DNA from: an uncultured delta proteobacterium
GTDB taxonomy: Bacteria; Myxococcota; Myxococcia; Myxococcales; Myxococcaceae
DNA length: 64,000 bases
Assembly (NCBI GenBank): GCA_963796055.1
Contig: CAWCKH010000004.1
Location: forward strand, 2,336,001 to 2,400,000
Direction: 5' to 3'
Shown here: one piece after another, positions 1-64,000 of the stretch
How the letters are laid out: each line of letters starts with the position of its first letter
Numbering within the stretch: the first letter of the stretch is position 1
Notes under the pieces: generated by a model
The model's database searches: none
Told to the model about the DNA's origin: nothing
The model's input: only the letters and a program-made list of their open reading frames with translations
Position numbers and translations under genes: made by a program

Positions 1-1
1 C

Positions 2-403
2 ATCGCCCGCGCGGTGCGCTGGGCGGGCTGGGTGGCCTTCGTCGTCCTGGTGGGCGCCACCCTGATCATCGTCTCCGCCACCCTCCAGCTCGCCATCTAC
101 GCCCGGCGCGAGGAGGTGGAGATCCAGAAGCTGGTGGGCGCGACCGACCGCTTCGTCCAGGCGCCGTTCCTGCTGGAGGGGGCGCTCCAGGGGCTCGCCG
201 GGGCGGCACTGGCCATCGCCGCGCTGGTCGCCTTCCGGCAGACGCTGTCGCCCCAGCTCGCCACGCTCCTCTCCTTCCTCCGGCTCCCTGGCGTCGCCGC
301 CGACGCGCGGCCGTGGATGGAGGTCCTGGAGCTGGGGCTCGCCGGGGCGGCGCTGGGCCTGTCCGGGAGCTACCTCGCCGTGCACCGGTTCCTCCGCGCA
401 TGA
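2..403 (+). CDS. ftsX: Cell-division permease FtsX, C-terminal part (5' end outside window)
   Basis: RREEVEIQKLVGAT..F...PFLLEG motif with TM helices; ATGA overlap with envC. Confidence 0.9.
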   Translation: MARAVRWAGWVAFVVLVGATLIIVSATLQLAIYARREEVEIQKLVGATDRFVQAPFLLEGALQGLAGAALAIAALVAFRQTLSPQLATLLSFLRLPGVAADARPWMEVLELGLAGAALGLSGSYLAVHRFLRA

Positions 404-1509
404 GAGCCACGGCCGCGGTCCTGGCCTCGCTGCTCCTCGGGACCACCGCGGCCGCGGCCGAGGCCGAGTCCGACCCGCTGGAGGCCCAGCGTGCGCTGGT
501 GCAGGCGCTCCGGGCGCAGTCGGGGAACGCCGAGGCCGCGTTCGGCGTGTACGCCGGGCTGGCGCGGGTGTCGGCGGCGCGGGCGGCGGCGCTCTCCGCC
601 CAGATGCGGGTGCTCGGTAGTCGCCTCGCAGCCGCCGAGGCCGAGGAGGCGCTCGCCCGCGCGGTGCTCGAATCGCGCATGGAGCGGCTCCGGCCGCGGC
701 TTCTGTCCCTGTACCGCATCACCCAGCGCAGCCCGCTGGAGGTGCTGCTGCCCGCCGAGGACGTGGCCACCTTCGCCTGGCGGGCGCGGGCCCTCTCCTC
801 GCTGGTCCGGAGCGACCTCGCCGCACTCGACGAGATGCGCTCGGTGGCGCTCTTCCAGCGCTCGCGGCTCGAGCAGCTCGACGCCTGGAAGCGGCAGATG
901 GGCAGCCGGCTCGCCGAGCTGCGCGCGGAGGCCGAGGAGGCGGCCGTGCAGCAGACCGAGCTCGGCGAGGCGCTGCAGCTGCTCCAGGCCAAGGCGCGTG
1001 CCGCGGGCTCGGTGCTGGCCGAGCTCGGCCGTTCGCGGGCCCAGCTCCAGGCGGTGGCGGCGGTGCTCGAGGAGCCGGAGCCCACCGGGTTCGGCGCGCT
1101 CCGCGGGAAGCTGCCGCTGCCCGTGCCAGGGCACGTGGAGGTGGCGTTCGGCCGGCTGGTCCACCCCAGGTTCAACACCGTGACGGTGCAGAAGGGGCTC
1201 GACATCCGCGCGGCGCCGGGTGCCCCGGTGCGTGCGCTCGCCCCCGCAACGGTGGCCTGGACCGGCTGGCTGGGCGGCTACGGCAATCTCCTGGTGCTCG
1301 ACCAGGGCGACGGGTACCACACCATCTACGCCCACCTGGCCGAGGTGCTCCGCCCGCTGGGGGCACGCGTCTTCCCCGGCGAGGTGGTGGGGACGGTCGG
1401 GGACACCGGCTCGCTGAAGGGGGCGTACCTGTACTTCGAGGTTCGCCGGCGCGGACTGGCGGTGGACCCGCTGCCCTGGGTCGGGGCGGCGATGGCCCGG
1501 GCCCCGTGA
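400..1509 (+). CDS. envC: Murein hydrolase activator EnvC (coiled coil + M23/LytM domain)
   Basis: Signal peptide, long coiled coil, C-terminal GLDI...GYGNLLVLD...YAHL...LYFEVR; follows ftsX. Confidence 0.85.
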   Translation: MRATAAVLASLLLGTTAAAAEAESDPLEAQRALVQALRAQSGNAEAAFGVYAGLARVSAARAAALSAQMRVLGSRLAAAEAEEALARAVLESRMERLRPRLLSLYRITQRSPLEVLLPAEDVATFAWRARALSSLVRSDLAALDEMRSVALFQRSRLEQLDAWKRQMGSRLAELRAEAEEAAVQQTELGEALQLLQAKARAAGSVLAELGRSRAQLQAVAAVLEEPEPTGFGALRGKLPLPVPGHVEVAFGRLVHPRFNTVTVQKGLDIRAAPGAPVRALAPATVAWTGWLGGYGNLLVLDQGDGYHTIYAHLAEVLRPLGARVFPGEVVGTVGDTGSLKGAYLYFEVRRRGLAVDPLPWVGAAMARAP

Positions 1510-1518
1510 GCGCCGCGC

Positions 1519-1547
1519 TTGACGCACCGCGGCACGGTGCTTAGGTT
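1519..1547 (+). promoter_or_regulatory. Sigma70-type promoter (TTGACG-17-TAGGTT), probably leaderless
   Basis: -35 at 1519-1524, -10 at 1542-1547; GTG start at 1554 sits at the expected +1; inverted repeat GCACCG-N5-CGGTGC in the spacer. Confidence 0.55.
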
Positions 1548-1553
1548 CCGGTC

Positions 1554-2459
1554 GTGGACCTCCTCGCGACCGTGCAGGGGTACGTGCGGAGGCGGCTCAT
1601 GGCCGCCGGCGTCGCCTCGGACCTGCACCCCGTGGCCGGCCACTCGGTGCACGCTTACCGGGTTCCGGGGAGGGGCGAGGGGCCGCCGGTGCTGCTGGTG
1701 CATGGACTGGGCGGAAGCGCGAACGGGTGGGTCCGCGTGCTCCGTCCGCTCGCCCGCGACTTTTCCGCCGTCTACGCGCTGGACCTTCCGGGGAACGGCT
1801 TCTCGCCGCTGCCTGCCTCGGGGCCGCTCACCCTCGAGGAGCAGCTCGGCGTGCTGCACGCCTTCTGCCAGGAGGTGGTGAAGGCGCCGGCGTTCGTGGT
1901 CGGGAACTCCCTGGGCGGGGCGCTGTCGCTCATCCTCGCCGCGGTGCACCCCGAGGACGTCGCCGCCCTGGGTCTGGTCTCGCCAGCCGGGGGCCAGATG
2001 ACCCCCGAGTCCATGGCCGAGCTGATGCGCGCGCTCGACGTCCGCACCACCGCCGATGCGGTCCGGCTCACCCGGCGCCTCTTCCACCGCGCACCGCTGG
2101 TGGCGATCCTCTTCGCCCCGGAGCTGAAGAAGATGCACGCCACGCCTGCGGTGCGCGCGCTGCGCACCCACGCCCAGGAGCGTCACCACATCCCGCCGGA
2201 GCTCCTCCTCGGCCTGCGGGCGCCCACGCTGCTGCTCTGGGGGGCGAGCGAGAAGTTGCTCCCCCGCGAGCAGCTCGACTGGTACCGCGCTCACCTGCCA
2301 TCCGGGGCGCGCATCGAGGTGGTGCCGGGCTTCGGCCACGTGCCGCAGATGGAGCGGCCGCGCGAGCTGGTGCAGCGGCTCCGGGGCTTCGCCGAGGAGG
2401 TCGGGCTGGTGGCGGTCAGCACGCCGCGCCCGGGGGACGCCCGAGGGACGGCGCAGTAG
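1554..2459 (+). CDS. Alpha/beta-fold hydrolase
   Basis: VHGLGG oxyanion motif, GNSLGG nucleophile elbow, GHVPQME catalytic His. Confidence 0.9.
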   Translation: MDLLATVQGYVRRRLMAAGVASDLHPVAGHSVHAYRVPGRGEGPPVLLVHGLGGSANGWVRVLRPLARDFSAVYALDLPGNGFSPLPASGPLTLEEQLGVLHAFCQEVVKAPAFVVGNSLGGALSLILAAVHPEDVAALGLVSPAGGQMTPESMAELMRALDVRTTADAVRLTRRLFHRAPLVAILFAPELKKMHATPAVRALRTHAQERHHIPPELLLGLRAPTLLLWGASEKLLPREQLDWYRAHLPSGARIEVVPGFGHVPQMERPRELVQRLRGFAEEVGLVAVSTPRPGDARGTAQ

Positions 2460-2483
2460 CCCGAGCCTCGGCGGCTCGGCCCT

Positions 2484-3002
2484 TCAGTGCGCGGGCCGGA
2501 GGGTCTGCCCCGTGGTGAGGAAGTGGTTGAGCGCCTGCTCCCATTCGCGCATCGCGCGGAGGTAGGCCTCGGGCGTCTTGCTCCGCACCAGGGCCACGCC
2601 GGGACTGCCGAGCGCGGTCCAGGTGTAGCGGACGGTGGCGATGCTCCGGGCCTTTCCGTCCGGACGGAGCTGGATGTCGATCTCGGTCACGTCCGAGCCG
2701 GGGGTGACGTGGACGTAGTGGACGTGCCCCGCGGCAGGCTCCCAGGTGTCGAGGAGCCAGACCGTCTCTGGGTGCCCGGGGTGCCGGACGACGAACAGCG
2801 TCCCCGCACCGCCCCCCGGCGGCTCCCAGCGCATCTCGGGCTCCCAGCCGTGCGCCCAGGCGCGCTCGCCCAGCGGCGTGAGCAGGGGCAGCACCCGGTC
2901 CGGCGCCGCCTCGAGGTGCTGCTCGTAGACATGGCTCACCCGCTCCGGCAGGCCCGGGGGAGCGGCGGCGAGCGCCACGGAGACGAGGGGAACGAGGCTC
3001 AT
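2484..3002 (-). CDS. Hypothetical protein, SRPBCC/START-like fold
   Basis: GC3-rich ORF; LL.P..ER.W..GW pattern and C-terminal helix (WEQALNHFL); overlaps MarR stop. Confidence 0.55.
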   Translation of the reverse strand: MSLVPLVSVALAAAPPGLPERVSHVYEQHLEAAPDRVLPLLTPLGERAWAHGWEPEMRWEPPGGGAGTLFVVRHPGHPETVWLLDTWEPAAGHVHYVHVTPGSDVTEIDIQLRPDGKARSIATVRYTWTALGSPGVALVRSKTPEAYLRAMREWEQALNHFLTTGQTLRPAH

Positions 3003-3454
3003 GGGGACTTCCTCCTGGACTGTGGCGCGTCGTCGCCGTCGATGGTCTCGGACAGGGCGTGGAGCACGGCCTGGAAACCTCGCAGGTCGCGCTCGGTGAG
3101 GCGGGCCAGCGCACGCTCCTCCAGCCCGGCGAGGTGCTGGTGCACCCGGGCCGCGGCGCGCACCCCGTTCCGGGTGAGCCGCACGGTGAAGGAGCGGCGG
3201 TCCTCGGGGCGCACGTCCCGGGTCACGTCGCCCCGGGCCTCCAGCCGATCGAGGTAGCTGGTGAGGGTGGAGCGCTTGTGGGCGAACGCCCGGTGGAGCT
3301 CCGCCACCGAGGACGGGCCGGCCTCGGCGAGGTGGGCGAGGAGGTGCGCCTCGCCCTGGGAGAGGCCGAGCGGTGGGTCCGCGGCGTCGAGGTACAGGCC
3401 GATGCGGTGGGTGGTGCGGTGGACGAAGGGAATCAGCTGGAGGCGCCCTCTCAT
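2999..3454 (-). CDS. MarR-family transcriptional regulator
   Basis: STLTSYLDRLE..G.V.R...PEDRRS..V.LT..G winged-helix signature; ATG at 3454. Confidence 0.9.
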   Translation of the reverse strand: MRGRLQLIPFVHRTTHRIGLYLDAADPPLGLSQGEAHLLAHLAEAGPSSVAELHRAFAHKRSTLTSYLDRLEARGDVTRDVRPEDRRSFTVRLTRNGVRAAARVHQHLAGLEERALARLTERDLRGFQAVLHALSETIDGDDAPQSRRKSP

Positions 3455-3465
3455 GACGGATTCGG

Positions 3466-3481
3466 ATAGTACGAACTCGTA
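3466..3481. promoter_or_regulatory. Putative MarR operator overlapping a -10 box
   Basis: AT-rich inverted repeat TACGA-AC-TCGTA (3470-3481) overlapping minus-strand TACTAT (3471-3466) just upstream of marR. Confidence 0.5.
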
Positions 3482-3551
3482 ATTAGTGCAAGCGCGCCAG
3501 GCGAGATTCGCCTCGGCGGGCCGGGCCGGGATACGCTCGCCGGACGCACCC

Positions 3552-4832
3552 GTGACCGTTCTCTCCCCGCTCCTCCTCCTCGCCACCCTGGCCGCTGCCC
3601 CCGCCCCGGCGCCTCCGCCGGAGGACGCCACCTACCGGCAGCTGGAGCTCTTCGCCCGGGTGCTCTCGTACGTGCAGAACAACTACGTGGAGAAGGTGGA
3701 CGAGCGGCAGCTGGTCTACGGCGCGATCCGCGGGATGCTGGAGACCCTCGACCCGCACACCGTCTTCATGCCGCCCGAGATCTTCAAGGAGATGAAGATC
3801 GACACCTCGGGCGAGTTCGGTGGCCTGGGGATGGACGTCGTGAAGCGCGGCGACGCCCTGGTGGTGGTCTCACCCCTGGACGACACCCCGGCGGCGCGGG
3901 CCGGCATCCAGCCCGGAGACGAGATCCTGGCCATCGACGGAGAGAGCACCCAGGGGATGGACGTGGCCCGGGCGACCGCCAGGATGCGCGGGCCCGCCGG
4001 GCAGCGGGTGACGCTGACCCTGATGCGTGCCGGCTTCCAGCAACCGCAGGACATCGTCCTGCTCCGCGACCACGTCCGCATCGTCTCGGTGCAGGGAGCG
4101 CTCTACGGCGGCATCGGCTGGGTGCGGCTGAAGAACTTCCAGGAGCGCACCGACGCCAGCCTCAAGCGGGAGCTGGACCGGCTCCGCACCGAGAACGGCG
4201 GCCGGGAGCTGTCGGGCGTGGTGCTCGACCTGCGCAACAACCCCGGTGGGCTGCTCGACCAGGCGGTCGCGGTGAGCGATCGGTTCCTCCCGGGTCGGCT
4301 CACCATCGTGACCACCCGGGGGCGCGCCGGCCGGAGCCTCACCGAGGAGAAGAGCCGAGACCCCGGCACCGAGCCCGACTACCCGATGGTGGTCCTGGTC
4401 AACGCCGGGAGCGCCTCGGCCTCGGAGGTGGTGGCCGGTGCGCTGCAGGACCACGGCCGGGCCACGGTGCTCGGAACCCAGACCTTCGGGAAGGGCTCGG
4501 TGCAGACCGTCATCGAGCTCGAGGATGGCAGTGGCCTCAAGCTCACCATCGCCCGCTACTACACGCCGAAGGGACGGAGCATCCAGGAGCGGGGGATCGA
4601 GCCCGACTTTCTGGTCCCGGCCGAGGCCACCGCCCGCGAGCTCCGGGAGAAGGACCTTCGCCGGCATTTCCGGAACCCCGACGCCGGCACCGCCGAGACC
4701 GCGCGCCGGCTCCCGCCTCAGCCGGCCTGGGAGGTGAGCCAGAAGACCAGCGATCCGCAGCTCCGCGCGGCGCTGGAGTTCCTCCACGCCCGGGCTCGTG
4801 CGCCTGGGCAGAAGGCCGCCGCCACTCGCTGA
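3552..4832 (+). CDS. ctpA: S41 C-terminal processing protease (PDZ + peptidase)
   Basis: LDPHT, GEFGGLG, DLRNNPGGLL, ASASE, TFGKGSVQ motifs; start at GTG 3552 inferred. Confidence 0.93.
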   Translation: MTVLSPLLLLATLAAAPAPAPPPEDATYRQLELFARVLSYVQNNYVEKVDERQLVYGAIRGMLETLDPHTVFMPPEIFKEMKIDTSGEFGGLGMDVVKRGDALVVVSPLDDTPAARAGIQPGDEILAIDGESTQGMDVARATARMRGPAGQRVTLTLMRAGFQQPQDIVLLRDHVRIVSVQGALYGGIGWVRLKNFQERTDASLKRELDRLRTENGGRELSGVVLDLRNNPGGLLDQAVAVSDRFLPGRLTIVTTRGRAGRSLTEEKSRDPGTEPDYPMVVLVNAGSASASEVVAGALQDHGRATVLGTQTFGKGSVQTVIELEDGSGLKLTIARYYTPKGRSIQERGIEPDFLVPAEATARELREKDLRRHFRNPDAGTAETARRLPPQPAWEVSQKTSDPQLRAALEFLHARARAPGQKAAATR

Positions 4833-4883
4833 TGTAACGCCCCGGGCCCACGGCGTACGTCGAGGCGGAGGGACCGCACTCAC

Positions 4884-5612
4884 ATGGGCATCACCAACAC
4901 CGAATCCGGCACGCGCGTCGACGAGATCGCCGACGGCATCTACCGCATCAGCACTCCCACCAGCCTCATCCCCGGTGGCTTCACCTTCAACCAGTTCCTC
5001 GTCGAGGACGAGGCGCCGCTCCTCTTCCACACCGGGCTGCGGGGGATGTTCCCGCTCGTCCGCGAGGCGGTGGGCCACGTCCTCGGTGACGCCGGCCGGC
5101 TCCGGTACGTGTCGTTCTCCCACTGGGAGGCCGACGAGTCCGGGGCGCTCAACGCCTGGCTCGAGGTGGCGCCCCGGGCCGAGCCGGTGTGCAGCGTGAC
5201 CGCGGCCCTGGTCTCGGTGAACGACCAGGCCGCTCGTCCACCCCGCGCGCTGGCGGACGGCGAGGAGCTCTCGCTGGGGCGGCGGTCCGTGCGGTGGATC
5301 GACACCCCGCACCTCCCGCACGGGTGGGAGAGCGGCCTCCTCTTCGAGGCCGGCAGCCGGACGCTCCTCTGCGGTGACCTGTTCACGGCGGGCGGCGCCG
5401 ACGTGCCGCCGCTCAGCTCCACCGACGTCATCGGGCCGGCGATGGCGATGCACGAGACCACCCCGTACCTGGTCCGGGGCCCCCACGTGCGCCCGCTGCT
5501 GGAGAAGCTCGCCCGGCTCGAGCCAGGAGTCCTGGGCCTCATGCACGGAAGCTCCTTCCAGGGGGACGGCGGGCGGGCGCTGGTTGCCCTGGCCGATGCT
5601 CTCGGCGTCTGA
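4884..5612 (+). CDS. Metallo-beta-lactamase-fold protein (flavodiiron/ODP-like stand-alone domain)
   Basis: FNQFLV, SHWEADESG, TPHLPHGWE, LLCGDLF, MHG. Confidence 0.8.
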   Translation: MGITNTESGTRVDEIADGIYRISTPTSLIPGGFTFNQFLVEDEAPLLFHTGLRGMFPLVREAVGHVLGDAGRLRYVSFSHWEADESGALNAWLEVAPRAEPVCSVTAALVSVNDQAARPPRALADGEELSLGRRSVRWIDTPHLPHGWESGLLFEAGSRTLLCGDLFTAGGADVPPLSSTDVIGPAMAMHETTPYLVRGPHVRPLLEKLARLEPGVLGLMHGSSFQGDGGRALVALADALGV

Positions 5613-5649
5613 CACGGTCGTCCCCTCGCGGTGGTACCGTCTCGGGTCG

Positions 5650-6207
5650 ATGATGGGCGAGGCGACCGACAGCGCGCTTCTCGCGGCAATCGCCGCTGGA
5701 GGCGCGGGCCGCCGCGAGGCCGAGCGCGCGCTCTGCCGCCGGTACGCGCCGCGGATCCGGCTCTACGGACTCCGTCATCTCCGGGACGAGGACCGGGGCC
5801 GCGACCTGGTGCAGACCGTGCTCCTCGGCGTGCTCGAGGCCTCGCGGGAAGGACGGGTGCGCGAGCCCGAGCAGCTGGTCCGCTTCGTCCTCGGAACCTG
5901 CCGAAACGCGGTCCTGCGCCTGCGGGAGCTGGAGGGACGGGCGCAGCCGGCGACCGACGAGGTGCTGGTCGCTGCCGCCGGCGGCGAGGCGCCGCGCGAC
6001 CCCATGAACGCGGCGGTGCTGCTCCGGTGCCTCGGATCGCTCGGGGACCGTGCGCGCAGGGTGCTCGAGCTCTCGTTTCACGAGGAGCTGGAGAGCGCGG
6101 AGGTCGCCAGCCGGCTCGCGCTCTCCCGTGGCAACGTGCGCGTCATCCGTCATCGCGCCCTGGCCGCGCTCCGCGCCTGCCTCGACGCTCCCAGGGGGGC
6201 CGCATGA
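5650..6207 (+). CDS. ECF RNA polymerase sigma factor
   Basis: Region 2 (DLVQTV) and region 4 (EVASRLALSRGNVRVIRHRAL). Confidence 0.85.
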   Translation: MMGEATDSALLAAIAAGGAGRREAERALCRRYAPRIRLYGLRHLRDEDRGRDLVQTVLLGVLEASREGRVREPEQLVRFVLGTCRNAVLRLRELEGRAQPATDEVLVAAAGGEAPRDPMNAAVLLRCLGSLGDRARRVLELSFHEELESAEVASRLALSRGNVRVIRHRALAALRACLDAPRGAA

Positions 6208-6734
6208 GCTGCGCCATGCCACTCTCCTGGGAGACCCTCGTGGACTGGTGGGCCGCCGACCTCGACGAGGCGGCGACATCGTCCGTGGAGGAGCATCTGC
6301 TCGGGTGCGACGTCTGCTCCGCCGTCGCGCGGCGGGTGGCGGCGACCGCGGAAGCGCTCCGCACCATGGTGCCGCCCGTCGTCCGCCCGGAGCGGCTGGC
6401 GGAGATGTTCAGACGTGGGGTCCGCATCCTGGAAAACCCCATCGCTCCCGGCCAGACCTGCGACTTTCACTTTCCGAAGAACGCCGACCTCGCCGTGCAC
6501 GTGCTCGGAGGCCTCGCGCTCGAGCCGGGTGCCTCGGTGGAGGTCACGCTTCGCTCCCTCGCCAGCGGGGCGGTGCTCGGGCACGTGGAGGACGCGCCGT
6601 TCGACGCGCAGCGTGGGGCGGTCTACCTCGCCTGTCAGCGCGACTACGCGCAGCTCGACCCCGACCTGGTGGCGGAGGTCCGGGTGGGCAAGGACCGGCC
6701 CGCGGCCCGGTACACCATCCTCCACCACTGGTGA
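6204..6734 (+). CDS. Zinc-binding (ZAS/zf-HC2) anti-sigma factor, soluble
   Basis: EEHLLGCDVC (HxxxCxxC); ATGA overlap with the ECF gene; no TM helix evident. Confidence 0.75.
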   Translation: MSCAMPLSWETLVDWWAADLDEAATSSVEEHLLGCDVCSAVARRVAATAEALRTMVPPVVRPERLAEMFRRGVRILENPIAPGQTCDFHFPKNADLAVHVLGGLALEPGASVEVTLRSLASGAVLGHVEDAPFDAQRGAVYLACQRDYAQLDPDLVAEVRVGKDRPAARYTILHHW

Positions 6735-6783
6735 GCCCCGGGGCGCCTCGTCCAGCCGATGCGGTCGCAAGTTCCTGCGGTTA

Positions 6784-6864
6784 CTGACACGGCGTGTCAG
6801 GCGCCACCGAGGTGTTTGTAAGTGGTCGGAATCGTTTGACACCTCTGTGACAGATTCTTAATCT
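6784..6864 (+). promoter_or_regulatory. Sigma70 promoter with operator repeats upstream of GT2 gene
   Basis: TTGACA(6836-6841)-17-TAATCT(6859-6864); perfect inverted repeat CTGACAC-GGC-GTGTCAG (6784-6800); TGACA direct repeat at 11-bp spacing. Confidence 0.65.
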
Positions 6865-6918
6865 GCCGCGCCCCCGGAACCGGACGCTCGGGCGTGGGGA
6901 CGAGGGCCAGCGCCAGAG

Positions 6919-8436
6919 ATGACCAGCGTCGAGATCGTGTTCCTGGGCGTGTACTTCGCCGTCCTGTGCGTCCTTGCCGTCTACGGGTCGCACCGCTACC
7001 GGATGGCGTTCCTGTACTACCGGCACAAGTTCAAGATTCCAACCCCCAGCGGCACGCTCACGCAGCTGCCGCGGGTCACCATCCAGCTCCCGGTGTTCAA
7101 CGAGATGTACGTGGTGGAGCGCCTCATCGAGGCGGTCTGCCGCATCGAGTACCCGTGCGAGCTCCTGGAAATCCAGGTCCTGGACGACTCCACCGACGAG
7201 ACCTGCGCCATCGCCCGCGCCGTGGTCGAGCGCCGCCGCCGGGCCGGCCAGGACATCACCTACATTCACCGGACCAACCGCCAGGGCTTCAAGGCAGGTG
7301 CCCTGGAGAACGGGCTGCGCACCGCGAAGGGCGAGTACGTCGCGGTGTTCGACGCGGACTTCGTGCCCGCGCCGGACTTCCTCCAGCGCACCGTGCCGTT
7401 CTTCGCCGATCCGAAGGTGGGCATGGTCCAGGTCCGCTGGGGCCACCTGAACCGCGAGTTCTCCATCCTCACCCAGGCCCAGAGCATCTTCCTCGACGGC
7501 CACTTCATCATCGAGCACACGGCGCGGAACCGCTCGGGCTGCTTCTTCAACTTCAATGGCACGGCCGGCATCTGGCGGCGCACGGTCATCGCCGATGCGG
7601 GCGGCTGGCAGCACGACACGCTCACCGAGGACCTTGACCTCAGCTATCGCGCGCAGCTGAAGGGCTGGCAGTTCGTCTTCCTCCCCGAGGTGGTGTCCCC
7701 GGCCGAAGTTCCGGTGGACATGAACGCCTTCAAGAGCCAGCAACACCGCTGGGCCAAGGGTTCGATCCAGACCGCGCGCAAGCTGCTTCCCACCATCCTC
7801 CGCTCGAACCAGCCGTTCGCGGTGAAGCGCGAGGCGTTCTTCCATCTCACCAACAACATCGCCTATCTCTTGATGGTGCTGCTGTCGGTGCTGATGCCGC
7901 TGTCGATGGTGGTGCGCTTCAACCACGGCCTGTACTCGACGCTGTTCCTCGACCTGCCGTTCTGCCTGGCGGCCACCGCGTCGGTCTGCTTCTTCTACGT
8001 GGCGACCCAGACGGAGCTCGGGCTCACCGGCTGGCGACGGGTGAAGTACCTGCCGTTCATCATGTCGCTCGGCATCGGGCTGGCGATCAACAACGCCGAG
8101 GCGGTCATCGAGGCGCTGCTCAACCAACAGAGCGCGTTCGCCCGGACGCCGAAGACCGGCAGCGAGGGCAAGAGCATCCGGTCCTCGGTGAAGCGGAGCT
8201 ATCTCGGCGCCCGGACGATGATGCCGCTGATCGAGCTGGCGTTCGGCCTGTACTTCTCCGGCGCGCTCTGGTTCGCGATCGACGCCGGGATCTGGACCTC
8301 GGTGCCGTTCCTGGTGCTGTTCCAGGTGGGGTTCCTCTACGTGGGGACGATGAGCCTGTTCCAGGGCCGGTCCATCGACCGGCGCGCGCTGGCCACCGCC
8401 GTCGCACCCGCGCCGTCCGCCCAGCGCGTGGCCTGA
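6919..8436 (+). CDS. Processive GT2 glycosyltransferase (cellulose-synthase-like/CslA-like)
   Basis: QLPVFNE, LDDSTD, GFKAGAL, FDADF, TEDLD, QQHRW (QxxRW) and C-terminal TMs. Confidence 0.93.
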   Translation: MTSVEIVFLGVYFAVLCVLAVYGSHRYRMAFLYYRHKFKIPTPSGTLTQLPRVTIQLPVFNEMYVVERLIEAVCRIEYPCELLEIQVLDDSTDETCAIARAVVERRRRAGQDITYIHRTNRQGFKAGALENGLRTAKGEYVAVFDADFVPAPDFLQRTVPFFADPKVGMVQVRWGHLNREFSILTQAQSIFLDGHFIIEHTARNRSGCFFNFNGTAGIWRRTVIADAGGWQHDTLTEDLDLSYRAQLKGWQFVFLPEVVSPAEVPVDMNAFKSQQHRWAKGSIQTARKLLPTILRSNQPFAVKREAFFHLTNNIAYLLMVLLSVLMPLSMVVRFNHGLYSTLFLDLPFCLAATASVCFFYVATQTELGLTGWRRVKYLPFIMSLGIGLAINNAEAVIEALLNQQSAFARTPKTGSEGKSIRSSVKRSYLGARTMMPLIELAFGLYFSGALWFAIDAGIWTSVPFLVLFQVGFLYVGTMSLFQGRSIDRRALATAVAPAPSAQRVA

Positions 8437-8676
8437 GCGCGCGGGCGCGCCTCCGTTCAGGCCAATGCGGGCCACGGGTCGCTGGACGCCGTTCGTCCGC
8501 GGCCGGGCCGGATGCGAATCGAGAAGCGGCCCGTGCATGGCAGCGAGCACGGGTCCCCGGCCGACACGGGCGAATTTGCGCTGCCCCCACTGGCCCGGCC
8601 GACCGGTGCGACCTGAAGGCTGACGACGACGCGTCTGCCATCGTCACATCCTCCGCGGGACATTCGCGGCTCTCGC

Positions 8677-9180
8677 TCACGTCCCTCCGTCGATGGGCGC
8701 TCGGATCAAGAGGTAGCTCCGTGTCTCGGGCGGGGAGGCGTCCACCGCCGTGCACTGGTCGTCGACCCGCATCCGCTCCACGGTGCGAAGGAGGAGCCCG
8801 CCGTCGGGGCAGCCGGTGAGCTCCACGGGCAGGCTTGCCTCGCAGCCCGGGCCCGAGGCGCCCATCCGCGGGGCCCGCGTCTCGCCGCTGAGGCCGCTCG
8901 GCGTGCGCCGGAGCACCACCCGGGCGCTGCTCCTCCGCTCGGGCGTGCCGCCGTCCGCCCAGTGGCGCTCGACGTCGAGCACCACCGTGCCTCCGTCGTC
9001 GGTCGCGCGGTAGCCCCAGCTCCGGTCGGAGGCCAGGACCCACCGTCCGGAGAAGTCGTCCCCGCAGCCCTCGGGGAGCATGCGGGCAGCCGGCGTCGCG
9101 GGTGGGGGCGGCGGAGGGGCTGCGCAGGCGGCGAGCAGGGCCAGTCCGCTTCCGGCGAAGATGACGACGGGCCGCCGCAT
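8677..9180 (-). CDS. Hypothetical lipoprotein
   Basis: MRRPVVIFAGSGLALLAAC lipobox; ATG overlaps ftsY stop. Confidence 0.65.
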   Translation of the reverse strand: MRRPVVIFAGSGLALLAACAAPPPPPPATPAARMLPEGCGDDFSGRWVLASDRSWGYRATDDGGTVVLDVERHWADGGTPERRSSARVVLRRTPSGLSGETRAPRMGASGPGCEASLPVELTGCPDGGLLLRTVERMRVDDQCTAVDASPPETRSYLLIRAPIDGGT

Positions 9181-10670
9181 CAGGCCGCCTCGAACAGCGC
9201 CTCCACGAACTCGTGGGGATCGAAGGGGCGCAGGTCCGCGATCTTCTCGCCCACGCCCACCCAGGTGACGGGGATCTTCAGCTCGTCGCTGATGCCAATG
9301 ACCACGCCCCCCTTGGCAGTGCCGTCGAGCTTGGTGAGCGCGATGCCGGTCACGCCCACCGCCTCCTGGAACTGCTTGGCCTGGGCGATGGCGTTCTGGC
9401 CCACGGTGGCGTCGAGGACCAGGAGCACCTCGTGCGGAGCGCCGGGCAGCGCCTTGGCCAGCACCCGCCTGACCTTCTTCAGCTCCTCCATCAGCGGGAC
9501 CTTGGTGTGGAGGCGGCCGGCGGTGTCCACCAGCACCGCGTCGGCACCCTCGTCCACGGCCCGCTTGACCGCATCGAACACCACTGCCCCGGGGTCGGAG
9601 CCGTCGGGTCCGCGAACCAGGGTGGCGTGGGCGCGCTCCGCCCAGACGTCCAGCTGCTCGGTGGCCGCGGCGCGGAAGGTGTCGCCGGCGGCGATGACCA
9701 CCTTCTTGCCTTCCCGGGTCAGCTTCGCCGCCAGCTTCCCGATGGTGGTGGTCTTCCCGCTGCCGTTCACCCCCACCACCATCGTCACGTGGGGCGGCCC
9801 GCCCCCCTGGAGCGAGGCGGGGCGGGGGAGCGAGACCATCCGCTCCACCTCGGAGCGGATCAGCCCCTTCACCCGGCCCACGTCGCCGAGCTCCCGCTTC
9901 TTCAGGCGATCGCGCGCGGCATCCACCAGCTCGGAGGCGGTGCGGACGCCGATGTCGGCGGTGAAGAGGATCTCCTCCAGCTGGGCGAGCACGCTGTCGT
10001 CCACCGCCGCGCCACGGGAGAAGAGCCCGTTCAGCCGGGCCATGAAGCCCTCGCCTCGCGTCCGCTCCAGTCCGGCGGCAAGGGTGCGCCCCGCCTCGGC
10101 CTCGGCACGCGCCCGGGCCTCCTGCTCGGCACGGAGCCGCTCGGCCTCGGCAGCCTCCCGCGCCCGCGCCTCCTCCTCCTCGCGCAGCCGGCGGGCCTCC
10201 GCCTCCCCGCGGGCGCGGCGCTCGCGGGCCTCGGCCTCGGCCGCCTTCTTTGCCCGGTACTCCTCGCGCTTGGCCTCCTCCTCGCGCTCCTTGAGCGCGC
10301 GGGCCTCGGCTTCCAGGCGGCCGCGCTCGGCAGCCTCGGCCTCGGCGCGGGCCTTCTCTTGCAGCTCGCGCCGCTCGCGGGCGAGGGCGTCGGCGCGGGC
10401 CCGGGCAGCGGTAACCTCCTCGCGGGCGCGGGCCTCGTCCGGGCCGGGGACGATCTCCGGCCGGACCGGCGGCGGGGCCGGCAGCTCGGGTGGGGCAGGG
10501 GGCGGTGCCTCCGCCCGCCGACGTGCCCGGGCCCGCAGGGCGAGCGCGGCCGACGCCGCGACGACCACGAGGAGACCTCCCCCCAACAGCTCGATCTGGT
10601 GAAGATCGAGACCGAAGAACAGCTCGGGAGGTGGGGCGGGAACCTGAGCCAGCAGCTGGAACGGCGACAT
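9180..10670 (-). CDS. ftsY: SRP receptor FtsY with N-terminal TM and Ala/Glu/Arg coiled coil
   Basis: GVNGSGKTTT, DTFRAAA, DTAGR, TKLDGTAKGG, GVGE. Confidence 0.97.
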   Translation of the reverse strand: MSPFQLLAQVPAPPPELFFGLDLHQIELLGGGLLVVVAASAALALRARARRRAEAPPPAPPELPAPPPVRPEIVPGPDEARAREEVTAARARADALARERRELQEKARAEAEAAERGRLEAEARALKEREEEAKREEYRAKKAAEAEARERRARGEAEARRLREEEEARAREAAEAERLRAEQEARARAEAEAGRTLAAGLERTRGEGFMARLNGLFSRGAAVDDSVLAQLEEILFTADIGVRTASELVDAARDRLKKRELGDVGRVKGLIRSEVERMVSLPRPASLQGGGPPHVTMVVGVNGSGKTTTIGKLAAKLTREGKKVVIAAGDTFRAAATEQLDVWAERAHATLVRGPDGSDPGAVVFDAVKRAVDEGADAVLVDTAGRLHTKVPLMEELKKVRRVLAKALPGAPHEVLLVLDATVGQNAIAQAKQFQEAVGVTGIALTKLDGTAKGGVVIGISDELKIPVTWVGVGEKIADLRPFDPHEFVEALFEAA

Positions 10671-10741
10671 GAGGCGCCCCTCTTACGTCAACTGACGCTT
10701 TCGTCGACACCCGGTGTGTGCGCTAAGAGTCGCCCCCCAGC

Positions 10742-11281
10742 ATGCGCCGCGCGTTCGCCCTCGTCTCCCTGCTCAGCATCCTCCCGGCCTGCATCGTCGA
10801 GGCGCCCACCTCCGAGAAATCGGGCGGTGCGGCGCAGTCCGCGCGCGGGCAGGTCAAGCCCGTGCCCGTGAAGAACGGCGCGGTGCTGGGCGACCTCGCC
10901 GAGCTGGTGGGCGCCACCTTCGCCCCACCCTCGATGTCGACGAGCGACGGGACGCGGGTGGTGCTGGTCTTTCGGACCATCAAGCCCACGACGGACGACT
11001 GGCAGGTGTTCGTGCACGTCGAGGACGCCGAAGGGCGCGGGGAGCGGCTGAACGCCGACCACCCGCTGCGCAACCCGACCAGCCGGTGGAAGGCCGGGGA
11101 GGTGGTGCAGGACGAATTCGTCGTCACCCTGCCGCCGGGGTGGAAGTCGCGGGCGGTGAACGTCTTCGTCGGTCTGTGGCTGCCGTCGACCAACGCACGG
11201 ATGAAGGTCCGGAACCCCGAGGCGGTCCGCACCGATGGCAACGACCGGGTGCTCCTGGTGCAGTTGCCGGTCGTGGGCTGA
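10742..11281 (+). CDS. Hypothetical lipoprotein (Ig-like beta domain)
   Basis: LLSILPAC lipobox; W.VFVH...NADH...W..GEVV.D pattern. Confidence 0.65.
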   Translation: MRRAFALVSLLSILPACIVEAPTSEKSGGAAQSARGQVKPVPVKNGAVLGDLAELVGATFAPPSMSTSDGTRVVLVFRTIKPTTDDWQVFVHVEDAEGRGERLNADHPLRNPTSRWKAGEVVQDEFVVTLPPGWKSRAVNVFVGLWLPSTNARMKVRNPEAVRTDGNDRVLLVQLPVVG

Positions 11282-11295
11282 GCAACAGAAAAAAG

Positions 11296-11688
<393 letters not shown>

Positions 11689-11706
<18 letters not shown>

Positions 11707-12546
11707 CAACCGGGGACTTATCGCGCCGGGGGTCGCGACGCCACCTTGCCCCCGGCTGGAGGTGTGGATGATGCCGGTCCGGAACCGCGGATCGCGGAGA
11801 ACGAGGACCAGCGCCGTCGCCAGATAGAAGCCTCCGCGGAGCCAGGCCATCCGCGTCCCATCGGCTCCACTGAACATCGGGCCCGCGAACTCGCCACCGA
11901 ACGTGTTCTGGGCGGTGTGCATCAGCAATGGCAGGAGCACGACCCCCCCGGACCGCTGGTACAGCCAGCCGAAGACCACCGACGCGGAAAGGATGCCGAC
12001 GAAGCCCGGGGCAACCTCGCCGGTCCGGGCGAGCAACAGCGGCAGGTGCCAGGCGAACCACACCACGCCGACCAGAAGGCTGGCCTGCAGCATCGACCGG
12101 CGCTCCGAGACCCGGGCCAGGGCGAACCCGCGCCACGCGGGTTCCTCGCCCAGGGGGCCGCCGAGGACCATCACCAGCGGGAACGCGACCAGGAGCCCCG
12201 GCCACGCGCTCCACCGCTCCGGCGTGGGGGGCACCGCTCCGAGCGCCACGTTGGCCCCGATCCCCAGCAGCGTGGCCCCCAGCGGGAAGAGCAGGGCGAA
12301 GGCGTACAGCGAGGGCGCGGCGCGCCAGCGGAGCAGCGTCCGGGCCCACGCCTTCATCCCACGGCCGCCACCCACCAGGGCGGTGACCACCACTGCCGCG
12401 AGGAGCGGGCCGTACGGGTCCAGCCCCAGCTCGCCCCCGGGATGGACGAGCGCAACCAGGTAGGCGCGCCACGAGAGGGGAAAGGTGAGCGCGTAGAAGG
12501 CGGCCACCGGGTGCGCGCGGACGAGCTGGCGGAATCGGGAGAACAT
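11689..12546 (-). CDS. CPBP/CAAX-family intramembrane metalloprotease
   Basis: GPLGEEPAWRGF, WFAWHLP, LMHTAQN motifs; multiple TMs; stop falls inside the rnpB 5' end. Confidence 0.88.
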
Positions 12547-12697
12547 GAATCGAAGTTCGTGCTTGCTCGCCTGACGCTCCTCCCGGCCGGGCATTGCATC
12601 GAACTCTCCCCGCGAGCGTGTTGCATGACTCCTGATTACAGCGAGCGGCTCGCGCTGCGACGGCCCGGGAGGCGGAGGATAGGGTCGCTGCTGCGCC

Positions 12698-13430
12698 TCA
12701 CCAGACGGCGGTGAAGCCGACCAGGTACTGCTGTGCAACCAGCGTCTCGGGATGTAGGCGGAGGATCAGCCGTGCGTCGAGATCCAAGGACCACACGGGG
12801 GAGAGGTGAAACCGGACCAGCGGCAGATACCGGAGCCCCAGGCGCCCCGAGCCGAGTGTCAGCGCGAGGGCGTCGGATGGCCAGCCGACAGCACCGAGCG
12901 TGACGTTGAACGAGACCAGCCCCTGGGAGGGTGTGTGTGAAGAACACGCTCCCGCCGAGCTCCAGCACGGGTGACACCTGGCTGTACTGCCCCCGCCAGC
13001 TTCCGCTCACGCCCAGGCTCGTCGTGCCGGAGAACCAGTGCCGGTACCCGGCACCGACCGACAGGACGACGATGAATCGCTCGACCGACCCGTACCCGAT
13101 GCCGTCGATGCCCGCGCCGAGCACCACCTCGTCCCGGAGGCGCTTCCCGAGGAGCACGCTCGCCCCTGGCATCAGGAACGACACCTCGAGCCAGTCGAGC
13201 GGAGACCAGGCAATCTGCAATCGCAGCAGCCCGTTGGTACCGGACGCGCTGCCGTTCCAGCCCTCGGGCGTGAGCTCGACGCCGAGGCCGAAGCCCACGC
13301 CCACTGCGTGCAGGGGAAGGAGCGACTCCTGCGACGCCGGCGGCACGATCTCCGCGGTGCCCTCGGCCGCGGGTGAGGCCACCGAAGGCATACCCAGCAG
13401 CACCACGACCAGTCTCACGAGCCCCTTCAT
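12698..13430 (-). pseudogene. Frameshifted outer-membrane beta-barrel protein
   Basis: Signal peptide and amphipathic strands; removing one C near 12925-12927 continues the frame as QGLVSFNVTLG...QQYLVGFTAVW-stop (terminal aromatic). Confidence 0.7.
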
Positions 13431-13611
13431 CGGTCCCCCCTCGAGGGTGCACGCGTGAACACCCGTCCCGCCGCGGCCGGCCCTGGGAAGAGCGCGCTGC
13501 GGGAAGACCGAAGTATGGAAGCTCAACGCGCCCGCTGCGCGCTTTTCGTCGTCCCGTCTCCGAACCTGGACGGGAGCTCGACCAGACCTTGCGCCGGCCC
13601 GGTCCGGACCG

Positions 13612-14211
13612 TCAGGGCATCCGCTCGTCGATGGCCCGGTTGCTCATCTCGTCCGCCTCGGCGTTCTGCGCCCGGGGGACGTGCACCAGCTTCACCTTCC
13701 GGAATGCCTTCAGCAGGCTGAGCGCCTCGCTGTGCAGCTCGCGCAGCGCCGGGGACCGGACCTGGTAGGTACCGGAGAGCTGGCGAATCATCAGCTCGCT
13801 GTCGGCGATCACCTCCAGCTCCTCGGCCCCGAGCTCGTGTGCCCGCCGCAGCCCGAGCAGCAGGGCCTGGTACTCGGCGACGTTGTTGGTCTGGCGGCCG
13901 AGGAACTTCCCCAGGCGCTCCAGGACGTGCCCGTCCACGTCGTAGATCACCGCGCCGGCCCCCGCAGGACCGGGGTTCCCCCGGGCGGCCCCGTCCGAGG
14001 CCACCCGGAGCTTCCGATGCGCCTGGACCGAGTGCGGCGGCCCATGGGGGTTCACCTGAGGCGCCGGGTGCGTCGGGGCCGGCAGGCCGAGCAGCACCCC
14101 CACCAGGTCCGTCCTCGACAGCCCCGGAAACCGCGCCAGGGTACGGTCCAGCCCCTCCTCCTCGGCGATGACCCGGAGGAGCTCGGGAAGCGACGGGCGC
14201 TGCCCGCTCAT
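13612..14211 (-). CDS. rnhA: Ribonuclease HI (Rv2228c/archaeal-like)
   Basis: SDGAARGNPGPAGAG, TNNVAEY, DSEL, HVPRAQN..AD; ATG 14211 overlaps upstream stop. Confidence 0.93.
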   Translation of the reverse strand: MSGQRPSLPELLRVIAEEEGLDRTLARFPGLSRTDLVGVLLGLPAPTHPAPQVNPHGPPHSVQAHRKLRVASDGAARGNPGPAGAGAVIYDVDGHVLERLGKFLGRQTNNVAEYQALLLGLRRAHELGAEELEVIADSELMIRQLSGTYQVRSPALRELHSEALSLLKAFRKVKLVHVPRAQNAEADEMSNRAIDERMP

Positions 14212-14939
14212 CCCTTCTTCGCCGGGGGCGGCTCGATGGCCTCCGGCGCGCAGATGATGCGGTGACACGACGGACAGATGTCCGTCTCCAGCGTGGTCTT
14301 CAGCGTGTTGTAGAGCTGCGGCGGCACGCTCATGTTGCAGCCCTGGCACGTTCCGGCGACCACCGTGACCAGCGCGGGGGTCCGGCGCTTGCGCACCGTC
14401 TCGTAGCGCGCGAGCAGCGGCGGGTGGACGGCCTTGGCCACCTCGGCGCGCTTCGCCTCGAGCTCCTTCAGCTGGCCCTCGAAGCCGGCGATCTTGGCCC
14501 GGAGCTCGTTCAGCTTCGCCCCGATCTCGGCGACCTTGGCGGCGTACTGCTGCTCCTTGGCCTTCACCACCTCGCGGAGCTGGGCCTGGATCTTCCCCAG
14601 CTCCACCAGCTCCTCGGCCATGGTGGCGTTGGCCTTCTTCGCGATGTCGATCTCGCGGGCCAGCGCGGCGTACTCGCGGGTGGAACGCTGCTCGGAGAGC
14701 CGCGACTCCCACTTGCGGACCTTCTCCTTCTCCTCGGCGATGTTCTGCTCCAGGGTCCGCCGTTGCCGCTCCACGTCGAGCAGCTTGGCCCGCTCGGCCT
14801 CCACCTCACCCTTGGCCAGGGACAGCTCGCGCTCCAGCTCTCCCATCTGCCTGGGGTACACCTCGGCCGACTTGCGAAGCGCCACGATCTCCAGATCCAC
14901 CTTCTGGAGATCGGCCAGGGCCTTCAATCGTTCCTGCAA
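14208..14939 (-). CDS. Coiled-coil protein with C4 zinc ribbon (DUF164/CT398-like)
   Basis: Long coiled coil, CQGCNM...CPSCHRI; usual neighbour of rnhA. Confidence 0.9.
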   Translation of the reverse strand: MQERLKALADLQKVDLEIVALRKSAEVYPRQMGELERELSLAKGEVEAERAKLLDVERQRRTLEQNIAEEKEKVRKWESRLSEQRSTREYAALAREIDIAKKANATMAEELVELGKIQAQLREVVKAKEQQYAAKVAEIGAKLNELRAKIAGFEGQLKELEAKRAEVAKAVHPPLLARYETVRKRRTPALVTVVAGTCQGCNMSVPPQLYNTLKTTLETDICPSCHRIICAPEAIEPPPAKKG

Positions 14940-15037
14940 AGCTGAGCTGCCTCCTGCCGCCGGAGCTGGCGCCGCGCGCCTTGTAGCAACGAAGCGTTCG
15001 CAGTGCCAACGCCCTTGGGTCTGCTAATTGGACGGAG

Positions 15038-15559
15038 ATGCGTTTCTGTCCGCGATGTGCCACGCCGCTGGAACGGCGCCAGACGGGCGGGCGCGAGCGG
15101 CAGGCCTGTCCGGGGGAAGGGTGCGGTTTCGTCTTCTACGACAACCCGCTGCCGGTCGTGGCCGGGCTGGTGGAGCACGAGGGGGAGGTGCTCCTGGTCC
15201 GCTCGGTGGGGTGGCCCGAGTCCTGGTACGGCCTGGTCACCGGATTCCTGGAGCGAGACGAGGAGCCGGAAGCGGCCGTCCTCCGCGAGCTCCGCGAGGA
15301 GCTGGGGCTGGAAGGGAAGGTGGTGGCGCCCATCGGGGTGTACACCTTCCCCGAGCGCAACGAGCTCATCCTCGCCTACCACGTCGAGGCCCGGGGCGAG
15401 GTGCGGCTGGGGGAGGAGCTCGCCGGGATGAAGCGGGTCCGTCCCGAGAAGCTGCGCCCATGGCCCTTCGGCACCGGGCACGCGGTGCGGGACTGGCTCG
15501 CGCGCCGGGTACCCGGGCCAGGAACCCCGGGCGAGCTCAGTCCTCGTCGTCCGGAGTGA
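15038..15559 (+). CDS. NUDIX hydrolase with N-terminal zinc ribbon
   Basis: FCPRCA...C...C.FVFYDNP; Nudix box [22 protein letters not shown]. Confidence 0.9.
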
Positions 15560-15818
15560 CGGCCTCGTCGTCGTCGAAGCTGTCGAGGTCCTCGGCCTCC
15601 TCGGGCTCCTCGGCCTCGGGCTCGGGCGGCGCGGGCTCCACCGGCCGGGGCACCGCGGCCAGGCGGCCCCGGCGTGGCTCCGGTGCTGGACGGTTGGCCG
15701 GGCTGTCCTTCTGGTCCGCCCCGCACTTGGGGCAGACCGCCTCGGGCTTTCTCAGGTCGTAGAACTTGGTCCCGCACTTGAAGCAGACGTGCTTGGTCCC
15801 GAGGTCCTTCGCCGGCAT
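15537..15818 (-). CDS. FYDLN-acid family protein (TIGR02300)
   Basis: [17 protein letters not shown]...VCPKCG with acidic tail. Confidence 0.9.
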
Positions 15819-15925
15819 CGACTCACCTGTTCCTTCGCGGGAGAGGGGGAAACGAGGCGGCGATGTAGGCGTCCGGTGCCTCCCAAGTCAACGCTGGAAC
15901 ACCGTACGATGCCCCTTCTGCGGCC

Positions 15926-17188
15926 TTGACCTTCTTCTGCGACAGCTGTGGGCAGCCCCTGCTGCTCGAGGGCGACCCCTCCCCCGGACTCAGAGTCTCG
16001 TGCCCGAGCTGCCAGGCGACGGTCGAGGTCCCCCTCCCGGCCGGCGACGAGCCGCTGGAGCTGAGCTGGTTCGCCATGGTGCGCGGCTCGCAGGTGGGTC
16101 CCATGCCCCAGGGCCCGCTCGAGCAGCTCATCCGGGCGGGTGAGGTCACCGGCAAGTCGTTCGTGTGGTGCGAGGGGATGGCCGAGTGGCGCAGGGCGGA
16201 GACCCTGCCCCAGCTGGCCCAGCCGCTGGCGGCCACCCGGCCCCCGAAACCGGCCTCCACCGCCGATCTGTCGCAACTCTTCAGCGATCTCGACCTGACG
16301 GTGTCCCGCCCGATGGACGCACGGGCGGTGGAGCAGATGCTCTCGGGCTCCCGCGCGCCCAAGGCGGCGCTGGCGGAGCCGGTCACCGCCCCTGTCCGCA
16401 GCGCCACCCGCAGCACCCCCACCGTGAGCACCGCCACCCGGAGGTCCCGCCGGGCGGAGGACGACGAGGACCTCGAGGCCTCGGGGCTCGCCCGGCGCAG
16501 CTCCCCCTGGAAGGTCGTGCTGGCGGTGGTCCTCATCCTCGCCGTGCCGGTGGCGGGGCTGTACGCGCTGTCCAGTCTTCAAGTATTCCCGCTCGAGATT
16601 CCGCAGGTCGACCCGGCAACCGGGGCTTCGGTCAAGGAGCCGATCTTCTCGGCCAAGGGGGTTCGCGGGCTCAAGGCGCTCCTGCTGGGCAGCAAGCCGC
16701 CCTCGGCCCCACCGCCCCGCGAGGTGCGCGCGCCTGCTCCCAAGCCCGCCCCGGCTCCCGCCCCCGCCCCGAAGCCGGAGCCTCCCCCCTCGCCCGAGCT
16801 GAAGAAGCTCTACGGCGACACCCGGAAGGCCGACGTCGGGCCCACCGCCGTCCCGAGCTTCGCCCGTGCCGGGGGCCCCCCGGCGAGCGGTGGCGGGCCC
16901 AACCAGCAGGCCCTGGCGAAGGTGGTCGCCCAGAGCGGTCCGGCATTCCAGTCCTGCATCGAGCAGCAGCTGAGGCGCACGCCCAACTTTCGCGGCGGCA
17001 AGGTGAATCTCGTCGCCACGGTCGGGGCGTCGGGCACCGTCAAGCAGGCACGTCTCGATCGGAAGGAGATCGATCTCTCCGACCTCGGCAGCTGCCTCAA
17101 GTCGCGCGCCAGGCGGCTGGTGTTCCCGTCCTTCGAGGGAGAGGACGTCGAGGTGGAGATCCCCCTGGTCCTCACCGCGGCGCTCTGA
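15926..17188 (+). CDS. Zinc-ribbon/GYF_2/TM/AgmX-PglI C-terminal domain protein (GltJ/AgmX-like)
   Basis: CDSC..CPSC, WF.....QVGP......LIRAGEV...SFVW.EGM.EW, TM helix, Pro-rich linker, TonB_C-like end; start uncertain. Confidence 0.75.
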   Translation: MTFFCDSCGQPLLLEGDPSPGLRVSCPSCQATVEVPLPAGDEPLELSWFAMVRGSQVGPMPQGPLEQLIRAGEVTGKSFVWCEGMAEWRRAETLPQLAQPLAATRPPKPASTADLSQLFSDLDLTVSRPMDARAVEQMLSGSRAPKAALAEPVTAPVRSATRSTPTVSTATRRSRRAEDDEDLEASGLARRSSPWKVVLAVVLILAVPVAGLYALSSLQVFPLEIPQVDPATGASVKEPIFSAKGVRGLKALLLGSKPPSAPPPREVRAPAPKPAPAPAPAPKPEPPPSPELKKLYGDTRKADVGPTAVPSFARAGGPPASGGGPNQQALAKVVAQSGPAFQSCIEQQLRRTPNFRGGKVNLVATVGASGTVKQARLDRKEIDLSDLGSCLKSRARRLVFPSFEGEDVEVEIPLVLTAAL

Positions 17189-17997
17189 TGGCGTCGCCGG
17201 TCGTCATCGCGTGGCTGGAGGTCGTGCAGGCCTGGGCGGGCGCCGGCGCGCCACCGGTGGCCGGGGCCGTGGGACTGGTCCGACCGGGTGGGCCTGCCCG
17301 ACAGCTCCCGTGGGGACGGGCGGCCGCGGCGGCCCTCGGCGATCCGGCGGCGCTTGCCCCGTACATCGACCACACCTTGCTCCGGCCCGACGCGACCGAG
17401 CGGGAGGTCGAGCTCCTCGCCGCCGAGGCCCGTGCGCACGGGCTCGGTGGGGCGTGCGTGCATCCGGTGCACGTCGCCACGCTGGTGCGCGCGCTGGGCG
17501 ACGCCGCGGTGGAACCGGTCTCGGTGGTCGGGTTCCCCCACGGCGCGCACCTGACCGAGATCAAGCTGCTGGAGGCGCGGCGCGCGGCCGACGAGGGCGC
17601 CCGCGCCGTGGACGTGGTTGCCCCGCTCGGGCGGCTGAAGGCCGGTGAGGTCGAGGCGGTGCTCTCCGAGCTCCGGGCGCTGGTGTCCGCGCTCGCGCCG
17701 GTGCCGGTGCGCGTCATCCTCGAGACCGGGCTGCTCCCTCCCCGGGCAGTGGTGCTCGGGGCGGGGCTCGCGCTCGCCGCCGGCTGCGACGCGGTGAAGA
17801 CCTCGACCGGATTCAATGGCCCGGGCGCCCGTCCCGAGGACGTGGCGCTGCTCCGCACGGTGGTCGGCCCTCAGCTGGGGGTGAAGGCCTCGGGAGGGAT
17901 TCGCACCGCCGCGCAGGCCCGGGCGCTGGTGGCCGCCGGGGCGAGCAGGCTCGGTGCCTCTTCCTCGCTGGAGCTGCTGGGTGGTGAGGCGAGCTGA
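17188..17997 (+). CDS. deoC: Deoxyribose-phosphate aldolase
   Basis: IDHTLL, VVGFPHG, VILETG, VKTSTGF, VKASGGIR, RLGASS. Confidence 0.95.
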   Translation: MASPVVIAWLEVVQAWAGAGAPPVAGAVGLVRPGGPARQLPWGRAAAAALGDPAALAPYIDHTLLRPDATEREVELLAAEARAHGLGGACVHPVHVATLVRALGDAAVEPVSVVGFPHGAHLTEIKLLEARRAADEGARAVDVVAPLGRLKAGEVEAVLSELRALVSALAPVPVRVILETGLLPPRAVVLGAGLALAAGCDAVKTSTGFNGPGARPEDVALLRTVVGPQLGVKASGGIRTAAQARALVAAGASRLGASSSLELLGGEAS

Positions 17998-18086
17998 ACG
18001 CCCGCGCACCCCGGTCGAGACCCAGGCGGTTGCTGCCCCGCGGGGGCGAGCACAGGTTGGCCGGAACACTCGGAGGGAGGTGTTCC

Positions 18087-18242
18087 ATGCTCTTCGCCAT
18101 CGGAGCGATTCTGCTGGTCGTCTGGCTGGCGAGCCTCGCGCTCAAGGTCACCGTGGGGGCCATCCACCTGCTGCTGGTGGCGGCGGTGGTGCTGTTCGTC
18201 ATCGGATTCATCCGGGGACGCACCGGACGAACGCCGGCGTGA
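18087..18242 (+). CDS. Small two-TM membrane protein (lmo0937/DUF5670-like)
   Basis: GGAGG RBS; LLVVWL...GAIHLLLV pattern. Confidence 0.75.
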   Translation: MLFAIGAILLVVWLASLALKVTVGAIHLLLVAAVVLFVIGFIRGRTGRTPA

Positions 18243-18302
18243 GCCCACTTCGGTGCTGGACCTGCCGCCCGGGCGCGCTAGAAGCCGGAGCGCGGGGGTT
18301 CG

Positions 18303-18701
18303 ATGGGGCTGACGGCCGCTCAAAAGAAGACACTCCGCCGGGCGCTGCAGGCCCTGGTGAGCCAGGTGTCGGCGAAGGGTTCCCAGCGCATCGCCCCCAA
18401 CCGGACCGACGAGACGAAGGTGGGCGGTGACGAGGACGAGCAGCCGCTCAACGAGATGCTCCAGGCCATCGCCTCTGACCGGAATCGTGCGTCAGGGGAT
18501 GCCCTGGGACGGGCCCAGCGCGCCCTGGAGAAGCTGGACAGTGCCCCGGACGAGGCCGGCAGCTGCGAGGAGTGCGGCGAGGACATCCCATGGGGCCGGC
18601 TGAAGGCCATGCCCTACGCCGAGCTCTGCGTCGGCTGCCAGGGCAAGCGCGACGGGCCGCAGCGCGGGCCCACCCGACGAGGCCTGACGGACTTCCGATG
18701 A
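18303..18701 (+). CDS. TraR/DksA-family C4 zinc-finger protein
   Basis: Coiled coil with DEDE tip; CEECGEDI...RLKAMP.A.LCVGCQ. Confidence 0.9.
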   Translation: MGLTAAQKKTLRRALQALVSQVSAKGSQRIAPNRTDETKVGGDEDEQPLNEMLQAIASDRNRASGDALGRAQRALEKLDSAPDEAGSCEECGEDIPWGRLKAMPYAELCVGCQGKRDGPQRGPTRRGLTDFR

Positions 18702-20458
18702 CCGACCGCACCGAGCTCATCCGCCGGGTGGATGCCTGGAGCGCTGCCGACCCCGACGAGACCACCCGCGCCGAGCTGCAGCAGCTGCTCACTGCCGGGG
18801 ACTTCGCCGAGCTGGAGGATCGGTTCGCCGGGACGCTCGAGTTCGGGACCGCGGGGCTGCGGGGCGTCGTCGGGGCCGGGCCGAACCGGATGAACCGGGC
18901 AGTGGTTCGCCGCGCCACCGCGGGCCTGGCCGCGCATCTTCTGGCCACCGTACCCGACGCGACCCGACGCGGGGTGGTGGTCGCCCGGGACGGGCGGCGG
19001 ATGAGCAAGGAGTTCGCCGAGGACACCGCGGCGGTCCTCGCCGCGGCCGGTATCCCGGCGCTGGTGCGCGAGGGGTTCACCCCCACGCCGCTCGCCGCGT
19101 TCCTGGTGTCGCGCCTCGGTGCCTCGGCGGGGGTGATGGTGACCGCCAGCCACAACCCCCCCGAGTACAACGGCTACAAGGTGTACTGGGGCAACGCCGC
19201 GCAGATCATCCCTCCCCACGACGTGGCCATCGCCGAGGCCATCGCCCGTGTGGGGCCTGCCCGGGAGATTCCGCTCGCCGACCTCGGGGAGGCCCGGGCG
19301 CGTGGGCTCGTCCGGGAGATCGGGCCCGAGCTGGAACAGGCGTACCTGGACGGGCTCCTCGCGCTCCGCCTGCATCCCAGCGAGGGCACGGATCTGACGA
19401 TCGTCTACACGCCGATGCACGGGGTGGGAGGCCCGCTGGCGCTGGAGGCTCTGCGGCGCGCGGGGTTCTCGCGGGTGCACGCCGTCCCCGAGCAGCTGCA
19501 CCCTGACCCGGCCTTCCCCACGGTCCGCTTCCCCAATCCCGAGGAGCCCGGGGCGATGGACCTCTCGCGCGCACTGGCCGAGCGCACCCGGGCAGACCTG
19601 GTCCTGGCCAACGACCCCGACGCGGACCGACTGGCGGTGCTCACCCGGGGGTCCTCGGGGGAGCTGCGCGCCCTCACCGGGAACGAGCTCGGCGTGCTGC
19701 TGGGCCACTACACCCTCACCCAGGGGCCGAGGCGGGAGCGGCCGCTGGTGATGACCACCATCGTCAGCTCGACGCAGCTGGGGGCGATGGCCCCGCGGCT
19801 GGGCGCGCTCTACGACGAGACGCTCACCGGCTTCAAGTGGATCGCCAACCGCGCGATCGAGCGGGCGGCCAGGGACGGCGCCGAGCTGGTCTTCGCCTAC
19901 GAGGAGGCCCTCGGCTACACCGTGGGCACCCTGGTCCGCGACAAGGACGGGATCGGCGCGGCGCTGGTGACGGCGGACATGGCCGGCTGGGTGGCCGCCC
20001 GCGGGACCACCGTGCTGGGCTACCTCGAGGAGATCCAGCGCGAGTTCGGGGTCTACGTCTCGAAGCAGCGAAGCTTCACCCTGCCCGGTGCCAGCGGCGC
20101 GGAGACCATCGCCCGGGTGATGGACGCCTTCCGCCGAGACCCACCGACGCAGGTCGGCGCCCGGGCGGTGGACTGGGTGAAGGACTACCTGGCGCGGACC
20201 CGCACCGCGCACGGACGGACCGAGCCGCTCTCGCTCCCGCCGTCGAACGTCCTCGCCTACGGCCTCACCGGTGGCGCGCAGGTGACCTTGCGGCCGTCCG
20301 GGACCGAGCCGAAGATCAAGTACTACTTCGAGCTGCCCGAGCGGCTCTCCGCCGGTGAGGACGTGCCGACCGCGCGCGCCCGGGGCGAGCAGCGGCTCGC
20401 CGAGCTCGAGCGCGACTTCCTGGCCCTGGCGCAGGCACGTGGCCAGCCACGGGTGTGA
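18698..20458 (+). CDS. Alpha-D-phosphohexomutase family mutase (probable phosphopentomutase, PGM2-like)
   Basis: FGTAGLRG, TASHNP, DPDADR, LTGFKW, YEEALG, RPSGTEPKIK. Confidence 0.92.
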   Translation: MTDRTELIRRVDAWSAADPDETTRAELQQLLTAGDFAELEDRFAGTLEFGTAGLRGVVGAGPNRMNRAVVRRATAGLAAHLLATVPDATRRGVVVARDGRRMSKEFAEDTAAVLAAAGIPALVREGFTPTPLAAFLVSRLGASAGVMVTASHNPPEYNGYKVYWGNAAQIIPPHDVAIAEAIARVGPAREIPLADLGEARARGLVREIGPELEQAYLDGLLALRLHPSEGTDLTIVYTPMHGVGGPLALEALRRAGFSRVHAVPEQLHPDPAFPTVRFPNPEEPGAMDLSRALAERTRADLVLANDPDADRLAVLTRGSSGELRALTGNELGVLLGHYTLTQGPRRERPLVMTTIVSSTQLGAMAPRLGALYDETLTGFKWIANRAIERAARDGAELVFAYEEALGYTVGTLVRDKDGIGAALVTADMAGWVAARGTTVLGYLEEIQREFGVYVSKQRSFTLPGASGAETIARVMDAFRRDPPTQVGARAVDWVKDYLARTRTAHGRTEPLSLPPSNVLAYGLTGGAQVTLRPSGTEPKIKYYFELPERLSAGEDVPTARARGEQRLAELERDFLALAQARGQPRV

Positions 20459-20490
20459 GGACGGTCTTCAACTGGGGAAAGGAACGACTC

Positions 20491-21159
20491 GTGCGAGCTT
20501 CGATGCGGAACGCAGTCTGCTGGAGCGCGGTGCTGACGATGTGCGCGGCGGGTGCCGTGGGAGCGCAGACAGAGGTGACGCCGGCGACCGGCTCACAGCG
20601 CTGGACCGTGGATTCGGGAGAGACCGTCGGCGCCGGAGCCAACGTCGCCGCCGCCGCAGTGGGGTACCCGGGGCTGGATCTCCGGCTGTTCCATGGGCTG
20701 GATGCCACCACCGACGTAAACGCGCGCGTCGGCATCAACTACGCCTTCGAGGGGATCACCCGGGGCACGCGGTTCGAGTTCACCGCCCAGGTGGGCATCC
20801 GGAAGGAGCTGCTGACCTTCGGGGGGAACATGAAGCTCGCCGGGCACTTCGACCCAGGAATCCTCGTGGCCGCGTCCCCGGGGGAGTTCGGGATCAAGAT
20901 CCCGATCGGCGTCGAGATGGGCTTCCCCCTCAACCAGAAGATCATCCTCAACGGCTCGCTCGATCTCCCGATGTTCTTCACCTTTGGCGACTTCAACGCT
21001 TTCTACATTCCCCTGCTCTTCGGCGGGGGCATCGAGTACCTGCTCGAGCCACACATCGCGATCACTGGAAAGATCAAGGTAGGCCCAACCTTCGGGACCA
21101 ACGGCTTCCCGACCTCGTTCACGCTGTATCTGCTGGGCGGCGTCGCCTACAAGTTCTGA
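20491..21159 (+). CDS. Outer-membrane beta-barrel protein, paralog 1
   Basis: RBS + GTG; signal peptide; alternating strands; C-terminal GVAYKF. Confidence 0.75.
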   Translation: MRASMRNAVCWSAVLTMCAAGAVGAQTEVTPATGSQRWTVDSGETVGAGANVAAAAVGYPGLDLRLFHGLDATTDVNARVGINYAFEGITRGTRFEFTAQVGIRKELLTFGGNMKLAGHFDPGILVAASPGEFGIKIPIGVEMGFPLNQKIILNGSLDLPMFFTFGDFNAFYIPLLFGGGIEYLLEPHIAITGKIKVGPTFGTNGFPTSFTLYLLGGVAYKF

Positions 21160-21389
21160 CCTCGGCATCCCCGAGGTGTGCCTTTTCCCATCGGGTCGGG
21201 AGTTCGCCGACCGATGCAGCGGACAAGCGTGTCGTGACCCGCGTTTAAACTGTACGTGCTCCCCGGGGCGGCCTACCGTCTCGGCCACAACCGACGGGGG
21301 CTGGTGCCGGCCTTGGGACTTCCCGGCCGGGACCTCGGGCCCGGCAAGGCCCGGACGGTTGGTGACCGCGCTGACGTCAGGGAGGACAC

Positions 21390-22067
21390 GTGAGAGCTGC
21401 GAAACTGAGTGCAGTCTGCTGGACCGCGGTGTTCGCGCTGTGCCACGCCGGCCTGGCCCGCGCGCAGAGCGAGCCCACCGTCACCGGTGCCCACGCAGGC
21501 AACCGCTGGACGGTGGACTCGGGTGACACGGTGGGAACCGGGGTGAACGTTCTCCGGGGCCAGGTGGGCTTTCCGGGCTTCGTCGGCGATTTCATCCACG
21601 GCCTGGACCCCACCTTCGACATCGGCGGTCGAATGTGGCTGAACTACGCCATCGAGGGCATCACCAACGCCACCCACTTCGAGTGGAAGATCCAGGCGAC
21701 CCTGCGCAAGCAGTTCATGGACACCGGCAAGTTCAAGCTGGCCGGGACCTTCAATCCGGGGTTCCTCCTCTACTCCGCCGGCGGGACCACCAGCGGCCTC
21801 ACCTTCCCGGTCGGTGCCCAGCTGGGCATCCCCATCGACAGCAAGGTCATCATCAACGGCTCGTTCGACATCGCGTTCTGGGTGACGTTCGGCAGCTTCT
21901 CCACCTTCCACATGCCGCTGCTCTTCGGCGGCGGGGTCGAGTACCTGCTCGAGCCGAACCTCGCCCTGACCTTCAAGCTGAAGCTCGGCCCGGACATCGG
22001 CTTCGGCGACTTCGGCGACACGAACTTCGCCTTCAACGCGCTGTTCGGCGTGGCGTACAAGATGTAG
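21390..22067 (+). CDS. Outer-membrane beta-barrel protein, paralog 2
   Basis: GGAGG RBS; aligns by eye with paralog 1 (RWTVDSG.TVG.G.NV, NYA.EGIT..T.FE, PLLFGGG.EYLLEP, GVAYK). Confidence 0.78.
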   Translation: MRAAKLSAVCWTAVFALCHAGLARAQSEPTVTGAHAGNRWTVDSGDTVGTGVNVLRGQVGFPGFVGDFIHGLDPTFDIGGRMWLNYAIEGITNATHFEWKIQATLRKQFMDTGKFKLAGTFNPGFLLYSAGGTTSGLTFPVGAQLGIPIDSKVIINGSFDIAFWVTFGSFSTFHMPLLFGGGVEYLLEPNLALTFKLKLGPDIGFGDFGDTNFAFNALFGVAYKM

Positions 22068-22100
22068 CGGCCGGCCAGGTCGTGGTGAGATGACGCCCGG

Positions 22101-23417
22101 ATGACCCCGTACGAGCTCATCCGGGCCAAGCGCGACGGCGGCAGCCTGCCGGCCGAGGCGCTGCGCGACTTCGTGACCGCGTACGGCTGCGGGGACGTCC
22201 CGGACTACCAGATGGCTGCGCTGTGCATGGCCATCTTCTTCCGGGGACTCGACCCCGCCGAGCTACGCACCTGGACCCTGGCCATGCTCCGCTCGGGGGC
22301 CACCTTCCGGCGCCCGGTCGGCTCGCCTGCACGGGTGGACAAGCACTCCACCGGCGGGGTGGGGGACAAGGTCTCGCTCTGCCTCGCCCCGCTGGTGGCC
22401 GCCTGCGGGGTCGCGGTGCCGATGGTGAGCGGCCGGGGGCTCGGCCACACCGGGGGCACGCTGGACAAGCTCGCCGCCATCCCCGGGTTCCGCACCGACC
22501 TCTCGTTGTCCGAGGCGGAGCGCATCCTCGGCCAGCTCGGGTTGTGCATGCTCGGACAGACCGAGGAGCTGGCTCCGGCGGACCGGCGGCTGTATGCGCT
22601 CCGCGACGTCACCGCCACGGTGGACTCCATCCCGCTCATCGCCGCGAGCATCCTGAGCAAGAAGCTCGCCGAGGAGCTGGATGGCCTGGTGCTCGACGTC
22701 AAGGTGGGCTCGGGCGCCTTCATGCGCAGCCTGCAGGATGCCGAGCGCCTCGCGCTCACGCTGGTGGATCTCGCCGCCGACCTGGGCTGTCCCGCGGTGG
22801 CCTGGCTCACCTCGATGGACGCTCCGCTGGGGGCGGCGGTGGGCAACGCCAGCGAGCTGCTCGAGGCGGTGGAGGTGCTGCGCGGCGGGGGCCCCCAGGA
22901 CGTGCGCGCGCTCACCCTGCGGTTGGGGGCGGAGATGCTGGTGCTCGGCAAGGCCGAAGCGAGCGTGCCCGAGGCCGAGCGGCGACTCGCCCGGGCCATC
23001 GCCGATGGCTCGGGGCTGGAGCGCTTCGGTGCGCTGGTGCGTGCGCAGGGCGGCGACCCCGGCGTGCTCGACAGGCCGGACCGGCTGCTCGGGCCGCTGG
23101 AGGGCACCCTGGTGCGCGCGCCTCGCTCGGGCCACCTCGCCAGCGTGGACACGCTGGCGGTCGGCCTGGCGGCGGTGGTGCTCGGCGCCGGCCGCACGCG
23201 CAGCGACGAGGCGATCGATCCCGGCGTGGGCTTCACCGTGCACCGGCACCCCGGCGAGCGGGTGACCCAGGGCGAGCCGCTGGTGACGGTGCACCACCGG
23301 CCGGGTCAGGACGTGGCCGAGGTGTGCCGGCGGCTGGCCGCGGCGTTCCGCATCGGCGACACCGTCGAGCCCGCGCCCCCCTTGCTCCTGGCCCGGGTGG
23401 AGGCACGTCGGCCATGA
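22101..23417 (+). CDS. pdp: Thymidine/pyrimidine-nucleoside phosphorylase
   Basis: DKHSTGGVGDK, MVSGRGLGHTGGTLDKL, YALRDVTATV, SILSKKLA. Confidence 0.96.
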   Translation: MTPYELIRAKRDGGSLPAEALRDFVTAYGCGDVPDYQMAALCMAIFFRGLDPAELRTWTLAMLRSGATFRRPVGSPARVDKHSTGGVGDKVSLCLAPLVAACGVAVPMVSGRGLGHTGGTLDKLAAIPGFRTDLSLSEAERILGQLGLCMLGQTEELAPADRRLYALRDVTATVDSIPLIAASILSKKLAEELDGLVLDVKVGSGAFMRSLQDAERLALTLVDLAADLGCPAVAWLTSMDAPLGAAVGNASELLEAVEVLRGGGPQDVRALTLRLGAEMLVLGKAEASVPEAERRLARAIADGSGLERFGALVRAQGGDPGVLDRPDRLLGPLEGTLVRAPRSGHLASVDTLAVGLAAVVLGAGRTRSDEAIDPGVGFTVHRHPGERVTQGEPLVTVHHRPGQDVAEVCRRLAAAFRIGDTVEPAPPLLLARVEARRP

Positions 23418-24256
23418 GCTCGCTGTTCGACCACCTCCAGGAAGCGGCCGCGGCGGTGCGCGCACGGCTGCCGGAGGCTGCTCCCGAGGTGGCCCTGGTG
23501 CTGGGCAGCGGACTCGCCGGTGCGGTGCGCCTGCTGGATTCGCCCGGGGTCATCCCCCTCGCCGACGTCCCCCACGCGCCCACGCCGAGCGTCTCCGGCC
23601 ACCCGGGCCGGCTCGCCTTCGGCCGGGTGGGCCCGGTGCGCGTGGGCGTCCTCCAGGGCCGTCTCCACACCTACGAGGGCTGGACCGCCGCCCAGACCGT
23701 CTTTCCGGTGCGGCTCCTCATCACCCTCGGCGCGCGGGTGGTGGTGCTCACCAACGCCTCGGGCGGGGTGCGCCCCGGGCTGGCCTCCGGCGCGTGGATG
23801 GTGGTGACCGACCACCTGAACCTCTCGGGGACGAATCCGCTCGAGGGTCCCAACGACCCGAGGCTGGGGCCTCGCTTCCCGGACCTCTCCCGCGCCTACG
23901 ACCCGCGCCTGCGCGCGCTCCTCCTCCACGCCGCGGATACCGCCGGGGTGGCGGTCCAGCAGGGCGTCTACGCGATGATGTCCGGGCCGTCCTACGAGAC
24001 CCCGGCGGAGATCCGCATGCTCCAGGCGCTCGGCGCGGACGCAGTGGGCATGAGCACGGTGCCCGAGGTCATCGCCGCGGTGCACATGGGCGCCCGGGTC
24101 GCCTGCCTCAGCTGCATCACCAACGCCGCGGCGGGGCTCGGCGGTGCCCTCTCGCACGCCGAGGTGGAGGCGACGGCACACGAGGCGGAGGAAAGCGGAG
24201 TGCGCATCCTCCGGGGTTTCCTTGGAGTGCTGGCGGGGTCGTCCGGACCGGGGTGA
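23414..24256 (+). CDS. punA: Purine-nucleoside phosphorylase (trimeric type)
   Basis: VLGSGL, QGRLHTYEG, TNASGG, GPSYETPAE, GADAVGMSTVPE. Confidence 0.95.
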   Translation: MSSLFDHLQEAAAAVRARLPEAAPEVALVLGSGLAGAVRLLDSPGVIPLADVPHAPTPSVSGHPGRLAFGRVGPVRVGVLQGRLHTYEGWTAAQTVFPVRLLITLGARVVVLTNASGGVRPGLASGAWMVVTDHLNLSGTNPLEGPNDPRLGPRFPDLSRAYDPRLRALLLHAADTAGVAVQQGVYAMMSGPSYETPAEIRMLQALGADAVGMSTVPEVIAAVHMGARVACLSCITNAAAGLGGALSHAEVEATAHEAEESGVRILRGFLGVLAGSSGPG

Positions 24257-24351
24257 GCGCCCACCCCACCTTGGCGGGGGCCAGCGCCGACGAACCTTCC
24301 TTGCCCGTCTGCTCTCCATGTAAGCTTCCGGTCTGGATGGAGGCCGCTTCC

Positions 24352-24705
24352 ATGGAACAGGAACAGACCGCTCACCCCCCCCAGCGGCGGCCGCACGACC
24401 GGCGCGACTCGCCGCGCGTGCCCTTCCGCTTTCTCGCCCGCTGCGCCGTCGACGGCGAGGCGTTCGAGGAGACCCGGGGAGATCTCAGCATCGGGGGTGT
24501 CTTCTGGGGGACGAGTCACGCCCCGCACGGCCCGGAGGTGGAGGTGCGGGTGGTGCTGCCGGGCGAGCACAGCGAGATCTGCGCCCGCGGCCAGATCGTC
24601 GGCCGGCGCGACGCCGGCCTCCACATCCGCTTCACCGCGCTCGGCACCGACGACGAGCTGAAGATCGCCCGCTACATCGACGAGGTGGGCATCGGCTGGG
24701 AGTAG
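24352..24705 (+). CDS. PilZ-domain protein
   Basis: RRDSPR (RxxxR) and DLSIGG (DxSxxG); GGAGG RBS. Confidence 0.85.
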   Translation: MEQEQTAHPPQRRPHDRRDSPRVPFRFLARCAVDGEAFEETRGDLSIGGVFWGTSHAPHGPEVEVRVVLPGEHSEICARGQIVGRRDAGLHIRFTALGTDDELKIARYIDEVGIGWE

Positions 24706-24709
24706 CGGC

Positions 24710-25171
24710 GTGGCCGTGGGAGTTGTGGTCCACCGGATGGAGCCTGACTGGTCAGCGATGGAGACCGCGGCCCGGGCCGCGCTTCCGCGGGCGTACGCGC
24801 CCTACTCGCGCTTCGGGGTGGCCGCGGCCATCCTCTTCGCCGACGGCACCGTGCTCCCCGGCGTGAACGTGGAGAACGCGTCCTACCCTCTGAGCATGTG
24901 CGCGGAGCGCGCCGCGGTGGCCGCCGGGATCGCGGGTGGTCACGGGGCGGTGTGCGCGGTGCTCGTCCTCACCGACGCTGCCGAGCCCACCACCCCCTGC
25001 GGGGGCTGCCGCCAGGTGCTCGCCGAGCACGGCGCCGCCGACGTTCCGGTGCGCTCGCTCACGCTCCAGGGCCGCACGGCCGAGCACCGCCTCGGTGCGC
25101 TGCTCCCCAACGCGTTCCGCTCGGAATCACTGGAGCGGCGCAATCCCCCTCCTTCGCGGGACGTATGGTAA
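24710..25171 (+). CDS. cdd: Cytidine deaminase (homotetrameric type)
   Basis: [26 protein letters not shown]; true start may be 24737. Confidence 0.95.
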
Positions 25172-25200
25172 GCCGCCACCTCCAGAGGGTGACCTGACCC

Positions 25201-25935
25201 ATGTGGAAACGCTTCAAGCGAGCAATGCGCAGCTTCTTCGGCTTCTTCGTCTCGGGCATCGAGAACCCGGAGCTGATCCTGGAGCAGAACATCCGTGACC
25301 TGAACGATCAGGTCCCGCGGATGAACGAGTCGATCGCCATGGTCCGGGCGAACCTCACCCTGCTGGAGAAGGAGAACCAGAAGTACCAGACCGAGGTGAA
25401 CGACCTCACCGCCAAGGTGAAGGCCGCGATCCAGGCCAACCGCGACGACCTCGCCGCCTCCTACGCCACCCGGCTCCAGATGGAGAAGCAGGCGCTGGAG
25501 CGCAACATCCAGCAGCTCACCACTGCGAAGGCCGCCTACGAGAAGGCGATGAACGTCAAGAAGATGTTCATGCGCGAGAAGGAGAAGAAGACCCAGGAGG
25601 CGATGAACGCCATCCGCGACGCGCGCCGGGCGCAGTGGCAGTCCAAGGTGGCCGACGCGATGGAGTCCTTCGAGGTCGCCGGCATCGACGCCACCCACGA
25701 CGAGATGCTTCGCAAGGTGGAGGAGCAGACCGCGGTGAACGAGGCCCGGATGTCGATGGCGCTGGAGTCGGTGGACCACCAGGCGCTGCAGATCGAGGAG
25801 GACGCCGAGAAGCTGCAGGCCCAGGAGCTGGTGAAGCAGTTCAAGATGGAGATGGGGCTGGTCTCGCCCGCACCGGTGTCCGAGACCGGCGAGGCACCCG
25901 AGAAGACCATCGGCAAGAAGGTGGAGGTGAAGTAA
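25201..25935 (+). CDS. pspA: PspA/IM30 (ESCRT-III-like) family protein
   Basis: Amphipathic N-terminus [18 protein letters not shown]....DDLA, all-helical coiled coil. Confidence 0.88.
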
Positions 25936-25948
25936 GCCACTCCCGGCG

Positions 25949-27115
25949 ATGGCCTGGCGGCGCAAGACGGGGCTGTATCTCTTCCTGTTGCTGCTCCTCG
26001 TCGCCGGTGGCTGGGTCGCGGCGAGCCGGGGCGGGCTGCTCGACCGGGCCAGCCGCCGACTCTTCCCCGCGCTGGAGAAGATCGGGACGCTCTCCCCGGG
26101 TGACTTCCCGGCCGGGGTCACTGCCCCGGGCGGAGACATCGCCTCGGTCCCGCTCCGGCCCACGCTGGTGGGCTTCAATCCCCGCGGCTCCGCCGCCGCG
26201 CTGCTCCTCGCCACCGGAGGGGTGGGCGCCGACGCTCAGGGCAAGGCCGGGCTGCTCCGGACCGGCTACGCGCTCGACGCCCGGGCGGTGGTGTTCGCCC
26301 GCCCGGCCGAGCTGCGCAAGGCGCTGCAGGATGGCGCCGAGCGGGGCGGGGTGGACATGGCCGCGCTCACCGTGGACCGGGTGGCGAGCTGGATCCACCC
26401 CCTCCGCGACGCCGCCCCGCGGGTGGTGCTTCTCCTCGCCCGGAGCCAGGGAGCAGACGCCCTCGGGGCGGTGGGCGTCTCCAGCCTGGCCGAGCTCAAG
26501 GGCCGCCGGCTGGCGGTGGCCACCGCGGGGCCGGGGCAGTACTTCGCGCTGTGGCTCCTGATGCGTGCCGGACTGGGCATGCCGGACGTGCGCTGGGTCG
26601 ATCTCCCCTCCGCCCTGGACGCGGGGCTGGCGCTGCGCGAGGGGCGGGCCGACGCCATCGTCGGGCTGCGGGGGGACGTCGAGGCCGCCACCGCCGATCG
26701 CGGCGGCAAGGTGCTGGCCACCACCGCCGACGCTCCGCATCTGGTGGCCACGGTGCTGGTGGTGAGGGGCGAGTTCGCCGCCCGCTACCCGGACGGCGTG
26801 CGCCGGATCCTCCGCGGACTGCTCGAGGCGGCGGCGGCCACCGCCCGCGACCCGATGCCCGCGGCGCGTCTGCTCGGCGAGGTGGCTCCGTCGCTCGGCG
26901 ACCCGCGCGAGGCGGTGCACGTCGAGCCGCCGGCCACCCTCCGCGAGAATCTCGCGTTCTTCGGCATCGCCGGGCAGGCGCCGGTCACCTACGACGAGCT
27001 GTTCCAGAGCGCGGCGGCCCTCGAGGCGCGGCTGGGGAAGTCGCCTCCGCCTCCGGCGGCGGAGGACACCCGAGATCTCACGGTGCTCCGGAGCCTCGGG
27101 GAGGCGCGCCCGTGA
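25949..27115 (+). CDS. Membrane-anchored substrate-binding protein (NMT1/SsuA-like)
   Basis: N-terminal [29 protein letters not shown] motifs. Confidence 0.7.
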
Positions 27116-27909
27116 GCCGGAGATGGAACGTCTTGTGGGCCGCGCTGGCCGCCCCGGCCAACGTCGTCGGGCTGGCCACCGCCGGCGGGGCGGCGCTCCT
27201 CACCGGACACTCGCTGCCGGCCCTCGTGGCGCTGGGCGCGGAGGCGTTCTACCTCGCGGCCGTGGGTCTCGTTCCCTCGCTCCGGCGTGCGGTGGGCTCC
27301 CGGCCCAGCCGGCCCGAGGACGAGGAGGTGGAGCGGCTTCTCGCCGAGCTGGCCGAGAGCCAGCGCGAGCACTACTTCGTGCTCCGGGATCTGCGCGACT
27401 CCATCCTCGAGAACTACCGGAAGCTCCCCGCTGGCGGGGTGCTGGCCGCCTCCAGCGAGTCGCAGCTGGCAGCGCTGCTCACCGCCTTCCTCCGGCTGCT
27501 GTCCACGCTCAACGATCACCGCCGCTATCTGGGCATCGCCGATCGCGAGGCGCTCCGCCGGGAGCTCACCCTGCTCGAGTCGGAGCTGGGAGCACAGGAC
27601 AACGTTCGGCTCCGGGAGGTTCAGGAGAAGCGGGCGGACATCCTCCGCCGCCGGCTGGAGCGCTTCGCCCAGGCCGAGGAGAGCAGGGCGGTGGTGAGTC
27701 ACCAGCTGGCGAGCATCGAGGATCTGGTGAGGCTCACCCACGAGCAGTCCATCTCCATCCGGGACCCCGCGGCGGTGACCGGGATGCTGGACGCGCTGGC
27801 CGCGGAGGTGAGCGCCACCGAGAAGACGGTGCGCGAGCTGGAGCAGTTCCTCGACGTCACCGAGGAGCCGGGCGCCTCGGCGGGACGGCGCACCCGGGTG
27901 CGGGGATGA
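27112..27909 (+). CDS. Hypothetical membrane-anchored coiled-coil protein
   Basis: Two N-terminal TMs, long helical region; GTGA overlap with upstream gene. Confidence 0.7.
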   Translation: MSRRWNVLWAALAAPANVVGLATAGGAALLTGHSLPALVALGAEAFYLAAVGLVPSLRRAVGSRPSRPEDEEVERLLAELAESQREHYFVLRDLRDSILENYRKLPAGGVLAASSESQLAALLTAFLRLLSTLNDHRRYLGIADREALRRELTLLESELGAQDNVRLREVQEKRADILRRRLERFAQAEESRAVVSHQLASIEDLVRLTHEQSISIRDPAAVTGMLDALAAEVSATEKTVRELEQFLDVTEEPGASAGRRTRVRG

Positions 27910-28982
27910 GCCCCGCGGCCCTCGCGGCGCGGATCGGCGTCTGGGCGCACCAGCGGCTCCGGGATGTGGTGGACCGACTCGCGCCGCCGGAGCTGTTGCT
28001 CTCCGAGAGCATCACCGGGGTGGAACGCACCGCGCTGGCCGGGGTGCTGGTCTCGAGCGGCCTGGCCGAGCGGCTCGATGACACCCCCCGCTCCGCCCGC
28101 GAGCTGGCGGGGGACGGGGTGCGGGAGCGTGACACCGCCGAGCGTATCCTCCGAGGCGCGGCCGCGCTGGGGCTGCTCGAGCGCACCGACAAGGGGTTCC
28201 GGCGCAACCGCCTCACACGGGTGCTGCACCTGGACGGACCGCGCTCGCTCGGAGCGCTGGCCGTCTACTTCGCCTCCGAGTCGAACCTGGGTGCCTGGAG
28301 CCGCTTTCCGGAGGCGGTGCGCGCCGGCGAGGTGCCCTTCCGCCGCGCCCACGGCCACGGCGTCTGGGAGCACCTCGCCTCGTCCGAGGAGGAGGGTGCG
28401 CGGTTCGCCCGGGCGATGGAGGCGGTCACCCGCCTCGACGCCGGGGCGGTCGTCCGGACGCCGGGATTCTCCGGGCTGGAGGCGCTGTGCGACGTGGCCG
28501 GCGGCACGGGCGCGCTCCTCGAGGTGGCGCTCGGGGCGCATCCGCGGCTCCGGGGCGTGCTGGTCGACGCGCCGGGCGTGGTACAGCTCGCGCGAGCCCG
28601 GTTCGAGCGCGCCGGTCTCCTCGGGCGGGTCCGGCTCGAGCCGGCGGACGTCTTCGCCGGGGTGCCGGAGGGTCTCCCGGCGTACGTGCTGAAGGACGTG
28701 CTCCACGACTGGGACGACGCCCGGGCGCTGGCGCTCCTCGAGGTCGTCCGCCGGGCGATGCCCGCCGGAGCGCGGCTGCTGGTCGTCGAGCTCCTCCACG
28801 AGGGAGGCCCGGTAGAGGCGCTGGCCTCGCTGGTGGACCTCCAGATGCTGACGGTCACCGACGGAGGCCGGCAGCGGTCGGTGGGTGAGCTCTCCAGCCT
28901 GCTTCGGCGGGCGGGATTCGGCCCCCCGGCGGTGCACCGGACGCGCACCCCGAGCAGCGTGTTGGTCTCGGAGGCCGTGTAG
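27906..28982 (+). CDS. SAM-dependent O-methyltransferase (Methyltransf_2)
   Basis: DVAGGTG, KDVLHDWDD, DLQML...GRQRS. Confidence 0.9.
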   Translation: MSPAALAARIGVWAHQRLRDVVDRLAPPELLLSESITGVERTALAGVLVSSGLAERLDDTPRSARELAGDGVRERDTAERILRGAAALGLLERTDKGFRRNRLTRVLHLDGPRSLGALAVYFASESNLGAWSRFPEAVRAGEVPFRRAHGHGVWEHLASSEEEGARFARAMEAVTRLDAGAVVRTPGFSGLEALCDVAGGTGALLEVALGAHPRLRGVLVDAPGVVQLARARFERAGLLGRVRLEPADVFAGVPEGLPAYVLKDVLHDWDDARALALLEVVRRAMPAGARLLVVELLHEGGPVEALASLVDLQMLTVTDGGRQRSVGELSSLLRRAGFGPPAVHRTRTPSSVLVSEAV

Positions 28983-28996
28983 AGTCCCGGCCCGCC

Positions 28997-29776
28997 ATGG
29001 CCGAGGTCCTGACGACAGACGAAGCGAGGGTGCGGTGGATCACCCTCAACCGCCCCGAGACGCGGAACGCGCTCACCACGCAGGTGAACGACGCGGTCCG
29101 CGCGGCCGTCACCTCGGCGCCCACTGCCGGGGCGCGGGTGGTGGTGCTCAACGGGGCCGGAGGAGCGTTCAGCTCGGGCCTCGACCTGAGGGTCGCGGCC
29201 GAGGAGGGCGTGGACCCCGAGCGCATCGAGCTGCGCATGCGCACCCACTTCCACGGGCTCATCCGGGCCATCCGCGCCTGTCCGCTGCCCACCGTCGCCG
29301 TGGTGGACGGTCCGGCGGCCGGCTTCGGCTGCGACCTGGCGCTGGCCTGTGACCTCCGGCTGGTGTCGGACCGGGCGCGCTTCGGGGAGATCTTCGTCAA
29401 GCGGGGGCTCATGCCCGACGGAGGCGGCACCTGGATGCTCCCCAGGCTCATCGGGCTGGGACGGGCGCTGGAGCTGATGCTCACCGGAGACCTGGTGGAC
29501 GCCGCCGAGGCGCACCGCATCGGGCTGGCCAACCGGGTCTTCCCCGCGCCGCAGCTCGAATCCGCGGCATGGGAGTTCGCCCGGACCCTCGCCGCCGGCC
29601 CGCCGCTGGTGCACCGCGCGGTGAAGGCCGCGGTGGCAGCGGCGAGCCACGGGACCCTCGATGAGGCCCTGGAGGGAGAGGTGCGAGGGCAGCTGAAGCT
29701 GCTCGCCTCGGCGGATTTCCAGGAAGGTGTGGCGGCATTTCTGGAAAAGCGGCCGCCCGCGTTCAAGGGCGAGTGA
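28997..29776 (+). CDS. Enoyl-CoA hydratase/isomerase
   Basis: ITLNRPE.RNAL, AFSSGLDL, G.AAGFG..LALACD, DFQEGVAAFLEKR. Confidence 0.93.
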   Translation: MAEVLTTDEARVRWITLNRPETRNALTTQVNDAVRAAVTSAPTAGARVVVLNGAGGAFSSGLDLRVAAEEGVDPERIELRMRTHFHGLIRAIRACPLPTVAVVDGPAAGFGCDLALACDLRLVSDRARFGEIFVKRGLMPDGGGTWMLPRLIGLGRALELMLTGDLVDAAEAHRIGLANRVFPAPQLESAAWEFARTLAAGPPLVHRAVKAAVAAASHGTLDEALEGEVRGQLKLLASADFQEGVAAFLEKRPPAFKGE

Positions 29777-29892
29777 CAGAAGGGAAAAGCCCGGTGCGGG
29801 GGAGCAAGACGCACACCGTCGCCTCGTTGACCCTCCGCTCGGCCGGTCGCTAGGCTTGCTGCCCGCGGTCGCTCCCCGAACAAACGCCTCCC

Positions 29893-32382
29893 TTGACCAG
29901 CCCCTCGCCGAAGAAGCAGCCGATCCCCTTCGGACGGTACCTGCTCCTCGACCGGATCAACATCGGCGGCATGGCCGAGGTCTGGCGGGGGAAGGTGTTC
30001 GGCGCCGGCGGCTTCGAGCGCCTGGTGGCGATCAAGCGCATCCTGCCGAACATCGCGGAGGACGAAGAGTTCATCTCCATGTTCCAGGACGAGGCGAAGA
30101 TCAGCGTCCAGCTGACCCACGCCAACATCTGTCAGATCTACGAGCTGAACCGGCTCGGCCCCAGCCTCTACATCGCGATGGAGTACGTGCCGGGCAAGGA
30201 CCTCCGCTCCATCTTCGAGCGGGCCCGGAAGAAGGGTGAGCCCCCTCCGGTGCCGCTGGTCTGCTACGTGATCGGCAAGCTGTGCGAGGGCCTGGACTAC
30301 GCCCATCGAAAGAAGGATCAGCACGGCCGGGACCTGAACGTGGTCCATCGCGACATCTCGCCCCAGAACGTCCTCATCTCCTTCGAGGGCGAGGTGAAGG
30401 TCATCGACTTCGGCATCGCCAAGGCCGCGGGCAAGGTGACCAAGACCCAGGCCGGCATCCTCAAGGGCAAGTTCGGCTACATGAGCCCGGAGCAGATCCG
30501 CGGGCTGCCGCTGGACCGGCGCAGCGACGTCTTCGCCATCGGGGTGTGCCTGTACGAGCTCCTCACCGGTGAGCGGCTGTTCGTCGGGGAGAGCGACTTC
30601 CAGGTGCTGGAGAAGGTGCGGAAGGCGGAGGTGCTCCCGCCCTCCACCTACAACCGGAAGATTCCCGAGGCGCTGGAGCGCATCGTGCTCAAGGCGCTGG
30701 CCAAGGACCCGACGGACCGCTTCCAGTACGCGAGCGAGCTCGCCGACGAGCTGCAGCGCTTCCTGATCACCTCGGACAGCATCTTCAGCCGCAAGGACCT
30801 GATGCAGTACATGAAGTCCACCTTCGCCGAGGAGGTGGAGCGCGAACGCGCCCGGGTGGCGGAGTACGCCGACATCAAGGCTCCGGAGGGCATGCTCGGC
30901 GAGGGCGGCCTGGGCGTGCCGGTGCTGCCCCGGAACACCGGGCCCATCCTCGCCGCGGTGCCGACGCCGCCGTCCACGCCGGCGGTTGTGAAGAGTGCCT
31001 CGCTCCCCCGGCTGACCGCCGCTTCCCCGGTGTCCCAGCCTCGGGAGGACGAGGGCACCCTGCTGGTCGACGGCAGCGAGGTGCTCGCCTCGGTGGAGGC
31101 GGCGCGGCCGGTGGTGCACCCCATTGCCGGCTCCGAGCCCCAGACCGACCCGGAGCGCGCCGCCGGTGCGGGCGAGTCCGGGGACCCTCCGGTCTCGCCG
31201 GTGGACGAGACCATCGTCCGCCTTCGCCCCGGCGCTCCGACCCCGGTGCCGTCCGGGCACGCGTCCGCCGTGGTTCCCCCGCCGCTTCCGCCGAGGCCGC
31301 AGCCGGCCGCGCCGGTGGCCGAGGCGGCGCCGCTGCCGCCGCCGGCGCCGGCTCAGGCTCCGGAGGAGACCGTCGGTGGGCTTCCCGTCCTGGCGACGCT
31401 CACCGGGCCCACCCCCCCGGCCTCGCCGCCGCCTGAGGCGCCGAGCGACTCGGTGCCGGTGGTGGCCCCCGCAGGCGACACCGTGGTGCCTGCCGCAACG
31501 GCCGAGGTCCCACAGCTTGGGGCCCAGGCCGGGGCGACGGCCCCCACCCCCGCGGCCGAGCTCGAGGCCGCGGACGTTGCCGCCGCACTGGGCGCACCCC
31601 GGGCGCGCCGGCAGGTGTGGCCCTGGGCCGCGGCCGCCATCGCGGCGCTCGCTGCAATCTGTGCCGCCTGGGCGCTGGTGCGCGAGCCCCCCAGGGGCCG
31701 GGTGGTGCTCGACGTGAGCCCGCCCGAGGCGCGGGGCCGGGTGCGGCTCACCGTGGCCGGCACCGACCTCGGTGTCCCGACGCACTGGCCGGTGGTGCAG
31801 CCTGCCCCGTCGGGGAAGGTGGAGATCCTCGCCTCGGCGGACGGGTTCAAGCCAGCGCTGGTGGAGGCCACCGTCGGACGTGGCGAGGCCCCGACGTCGG
31901 TGCTGGTGGCCCTGCAGCGCGCGGCCACGGTAGCCCGCTTCACCGTGCTCCCCGAGCCCGACGACGCCGAGGTGCGGCTCGACGGGCAGGTGGTGAAGCG
32001 TTCCGGCTCCCACGGTCTCTTCGTCGGCGAGCTGGTGCCCGGCGTCGAGCACAGCCTCCAGATCCGCCGCGCCGGCTACAAGCCGGTGGACACCAGGGTG
32101 AGCGCACGGAGCGCGGAGGAGCCGGTGGAGCTGCGCACCACGCTCGAGCCTTTGGAGTTCCCTCTCCTGGTCACCTCGGCGCCGCCGGGCGCGGTCGTCT
32201 TCAGCGGCGAGAGGCTGCTCGGCGTGACCCCGCTCGCCACCCGCGTCCCGGCCACCGCCTCGGCGCTCACCATCCGCAAGCGCTGCTTCGAGACGGCGCA
32301 GGTGCCGCTGCGCCTGCCGGCGGAGCCGGGAGCCCGGATCCCGGTCCGGGCGGCGCTGCGCAAGGTGCCCGGCTGCCGTTAG
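29893..32382 (+). CDS. Ser/Thr protein kinase with Pro/Ala-rich linker, TM and PEGA domains
   Basis: GGMAEV, VAIKR, HRDISPQN, DFG, YMSPE; TTGACC-18-TAGGCT promoter upstream. Confidence 0.93.
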   Translation: MTSPSPKKQPIPFGRYLLLDRINIGGMAEVWRGKVFGAGGFERLVAIKRILPNIAEDEEFISMFQDEAKISVQLTHANICQIYELNRLGPSLYIAMEYVPGKDLRSIFERARKKGEPPPVPLVCYVIGKLCEGLDYAHRKKDQHGRDLNVVHRDISPQNVLISFEGEVKVIDFGIAKAAGKVTKTQAGILKGKFGYMSPEQIRGLPLDRRSDVFAIGVCLYELLTGERLFVGESDFQVLEKVRKAEVLPPSTYNRKIPEALERIVLKALAKDPTDRFQYASELADELQRFLITSDSIFSRKDLMQYMKSTFAEEVERERARVAEYADIKAPEGMLGEGGLGVPVLPRNTGPILAAVPTPPSTPAVVKSASLPRLTAASPVSQPREDEGTLLVDGSEVLASVEAARPVVHPIAGSEPQTDPERAAGAGESGDPPVSPVDETIVRLRPGAPTPVPSGHASAVVPPPLPPRPQPAAPVAEAAPLPPPAPAQAPEETVGGLPVLATLTGPTPPASPPPEAPSDSVPVVAPAGDTVVPAATAEVPQLGAQAGATAPTPAAELEAADVAAALGAPRARRQVWPWAAAAIAALAAICAAWALVREPPRGRVVLDVSPPEARGRVRLTVAGTDLGVPTHWPVVQPAPSGKVEILASADGFKPALVEATVGRGEAPTSVLVALQRAATVARFTVLPEPDDAEVRLDGQVVKRSGSHGLFVGELVPGVEHSLQIRRAGYKPVDTRVSARSAEEPVELRTTLEPLEFPLLVTSAPPGAVVFSGERLLGVTPLATRVPATASALTIRKRCFETAQVPLRLPAEPGARIPVRAALRKVPGCR

Positions 32383-32778
32383 GTCAGGGCCGCGGCATCC
32401 GTTAGGTCAGGGCCGCGGCGTTCGGTAGGTCAGGGCCGCGGCTCCCGTTAGGTCAGGGCCGCGGCGTTCGGTAGGTCAGGGCCGCGGCATCCGTTGGGTC
32501 AAGGCCGCGGCGCTCGGTACCGTCAGGAGCCCCGGCGTCGGGTAGGTCGGGGCCGCGGCATCCGTTAGGTCAGGGCCGCGGCGTTCGGTACCGTCAGGAG
32601 CCCCGGCGTCGGGTAGGTCGGGGCCGCGGCATCCGTTAGGTCAGGGCCGCGGCGTTCGGTACCGTCAGGAGCCCCGGCGTCGGGTAGGTCGGGGCCGCGG
32701 CATCCGTTAGGTCAGGGCCGCGGCGTTCGGTATCGTCAGGAGCCCCGGCGTCGGGTAGGTCAGGGCCGCGGCATCCGT
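32380..32778. repeat. Intergenic tandem repeat: 17 units of 23/25 bp with a 71-bp higher-order repeat
   Basis: A=TAGGTCAGGGCCGCGGCATCCGT, B=TAGGTCAGGGCCGCGGCGTTCGG, C=TACCGTCAGGAGCCCCGGCGTCGGG; three identical 71-mers at 32518, 32589, 32660. Confidence 0.97.
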
Positions 32779-32794
32779 TAGAGTCGGGCCCCCG

Positions 32795-34540
32795 ATGGCT
32801 CCCCGCACCCGCAAGGCCACCGACCCGCTGGCCGACCTGCCGCCCTGGGCGCAGAAGCTGGCCCAAGCCTACTACACCAAGACCGTCAGCACCTTCCTGC
32901 TCCACGGCGCGGTGCGAGATCTTCAGCCGCTCGGCCCCCCGGACGACCGCTCGTACGGCCCACTGAAGCAGTTCCTCACCGAGGAGCTCTTCGGGGGGCG
33001 GAGCCACGTGCTGCACTACGACCGCTCCAGCGGCATCCGCGCCGCCACGCCGGACTCGCAGAAGGACTTCACGCGGACCCTGAGCGCCTACGACACGCTC
33101 TACGGAACGGATTACGCCAAGGTGCTGCCCCGCGACCCAGGCCGGGCGTTGCAGATCCTCGAGAACTACCTGCGGATGCGCCTCTCCGACGGGCGGTCGC
33201 TGGCGCTGGTCATCGACTTCGCCGAGACGCTGGCCCCGGGCGGGGAGATGGGCAGCCTCTCCGGCGAGGACCGCTTCGCCCTCGCCACCCTGGTGAAGTG
33301 GGCGAGCGATCCGCAGTTCCTCGCCGGCGACCTCTCCATCGTGCTGCTGGTGGAGAACCTGGCGGAGATCTCCGGGCGGCTGTCGCGCAACCCCTACGTG
33401 GCCGGCATCGAGCTGCCGTTGCCGACCGAGGAGGAGCGGCAGGACTACGTGCAGTGGAAGCTGCAGGGCAAGCGGCTGGCCTCGGTGTCCGAGATTGCTG
33501 CGCCGGCGCTGGCCAAGATGAGCGCCGGGCTGTCCCGCATCAACCTCGACCGGATCCTCACCGAGGCGGTGGAGCGGGAGGTGCGGATCACCCCGGAGCT
33601 CCTGAAGGAGAAGAAGAAGGAGCTGATCCAGGCCGAATGTCATGGGTTGCTCGAGTTCATCGAGCCCGCCCACACCCTGGACTCGGTGGCCGGCCACGCC
33701 CGGGCCAAGGAGATGCTCCGGCAGGCGGCGGCGGCGCTGAGGAAGGGGCGCATCGAGGTGCTCCCCATGGGCTACCTGGTCTCCGGTCCGGTGGGGACGG
33801 GGAAGACGTTCCTCGCCACCTGCTTCGCCGGGGAGATCGGCATCCCCTGCGTGAAGTTCCTCAACTTCCGCAGCCAGTGGCAGGGGGTGACCGAGGCCAA
33901 CGTGGAGAAGATCTTCAACCTCCTCAAGGCGCTCTGGCCGGTGGCGGTGATGGTGGACGAGGCGGACGCCTTCCTCGGCAACCGCGAGGCCTCGGGCGAC
34001 TCCGGGACCTCCAGCCGGGTGTTCGCCTCCATCGCCTCGTTCATGGGGAACACCGAGTACCGGGGGAAGATCGTCTGGTTCCTCCTCACCGCCCGGCCGG
34101 ATCTCTTGCCGGTGGACCTCAAGCGCCAGGGGAGGGCCGAGGAGCACCTGGCGCTCTTCTACCCGCAGAACGACGCCGAGCGTGACGAGCTGGCCAGGGT
34201 GGTCTCGAAGAAGGTGAAGGTTGCCCTGCAGCTCCCGTCATTCGCCGCGCTGCTCCCCGCCGGGGCGCAGATGTCCGGGGCGGACATCGAGGCGGTGCTG
34301 GTTCGCTCCAAGTTCCGCGCCCTGGCGCATGGGCGCGAGGAGCCCACCGAGGAGGACGTGCGGGCCGTGGTTTCGGACTTCGTGCCTCCGTCGTACCCGC
34401 TGGAGATCGAGCTGCAGAACCTGGCCGCGGTGCAGGAGTGCACCAGCCGGGAGCTGTTGCCCGAGGTCTACCGGACGATGGAGCGGGACACCGTCACCCG
34501 GCGCATCCGCGAGCTGAAGATGCTGCTCGAGGAACGCTGA
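32795..34540 (+). CDS. AAA+ ATPase (degenerate N-terminal and active C-terminal AAA module)
   Basis: Walker A GPVGTGKT, Walker B VMVDEAD, R-finger LKRQGR; N-terminal module with LVIDFAE. Confidence 0.9.
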   Translation: MAPRTRKATDPLADLPPWAQKLAQAYYTKTVSTFLLHGAVRDLQPLGPPDDRSYGPLKQFLTEELFGGRSHVLHYDRSSGIRAATPDSQKDFTRTLSAYDTLYGTDYAKVLPRDPGRALQILENYLRMRLSDGRSLALVIDFAETLAPGGEMGSLSGEDRFALATLVKWASDPQFLAGDLSIVLLVENLAEISGRLSRNPYVAGIELPLPTEEERQDYVQWKLQGKRLASVSEIAAPALAKMSAGLSRINLDRILTEAVEREVRITPELLKEKKKELIQAECHGLLEFIEPAHTLDSVAGHARAKEMLRQAAAALRKGRIEVLPMGYLVSGPVGTGKTFLATCFAGEIGIPCVKFLNFRSQWQGVTEANVEKIFNLLKALWPVAVMVDEADAFLGNREASGDSGTSSRVFASIASFMGNTEYRGKIVWFLLTARPDLLPVDLKRQGRAEEHLALFYPQNDAERDELARVVSKKVKVALQLPSFAALLPAGAQMSGADIEAVLVRSKFRALAHGREEPTEEDVRAVVSDFVPPSYPLEIELQNLAAVQECTSRELLPEVYRTMERDTVTRRIRELKMLLEER

Positions 34541-34564
34541 GCACTGTCCGGGGGCCGAGCGGCG

Positions 34565-37312
34565 TCATCCACCGGTGGCCGCACGCGTCGGGCGGGGAGC
34601 GGCGAAGAACCGCTCCAGCTCCGGCACCTCTCGCGTCCGCTGCGCGATGCAGAGGTCCAGCTTCTCCAGCGCCAGGGCGAACCGCCGCGGCCCGCCGAGG
34701 ACCGACGTGACGCGATGTCCGAACACCCGCTCGGCCTCGGCGCGCTCGTCCGCGCTGCACGACTCGCCGGCCAGGGTGAAGAACCGGCTCAGTCCACCGC
34801 GAGGCATCAGGGCCACCAGCGCGTCCCAGGAGCGGTCGATTCCGGCGAGCGTCCGGGAGCGGCCGACGGGCGAGTCGGTCGGCGGCTGGCTCTTCTTCCA
34901 CTTTTCACCCACCAGCAGCTGGGCGATCTCCCGGGGGTCCAGACGCCCGGAGGTGGCCAGCGCCACGTTCTGGTCGAGCAGCTCCGGGGCACGGGTGCTG
35001 GCGAGGCCCTCGAGGAGCCAGTCCCGGGTGTCGATGTCCCGGGTGCGGTCCAGCCGCTGCACCAGGGCCTGGTGGAGGTCACGCCCGCCGAACCTTCCGG
35101 CCGTCTGCAGCACCGGCGACACCATCTCCGGGGCGACCGCCCGCGGCCGCGAGAGCCAGGCCTCGGCCAGCGCGCGGGCCTCGGCCACCAGCTGTGGGTC
35201 CTCGCCCCGCCGGGCCACGAAGCTGGTGGTCTGGGGCCGGGTGAGCTGCACCTCGTCGTCCTCGGCCGGCTTGCTGCGGAACCCGAGCGCCCGCGCCCGT
35301 GGCCCGAACACCCGGCGGACCCAGGCCGCGTACGCCGGGCCGAGCCGCCCGGCGAGGAAGTCCTCGCGCACCGTGGCCAGCTTGATGGCCGCCTCGACCA
35401 CGTGGTGCTCACGGGCGGCGGCGTGGCGGGCGGCCAGCTGCAGCCCCTCGGCGCGCGAGATGGCTCCGCCCCGCACCAGCGCCTCGGTGTCCCCGAGCAA
35501 CCCCACCCGCTCGGCGTCGTCCAGCTTGCCCGAGCGGACCAGCCGGGCGCGCCAGGCGGGGTCGAGCTGGAGGCGGTAGTACCCGGCGTACCCGGCGTTG
35601 GGGAGCACCCAGTCGGGACAGGCCCGCGGCTCGAGCGTCATCTCTGCGCTCGGGGTGTCGAGCAGGGTGCAGCGGGTCTGCTCCTTTCCTCCCGTGCTCC
35701 AGCGGGTGCAGACGGGGATCTGCCACACCCCGGCCCGTGTCCCGGTGGAGCCCGCGGGCAGCCATCGATCCTGCGCCAGCTGCAGCACCGCCCCCTGGGC
35801 GCCGCAGCGCACGGTGGCCTGGATCCGCGGAACCCCCGGGTGGTCCAGGAAGGTGTCGAACGCCGGCGCCACGTCGCGTCCGGCGGCCTCGGAGATGGCG
35901 CGGAGGAAGTCGTGGGCGGTGGCGTTTCCATCGGCGTGCGTCCGCACGTACCGCTGGATGCCGCGCCGGAAGGTCTCCGGGCCCACCCACTGCTCGAACA
36001 TCCGGAGCACCGCCGCGCCCTTCTCGTAGGTGATGGAGTCGAAGGCGTTCTTCACGTCGTCGTAGCTGTGGACCGGCTGGCGAACGACCCGGGCGCTCAC
36101 CAGGGCGTCGGTCTCCGCCGCCACGTTCCGCTGGTCGACCCGCTCCGCGGCCATGCCCCACGCCGGCGCCCACTGCTCGATGACCTTGGTCTCCATCCAG
36201 GTGGCGAAGGCCTCGTTGAGCCAGATGTCGTCCCACCACGCGGCGGTGACCAGGTCTCCGAACCATTGGTGCGCGAACTCGTGCGCCGCCACCTTGGCGT
36301 AGATGCGCCGCCGCTCCACCCGGTCCTGCCCGGGTCGGGTGAGCACGAGCGTCTCGCGGAAGGTGACCAGCCCCACGTTCTCCATCGCTCCGAACTGGAC
36401 GGTGAAGGGGATCGCGAGCACGTCGAGCTTCTCGTAGGGGTAGGAAATGCCGAAGTAGTCTTCGAGGCCCTCGAGGATCTCCGGGGTCACCCGGGCCGCC
36501 CACGCCGCCTCGTGTGCCCGTCCCCGCGGGGCGATGATCCGGACTGGAACCCGTCTCTTGCCCGCGGGGCGCGCTTCCTCCATCTCGAAGGGACCCACCC
36601 CGAAGGCCACCAGGTACGAGGGTAGCGGCCGCGTCGGGCGGAACCGCACCTCCTTGAGGCCCTCGCCCACCGGGGTCTCGCTGGCCACCGGCGTGTTGGA
36701 GACCGCGGTCAGCCCCACCGGGACCCGCAGGGTCAGCTCCCAGGGAATCTTCGCCGACGGCTCGTCCACGCACGGAAACGCCCGGCGGGCATCCGTGGAC
36801 TCGAACTGGGTGAAGGCGTACCAGTCCCCGCCGCTCTGCTGGCGGAAGATGCCCGAGTCCTCCTGGGTGAACTGCGTGCCCCGGAACTCGAGCACCAGGG
36901 TGAGGGGACCCGGGGGGAGCTGCCGCGGAAAGCGCAGCGCGACCCGCTGGTCGTCGCGCACCACCGGCTCGGCCCGCACCTCGTCGGTGCCGACCCGGGC
37001 GCCCGCCGAGGTGACCTCCAGCGCATCGGTGTTGAGCCACACCACGTCACTGGCCGCGTCCAGCGTGCCGTCGATCTCGGTGCGTCCGGAGAAGCCCGGG
37101 GCCGAGGGAAGCACGGTGAGGGACACCCGCTGGCTCGAGGGGCGGAAGGTGCGCGGGAGCCGGATGCCGTCCGGCGCCACGAGCGGGGGCGGGGGCGGGG
37201 GAGTGGCCACTGCCTGGGGCTGGGCCGTGGGCGCGCGCGGCGCGGTGCCGCGGTCGGCCGCGCAGGCCGCCAGCAGCAGTGCACCGAGGAGGATCGGGAG
37301 GCGGAAGCTCAT
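34565..37312 (-). CDS. M1-family aminopeptidase lipoprotein (ERAP1-like C-terminus)
   Basis: LLLAAC lipobox, TQFE..DARRAFPC.DEP, GAMEN, HEFAHQWFG...WLNEAFA. Confidence 0.95.
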   Translation of the reverse strand: MSFRLPILLGALLLAACAADRGTAPRAPTAQPQAVATPPPPPPLVAPDGIRLPRTFRPSSQRVSLTVLPSAPGFSGRTEIDGTLDAASDVVWLNTDALEVTSAGARVGTDEVRAEPVVRDDQRVALRFPRQLPPGPLTLVLEFRGTQFTQEDSGIFRQQSGGDWYAFTQFESTDARRAFPCVDEPSAKIPWELTLRVPVGLTAVSNTPVASETPVGEGLKEVRFRPTRPLPSYLVAFGVGPFEMEEARPAGKRRVPVRIIAPRGRAHEAAWAARVTPEILEGLEDYFGISYPYEKLDVLAIPFTVQFGAMENVGLVTFRETLVLTRPGQDRVERRRIYAKVAAHEFAHQWFGDLVTAAWWDDIWLNEAFATWMETKVIEQWAPAWGMAAERVDQRNVAAETDALVSARVVRQPVHSYDDVKNAFDSITYEKGAAVLRMFEQWVGPETFRRGIQRYVRTHADGNATAHDFLRAISEAAGRDVAPAFDTFLDHPGVPRIQATVRCGAQGAVLQLAQDRWLPAGSTGTRAGVWQIPVCTRWSTGGKEQTRCTLLDTPSAEMTLEPRACPDWVLPNAGYAGYYRLQLDPAWRARLVRSGKLDDAERVGLLGDTEALVRGGAISRAEGLQLAARHAAAREHHVVEAAIKLATVREDFLAGRLGPAYAAWVRRVFGPRARALGFRSKPAEDDEVQLTRPQTTSFVARRGEDPQLVAEARALAEAWLSRPRAVAPEMVSPVLQTAGRFGGRDLHQALVQRLDRTRDIDTRDWLLEGLASTRAPELLDQNVALATSGRLDPREIAQLLVGEKWKKSQPPTDSPVGRSRTLAGIDRSWDALVALMPRGGLSRFFTLAGESCSADERAEAERVFGHRVTSVLGGPRRFALALEKLDLCIAQRTREVPELERFFAAPRPTRAATGG

Positions 37313-37365
37313 GAAGGGCGCGCACTCTGGCACGACCTGCCCAGCGCGCAACCGCCGAATGTCCG

Positions 37366-39288
37366 TCAGTCCGCGGGTCCCCCGACCCGGAGGTTGAGCC
37401 CCGGACGGAGGGAGCGGGCGTGGCGGATGCGGTTCCAGCGCTTCAGGTCGTCCACGCTGACGCCGTACTGCTGGGCCACGCTCCACAGCGTCTCGCCCTC
37501 GGCGAGCTGGTGCATCCCGGGCTTTGCGCCGGCAGGTGGCGCAGGGGTGGACGCCACCGGAGGATGCACGGCAGTGGGAGGAGCGTCGGCCTGGGCCACC
37601 AGCTTCGCCGGGGAAGCCTCGGCCGGCGCGGCGCCGGGGCCGGGCCAGACGGTCAGCACGGTGCCGACCTGGAGCCCTCTCCGGGCCTTCCTTCCGAGCG
37701 TGTTCCAGGCCTGGACCTGGTCCACCGTCACGCCGAATCGCTGGGCGATGGTCCACAGCGAGTCGCCGCTCTGGACCCCGTACTGGACGCGGGTCTTGCC
37801 GTCCACGACCTCGGTCTTGACCGTCCCCTGCGCCAGCAGGCGGGGTGGACCGATGCGCGTGCCGGCGGGGACCTCCTCCTCGGGCGCCGGCGCGACGTAC
37901 CCCTGGGCGCGAGCCCGGGCCACCTGCCGCTCCAGGCCGTGCCCGGCGTCGGCCAGCGCGCGGGCGGAGGGCACCGGGACGGCCAGCTCGCTGTTGATCC
38001 GCAGGGTCTTCGCGCTGCGGAGCCGGTTGAACTGGAGGATGGCCTCGGGGGCCGAGTGGTACTGCAGCGCGATGCGCGAGAGCGTGTCGCCCTTGCGCAC
38101 GTGGTGGATGCGGTAGGTGAGCCGCTCGCCGGCGGGGATGCGCGCCAGTCCGGCGATCACCGTGTCCCGGGTCCCCCGCGGGACGCGGACCAGGTAGGGG
38201 CGGGCAGCGGAGGCGGGGGGAGTGCACCAGCGGCGCAGCTCGGGATTCAGCTCCCGGATGGTCTCGGTGCTGGTCCCCGCGGCCCGGGCCACCACGTCGA
38301 GGTCGGTGGGTTCCACCACCGGCACCTCGTCGAACTCGAGCGGCTGCTGGAACTCGAACTCGTCCTCGCTGAACCCGAACGCACGGGGGTGCTTGGCCAC
38401 CAGCGCGCAGGCGATGAGCTTGGGGACGTAGTGCTTGGTCTCCTTGGCCAGCCCCTTGCCGTCGCTGAGCGCCCAGAAGTCGCGGGTCCCTCGGCGCTCC
38501 ATCGTCCGACGGAGCTTCTCGCCGCCGGCGTTGTAACCGGCCCAGGCGAGGTACCAGTGGCCCAGCGCTCCGTGGAGCTCGGTCAGGTAGCGGCCCGCGG
38601 CCACGGTAGCCTTCAGCGGGTCGCGCCGCTCGTCCACCCAGAAGTCCTGCTTGAGACCGAAGCGGCGGCCGGTGCTGGAGATGAACTGCCAGGGCCCGGC
38701 GGCCCGGGCCCAGGAGGTGGCGCCGGGGGAGAAGCCGCTCTCAATCATCGCCAGATAGACCGTGTCCCGCGGGAGCCCGCCGCGCTCGAGCAGCGGGGTC
38801 ATCATCGGGATGTACCGCGTGGAGCGGGACATCCACTTGCGGAACCACTTGCGGCCCGGGCCCTGGAAGAACTGGATGTACTGGGCCACCGTGGGCTGCA
38901 TCTCGATGGGGATGTCGTACTCGGGGGCGATGGCGCCCACGTCGAAGGTGGAGAGGTCGGTGACCAGCCCCAGGTTCACCACCGGCTCGCCGGCGGAGAG
39001 CTCCTCCGCGCCGTCCTCGAGGCGGGCCCGGAGGGGGCTGGCGGTGCCGAGGGCGCGGACCGAGCGCAGCACCTCGGGGCTGGGCTTCGCCGCCGGATCG
39101 AGGACCGCGTCCTCGAGGGCCCGCATCTCCTCCAGCTCCTCCGAGGCCGGCTCGTCGTCGGCGTCGATGTCGTCGGAGGTACGTCCGGGGTTCACCGCCT
39201 GCGCCGGTGCGCGCGGCGGCGCGGTCGGCGACGCCTCGGGGGCGGCCGCGCCGCTGCTGAGCATCAGAAGGACGAAGGGGAGCGACAA
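37366..39288 (-). CDS. mltD: Lytic transglycosylase with three LysM domains (MltD-like)
   Basis: AMIESGF, AAGPWQF, AGYNAG, ETKHYVPK, LysM repeats; TTG start with GAGG RBS and TTGACC-18-TACCAT promoter (39329-39300). Confidence 0.9.
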   Translation of the reverse strand: MSLPFVLLMLSSGAAAPEASPTAPPRAPAQAVNPGRTSDDIDADDEPASEELEEMRALEDAVLDPAAKPSPEVLRSVRALGTASPLRARLEDGAEELSAGEPVVNLGLVTDLSTFDVGAIAPEYDIPIEMQPTVAQYIQFFQGPGRKWFRKWMSRSTRYIPMMTPLLERGGLPRDTVYLAMIESGFSPGATSWARAAGPWQFISSTGRRFGLKQDFWVDERRDPLKATVAAGRYLTELHGALGHWYLAWAGYNAGGEKLRRTMERRGTRDFWALSDGKGLAKETKHYVPKLIACALVAKHPRAFGFSEDEFEFQQPLEFDEVPVVEPTDLDVVARAAGTSTETIRELNPELRRWCTPPASAARPYLVRVPRGTRDTVIAGLARIPAGERLTYRIHHVRKGDTLSRIALQYHSAPEAILQFNRLRSAKTLRINSELAVPVPSARALADAGHGLERQVARARAQGYVAPAPEEEVPAGTRIGPPRLLAQGTVKTEVVDGKTRVQYGVQSGDSLWTIAQRFGVTVDQVQAWNTLGRKARRGLQVGTVLTVWPGPGAAPAEASPAKLVAQADAPPTAVHPPVASTPAPPAGAKPGMHQLAEGETLWSVAQQYGVSVDDLKRWNRIRHARSLRPGLNLRVGGPAD

Positions 39289-39325
39289 ACGAACCTCGAA
39301 TGGTAGGCGGGCCGCCGGAGAGGGG

Positions 39326-40852
39326 TCAACGCCGCGTCGCGGTGCTGGGGGCGGCGCCGTGTCCCGGACCGAGCACCCGGGGAAGGTAGGTCGGATAATC
39401 GAAATGAATGCTGTTCTCGGCGGTGTGGCATCCCACACACACGCTGGGACCCGGCCTGGGGCGCAGCACGGACTTCTCGGTGCCGTCGAGGACGTGGATC
39501 GAACCCGGGCCGTGGCAGTTCTCGCAGCCCACGTTCTTGCGGTCTTCCACCTGGTCCACCCGGCACACACCCCCGGACTGCTGGAAGCCGATGACGTGGC
39601 AGGCGACGCAGTCCAGCCGGTACTGCTTCTGGACCGACTCGAGCGTGGCGTACGCCCGGGCGTGCCCGGTCTTGTCGTAGACCGCGAACGGGTCCGGATG
39701 GCAGCTCCGGCACGCTTCGTTGCCGACGTACGCTGCCTCACCCCGGGCAGGGGGAGGGCAGGGCTGGCCGTGCTCCTTCGCCCAGGCGAGGTTGAGCTGG
39801 GCCACGTCCCGGTCGTAGTCGGCGATGATCTTCTGCACTCCGGGGTCCTCGGGCAGCGCCGCCTCCACCGGGACGAAGCGCACGGTGAACGTCCCGGGCT
39901 GGAGCGCGGTTGCCTGGGCCTGGGAGGCGAGCTGCTCGCGCCGCAGCACCAGCTCGTGGAGCCGGGCGTCGAGGAGCCGCTTGCGCTCGGGCGATAGGCC
40001 GAGCGTCCCCAGCTCGCGCCGGAGCAGCTCCAGCCGCTGCCCCTGCGCGTTGAACTCCCGCTCGATGTCGCCCTGTCCGCGCGCGAGCTGGAGGGCGGCG
40101 CCGTCCGGGCCGGGGCTCGCGTCCACCCGGAGGATGGAACGGCCGCGGCTTTGGACCTGGGCCACCGGGACCGAGCCCCGGAGCAGCCGGCCGTCCTCCC
40201 ACTCTGCCCCGATGGTCTCCGGGGCCTGGGCGGCGACGACCAGGTCCACGCCCTCGCCGGTGTGCACCTCGCCCGGAGCGCCGCCGAAGAGCCCGAGCAC
40301 GAAGCGGGCGCCCGCGCCCCGGGTCTTCACCGCGCCCTCGGTCAGCTCGGCGGTGGTGGTGGCTGACACCACGCCCACCTTCCACCGCCCGGCATCGAGC
40401 AGCCGCGTTTGGCCGGGACCGAGCTCGGGCAGCCCGAGCGTGCGGCGGAAGTCCGGCCCCAGCGCGTCGTCCAGCGGCCCGGCGAACAGCGCGCCGATCC
40501 GCATCGCGCGGTACGAGGCGGCGATGGCCTGGGCCCGCCGCCGCTCGCCCACCGCCTCGTCGGCAGCGAAGCCGGTGCGCTCGAACAGGGCATCCCCCGC
40601 GTCGACGAAGAGCGCCGGCAGCCCGGAGGCCCGCGTCTTCCCGATGACCGCGGCGGTCTTTCCCAGCCCGCCGCGCATCGCCTCGCTGCATCCGCAGGGG
40701 GCGATCTGCCCCCGCACGTCCGCGGTGACGAAGATCGCGAACCGCGTGGCGGCCGGTGATCCCCCGGCCGCGGGCGCCGGAGGGCCTCCCGGTCCTCCCC
40801 GGGTACAGGCGACGAGCAGTGTGGCTGCAATGAAGACCGAGCGGAGCTGCAA
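39326..40852 (-). CDS. Lipoprotein: UshA/5'-nucleotidase-like N-domain fused to tetraheme cytochrome c
   Basis: LLVAC lipobox; T.D..G...PCGC, DAGD; CRSCH, CVACH, CENCH, CVGCH; start approximate. Confidence 0.8.
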   Translation of the reverse strand: MQLRSVFIAATLLVACTRGGPGGPPAPAAGGSPAATRFAIFVTADVRGQIAPCGCSEAMRGGLGKTAAVIGKTRASGLPALFVDAGDALFERTGFAADEAVGERRRAQAIAASYRAMRIGALFAGPLDDALGPDFRRTLGLPELGPGQTRLLDAGRWKVGVVSATTTAELTEGAVKTRGAGARFVLGLFGGAPGEVHTGEGVDLVVAAQAPETIGAEWEDGRLLRGSVPVAQVQSRGRSILRVDASPGPDGAALQLARGQGDIEREFNAQGQRLELLRRELGTLGLSPERKRLLDARLHELVLRREQLASQAQATALQPGTFTVRFVPVEAALPEDPGVQKIIADYDRDVAQLNLAWAKEHGQPCPPPARGEAAYVGNEACRSCHPDPFAVYDKTGHARAYATLESVQKQYRLDCVACHVIGFQQSGGVCRVDQVEDRKNVGCENCHGPGSIHVLDGTEKSVLRPRPGPSVCVGCHTAENSIHFDYPTYLPRVLGPGHGAAPSTATRR

Positions 40853-40973
40853 AGTTCCGTCCGCGCAGGGACGGCCCCGTCTACCACTGCGGGCTGGACG
40901 CACGCGAGTCGTTGACAGACCGCCGAGGGAATTGGTTTGAGCGGGGCCCTTGGCGCCGCCCCCTGCAGATCCG

Positions 40974-41213
40974 ATGAAGCTTCCGCTCGAGGAGCTGCTC
41001 TACCTGCGTCTGGGAGAGTTCCTCGACCAGCTCCATGGCCGGAAGGTGCCGGAGCTGTACCGCGTGCTCCTGGACCAGGTGGACCGGGCCGTGCTCCGCC
41101 AGGCGCTGGAGCGCAGCGAGGGCCAGCTCTCGGCAGCCGCCTCCTTCCTCGGCGTGGACCGGAACACCCTGGCCCGCAAGGTGAAACGGCTCAAGGTTCG
41201 CGGCCGGACCTGA
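40974..41213 (+). CDS. Fis-like HTH_8 DNA-binding protein
   Basis: LY..LL.QVDR..L..AL....G....AA..LG.DRNTL.RK. Confidence 0.85.
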   Translation: MKLPLEELLYLRLGEFLDQLHGRKVPELYRVLLDQVDRAVLRQALERSEGQLSAAASFLGVDRNTLARKVKRLKVRGRT

Positions 41214-41269
41214 GGCCGGGAACGCCCCTGGCCTCCGGAGCCCGGCATGTTCATCGTTTGGGGCTGCCC

Positions 41270-42859
41270 ATGATGCGACCGCTCGCCCTCACCTTCACCG
41301 CGGGGCTGCTGCTGCTCGCAGCGCCTGCGCGCGCGCTGAACGATGGTCTCGGCCCCCCGCAGCAGGAGCTGGATCGGGACTCTCCCCTGGCCACGGTGCA
41401 GGGTTTCCTGACCGCTGCCCACCATGGGGACTACGGAACCGCGGCCTACTACCTGGCGCTGGACTGGCTCGCCCGGGAGAAGCAGAAGACCGAGGGGCCG
41501 CGGCTGGCGCGCCGGCTCCGGTTCGTGCTCGACCGGAAGCTGTTCATCGACCTCGGGGCGGTCAGCAAGGACCCGCAAGGGGACCCGGCGAAGGCCGGTT
41601 ACGACCAGCTCGGCACCATCCGGCTGGACAAGCAGAACGTCCCCATCCGGGTGAGCAAGTACGAGGTCGACGGCAAACCCGTCTGGCTCTTCAGCACGGT
41701 CACCGTGCGCGCGGTGGATGCGCTCTACGAAGCCTACGGCCCGCCCCTGGGAGAGATGCTGCCCGAGGTGCTCTTCTCCAAGGCGCTGGCAGGGCTCGAG
41801 CTCTGGCAATGGGTGGGTCTCATCCTCGCCTTCGTCGCGGCGCTCCTCTTCGGGTGGTTGCTGGAGCAGCTGGGGCTGGCGGCTCTCGGGCGCGTGGCGC
41901 GGATGACCCGCGTGGGCTGGGACGACCAGCTGGTGCAGTCGGCGCGCGGGCCGCTGCGGCTGCCCCTCTGGGCCTTCGTACTGAGCGTGGCCACTGCGCC
42001 GCTTCTGCTCCCGCCGGTGTGGGCCCACGGCATCAGCGTGCTCAACCGGTCGCTGCTGGTCATCACCACGGCCTGGTTCGCGCTGCGCTTCCTCGACCTC
42101 GCCTCGGGCGTGGTGGAGAGCCGGGTGGCCAAGGCGCACGAGAACGTGGCCAACGCCCGCGCGGTGCGCACCCAGCTGGCGGTGCTGCGCCGGGTGCTGG
42201 TGGCGGTGGTGTGGATCTTCGCCACCGCCGCGCTGCTGATGCAGTTCACCGTGGTGCGGACGGTGGGGGTCTCGCTGCTCGCCTCCGCCGGCGTGGCGGG
42301 CGTGGTGCTGGGCATCGCGGCCCAGAAGTCCATCGGCGCGCTGCTCGCCGGGATCCAGCTCTCCATCACCCAGCCCGTCCGCATCGGCGACTCGGTGATC
42401 GTCGAGGGCGAGTTCGGCACGGTCGAGGAGATCAGCCTCACCTTCTTGGTGGTCCGCACCTGGGACCTGCGACGGCTGCTCATCCCGGTGGCCCAGTTCC
42501 TGGAGAAGCCCTTCCAGAACTGGAGCAAGGGTGGGGTGGAGATGCTCGGGCCGGTGGTCCTCCAGGTCGACTGGACCACCGACGTGGACGCGGTCCGCAA
42601 GGAGCTGGCCCGGGTGCTCGCCACCGAGGGCAAGGGCATGTGGGATGGGAAGCTGGCGAACGTCCAGGTGGTGGACTCCACCGAGCGGACGATGCACCTC
42701 CGGGTCCTGGTCGGGGGCTACGTGGACACCCTCTTCGACTTCCGCTGCCTCGTCCGGGAGCGGCTCATCACCTTCCTGCGGCGGACGCCGGCGTGGCTGC
42801 CACACGCTCGGGTGGAGCAGGACGGGGTCCCGCTCGTGCCCCGGGGGCCGGCGGCCTGA
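41270..42859 (+). CDS. MscS mechanosensitive channel with periplasmic N-domain
   Basis: SLLASAGVAG.VLG.AAQ, QPVRIGD, G.VEEI, FQNWS. Confidence 0.92.
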   Translation: MMRPLALTFTAGLLLLAAPARALNDGLGPPQQELDRDSPLATVQGFLTAAHHGDYGTAAYYLALDWLAREKQKTEGPRLARRLRFVLDRKLFIDLGAVSKDPQGDPAKAGYDQLGTIRLDKQNVPIRVSKYEVDGKPVWLFSTVTVRAVDALYEAYGPPLGEMLPEVLFSKALAGLELWQWVGLILAFVAALLFGWLLEQLGLAALGRVARMTRVGWDDQLVQSARGPLRLPLWAFVLSVATAPLLLPPVWAHGISVLNRSLLVITTAWFALRFLDLASGVVESRVAKAHENVANARAVRTQLAVLRRVLVAVVWIFATAALLMQFTVVRTVGVSLLASAGVAGVVLGIAAQKSIGALLAGIQLSITQPVRIGDSVIVEGEFGTVEEISLTFLVVRTWDLRRLLIPVAQFLEKPFQNWSKGGVEMLGPVVLQVDWTTDVDAVRKELARVLATEGKGMWDGKLANVQVVDSTERTMHLRVLVGGYVDTLFDFRCLVRERLITFLRRTPAWLPHARVEQDGVPLVPRGPAA

Positions 42860-43005
42860 GCCCCAGGGTCGGGCCGGGCCCGCTGCTCACGGCTGACCCA
42901 CCCCGTCCCAGCTGTCGGCTGGCATGGGGCGGCGCATCCCCTCGGGAATGCACGGCTTCTCTGGCAGAGCGTCGCTGGCCCGGGACGTGAAAGGCACCGG
43001 AGGGC

Positions 43006-43242
43006 ATGAAGCCCTCCCCTCACGCCAACGCCGTCGTCCAGGCTCTGGTCGCATGTCGCGCGCGCCGTGAGCTGAAGGGTACCGAGCGCGACACGCCCGA
43101 GGAGCGCCAGGCGATGAAGGCCCAGCTGTGGGCCCGCCTCGATGCCCGGCTCTCCACCTGGGACCCGAGCGCCGAGACGATGGCGCAGTGGGCGCTCCAC
43201 GTGCTCAGCGCGCCCAGCGAGCCGGAGCAGCGCGTCGCCTGA
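43006..43242 (+). CDS. Hypothetical small protein
   Basis: GGAGG RBS, GC3-rich codons; no recognisable motif. Confidence 0.5.
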   Translation: MKPSPHANAVVQALVACRARRELKGTERDTPEERQAMKAQLWARLDARLSTWDPSAETMAQWALHVLSAPSEPEQRVA

Positions 43243-43409
43243 GCAGGCCTCAACGCGCCCGGAGAACGCCGCGCGGTTGCGCCAGCGGCTCCAGGCGGTG
43301 AGCAGCAGGTGTCGTTTCGTTTCCTGTCGTGAAGGCATGGCCGCCATGCGCCCCGGACGGGATAACCCGGGGGGGTGGCCCGTGTTCGGTGAGGCGGAGG
43401 ATGTCCGCC

Positions 43410-43592
43410 ATGCCGACCGACCCGTCGTCCCCCGCGGAGACACCGCCGAGCCGACCCGAGCGGCGAATCCTCGCGCGCGCGGTCGGGGTGTGGTGGGTGC
43501 AGCAACTGCTCGAGGTCGCCCGTCGTAGACGTGCGAGCAGGCAGGCGCCCGAGGACGGGGACCTGCCGCACCCGGCGACCACGACACGCTGA
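43410..43592 (+). CDS. Possible small hypothetical protein
   Basis: GGAGG at 43396-43400 before ATG 43410; no motif. Confidence 0.25.
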   Translation: MPTDPSSPAETPPSRPERRILARAVGVWWVQQLLEVARRRRASRQAPEDGDLPHPATTTR

Positions 43593-43673
43593 CCGGTCCT
43601 CGTTGCGGGTACAGCTGGCGCGTGCGCGCGCTCGTTCGGCCCACCGAGATTCCGTGCGACAGTCAGGTGCGCC

Positions 43674-45851
43674 ATGCCGATGCGAGAAGGCGACATCCTG
43701 GACGACCGGTTCGAGCTCGGCCGCACGGTTGCAGCTGGCGGGATGGGCGTGGTCTTCCGGGCGATGGATCGTCACACCGGCACGCTGGTCGCGGTGAAGA
43801 CGCTTCGCGGAGTGGAGGGGGCCGAGCGCTTCCGGCGCGAGGTGCAGGTGCTCTCGAGCCTGCACCACCCGGGCATCGTGGCCTATCTCGGCCACGGCTG
43901 TGCCGGGGACGAGCTCTATCTGGTGATGGAGTGGCTGGAAGGCGAGGACCTCGGGGCGCGGCTGACGGGCGCCCTGGTGACCGTCGACGAGGCGGTTGGC
44001 GTCGGAGTCCAGGTTGCCTCCGCCCTGGCCGCTGCCCACGCCCAGGGAGTCGTCCACCGGGACATCAAGCCGTCCAACGTCTTCCTCGCCGACTGGCGCC
44101 TCGATCGGGTCAAGCTGCTCGACTGCGGGATCGCCCGCCACGGCGCTGCATCGACCCTCACCGAGCTGGGGATGGTGGTCGGGACGCCGGCGTACATGGC
44201 ACCCGAGCAGGCCCGTGGAGAGCGGGAGATCGACGCCCGCGCCGACGTCTACGCGCTCGGAGCGCTCCTCTTCCATTGCCTCACCGGCCGGCCACCCTTC
44301 GAGGCGGATGCCCGCGAGGGGCTCCTGGCGGCGGTGATCCACGGACCGGTGCCTCTGGTGGGCGAGTTCGTGCAGGTGGCGCCCCGGCTCGAAGACCTGG
44401 TCGCGCGGATGCTGGACAAGGACCCCCACCGCCGCCCGTCCGACGGGTGCGAGGCGTGGGCGGAGCTGACGGCCCTCGGCTCCACCTCGGGACCCTTGCT
44501 CTCCGCCACCGTCGCGGCGAGCAGCATCCCGGCGCGGGATCAGCCGGCGGTGGCCGGCGCGCGCGCGGTCCCCTCCTCGGTCGCAGTGCTCCCGTTCCAT
44601 GACATGAGCGCGGGACGAGACCAAGCGTACATCTGCGAGGGCATCGCCGAGGAGCTGATCAACACCCTCACCTCGCTCCAGGGGCTCCGGGTGGCGGCGC
44701 GGAGCAGCGCGTTCGCCCTCCGCGCGCCCGACGCCGACGCTCGCAGCGTGGGCCGACGGCTCGGGGTGGACGCGGTGCTCGAGGGCGGGGTCCGGAAGGC
44801 GGGGAATCGCCTCCGCGTCACAGTGCAGCTGGTGGACGTCGCCGACGGTTCCCCTCGCTGGGCACACCGCTTCGAGGGGACGCTGGACCAGGTGTTCGAG
44901 ATCCAGGACCAGATCGCCACCAGTGTCGCCACCGCGCTGCGGGGAATGCTGAGCAGCGAAGAGCGTGAGGCGCTGCGGCGGCCCGAGGCGCGGGTCGAGG
45001 CGTACGAGCACTTCCTCCGCGGCCGACAGCTCCTCCACAACCAGACCAGCACCTCGTTCGGGCACGCGGAGCGGGAATTCCAGCGGGCGATCGAGATCGA
45101 TCCCGGCTATGCGCCCGCCTTCTCCGGCCTGGCACAGGTCTACATGTGGCAGGTCGAATGGCTCGGCCGCGGCGCCGGCGCGCAGGAGGCAGCAGATCGT
45201 GCAAGCCGCCGTGCGCTCGAGCTCGGTCCCGAGCTGGCGGAGTCCCACATCGCCCGGGGAGCGTTCCTGGCGAGCGTGCACGACTACGAGGGAGCAGAGC
45301 AGGCGTACCAGGAAGCGCTCCGTCTCAATCCTCGCTCGTTCGAGGCGCACTACCTCTACGCGCGGGCCTGCGTTCCCGCCGGAAAGTTCGAGCGGGCCCT
45401 GGAGCTCTTCCTGCGCGGGGCCGAGCTCCGCCCCGAGGACTACCAGTGCATGGCGATCGTCGAGCTCCCACTGCTGGCGCTCCATCGGTTCGAGGAGGCC
45501 GGGGAGGCACGCCGGGAGGCCCTCCGCCGGATCGAGCGGAACCTGGAGCTGGATCCCTGGGATCCACGGGCGCTGATCCTCGGCGCCATCAGCCTGGTCT
45601 CGGAAGGTCAGCCGGACCGCGGATTCGAGTGGGCGGCGCGCGCGCTGGAGCTGGCCCCGGACGACCCGGCCACGCTGATCAACGCCGGGTGCATGTACCT
45701 GCGCGTAGGGATGAAGGAGGAGGCGCTGGCCTGCCTGGAGAAAAGCTTCGGGCGTGGGTACGGAAAGGGTGACTGGGTGAAGAACGATCCCGACTACGAC
45801 CCCATCCGAGGCGATCCGCGCTTCGAGGCGATGATCGCCAAGCTGGCCTGA
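43674..45851 (+). CDS. Ser/Thr kinase with TolB-like/adenylate-cyclase-associated domain and TPRs
   Basis: GGMGVV, VAVK, HRDIKPSN, DCG (variant DFG), YMAPE; SVAVLPF.DMS; TPRs. Confidence 0.92.
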   Translation: MPMREGDILDDRFELGRTVAAGGMGVVFRAMDRHTGTLVAVKTLRGVEGAERFRREVQVLSSLHHPGIVAYLGHGCAGDELYLVMEWLEGEDLGARLTGALVTVDEAVGVGVQVASALAAAHAQGVVHRDIKPSNVFLADWRLDRVKLLDCGIARHGAASTLTELGMVVGTPAYMAPEQARGEREIDARADVYALGALLFHCLTGRPPFEADAREGLLAAVIHGPVPLVGEFVQVAPRLEDLVARMLDKDPHRRPSDGCEAWAELTALGSTSGPLLSATVAASSIPARDQPAVAGARAVPSSVAVLPFHDMSAGRDQAYICEGIAEELINTLTSLQGLRVAARSSAFALRAPDADARSVGRRLGVDAVLEGGVRKAGNRLRVTVQLVDVADGSPRWAHRFEGTLDQVFEIQDQIATSVATALRGMLSSEEREALRRPEARVEAYEHFLRGRQLLHNQTSTSFGHAEREFQRAIEIDPGYAPAFSGLAQVYMWQVEWLGRGAGAQEAADRASRRALELGPELAESHIARGAFLASVHDYEGAEQAYQEALRLNPRSFEAHYLYARACVPAGKFERALELFLRGAELRPEDYQCMAIVELPLLALHRFEEAGEARREALRRIERNLELDPWDPRALILGAISLVSEGQPDRGFEWAARALELAPDDPATLINAGCMYLRVGMKEEALACLEKSFGRGYGKGDWVKNDPDYDPIRGDPRFEAMIAKLA

Positions 45852-45890
45852 GGGGTGAAGGCGGCCAGCCTCGCCTTCGGCTCCGAGGGG

Positions 45891-47050
<1,160 letters not shown>

Positions 47051-47089
47051 TGAGGGCCTTCCAGTCGCCTCGAAGGGAAGGAGGGAACC

Positions 47090-47437
47090 ATGAAGTTCAC
47101 CCGCTACTCCTTCGGCACGCTCCGTGTCGACGGGGACGAGTACGACCACGACCTCATCATCGACCGCGGCGAGGTCCGGGAGCGGGACAAGCGCCCGTCG
47201 AAGAAATACCGATCGCTCTACGGCCACACGCCGCTGTCGCTCGACGAGGACATCCCCTGGAAGTGCAAGCGCCTGGTGGTCGGGACCGGCGGGGGGGCGT
47301 TGCCGATCATGGACGAGGTCCGCCGCGAGGCGAAACGGCGGCACGTCGAGCTGATCGCCCTACCCACGGAGAAAGCACTCGAGCTGCTCGCCCACGGCTC
47401 CGCCCGGACCAACGCCATCCTCCACCTCACCTGCTAG
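47090..47437 (+). CDS. Mth938-like (DUF498) protein
   Basis: YSFG...DG..Y.HD, LVVGTG, LPT..A, LHLTC; strong RBS. Confidence 0.85.
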   Translation: MKFTRYSFGTLRVDGDEYDHDLIIDRGEVRERDKRPSKKYRSLYGHTPLSLDEDIPWKCKRLVVGTGGGALPIMDEVRREAKRRHVELIALPTEKALELLAHGSARTNAILHLTC

Positions 47438-47481
47438 GGATGAACGCTCCGGTGCTGACTCCGAGCAGTCACCGACCAGGG

Positions 47482-47940
47482 TCAAATTGCGCCGAGCTGA
47501 AGGAGCAGCTCTCGGTGTAATCGTCGGCGCTCGGAGCTGAGCGGGAGATCGGCGAGGATCAACCGGCGCTGAGCTTCCTCGTTCTCGGCGACCAGTCTCG
47601 CCAGCCGACCCAGCATCCGGGGAAGGTAGGTCGACTTCTCGTGGCAGAGCTGCGCCCAGACCCCCTCGGTCTGCTCCAGAATCCTCTCGCGGTTCCGGCG
47701 AACCCGACCGAGGAACTTCTCGAGCTCCCGGTTGTCCTCGCAGAGCACCAGCAACTTCCAGTCCGCGACCAGATGTCGCTCCAGCCTGACCCGGTACGCC
47801 CCGAACCGCTTCCTGGCCGTCTCGAACGAGCCAGCGGCGGCGAGCGTCCCGACGTCGACCAGGGCGACGCGTAGCTGGTGGTGCTCGGACTCGAGCTGTC
47901 GCCAGATTTGACTCTCGATGGAGGAGTCTGGAGTCCTCAC
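47482..47940 (-). CDS. Hemerythrin-like helical protein (degenerate ligand set)
   Basis: L..EH..L and LERHL pattern; later His/Glu ligands not evident. Confidence 0.45.
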   Translation of the reverse strand: MRTPDSSIESQIWRQLESEHHQLRVALVDVGTLAAAGSFETARKRFGAYRVRLERHLVADWKLLVLCEDNRELEKFLGRVRRNRERILEQTEGVWAQLCHEKSTYLPRMLGRLARLVAENEEAQRRLILADLPLSSERRRLHRELLLQLGAI

Positions 47941-47971
47941 CTACGTCGCCACCCTTTCACGAAGGACGTCG

Positions 47972-48138
47972 GGCAAGAACCACGCCAGCTGAAGAAACTA
48001 CCCGTGCGAACCGCGACGGACGGCAGAGCTTGCGCATGCAAGCAGGCGGCGACGCATGTCCTGCGCACTCGGTCCGGTTGGGCGATGGCACGCCCGGTCC
48101 GCCATCGCGGAGCCTGCGTCGGTGGTCCATCCGATGCA
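47972..48138. promoter_or_regulatory. Divergent sigma54 promoters with two CGCA-N5-TGCG-type enhancer sites
   Basis: Minus TGGCGTGGTTCTTGCC (47987-47972); sites 48021-48035 and 48052-48066; plus TGGTCCATCCGATGCA (48123-48138). Confidence 0.7.
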
Positions 48139-48178
48139 AATCATGGCTTCACTTCGCGCTTCGCTCTCGGAGGTCGCC

Positions 48179-48655
48179 ATGAGGCTGATGGAAATCATGA
48201 CCACGGACGTGCGGACCGCCTCGGCGACGGAAGATGCGGAGAAGGCGTTCCAGCGAATGCGTAATGGGCGAATCCGGCATCTCGTCGTGATGAACGGACG
48301 CCGGGTGGTGGGCGTGCTCTCGGAACGGGACGTCGGTGGGTCGCGCGGCAGCGGAGTGCGCGCTGGCAAGACCGTGGGCGAGCTGATGTCGGGCCAGGCC
48401 ATCACCGCCTCTCCGACGACGACCGTTCGTCAGGCGGCGAATCTGCTCCGCGCTCGGAACATCGGCTGCCTGCCCATCGTCGAGGATGGCGAGCTCGAAG
48501 GGATCGTCACCGTGACGGACGTGCTGGAGCTCCTGGGCAGGCAGACCCAGCTCTCGCCCACTGCCAGCTCCCGGTTCAAGCCGCAACACGGCTCCAAGTG
48601 GAAGCCGATTCGCCGAGTGGCGCGCTCCCAGCGTCCACCCTTGTTCCCGAGGTAG
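48179..48655 (+). CDS. CBS-pair domain protein
   Basis: IMTT.V, IRHLVV, GVLSERD, IGCLPIV, GIVTVTD; GGAGG RBS. Confidence 0.9.
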   Translation: MRLMEIMTTDVRTASATEDAEKAFQRMRNGRIRHLVVMNGRRVVGVLSERDVGGSRGSGVRAGKTVGELMSGQAITASPTTTVRQAANLLRARNIGCLPIVEDGELEGIVTVTDVLELLGRQTQLSPTASSRFKPQHGSKWKPIRRVARSQRPPLFPR

Positions 48656-48657
48656 TC

Positions 48658-49326
48658 GTGAACGGTTTCGTCGATCGCGAAGACGCGGGCCGCAGGCTGG
48701 CGGCGCAGCTCAGCTCCTACGCGGCCGAGCGTCCCATCGTTCTGGCTCTTCCCCGAGGGGGCGTTCCGGTGGGTTACGAGATTGCCCGGGCGCTGCATGC
48801 ACCGCTCGACGTGTGGGTGGTCAGGAAGGTCGGGGTTCCCTGGCATCCCGAGCTCGGCGCCGGCGCCGTGGCCGAAGGAGGATACGTCCATCTCAACCAG
48901 GACGTCCTCGAGCACATCGGGCTTTCGGAGGCAGAGCTCGCCAAGATCGTCCAGAGCAAGCAGCGCGAGGTCCAAGAGCGGGTGCGGCTGTTCCGGGGGG
49001 ATCACCCGCCGCCAGTCCTTCGCGACCGAACGGTCATCGTGGTCGACGACGGGATCGCGACCGGTGGCACGGTGCACGCCGCGATTCGGTCGATCCGCGC
49101 GCAGGGGCCGAAGGCGATCGTGCTCGCGGTGCCGGTGGCCAGTCCCGAGGTGGTCGAAGTGCTCGGACGCGAAGTGGACGGTCTCGTTTGCTTGCGAATG
49201 CCCCCTGACCTCTACGCCATCGGCGTCTGGTACGTGAACTTCAGCCAGGTCTCGGATGACCAGGTAGCCCGTCTCCTCGACCGCGCTCGGCGGGACCAGA
49301 CCGAGGCCCAGGATGCCGTCGCCTGA
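48658..49326 (+). CDS. Putative phosphoribosyltransferase (Rv0571c/Rv2030c N-domain type)
   Basis: F.DR.DAGRRLA, LALPRGGVPV, VVDDGIATGGT, F.QVSD. Confidence 0.92.
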   Translation: MNGFVDREDAGRRLAAQLSSYAAERPIVLALPRGGVPVGYEIARALHAPLDVWVVRKVGVPWHPELGAGAVAEGGYVHLNQDVLEHIGLSEAELAKIVQSKQREVQERVRLFRGDHPPPVLRDRTVIVVDDGIATGGTVHAAIRSIRAQGPKAIVLAVPVASPEVVEVLGREVDGLVCLRMPPDLYAIGVWYVNFSQVSDDQVARLLDRARRDQTEAQDAVA

Positions 49327-49990
49327 GAGCGGAGCCCGCAAGGAGAGCCTGGTCATCCCTGCCGGCGGAGTGGAGGTCGAAGGCGACCTGACGATTCCTG
49401 ACGGTGCGCGCGGGCTCGTCCTGTTCGCTCACGGAAGTGGCAGCAGCCGCAAGAGCACGAGGAATCGGTTTGTGGCGCAGGTGCTCCGCGAACGAGAGCT
49501 CGGAACCCTGCTCTTCGACCTCTTGACCGCCGCCGAGGAGAGGCGAGACGCCATCGATGCCCACCTGCGCTTCGACATCCCGCTGCTCGCGAGCCGCCTC
49601 GGTGAGGTCACGGACCGGATGCGACAGTCTGGTCCCGGCAGGGAGCTTTCCATCGGTTACTTCGGGGCGAGCACCGGTGCAGCGGCAGCATTGATCGCGG
49701 CGGCAGAGCGCCCCCGCGACATCGGTGCCGTCGTCTCCCGGGGTGGTCGGCCAGACCTCGCCATTGAGGCACTCGCTCGCGTCCGCGCACCAACGCTGCT
49801 CATCGTCGGTGGCGCGGACACGACGGTGCTCGAGCTGAACCGCGAGGCGCTGGCGCGGATCCCGGGGCCCAAGCAGCTCACGGTGATTCCGGGAGCGACC
49901 CATCTCTTCGAGGAACCCGGTGCTCTGGAAACGGTGGCTCGCCTCGCGGGGGATTGGTTCGTGGAGCACCTGGGAACGCCGCCGGTCTGA
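49313..49990 (+). CDS. Dienelactone-hydrolase-like alpha/beta hydrolase
   Basis: FAHGSGSSR, GYFGASTG, VSRGGRPDL, GATHLFEEPG. Confidence 0.92.
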   Translation: MPSPESGARKESLVIPAGGVEVEGDLTIPDGARGLVLFAHGSGSSRKSTRNRFVAQVLRERELGTLLFDLLTAAEERRDAIDAHLRFDIPLLASRLGEVTDRMRQSGPGRELSIGYFGASTGAAAALIAAAERPRDIGAVVSRGGRPDLAIEALARVRAPTLLIVGGADTTVLELNREALARIPGPKQLTVIPGATHLFEEPGALETVARLAGDWFVEHLGTPPV

Positions 49991-50027
49991 GCGAGGCTGC
50001 CCGACTCTTCCATCGTTTGCCCGAGGT

Positions 50028-51230
50028 TCAGGGCTCCGACTGCCGGAGTGCTTCCCGGGAGCGGAACGGCTGGCGCTGCGTTCGTCGCCCCTGGCGAACC
50101 GCGGTCTCGAACATCACCAGCTCGCCGATGTTCTCCGGGGTGACGATTCCGAGGACTTCCTTGTCCACCGTGACCACGAGGGTGGACGGCTCGTGCTGGC
50201 CGAACCTGCTCAGCGCGCGTTCGAGCATCTCTCCGGGCTCGGCCGTTCCGAAGTCACGGTGCATGAAGTCCTCGACGGGAGCGGTCTTCCCGGCCTCGGC
50301 CAGGCCACGGACGAGATCGGCTCGGGTCAGGACCCCGACTGCTCGATGCTCCTCGACGACTGGAAAGTCCTGCTGGAACCCAGCCAGGGTCAGCTCCACG
50401 GCTCTGGAGAGAGGCTCCCGACGTCCGACGACCTGAAAGTCGGTGATCATCGCGTTCTGGACGGGCACGCCAGCGAGGGCCGATCTCAGCTGGACGAGCG
50501 AGGACTCATGCTGTGCGCCCATCCAGACGAAGAGCGCAATCAAGACCAGCACCGGATTGAACAGCAATCCGAGCAGCCCGAAGACCAGCGCGATGGCCTG
50601 TCCCAACCGAGCCGCCACCTCGGTTGCCCGGGCGTAGGGCATCCGCAGAGCAAGGGCTGCTCGAAGGACCCGTCCTCCATCCATGGGGAAGGCCGGGATC
50701 AGGTTGAAGACGGCCAGCGAGACGTTGATCCACATGAAGGTCGTGAGGAAGGGACCGCCGCCCGCTGACGCGCCCGAAAACCCCACCGGGCCGCCCGTGG
50801 CGCGGAGGATGCCGAATAGGCCCAGAGCGATGACCAGGTTGGTGAACGGACCGGCGAGGGCCACCAGCAGCTCTTGACCTGGCTTCTCGGGCAGTCTCTC
50901 TAGGCTCGAAACCCCACCGATCGGCAGCAGGATGATCTCTCGAGTCCGGATGCCGAACCGACGAGCGGTCAGCGCATGGCTGAGCTCGTGGAGGACGACG
51001 GTGCCGAAGACGGCCACGATGAGGCCCAGACCGCGAAGCGCCGCCTGGACTCCCCCCTGCAGCAGTGAGGTGAGCCCCACCCAGAGCAGCAGGAGGAAGA
51101 ACGTGGCATGAACATAGAGGGTGATGCCAAAGGGTCGGCCGATCTTCCAGGACCAGCGCCGTCGCGACCCGTCCAGGGCCGGTTCTTGGAGCCCGCTCGT
51201 TTCTTTGCCTGGTGGTTCGCTGCCGGTCAC
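50028..51230 (-). CDS. Site-2 protease (M50) with CBS domains
   Basis: LHELSH, LLPIGG, AGP, FNLIPAFPMDGGR, C-terminal CBS pair. Confidence 0.93.
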   Translation of the reverse strand: MTGSEPPGKETSGLQEPALDGSRRRWSWKIGRPFGITLYVHATFFLLLLWVGLTSLLQGGVQAALRGLGLIVAVFGTVVLHELSHALTARRFGIRTREIILLPIGGVSSLERLPEKPGQELLVALAGPFTNLVIALGLFGILRATGGPVGFSGASAGGGPFLTTFMWINVSLAVFNLIPAFPMDGGRVLRAALALRMPYARATEVAARLGQAIALVFGLLGLLFNPVLVLIALFVWMGAQHESSLVQLRSALAGVPVQNAMITDFQVVGRREPLSRAVELTLAGFQQDFPVVEEHRAVGVLTRADLVRGLAEAGKTAPVEDFMHRDFGTAEPGEMLERALSRFGQHEPSTLVVTVDKEVLGIVTPENIGELVMFETAVRQGRRTQRQPFRSREALRQSEP

Positions 51231-51619
51231 GGTCCAAACGCCTGACGGGATGCGCGGAGAAAATCCGTTTCGGTCACGATGCCCATCAAGTGCCCATCGC
51301 TGCCAACGACGGGGAGCGACCCGATCTGGTTGTCCAGAAGCAGGTCGATCGCGGTATGGGCCGGTGTGTCAGCCGTGACCGTGACCAGCTTCCTGGTCAT
51401 GTACTCGCCGACGCGCACCCGTTTCTTGCCCTTCGCCAATGCCTGGAGCACGTCCCGCGCCGACAGGATCCCGACGAGGTTGCCCTTCTCGTCGACGACG
51501 GGGACGTGCCGCATCCCCCCCAGCTTCATCTCCGCCTCGGCGGCACCGACCGAATCGCTGTCGCGAACAGTGACCAGCGCGGTCGACATCAGGCTCTCGA
51601 CCTTCATCGTGGCTGCCAT
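51227..51619 (-). CDS. CBS-pair domain protein
   Basis: MKV..LM, RHVPVVD, GILSARD, IGSLPVV, GIVTETD. Confidence 0.9.
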   Translation of the reverse strand: MAATMKVESLMSTALVTVRDSDSVGAAEAEMKLGGMRHVPVVDEKGNLVGILSARDVLQALAKGKKRVRVGEYMTRKLVTVTADTPAHTAIDLLLDNQIGSLPVVGSDGHLMGIVTETDFLRASRQAFGP

Positions 51620-51632
51620 GGTGTTCTCCGAG

Positions 51633-51774
51633 TGCAAGACAAGGACCCATCCCTGCGCTGAGCGGCCCAGCGGGGATGTGACTGGCCGCGCAAAGCTTGC
51701 GCGTCTAGTGATCCCTCTGAGAGGCCGCGCGGAGTGACCCCAGCGAGTGCTGGTCCGTGGCGCAGGTCTTGCCT
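51633..51774 (-). promoter_or_regulatory. Sigma54 promoter plus enhancer palindromes
   Basis: Minus GGGTCCTTGTCTTGCA (51648-51633); perfect GCGCA-AAGCT-TGCGC (51688-51702); GCGCA-GGTCT-TGCCT (51760-51774). Confidence 0.7.
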
Positions 51775-51819
51775 GGAAACGGTTGCGGCTCGAATCGAGC
51801 TGGCGCGCGCGGCGCGGGA

Positions 51820-51973
51820 CGCGCTCTTCCTCCCCCGGCGCGCCCACGGTGCCGAGTCCCGCGTTGGGGCCAGCTGCACAGGAAGCGGCCCAGAGACAGA
51901 GCAGGGCGAGACAGAGGAGCAGGGCGCGTGACCGGCGCTCTGGGAAGCCGCCCGATGCAGGTCTGGTGTTCAT
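51820..51973 (-). pseudogene. Probable truncated lipoprotein gene (N-terminus only)
   Basis: ATG 51973, hydrophobic stretch and WAASC lipobox then AAGPN; coding signal fades into the promoter region; 3' boundary approximate. Confidence 0.35.
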
Positions 51974-51987
51974 GCCTGATCTCGGTC

Positions 51988-53742
51988 TCAGAGCGACGCT
52001 CTGAGCTCGTTGGGCGTGCCGAGGTGACGGTGCCCGTGCAGCCTCCCCTCGAGCTGTCGCAGACCAAGCGTGTTCAGGACGTCTCCGCGCTCGAGCCACC
52101 CGCGGCGAGCCATCCAGACCCCATAGCGTAGGTTGCCCAGCTGGCTGGCGTGGTGGGCGTCGGTGGAAATGACCATGGCGACACCCGCCTCCTTGGCCAG
52201 CCGGCAATGCTTGTCATCGAGGTCCAGTCGCTCCGGCATGGCGTTGACTTCGAGCGCCACCCGTTGCTCGCGGGCGACCTCCAGCACCTTCTCGAAGTCG
52301 AAGGCATAGGCGTCCCGCAGCCCGAGCTGACGTCCGCTGGGGTGCCCGAGCACGTCGACGACCCCCGAGCGCATCGCGGCGATCATCCGCTGGGTGATCT
52401 TCCTGGGTGGGTCGGTGAAATGAGAATGGATGCTGGCCACGACGCAGTCGAGCCCGCGCAGGACGTCGAGCGGCAGGTCCAGCGTTCCGTCCTGGAGGAT
52501 GTCCACCTCGACCCCGGTCAGCAGGCCAGGCGCATCCTTTCGTTGCAGACCGAAGCGCTTGATCGCGAGCGCGTGTGCGCGCATCTGGGCAGGGCCGAGA
52601 CCGAGCGGCCGCGACTTCGAGTGATCGGTGATCGCCAGGTACTCCCGCCCGAGGCGTCCTGCCTCCTTGCAGAGCTCCTCGAGAGACGAGTGGCCATCGG
52701 AGGAGGCCTCGGAGTGGACGTGCAGGTCTCCTCGGACGTCCTTCTCCTCGATCAGCCGGGGCAGGCGTCCCTCCTCCGCGGCCTCGAGCTCGCCCGCGCC
52801 TTCACGCAGCTCGGGCGGAATCCAGGGCAGCCCCACCGCCCGGTAGACGTCCTGTTCGGTTTCGCCTCCGAGCCGCTTCCCTTGGCGGTCGAAGACGCCG
52901 TACTCGCTGAGCTTGAGGCCACGCCGCATGGCCCGGGTCCGAAGCTCGATGTTGTGGGCCTTGCTGCCGGTGAAGTAGTGCAACGCAGCTCCGAACGACT
53001 CGGGTGGCAGGATCCGCAGATCGGCCTGGAGCCCGCTCTTGAGACGGGCGGTGCACTTGGTCGGGCCAGTCGCGGTCAGTGCCTCCACTTCGGGCGCGTC
53101 CCGGAACGCGCGGATGACCTCGTCCGCGCTCGCGGCCGAGACCAGGAGATCGATGTCTCCGATCGTCTCCCGTCTGCGACGGATGCTGCCGGCCACCTCG
53201 GCGGCGCGGACGTGCGGCACCTTGCGCAGCCGCTCCGCAATCGACTCCGCGGTCGCCAGCGCTCGATGGAGGGGAACTCTGCCCTTGCGTGCCTGGTATC
53301 GACCCAGCGCGAGCAGGATCGCCGCCACCCTCTTGGCTCCCATCCGGGGAAGCCTCTCCATCGACCCGTCCCGGCACGCCTTCTCCAGGGCCGCGAGCTC
53401 CTTCACGTGCAGTCGCTTCCAGGCCAGAGAAGCCGTCTTCGGACCGATTCCCTCCACCCTCAAGAGCTCCAGCACCCCCGGGGGGACCTTCGCCAGCAGC
53501 TGGTCGTGCTCGCGAAAGCGACCGGTGCTCAGCAGCTCCTCGATGTGCGCGGCGATGCGTTCGCCGATCGAGGGAAGCTCGGTCAGCTTCCCCTCTCGCC
53601 ACAGCTCGGAGACGGGGGTGGGGAGGAGATCCACGATCTGTGCGGCCTGCCGATACGCGCGTGCCTTGAAAGCGTTTCCGCCGGTCAGCTCGAGCAGATC
53701 GGCCACCTCGGCGAGGACCTGGGCAACGTCGGCGTTCTCCAT
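51988..53742 (-). CDS. polX: DNA polymerase X / PHP 3'-5' exonuclease
   Basis: N.FKARAY, AGSIRRRRETIGDIDLL, ADLR, HYFTGSKAHN; PHP DLHVHS, TDHS, GHP.GR, STDAH. Confidence 0.96.
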   Translation of the reverse strand: MENADVAQVLAEVADLLELTGGNAFKARAYRQAAQIVDLLPTPVSELWREGKLTELPSIGERIAAHIEELLSTGRFREHDQLLAKVPPGVLELLRVEGIGPKTASLAWKRLHVKELAALEKACRDGSMERLPRMGAKRVAAILLALGRYQARKGRVPLHRALATAESIAERLRKVPHVRAAEVAGSIRRRRETIGDIDLLVSAASADEVIRAFRDAPEVEALTATGPTKCTARLKSGLQADLRILPPESFGAALHYFTGSKAHNIELRTRAMRRGLKLSEYGVFDRQGKRLGGETEQDVYRAVGLPWIPPELREGAGELEAAEEGRLPRLIEEKDVRGDLHVHSEASSDGHSSLEELCKEAGRLGREYLAITDHSKSRPLGLGPAQMRAHALAIKRFGLQRKDAPGLLTGVEVDILQDGTLDLPLDVLRGLDCVVASIHSHFTDPPRKITQRMIAAMRSGVVDVLGHPSGRQLGLRDAYAFDFEKVLEVAREQRVALEVNAMPERLDLDDKHCRLAKEAGVAMVISTDAHHASQLGNLRYGVWMARRGWLERGDVLNTLGLRQLEGRLHGHRHLGTPNELRASL

Positions 53743-53768
53743 CGACGGAGGCCTCCATCTCTCGGCCC

Positions 53769-53878
53769 TGCAAACACGGCACCATCCGGATGCGGGTCCC
53801 GGTCAGTGGAGTGGCAGTGCAGGATCTGCGCAGGGTACCGCCCTCGACGGCTCAGCTCGCCGGGGAGGGTTTCTTGCA
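53769..53878. promoter_or_regulatory. Divergent sigma54 promoters sharing one enhancer palindrome
   Basis: Minus TGGTGCCGTGTTTGCA (53784-53769); GTGCA-GGATC-TGCGC (53817-53831); plus GGGAGGGTTTCTTGCA (53863-53878). Confidence 0.7.
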
Positions 53879-53914
53879 CGTCTTCCGACGGAACCCTCAC
53901 CCGGGAGGTCCGCA

Positions 53915-54502
53915 ATGCAGGTGCCTCTCCAAATCAGTCATCTTCACGCTGCTCCCTCGGAACCACTCGACAAGCTCATCCGGGAGCGAGCGGCCGAGCT
54001 GGAGCAGTTCTATCCACGCATTACCGGCTGCCATGTCTGGATCGAGCACCCCGGTCAGCACCATCGAAGAGGCAAGGGCGCGCACTTTCGGGTGCGCATC
54101 GAGCTCTCCGTTCCCAGCAAGAAGCTCGTCGTCTCCCGGGACCCGGCGGCTCATCGGCCCAACGAGGATGTGTACCTGGCGACGAGCGAGGCCTTTCACG
54201 AGATGCGCCGGCAGCTCCAGGATTACGCGCGCCTGCAACGTGGCGACGTGAAGGCCAGCATCCGGCCTCCGCATGCCCGAGTGGCGCGGCTGCATCCCGA
54301 AGAGGGCTTCGGGTTTCTGGAGACTGCCGACGGGCGCGAGATCTACTTCCATCGTGCCAGCGTGCTGGGCGGTGGATTCGATCGGCTCACCGTCGGGAGC
54401 GAGGTTCGGTTCTCCGAGGAGCCCGGTGAGAAGGGTCCACAAGCGAGCTCGGTTCAGCTGGCGGGGGAGGCCCACGCGCCCGGGGATGAACCGGGGAGCT
54501 GA
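53915..54502 (+). CDS. HPF/RaiA ribosome-associated protein fused to cold-shock domain
   Basis: MQVPLQI...I..C.V..E....H....F.VRI; C-terminal GFGFLET.DGREIYFH.....F..L..G..V.F..E.GEKGPQA. Confidence 0.88.
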   Translation: MQVPLQISHLHAAPSEPLDKLIRERAAELEQFYPRITGCHVWIEHPGQHHRRGKGAHFRVRIELSVPSKKLVVSRDPAAHRPNEDVYLATSEAFHEMRRQLQDYARLQRGDVKASIRPPHARVARLHPEEGFGFLETADGREIYFHRASVLGGGFDRLTVGSEVRFSEEPGEKGPQASSVQLAGEAHAPGDEPGS

Positions 54503-54554
54503 AGCGAGCCTCCACATCGCCCCAGCGCGGCGCGCCAGCGGCCACCGCCCGTCA

Positions 54555-56532
54555 TCACTTCATCGGGTGAGCACGGCGCCCCGCAGAGCCTTCGAGGGGA
54601 AGAGGGTGCACCCCTTGAGGCCCTTTCTGTTCGCCAGGTCGAAGAGGGGTTCCACCCCGCTGCTCACGTTGCCGGCCAGAAGGCTGATGGTCCGGGTCCC
54701 GCTGGAGGGGCGTGGGCCGCGTAGGAGGCCTGACTCCCGGAGCGGGTCGACGATGGGGCGGGGGATTCCCTGATGAGTGCTGCGCGCGCTGGCCGGAGTG
54801 CCGCGCCCTCCCTGCTCGCTGCCGGTACATCTCGAGGATCTCCTCATCCGTGGTCGCGTCCTGCGGCCCCTTGTCCGGGCGCCAGCGGCCGGTGAAGCGC
54901 GGGAACCGCAGGGCGAGCCCCATCCCCTCGGGAAGCTCCGCCCGGCCCGCGGTGTGTGTCGGGCTGCGGGTGATCTCCCCGCCGAGCACCTCCAGAACCA
55001 CCACCGGTTCGAACCAGACGTCGGCCTTCAAGCTCCAGTCCAATCGAGGATCGGGTTCCGCTCGCTCGTATCGGCGCATCCGTCGCGGAAGCGCGGCCAG
55101 CTCCTCGTCGCTGAACCCTGTTCCGCACTTGCAGACCGTGCGAAAGACGTCGCTTCGCGGATCGTAGGAGGCCAGGAGAAGTGCACCGTACGTGCCGGCT
55201 CGTCGACCCTTCCCGTGGAGTGCCCCCACCACCACCAGGTCGAGCGGTTCCTTCATCTCGGCCCGGTATTCCCGCTTGAGCTTGATCCACTGCCAGCCCC
55301 GGGCCCCGGCGCGGTACGTCCCCTCGGCGTCCTTGCAGACCAGGCCTTCACATCCAGCGCGGAGCGCTTGATGAAAGAACGCGTCGAGCTCCTCGGGCGT
55401 GTGAGCCTCGCGGCTGGTGGCGAGGCGAACCTCATTCCCGAGGACCAGCAGACGCTCGAGCTCTCTACGCCGGATCCGGAGCGGACTCGAGGTGAGGTCC
55501 TTGCCGTCGACCAGCAGCACGTCGAAGAGGAACAAGACCGTCGGGATCCGCTCCACGGCCTCGGCGACGCCATGCTTCCGTCGCCGCGGCATCAGCTGCT
55601 GGAAGGGGAGCAACCTCCCCGTCTTCCGGTCGACGGCCACGACCTCGCCCTCGACGATCAGCTGTCTCGCTCCAAGTGAGCGGCGGGCCGCATCCACGAC
55701 GTCCGGGTACTGCTCGGTGACCCTCTCCAGACGTCGGGAGATGAGCTCGACGTGCTCGCCGTTGCGATGGATCTGGAGCCGTTCGCCGTCGTACTTGTAC
55801 TCGGCAATGCAGCGATTGCCGAGCTTGGCGACGATGTCCTCCACGCTGTACAGGCGCTCGGCGAGCATCGGACGGATGGGCTTGTCGACCGTGGCTCGGA
55901 TCTCCTCCAGCGCCCGTGGCCCCCGCTCCGCAAGGGCCCTCGCCGCGGAGGCGAGATTCTGCGGTCAAGTTGTAGGCCCGCTCCGCGTTCGCCGGCGGTG
56001 CACCGAAGGCCTCGACCAGACCCTCGAGCACGGTGGCATCGCCCACGCCGATCCGGAGCCGCCCGGTCACCGTCCGCAGCAGATAGCGCGCCTCCAGAGG
56101 GGTGGCTCTGGTGAGAAGCGCGCGCAGGAGATCCAGCTTCAGCGACTGGGAGCCCTTTCCGGCCAGCAGTGCGATGCGCTCGAAGGACCCGTAGACCTCC
56201 TCGACCGAGAGCGGCGGGGCAACGGCCTGGTGGGCTTGCATCAAGTGCTGGGCGGCGTCGCCCAGATCTCCCCGGCGCCGAGCCTCACGGGAGACCGCCA
56301 GGTCCGAGGTCCCCGCAGCTGCCGCCACTGCCCGGAGCGCCAGCTTCTCGCCCAGCCCGAGTTCCACTCCTTCCCAGTCGGGCCTCAGCTTGCCCTGAAT
56401 CAGGAAGACGACCTTGGCGATGACCCGAGCCGGTGTGTGGGCGAGGAGGCGCGCCAGCTCGGCGGTGACCTGCAGCCGGGAGCCAGTGCTCTCGATCCGG
56501 GAGTAGACCTCGGTGAGACTCCTGTAGAGCAT
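54555..56532 (-). pseudogene. lig: ATP-dependent DNA ligase (archaeal/eukaryal ligase I type), one +1 frameshift
   Basis: DBD from ATG 56532; extra A at 55957-55958; then IRPMLAER, EYKYDGER, EGLVCK, WIKLKREY, LRFPRF; 3' end runs on over the nrdJ remnant. Confidence 0.9.
54560..54771 (-). pseudogene. nrdJ: Remnant of class II ribonucleotide reductase
   Basis: TISLLAGNVSSGVEPLF joined directly to GLKGCTLF....GAVL-stop; large internal deletion. Confidence 0.7.
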
Positions 56533-56556
56533 CGGTCGACCTTCAGAGCTGACGCG

Positions 56557-56705
56557 TGCATGGGGCGCGCCGGAACACCGGATGCGCCGATGAAGTCTGC
56601 CCGCAGAGATTGCGCGAACAGCACGGGAGGATTCGGGGTCGAATTCAGCTCTGCCGCTGCAGACGGAGGCATCGCTCACGCGTCCAAGTTGGAACGATCG
56701 TTGCT
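56557..56705. promoter_or_regulatory. Divergent sigma54 promoters (lig / hsp20) with enhancer palindrome
   Basis: Minus CGGCGCGCCCCATGCA (56572-56557); CCGCA-GAGAT-TGCGC (56601-56615); plus TGGAACGATCGTTGCT (56690-56705). Confidence 0.75.
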
Positions 56706-56751
56706 CCTCGCTGATTGCCCGGATTGGCACGGGCCTCACAAGGAGTGATTT

Positions 56752-57243
56752 ATGTCCAGCATCACTGTGCGCCGGGAAGGCGGCGCGAAGCATCCGGCCC
56801 CCGTCGTCTCCACGCCCGATTTCTTCAGCCCGATTCGCGACCTCATCGAGCCGTTCAAGCGGCTGGCCCTCGCACCCTTCGGCGACTTTCGGTTCGTCTC
56901 GTTCGTTCCAGCCTTCGAGATCAAGGAGACCAAGGAAGGCTATCTGTTCACGGCCGACGTCCCGGGCGTGGAGCAAGCGAATCTCGAGATCTCCGTGACC
57001 GGCAATCGACTCACGGTGAGCGGGAAGCGCGAGGAGGCGAAGGAGGAACGCGGCGAGAGCTTCTACGCCTGCGAGCGCAGCTACGGAAGCTTCACCCGTT
57101 CCTTCAGCCTGCCGGAGGGAAGCGACGTGGAACACATCCACGCGGATCTGAAGGCAGGCGTCCTGACCATCAGCGTTCCGAAGAATCCGGAGATCAAGAC
57201 CAAGAAGGTCGAGATCAAGGCGGAGCAGGCGGCCAAGGCCTGA
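56752..57243 (+). CDS. Hsp20/alpha-crystallin small heat-shock protein
   Basis: P.FEIKET, ADVPGV, L.VSGKR, ERSYGSF.RSF.LP, GVLTI.VPK, VEI. Confidence 0.95.
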   Translation: MSSITVRREGGAKHPAPVVSTPDFFSPIRDLIEPFKRLALAPFGDFRFVSFVPAFEIKETKEGYLFTADVPGVEQANLEISVTGNRLTVSGKREEAKEERGESFYACERSYGSFTRSFSLPEGSDVEHIHADLKAGVLTISVPKNPEIKTKKVEIKAEQAAKA

Positions 57244-57300
57244 GGAAGAGGAGTGTAGGGGACCGGTCGGGAGGTACACCTCGACGAACTCGGAGCGCTG

Positions 57301-58200
57301 ATGAGGAAGAGCATCGTCTGTGGGCCGGAGATGGCCCACATGGGTTCGGCACTCGCCCGTGAGCTCGGCGAGCCACTCTGTCAGGCGATGGTCGAACATT
57401 TCCCTGACGGGGAGCTGCACGTCGTCTTGCCCGAGCGGGTGGCTGGACACGAGGTGTTCCTGGTCCAGTCCCTCGTTTCACCAGCGGGGGAGCGGCTCAT
57501 CGAGCTGAGCCTGCTTGCCGACGCCTGTCGGCGCGCGCGCGCCAGCAGTCTGACGTTGTTCCTCCCGTACTTTGCCTACGCGCGGCAGGATCGGTGTACC
57601 CGAGACGGCGAGGCGCTCGGTGGAGAGGTGCTGGCGGGGCTCGTCTCCAGAGCGGGTTTCGACCGGATCCTCGCCGTCGACCTTCACTCCGACGCGGCCC
57701 TGGGCTGGTTCCGAGCACCGCTGCAGCACCTGAGCGTGGTGACCGACCTGGCCGAGTCGCTGCGCGCGTCGTTGCCCTCGGCCTCAGTCGTGGTCTCACC
57801 GGACCTCGGAGGGGCGAAGCGGGCGGAGCGGGTGGCAAAGCGCCTCGAAAGACCGCTTGCGATCGTTCACAAGACTCGAGGCGAACGAGGGGTGGTGGTC
57901 CACCAGGTTCTGGGAGACGTGCGAGGTCGTGCCGTTCTCATCGTCGACGACCTCATCTCCACCGGAGGGACGATCGAGGCGGCGACCACGGCGCTGCGTC
58001 AGGCCCAGTGCGAACCGAGTGTCACGGTTCTGGCAACGCATGCCTTGCTCGTGGGCGATGCAGTCGACCGTCTCCGGAGGACCGGGATCAGGTGTCTCAT
58101 CCACTCAGATTCCGTACCCCCCAGGGCGCTCCCCTTTCCGGAGATCGCCGTGCCGCTCGCTCCGATCGTCGCCTCTGCCATCCGCCGCGACACCTTCTGA
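57301..58200 (+). CDS. prs: Ribose-phosphate pyrophosphokinase
   Basis: FPDGE, PYFAYARQDR, VDLHS, SPDLGG, IVDDLISTGGT, ATHA. Confidence 0.93.
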   Translation: MRKSIVCGPEMAHMGSALARELGEPLCQAMVEHFPDGELHVVLPERVAGHEVFLVQSLVSPAGERLIELSLLADACRRARASSLTLFLPYFAYARQDRCTRDGEALGGEVLAGLVSRAGFDRILAVDLHSDAALGWFRAPLQHLSVVTDLAESLRASLPSASVVVSPDLGGAKRAERVAKRLERPLAIVHKTRGERGVVVHQVLGDVRGRAVLIVDDLISTGGTIEAATTALRQAQCEPSVTVLATHALLVGDAVDRLRRTGIRCLIHSDSVPPRALPFPEIAVPLAPIVASAIRRDTF

Positions 58201-58230
58201 CGAAGTCCAGACGACGCATTCGTCCCGGCG

Positions 58231-58470
58231 TCACGCCCGGTCGCGCATCTCGCGGATTCCCTCGGCCGAAGCGCAATGGGCAGAGCAGAACATCTGGGTG
58301 CCCTTCTCCATGCCGTGGCCGAGGATCCGGACGTGGCAGTGGGCGCACCGCGGAGCGAGCGCTTCGATGGCGCACTCGAACGAGTCAAAGGTGTGAGTTT
58401 TCCCCTGGACGACGACCTGGAAGGCCTTGTCGTAGTCGTTCCTGCAGACCTCGCATTTCTGCGCTTGCAT
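58231..58470 (-). CDS. Small Cys/His-rich metal-binding protein (metallothionein-like)
   Basis: CEVC.NDYDK, FDSFECAI..LAP.C.HC...I.GHG.E.....FC..HCA. Confidence 0.8.
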   Translation of the reverse strand: MQAQKCEVCRNDYDKAFQVVVQGKTHTFDSFECAIEALAPRCAHCHVRILGHGMEKGTQMFCSAHCASAEGIREMRDRA

Positions 58471-58544
58471 GGTGATTCCTCTCTGTCACTCGGCCGCAAC
58501 CGGATGAACCGGCCCGGCCCTCGGCGACGAGCAGCTCCGGGGCC

Positions 58545-58815
58545 TCAGGCGCTCGGGCGAGGTGTCGGCACGCTCGACCGCGGTGCGCTGATTGCTGCAA
58601 CCGTCCCCGCCACTTCCTCGGGCGTGACCCCGTTGACGGTCTTGCTGCTCCGGAGGCGATGCGCGAGATCGTTCACGGTGACGATTCCCTTCAGGGCTCC
58701 CGTGCCGTCGACCACCGGGATGTCCTGTTCCCACATCTTCTTTCGCAGCCTGTTGCAGCGAATCCTCCGGCCGGCACGTGACCAGTCGCTTGCTCATGAT
58801 CTCCTCAACGCGCAT
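58545..58815 (-). pseudogene. Frameshifted, internally deleted CBS-domain gene
   Basis: GGAGG + MRVEEIMSK..VTC.PEDSL..AA; extra A at 58741-58743, then KMWEQD IPVVD..G..KGIVTVND. Confidence 0.75.
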
Positions 58816-58866
58816 GACGGACCTCCTTTTCCGGTCGTCAAGCGGGTGTACTGCTCCGCCATCGGT

Positions 58867-58961
58867 TGGCCTCCCGCATGCAGCGTCAACGGTGCAGCTC
58901 CAGCGGGTCCTGCGACCGCAAACCCTGCGGAGGAAGGGGTTATTTTCTGCAGAGATTGCGT
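58867..58961 (+). promoter_or_regulatory. Sigma54 promoter and two enhancer palindromes upstream of groEL
   Basis: TGGCCTCCCGCATGCA (58867-58882); CCGCA-AACCC-TGCGG (58916-58930); CTGCA-GAGAT-TGCGT (58947-58961). Confidence 0.6.
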
Positions 58962-59001
58962 TTCTTCTCCCCCGCACCGGAGTCGTGACCAGGTGTGAAT
59001 C

Positions 59002-60618
59002 ATGACGGCCAAACATCTCCTCTTCCGGACCACTGCCCAGGAGAAGGTCCTCCGAGGCCTCTCCCAGCTGGCCGACGCGGTCCGGGTCACCCTCGGACCC
59101 ACGGCCAAGGCCATCCTCATCGAGCGAAAGTGGGGACGGCCGCTGGTGAGTGATGACGGGGTGACCATTGCCAAGGAGTTCGAGCTCGAGGACCCGGAGG
59201 AGAACCTGGGCGTCCAGCTGGGCCGAGAGCCTGCGGAGCGCACCCAGGCGGCGGTGGGGGACGGAACGACCACCGCCACCCTCCTGACCCATGCCCTGGT
59301 TGCCGAAGGCTGGCGCAACGTGGTCGCCGGGGCGAGCGCGATCGAGCTGAAGCGTGGCCTCGAGCACGGGCTGGCCCTGGTGGTGGCCGGGCTGAAGGGT
59401 GTGTCTCGCCCGGTCCAGAGCCGGAAGGAGAAGGCGCAGGTCGCGACCATCTCCGCGCACGGCGATACGACCATCGGCAACCTGGTTGCTGACGCGATCG
59501 AGAAGGTGGGCGGGGAGGGCGTGATCTCGGTGGAGGAGGCGAAGGGGACGGAGACCGCACTCGAGGTGGTGGAGGGAATGCAGTTCGACCAGGGCTACCT
59601 CTCACCCTACTTCGTGACCGATGCCGAGCGGATGGAGTGCGTGCTCCAGGACGCGATGGTGCTCCTCTACGGCAAGCGGATCTCCACCCTCGAGGGCTTG
59701 GTCCCGGTCCTGGAGCAGGTGGTGAAGACCGGTCGGTCTCTGCTGGTCGTGGCCGAGGACGTGGACGGCGAGGCGCTGGCCACGCTGGTGGTGAACAAGG
59801 TCCGGGGGACGCTGCACTGCGCGGCGGTGAAGGCCCCGGGCTTCGGCGACCGGCGGAAGGCCCTGCTCGAGGACATGGCCGTTCTCACCGGCGGCCAGGT
59901 GCTGGCGGAGGAGCTGGGCGTGAAGCTGGAGACGGTCAACCTCTCCATGCTCGGGAGGGTCCAGCGCGTGGTGCTGGACCGGGAGCACACCACGCTCGTG
60001 GGCGGGGCCGGGGACAAGCAGGCGATCCAGGCCCGACTGGAACAGCTTCGCCGGGAGATCAAACGAACCACCTCCGACTACGACAAGGAGAAGCTCCAGG
60101 AACGGCTGGGTAAGCTCGCCGGCGGGGTGGCGGTCATCCGGGTGGGCGCTGCCTCCGAGACCGAGCTGAAGAGCCGGAAGGACGCTTTCGATGACGCGAT
60201 CAACTCCACCCGCGCCGCGGTGGCGGAGGGGATTGTCCCCGGGGCAGGGCTGGCCTTCCTCCGAGCCCGCGAACTCCTGTCGAAGGAGGAGCCGAAGCTC
60301 GAGGGAGACCGGCGCACCGCGGTGCGGATCCTCGGGACGGCGCTGGAGATCATCACCCGGCAGATTGCCCAGAACTCTGGAATGGACCCGGGCGTGGTGG
60401 TGGACCGGATGCGCAGCGGGACGGGGAGCTTCGGACTGGATGCCTCCCGAGGAGCGTACGTCGACCTCACCGAGGCCGGGGTCATCGACGCCACCAAGGT
60501 GCTCCGGGTCGCGCTGGAGAACGCGGTTTCCACCGCCGGCGTGCTCCTCTTGGCCGAGGGGACCATGACCGAAGTCCGCTCCAAGAAGGACGAGGAGAAG
60601 GCGCCGCTCACCGAGTAG
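59002..60618 (+). CDS. groEL: Chaperonin GroEL paralog
   Basis: VRVTLGP, DGVTIAKE, GDGTTTAT, GMQFD.GYLSPYF, KAPGFGDRRK, KLAGGVAVI; no GGM tail. Confidence 0.96.
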   Translation: MTAKHLLFRTTAQEKVLRGLSQLADAVRVTLGPTAKAILIERKWGRPLVSDDGVTIAKEFELEDPEENLGVQLGREPAERTQAAVGDGTTTATLLTHALVAEGWRNVVAGASAIELKRGLEHGLALVVAGLKGVSRPVQSRKEKAQVATISAHGDTTIGNLVADAIEKVGGEGVISVEEAKGTETALEVVEGMQFDQGYLSPYFVTDAERMECVLQDAMVLLYGKRISTLEGLVPVLEQVVKTGRSLLVVAEDVDGEALATLVVNKVRGTLHCAAVKAPGFGDRRKALLEDMAVLTGGQVLAEELGVKLETVNLSMLGRVQRVVLDREHTTLVGGAGDKQAIQARLEQLRREIKRTTSDYDKEKLQERLGKLAGGVAVIRVGAASETELKSRKDAFDDAINSTRAAVAEGIVPGAGLAFLRARELLSKEEPKLEGDRRTAVRILGTALEIITRQIAQNSGMDPGVVVDRMRSGTGSFGLDASRGAYVDLTEAGVIDATKVLRVALENAVSTAGVLLLAEGTMTEVRSKKDEEKAPLTE

Positions 60619-61906
60619 CTGCGAGGGGAGCGAGGCGCGGTCCGGGTCTCCCGGCGCCCCCTCCCTGTTCAGCAGTCGCCATCCCGCAGTTCCGGCTCGG
60701 GTTGCGGCGTTCTCCGTCAGCCCCGGAGCACTCCGCAGCAAGGGCGTTCCGAGCGCTCCTCGTGGTCGCTCTCGCGGCGGCCGCCGGGCCGGCGTCTCCA
60801 CGCTCGATGTAGACCCACAGTGCCTGGAGCCCTGCGGGTCCAGGCAGAATCCCGTGCCAGCCCTCGGGCAACTCGGGCGGTGCCCAGCGGAAGAGCCAGG
60901 CGGCATCCGCGGGCGAGAGATTGATGCAGCCGTGAGAGACCGCGGTCCCGAAGCGATCGTGCCAGTTGGCTCCATGGAGTGCGGTCTCTTCACCAAAAAA
61001 GAGGGAGTGGGGAACCTCTTCCACCAGGTAGGCGGCTCGGCGGCCGCGCATCTCCCCGTGCCGGAGCTTCAGCCAGACCCGGAAGAGCCCGGTCGGCGTT
61101 TCCCAGCCCCGCTTCCCGGTGGACACCAGGGTCGCGAAGACGAGGTGGTCACCCTCATACGCGGTGAGCACCTGCTCGAGCGCGTCCACGTGCACCCAGC
61201 GTTCCTGTGGGCCGATGCCGGCAGGTCGCGGATGCGCATGCGAAAGGCGAACCGCGTCTCGGGGGAGGGTTCCGCGAGACGTCTGGACCTTGGAGCCGAT
61301 GGAGATCACCTCGAGCGCCGTGTAGCGCTCCAGCACCACCGTGGCTCCCTTCGGATCGTCTGGCGCGTGCACCCGAACTCGGCGCAGCACCCACGCCAGC
61401 TCCGGGGGCGGCTCGGAGACTCCTTCAAGGGCGCTTCCGACAAGGAGCTTCACATCCGCTCGAGCAAGGAAGGTCCCATCCGGGCGTTCCAACCATTCGC
61501 TCGGACCGGCCGTGGGAGGCTTGAAGGCGAGGACATGTCCCCGGGCATGGTGACCGACGACTCTGGCCTCGCTTGACGCGCTGGAGTGAACCTCCGCCGA
61601 GCGGGCAATGACGCGCCCGTAGAGATAGTCGAAGGGCTCCCCGGTGCCCTCCGGGGGGGCCGCCGCCAAATATCGGCTGCGCACCGCCCCGAAGGGGTGA
61701 AGCAGAGTCCAGCCCTCGGGTGCCCCGCTCTCCTCGGCCACCTGCACCCGCTCTCCCCGCTCCAGCAGCCCGATGACCGGGCTGGTCGCACTCGGCGACT
61801 GCCGAATGTAGGCACGCTCCACGTCGAGCCAGGCCTCCGATGCCTCTGCGGCAACAGAGAGAAGCATCAAGACCGCAACCGGGGACCAGACCAAGGCTCT
61901 CTCCAA
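60608..61906 (-). CDS. L,D-transpeptidase (YkuD) with SH3-like domains
   Basis: Signal peptide; VSTGK...TPTG.F, ALHGA.WH..FG..VSHGCINL. Confidence 0.88.
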   Translation of the reverse strand: MERALVWSPVAVLMLLSVAAEASEAWLDVERAYIRQSPSATSPVIGLLERGERVQVAEESGAPEGWTLLHPFGAVRSRYLAAAPPEGTGEPFDYLYGRVIARSAEVHSSASSEARVVGHHARGHVLAFKPPTAGPSEWLERPDGTFLARADVKLLVGSALEGVSEPPPELAWVLRRVRVHAPDDPKGATVVLERYTALEVISIGSKVQTSRGTLPRDAVRLSHAHPRPAGIGPQERWVHVDALEQVLTAYEGDHLVFATLVSTGKRGWETPTGLFRVWLKLRHGEMRGRRAAYLVEEVPHSLFFGEETALHGANWHDRFGTAVSHGCINLSPADAAWLFRWAPPELPEGWHGILPGPAGLQALWVYIERGDAGPAAAARATTRSARNALAAECSGADGERRNPSRNCGMATAEQGGGAGRPGPRLAPLAATR

Positions 61907-61931
61907 GAGGAGTGGCGTTGGGTCTCCCTGG

Positions 61932-62073
61932 TGCGAAGGCCGTGCCGCGTCCGGGCTTCATCCAGCGCCGCGTGGCGGGCAAGTCACGCGTTGCTGAAAC
62001 CCTCCGCTCGAACGCGCAGGCTTTGCGTGAGCCGTCACCACGGATGAACCGGCTCTCTGGCATGGGTGATGCT
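61932..62073. promoter_or_regulatory. Divergent sigma54 promoters (ldt / BON) with enhancer palindrome
   Basis: Minus CGGCACGGCCTTCGCA (61947-61932); GCGCA-GGCTT-TGCGT (62014-62028); plus TGGCATGGGTGATGCT (62058-62073). Confidence 0.75.
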
Positions 62074-62114
62074 CTTCAGGGTGGCGAATCGCTAACCGAG
62101 AAAGGGACACCGAC

Positions 62115-62768
62115 ATGAGAACCGATGCAGACCTGCAGAGGGCAGTGCAAGAGGAGCTCTCGTTCGAGCCGACCATCGTCGCCACCGACATCGGGGTCAC
62201 GGTCAAGAATGGGATTGTCACCCTCTTCGGGACGGTTCCTGATTACACCAGCAAGTTGGCGGCCGAGAGGGCGGCAGAGCGCGTCGCCGGCGTGCGTGCG
62301 CTGGCCAAGGATCTCACTGTAAAGCTGCCCGGAGAGAGTCGGCGCTCGGACTCGGAGATCGCCGAGGCAGCGCTGAAGGCGTTTGCCTGGGACGTGCAGG
62401 TCCCAGAAAAGCGTCTCACGTTGGAGGTACAGAACGGGTTCGTGACGCTCAAGGGTGAGGTGAACTGGTATTTCCAGAGGAAGGCGGCCGAGGAGAACGT
62501 ACGGAAGCTGACCGGTGTCGTCGGGGTCAGCAATCAGATCACGATCAAGCCGAACCTCACCGCAAAGGAGGTCCGGTCGAAGATCGAATCGGCACTTCAG
62601 CGGCGGGCAGTCCGTGATGCCCGGCAAATCATCGTCGACGTGGAGGGCCGAACGGTCACCCTACGCGGTGAGGTTCACTCCTGGGCGGAGCGGGAAGACG
62701 CAGAGCTCGCTGCCTGGGCGGCGGAAGGAATTTCCGAGGTGCGCGACGAGATCCGGATTCGACCCTGA
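62115..62768 (+). CDS. Triple BON-domain protein (OsmY-like, no signal peptide)
   Basis: Three I.V.V..G.VTL.G.V repeats. Confidence 0.92.
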   Translation: MRTDADLQRAVQEELSFEPTIVATDIGVTVKNGIVTLFGTVPDYTSKLAAERAAERVAGVRALAKDLTVKLPGESRRSDSEIAEAALKAFAWDVQVPEKRLTLEVQNGFVTLKGEVNWYFQRKAAEENVRKLTGVVGVSNQITIKPNLTAKEVRSKIESALQRRAVRDARQIIVDVEGRTVTLRGEVHSWAEREDAELAAWAAEGISEVRDEIRIRP

Positions 62769-62808
62769 GCCGCAAGGACTCGGGCTCATGCCCGGCAAGG
62801 AGATACCC

Positions 62809-63048
62809 ATGAGGGTCGAACAGCTCATGTCCCATCCGGTACGCACCTGCTCGGCGAGCGACATGCTCGATCGCGCGGCTCGAATCATGTGGGGCACGAC
62901 GTGGGGTGCATCATCGTCGAGTCGGATGGTCGGGGTAGATGGGATCATCACCGGTCGCGACATCTGCATGGCCGGCCGCTTCGCCGGCAGGGCACTCTGG
63001 GAGATCCCGGTTGGCGAGGTGATGTCCCGTCCGGTGGAGACGGTTCAC
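62809..63048 (+). pseudogene. Truncated CBS-domain gene with compensating frameshifts
   Basis: AGGAG + MRVEQLMS..V.TC; -1 near 62892 and +1 near 62933 hide HDVGCIIVESDGR; then GIIT.RDICMA; similarity stops near 63048. Confidence 0.7.
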
Positions 63049-63231
63049 TGGCCGAGATCTGTGACCCGACTGACTCGACGACAGATCTTTCCTGGCAGCG
63101 AAGGTGATTCGTCCTCGCGCTTAGCAATCGGCGCCATCACCTTCGCTGCGTCCGTCGCCTTGTTCCAGAAGCGCCTCGGCTAAGCGCCGCGTGAGCCCAC
63201 CCGCGCAAGTGAGCAGATAGGATCGCGCTCC

Positions 63232-63246
63232 ACGCAAGTCTTGCGC
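63232..63246. promoter_or_regulatory. Enhancer palindrome upstream of GlsB/YeaQ-like gene
   Basis: ACGCA-AGTCT-TGCGC; degenerate -24/-12 (CG-CATGCCTGAT-GC, 63287-63300). Confidence 0.55.
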
Positions 63247-63329
63247 ACAGGATTCGCAGACTGCGCCTGGTCTCCAGCACTTGCCGCGCATGCCTGATGC
63301 ATTCATGTGCGGAGGAAGAAGGTGTCGCC

Positions 63330-63608
63330 ATGACCATGTTCGCATTCCTGAGCTGGATCGTGCTCGGAGCGGTGCTCGGAGCGGTGCTCGCGACAGTCTG
63401 GAAGGAACGAGGACTTACCCTGGCCTGGGGGACCGCGATCGGCGGGGTCGGCGGAGTGGTGGGCGGGTTGATCGCTCGGTTCGTCTTCCCGGCCGGGGCG
63501 GTCTTCGACGGGTTGGCGCTGGCCGCTGCCCTCGTGGGTGCAGTGGTGGCCATGTTCATCGCCAAGTCCCGCGTGGAGCACACGGACCGGCCAGGCGCCA
63601 CGGTCTGA
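63330..63608 (+). CDS. GlsB/YeaQ/YmgE (transglycosylase-associated) stress membrane protein
   Basis: WIVLGA..G..A, G..GG.VGG, A.VGAVV; three TMs. Confidence 0.75.
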   Translation: MTMFAFLSWIVLGAVLGAVLATVWKERGLTLAWGTAIGGVGGVVGGLIARFVFPAGAVFDGLALAAALVGAVVAMFIAKSRVEHTDRPGATV

Positions 63609-63682
63609 TCTGAGCAGGCGCCCGGGCGACTGGAACGGGACGCTGACGGTGCTTGGCTTCGAAGGGGTGACGTGTCCTTCCG

Positions 63683-64000
63683 TCACCCCTTGAGCACGCC
63701 CCACGGTCGCAGACGGGCGACCTTGCGTGCGATGCCCGCCCGCGCGACGACGTCCACCACCCGCTCCACGTCCTTGTACGCCAGCGGCGCCTCCTCGGCG
63801 AGCTCGGCATTCGAAGGGCAGCGGACCACGATACCCTGCGCTTCGAGCTCCTTGCGCAGGGCGTGGCCTTCCACGCGCCGCTTCGCCGCGTGGCGGCTGA
63901 GCGCGCGCCCCGCTCCGTGGCAGCAGCTGCCAAACGAGACCTCGTCCGAGCCGGCCGTCCCCACCAGCACGAAGGTCCGCGTCCCCATGCTCCCGGGAAC
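63683..64000 (-). CDS. rtcB: RtcB RNA ligase, C-terminal part (5' end outside window)
   Basis: PGSMGT, S.CHGAGR..SR, EEAP.AYKDV..VV, L.P..V.KG. Confidence 0.95.

Follow-up and report, generated by a model that had tools for sequence, protein, structure and literature searches.

A predicted NmpR regulon with sigma54 promoters, densest in a mosaic gene island of an uncultured myxobacterium

The palindrome that recurs between the genes of this myxobacterial island matches the known site of NmpR, and the activator is encoded elsewhere in the genome; the island thus represents a low-oxygen switch that is already known, in enlarged form. Judging from sequence, I put at roughly 0.85 the probability that an NmpR orthologue on contig C5 binds these boxes and that low oxygen would thereby turn on about 12 island transcription units and dozens more genome-wide. 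Low oxygen is the likely signal for the island by analogy with Myxococcus xanthus. The observation is real and largely explained by the NmpR system, of which both site and regulator are already known. The window, that is, the whole stretch of DNA analysed, comprises 64,000 nucleotides, and the features considered are as follows (G018, G023 and G043 denote genomes used for comparison).

46300..64000, no strand: low-GC3 mosaic gene cluster, running beyond the window to about +67,900
47972..47987, minus: predicted sigma54 -24/-12 element, 42/73 bp from the box centres, kept in G043; faces a 152-aa gene (47482-47940)
48021..48035, no strand: predicted NmpR-type box, two mismatches, paired with 48052; arms identical in G043
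48052..48066, no strand: predicted NmpR-type box, one mismatch; arms identical in G043
48123..48138, plus: predicted sigma54 element, 65/96 bp from boxes 48021/48052, identical in G043; heads a CBS, phosphoribosyltransferase and alpha/beta hydrolase unit (48179-49990)
51632..51647, minus: predicted sigma54 element, 48 bp from box 51688; heads a CBS and M50 protease-CBS unit (50028-51619)
51688..51702, no strand: predicted NmpR-type box, perfect match
51759..51774, plus: probable sigma54 element, 64 bp from box 51688, in the top 1.5% of intergenic matches
53769..53784, minus: predicted sigma54 element, 41 bp from box 53817; faces PolX-PHP (51988-53742)
53817..53831, no strand: predicted NmpR-type box, one mismatch, at the midpoint of divergent promoters
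53863..53878, plus: predicted sigma54 element, 40 bp from box 53817; faces an HPF/S30AE-cold-shock fusion (53915-54502)
56557..56572, minus: predicted sigma54 element, 37 bp from box 56601; faces an ATP-dependent DNA ligase gene, frameshifted near 55930-55970
56601..56615, no strand: predicted NmpR-type box, one mismatch
56690..56705, plus: predicted sigma54 element, 83 bp from box 56601, the island's top sigma54 match, kept in G043; heads Hsp20 and ribose-phosphate pyrophosphokinase (56752-58200)
58847..58861, minus: degraded sigma54 element, about 65/96 bp from the pair 58916/58947, intact in G043; faces a degenerate CBS gene and a 79-aa Cys-rich gene (58231-58818)
58867..58882, plus: predicted sigma54 element; faces GroEL (59002-60618)
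58916..58930, no strand: predicted NmpR-type box, two mismatches, paired with 58947; in G043 arms kept, spacer altered
58947..58961, no strand: predicted NmpR-type box, three mismatches; arms nearly kept in G043
61932..61947, minus: possible sigma54 element at a rearrangement junction, doubtful; faces an L,D-transpeptidase (60608-61906)
62014..62028, no strand: predicted NmpR-type box, one mismatch, kept in the paralogous copy on contig C7
62058..62073, plus: predicted sigma54 element, 38 bp from box 62014; heads a triple-BON protein (62115-62768) and a broken CBS gene (62810-63100)
63232..63246, no strand: predicted NmpR-type box, one mismatch, kept in 4/4 aligned homologous loci
63286..63301, plus: sigma54-shaped element with CG replacing GG, 48 bp from box 63232; faces a 92-aa membrane protein (63330-63608)

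Boxes and promoters

An earlier note on this DNA had listed ten palindromes, two pairs of them 31 bp apart (48021/48052 and 58916/58947), and ten oriented GG-N10-GC elements, all of which I confirmed. The motif that it gave as the NmpR site is indeed the published consensus GCGCA-N5-TGCGC (PMC11841059, cited in part here and below). NmpR sites are defined there by at most two mismatches and an intact GCA-N5-TGC core; the core is intact in 10/10 island sites, and 9/10 have two mismatches or fewer.

With at most one mismatch, the island's non-coding DNA (5505 bp in 15 segments as delimited by my gene caller, pseudogene DNA therefore included) holds six boxes, whereas 2000 dinucleotide shuffles average 0.26, and the non-coding DNA of the window's core (22 segments, 4541 bp) holds none. 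Genome-wide, intergenic DNA contains 27 perfect boxes versus 3.8 in shuffles, and while N5 gives 27, every other spacer from 0 to 12 gives 1-6. Allowing one mismatch, the genome has 79 intergenic boxes, about 29 of which are expected by chance, leaving an excess of about 50. The single island-wide regulon first proposed needs correcting: boxes are enriched there, but the regulon is genome-wide and the island only its densest patch, so that an island-only regulon is rejected. The single weak members 58947, 51760 and 61947 may be chance matches; the set as a whole is not. Two of the seven island regions carry a box pair (16-bp gap) and the other five have no partner 29-32 bp away; among the 19 pairs within 80 bp genome-wide, 11 lie at 29-31 bp, seven of these at 31.

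Bare GG-N10-GC has a frequency of about 30 per kb in the intergenic DNA of the island and 25 per kb in that of the core, so its mere presence proves nothing, and I rejected it as evidence. By a hand-weighted sigma54 consensus score, the ten listed elements all fall in the top 0.2-11% of 17,937 intergenic GG-N10-GC matches; 58867 and 61947 are doubtful. At distances of 30-130 bp, matches scoring at least 12 number 0.54 per box, a fivefold enrichment over random intergenic points (0.10), versus 0.04-0.16 for boxes of other spacers; only 38 of the 79 genome-wide boxes have a good sigma54 match nearby. The 41/72-bp geometry (to the -24 GG) is found again at five promoters beyond the island, and the proximal box is frequently 41 bp from the -24 GG. 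Only this 41-bp peak stands, as box-promoter distances show no significant 10.5-bp period (Rayleigh p 0.47, n=43; 0.11, n=77).

Canonical sigma54 elements occur in six of the seven island regions. The exception is the 63232 region, whose box has no canonical GG-type promoter but only the CG form, shared by 5/5 aligned homologous loci; a general CG-type promoter class (only 10 near boxes versus 5 expected) was rejected, and the form is treated as a local feature. The boxes 58916/58947 lie downstream of the 58867 element, which makes its link to them doubtful, and their cognate promoter is likely the opposite-facing element that is degraded in this genome. The site 51760 (two mismatches), previously counted among the activator sites, overlaps a well-scoring sigma54 element (51759); it is more probably a promoter than an activator site. 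No gene was found downstream of that element, nor any homologue of 51690-51990 in the genome or in the relatives' loci compared. A non-coding RNA behind it was considered and rejected: Rfam at gathering score, which covered RNA genes in the window itself, gave only RNase P at 11294-11704, and loci L003 and L144 contain no tRNA. A hemerythrin identity, suggested by the appearance of the 152-aa gene at 47482-47940, was set aside, as neither Pfam nor NCBIfam gave a match to it. A ribonucleotide reductase remnant (54554-54694) follows the frameshifted ligase gene. As for relatives, G018 also has a perfect box ahead of the gene homologous to the CBS gene at the 51688 box, box 53817 is conserved in G018 and two G043 copies, and two G043 copies have a box in the same intergenic region as 56601.

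The activator and its targets

The earlier note had placed the activator outside the window and proposed a search for NmpR, NmpS and NmpU orthologues; the search found an nmpR orthologue on contig C5 (C5:203458-204867) adjoining nmpU-T-S-like genes. It encodes an intact activator with REC, AAA+ (with GAFTGA-type loop) and HTH domains and is the best match to the NmpR of G023 (68%, 624 bits; the next match scores 414 bits). The orthology rests on the layout of the G023 locus rather than on a named M. xanthus sequence, and that locus reproduces the published arrangement: CBS gene first, two boxes 14 bp apart, a sigma54 site, and nmpU-T-S opposite. A scan of genome contigs with the C5 activator gave 80 matches, most of them to distant activators (41-56%), and does not enter the argument. 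The neighbouring genes (C5:204922-207814) encode a globin-coupled kinase, a receiver protein and a hybrid kinase with REC; in the NmpT-like protein just one receiver domain scored. The kinase adjoining the activator is the sole protoglobin match in the genome and matches the solved globin sensor 5OHE (E 2e-46). Boxes flank this genome's own nmp locus. The genome has rpoN; a second Sigma54_DBD match proved to be a partial rpoN copy and was rejected as a new sigma factor.

By inference from M. xanthus, NmpU would hold NmpS inactive in the presence of oxygen, and without oxygen NmpS would phosphorylate NmpR, which would then oligomerise at one or two boxes (pairs 31 bp apart) and open the sigma54 promoter; a single box would often serve both directions.

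The island, with a median GC3 of 0.83 (16 genes) against 0.93 in the core (39 genes), holds a dormancy kit of ribosome hibernation factor, Hsp20, GroEL, CBS proteins, M50 protease, DNA and RNA repair enzymes and nucleotide salvage. Past the window, the cluster adds RtcB, archease, a cytidylyltransferase, ChaB and a further perfect box and sigma54 element. Predicted targets beyond the island include the uptake hydrogenase, hyp genes, pyruvate:ferredoxin oxidoreductase (PFOR), FeoAB and a decaheme cytochrome.

Alternative explanations

That the boxes are chance matches in GC-rich DNA is scarcely credible: although GG-N10-GC is frequent and some 29 of the 79 boxes are expected by chance, none of the 2000 shuffles reached the island count, and spacer specificity, conservation and co-occurrence with NmpR also refute chance for the set. 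The co-occurrence equally bears on whether the boxes are bound by another of the roughly 33 sigma54 activators, or by more than one of them, and answer to some cue besides oxygen (stationary phase, energy stress), which I regard as very unlikely. The genome does have 33 strong Sigma54_activat matches, a GAF-AAA activator sits at the island's right edge, four recognition-helix residues are common to the C5 protein and the paralogue at C4:2760371, and many island genes are general stress genes. However, C4:2760371 has no box within 10 kb on either side, boxes flank the nmp loci in 8/8 relatives' loci examined, and paired boxes track NmpR. In family f1, whose genomes are related and not independent samples, 87 paired boxes occur in 20/20 genomes with an NmpR HTH match versus 4, in 3/10 genomes, without one, whereas controls give 8 and 9 (N8 spacer) and 33 and 15 (reversed pattern), respectively. 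This holds also inside genus g5 (16 in four genomes with NmpR, 2 in four without). In family f2, NmpR is present in 9/9 genomes, yet there are just 4 paired boxes altogether.

Alternatively, NmpR would bind, but at many single boxes its effect would be repression or fine-tuning instead of activation. A box after G is itself GG-N10-GC, and some boxes come after a promoter; in both settings NmpR could stand in the way of sigma54 or sigma70 polymerase. Sigma54 matches have a downstream box at 58867, in G018 L146 and G043 L144 and ahead of PFOR in several f2 genomes, the 51759 element and 51760 site overlap, and f2 hydrogenase promoters have a box without a nearby sigma54 match. I nevertheless consider this unlikely, since G is not enriched directly before the box, most island boxes lie 37-96 bp upstream of an oriented sigma54 match, and every promoter tested in M. 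xanthus was activated (PMC11841059). It is quite unlikely that the island was acquired and is now decaying, its boxes inherited but out of use. The low GC3, the broken ligase, CBS, ATP synthase and reductase genes, the degraded promoter and a second, decayed copy on C7 with one box lost point that way, but most genes are full length (GroEL is 95% identical to G043), the nmp locus is intact, and box arms are conserved well above their surroundings (over seven pairwise alignments, identical at 84/90 arm, 27/45 spacer and 614/957 flank positions). With several broken genes and one degraded promoter, parts of the island may be silent. Observations that sit uneasily with activation by the C5 NmpR orthologue are the five single-box regions of seven, the 16-bp gaps, the recognition-helix changes, the scarcity of boxes in f2, the sigma54 match at only 38/79 boxes, the broken genes and the degraded promoter.

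Known systems and biological meaning

The box, sigma54 promoters, an orthologous activator and nmpU-T-S-like neighbours are shared with M. xanthus NmpRSTU, as are the target classes CBS, USP, hemerythrin, P-type ATPase and haem synthesis (PMC11841059, PMC6211767, the latter also cited in part). NmpR promoters of M. xanthus depend on sigma54 and are described with two sites each, a gap of 14-15 being preferred, although bound pairs with gaps of 5 and 24 are also reported (PMC11841059). The present system differs in size (about 50 excess boxes versus 7 promoters and 23 genes in PMC11841059), in pairs mostly 31 bp apart (16-bp gap) rather than 29-30, in many single boxes serving divergent promoters, in an nmpR that is head to head with nmpU, and in two recognition-helix positions at which the C5 activator departs from most orthologues. 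Hydrogenase, hyp, PFOR and the decaheme cytochrome, predicted here, are not named for M. xanthus in the portion of PMC11841059 drawn on. A literature search, mainly of open-access papers, found no NmpR regulon outside M. xanthus, and the 2025 Nmp paper states that the Anaeromyxobacter genes under the Nmp system are not known (PMC11841059).

With the M. tuberculosis DosR regulon, the present one shares alpha-crystallin, metalloprotease Rip3, a ribosome hibernation factor, RtcB, B12 ribonucleotide reductase, a phosphoribosyltransferase and, probably, the hypoxia signal, a functional analogy drawn from gene family names alone; DosR/DosS/DosT and their own site stand in place of a sigma54 enhancer-binding protein (PMC5309233, in part). 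The Burkholderia cenocepacia lxa cluster is likewise patchily distributed, with one motif at many intergenic points and at loci outside the cluster, and shares alpha-crystallin, USP and nucleotide metabolism, but its motif is TGA-N6-TCA (Anr/Fnr type) and not the NmpR box (PMC3721108, in part). An FNR/Anr-type (lxa-like) regulon was rejected here: I found no FNR-like protein in the genome (two Crp-type HTH matches passed the cut-off, neither with an N-terminal Cys cluster) and no excess of FNR boxes of the TTGAT-N4-ATCAA type (3 relaxed genome-wide versus 4 for the control spacer).

This work offers a concrete, testable list of promoters predicted to respond to NmpR, from an uncultured relative that has anaerobic enzymes and in which FNR was not detected, and supplies a promoter geometry, with pairs at 31 bp and 41/72 bp to the -24 GG. 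It is an even bet whether NmpR is the master anoxia regulator that replaces FNR/DosR in myxobacteria with anaerobic enzymes. In that role it would drive the switch in metabolism, through the uptake hydrogenase, hyp genes, PFOR, the decaheme cytochrome and FeoAB, and also a portable dormancy kit. The kit would be borne on self-contained cassettes with a single box between two divergent sigma54 promoters, and would comprise the gene families that DosR controls in mycobacteria and an FNR-type box controls in Burkholderia. The island also suggests a common low-oxygen dormancy kit rewired to its host's own oxygen regulator.

Boxes and candidate promoter elements of the island

All ten palindromes that an earlier note placed in the low-GC3 gene cluster at 46300..64000 (the island, which continues past the right edge to about +67,900) are present, at 48021, 48052, 51688, 51760, 53817, 56601, 58916, 58947, 62014 and 63232, each with an intact GCA-N5-TGC core and zero to three letters off GCGCA-N5-TGCGC (the box, two arms around a spacer). 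In island intergenic DNA six boxes have one mismatch or none, where 2000 shuffles averaged 0.26 and not one of them produced six; the window's core (4541 bp intergenic) holds no near-perfect box. Genome-wide, I counted 27 perfect intergenic boxes, where 20 shuffles gave 3.8, and 79 near-perfect ones, where they gave 28.8. Here "intergenic" takes in some pseudogene DNA, since genes (4901) were called with my own codon model over the whole genome. This excess appears only with a 5-bp spacer when spacer lengths are compared, and the island is the densest patch in the genome (eight boxes per 20 kb; at most four elsewhere).

The ten GG-N10-GC elements, candidate sigma54 -24/-12 promoters, are likewise all present. 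Bare GG-N10-GC was discarded as promoter evidence because it is too common in island and core alike (30.5 and 24.9 per kb). The ten elements rank in the top 0.2-11% among 17,937 intergenic matches under a hand-weighted sigma54 consensus. By this consensus, each box has on average 0.54 matches scoring >=12 at 30-130 bp; the figure is 0.10 around intergenic points picked at random and 0.04-0.16 with the five control spacers. Within that range the minimum distance is 37 bp and the commonest 41 bp; a search for a helical period in box-to-promoter distances found none. Such matches lie close to 38 of 79 boxes genome-wide, a share in line with about a third of boxes being chance.

Three assignments changed. 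The box at 51760 is more likely a sigma54 promoter than an activator site: it overlaps a good sigma54 element at 51759, a G plus the box itself spelling GG-N10-GC; no gene was found downstream of that element. The 58867 element exists, but the 58916/58947 pair sits downstream of it rather than upstream, and the predicted promoter that lies the usual 65/96 bp from the pair points to a minus-strand CBS gene; this promoter is intact in the related genome G043 and degraded here. At 63232 the box was correctly placed but the GG-type element is absent, with a CG form instead. At the five aligned loci with a CG form the order is NmpR box, CG element, then a gene for a small GlsB/YeaQ-like membrane protein (Pfam match weak). 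CG-type elements show a small genome-wide excess, 10 vs 5.

Features of the window
11294-11704 (-): RNase P RNA gene (RF00010, 269 bits)
46346-47053: ATP synthase operon remnant (parts of beta and epsilon); the operon is complete at this place in G043 (L144 8904-16315), with an NmpR-type box upstream
51759-51990: orphan sigma54-like element, convergent to the polX end; the roughly 210 bp ahead of it contain short purine-rich repeats but nothing recognisable as a gene
53915-54502: intact HPF/S30AE-cold-shock domain fusion, with an NmpR/sigma54 promoter predicted in front; G043 and G029 have homologues
58231-58470 (-): 79-aa Cys/His-rich protein, possibly metal-binding, 94% identical to G043; YHS-domain match weak
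63286-63301: sigma54-shaped element with CG replacing the near-invariant GG, kept in 5/5 aligned loci (also contig C7 about 5870; loci L144, L158, L123)

The probable activator and its co-occurrence with paired boxes

The palindrome, named in the earlier note as the NmpR site, equals the NmpR consensus published with sigma54 dependence, hypoxic induction and seven promoters in PMC11841059, which gives 14-15 bp as the preferred gap between sites. The activator was expected outside the window, and an NmpR-like gene indeed lies on contig C5, together with a REC-kinase and a protoglobin kinase:

C5:203458-204867: REC-AAA-HTH gene, head to head with the protoglobin kinase gene
C5:204922-206094: protoglobin kinase, the genome's sole protoglobin match, resembling the globin sensor of solved structure 5OHE; next come a receiver protein and the REC-kinase

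There are 33 strong sigma54-activator matches in the genome. The activator of the relative G023, whose locus has the published nmp layout, finds its best match here in the C5 protein (68%, 624 bits vs 414 for the next). The recognition helix of the C5 protein reads STRTIQYR, that of most orthologues SVRKIQYR. An intact rpoN lies on contig C4; a partial second copy with a large internal deletion (C5:237679-238686, L005) is flanked by two inverted copies of an IS66-like transposase module. Searches of the genome for an FNR-like protein and for an FNR-box excess found neither.

I surveyed 59 genomes, hand-picked from earlier samples regardless of motif, for the paired-box pattern, an N8 control and the NmpR C-terminal region. 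In family f1, 87 paired boxes occur across 20 NmpR genomes, each with at least one, against four across ten genomes in which NmpR was not found; the N8 control gave 8 and 9 and the reversed pattern 33 and 15, and no p-value is attached as kin genomes are not independent. Family f2 is a counter-case, with NmpR in 9/9 genomes but only four paired boxes. In G064, G073, G080, G097 and G137 an NmpR-like HTH lies in short frames (162-264 aa) that would not fit a full AAA+ activator.

Over seven pairwise alignments, chosen where regions align (those of 51688 and 56601 align poorly and were excluded), identity is 84/90 in arms, 27/45 in spacers and 614/957 in flanks. Island modules are rearranged in order and location among same-genus genomes, and relocated modules mostly still carry a box, often with a sigma54 match, upstream.

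Island genes and the predicted regulon

Island products are CBS proteins, phosphoribosyltransferase, alpha/beta hydrolase, M50 protease-CBS, PolX-PHP, HPF-cold-shock fusion, ATP-dependent ligase, Hsp20, ribose-phosphate pyrophosphokinase, GroEL, L,D-transpeptidase and BON protein, with RtcB, archease and ChaB beyond the window. The island's GC3 of 0.83 is below the 0.93 of the core. A frameshift interrupts the ligase gene and two CBS genes have degenerated; of the ATP synthase and ribonucleotide reductase genes, which are intact in G043, remnants persist. A second, more decayed copy of the island lies at a contig end (C7:1-7660); it is 87-94% identical in five blocks and has a different gene mix. 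Outside the window, the scan covered 68 proteins chosen from loci around sites.

Predicted targets outside the island
Paired boxes with oriented sigma54 match (41/72 bp): uptake [NiFe]-hydrogenase operon; hypF-C-D-E
Box with oriented sigma54 match: pyruvate:ferredoxin oxidoreductase (PFOR); 2-oxoacid:ferredoxin oxidoreductase; decaheme cytochrome; phosphofructokinase; V-type ATPase; HemG-like protein; NapH/molybdopterin oxidoreductase
Box, sigma54 match weak or none: hypAB; feoAB; copper ATPase; cytochrome c-caa3 operon; hemerythrin

Among the relatives' hydrogenase loci, 17 of 23 (25 less two weak matches) have a box within 450 bp (control spacers 2, 0, 0, 7, 2), and the six closest all combine a box of at most one mismatch with a sigma54 match; most f2 loci have no such match. 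The f2 promoters L191-L193, L197, L199 and L201-L204 carry a single box at a fixed position, some 165-175 bp ahead of the match; most have no sigma54 match, and an AT-rich stretch after the box looks sigma70-like by eye. Of 28 PFOR loci, 15 carry a box within 300 bp (controls 2, 3, 0, 0, 0); in one of these 15 the sole box coincides with the sigma54 element.

Comparisons and proposed mechanism

Literature searches for an NmpR regulon in species other than M. xanthus returned no paper. Compared with the published M. xanthus case, the regulon here differs in size, spacing and its predicted anaerobic and dormancy targets. The island's gene families parallel the mycobacterial DosR list in a review (PMC5309233; PMC7801807 contributes only a gene list), and its layout parallels the Burkholderia lxa locus (PMC3721108), but the regulators differ in both cases.

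The sequence data directly show the boxes, the promoter-like elements, the regulator genes, their conservation and their co-occurrence. The island feature is real, a predicted NmpR regulon member by every sequence test run except the two-site rule, on which two of the seven regions hold a pair (16-bp gap) and five have no second box 29-32 bp away. By analogy with M. xanthus, as PMC11841059 and PMC6211767 describe it, oxygen-bound NmpU would hold NmpS off; at low oxygen NmpS would phosphorylate NmpR, which would then oligomerise on the boxes and activate sigma54 polymerase.
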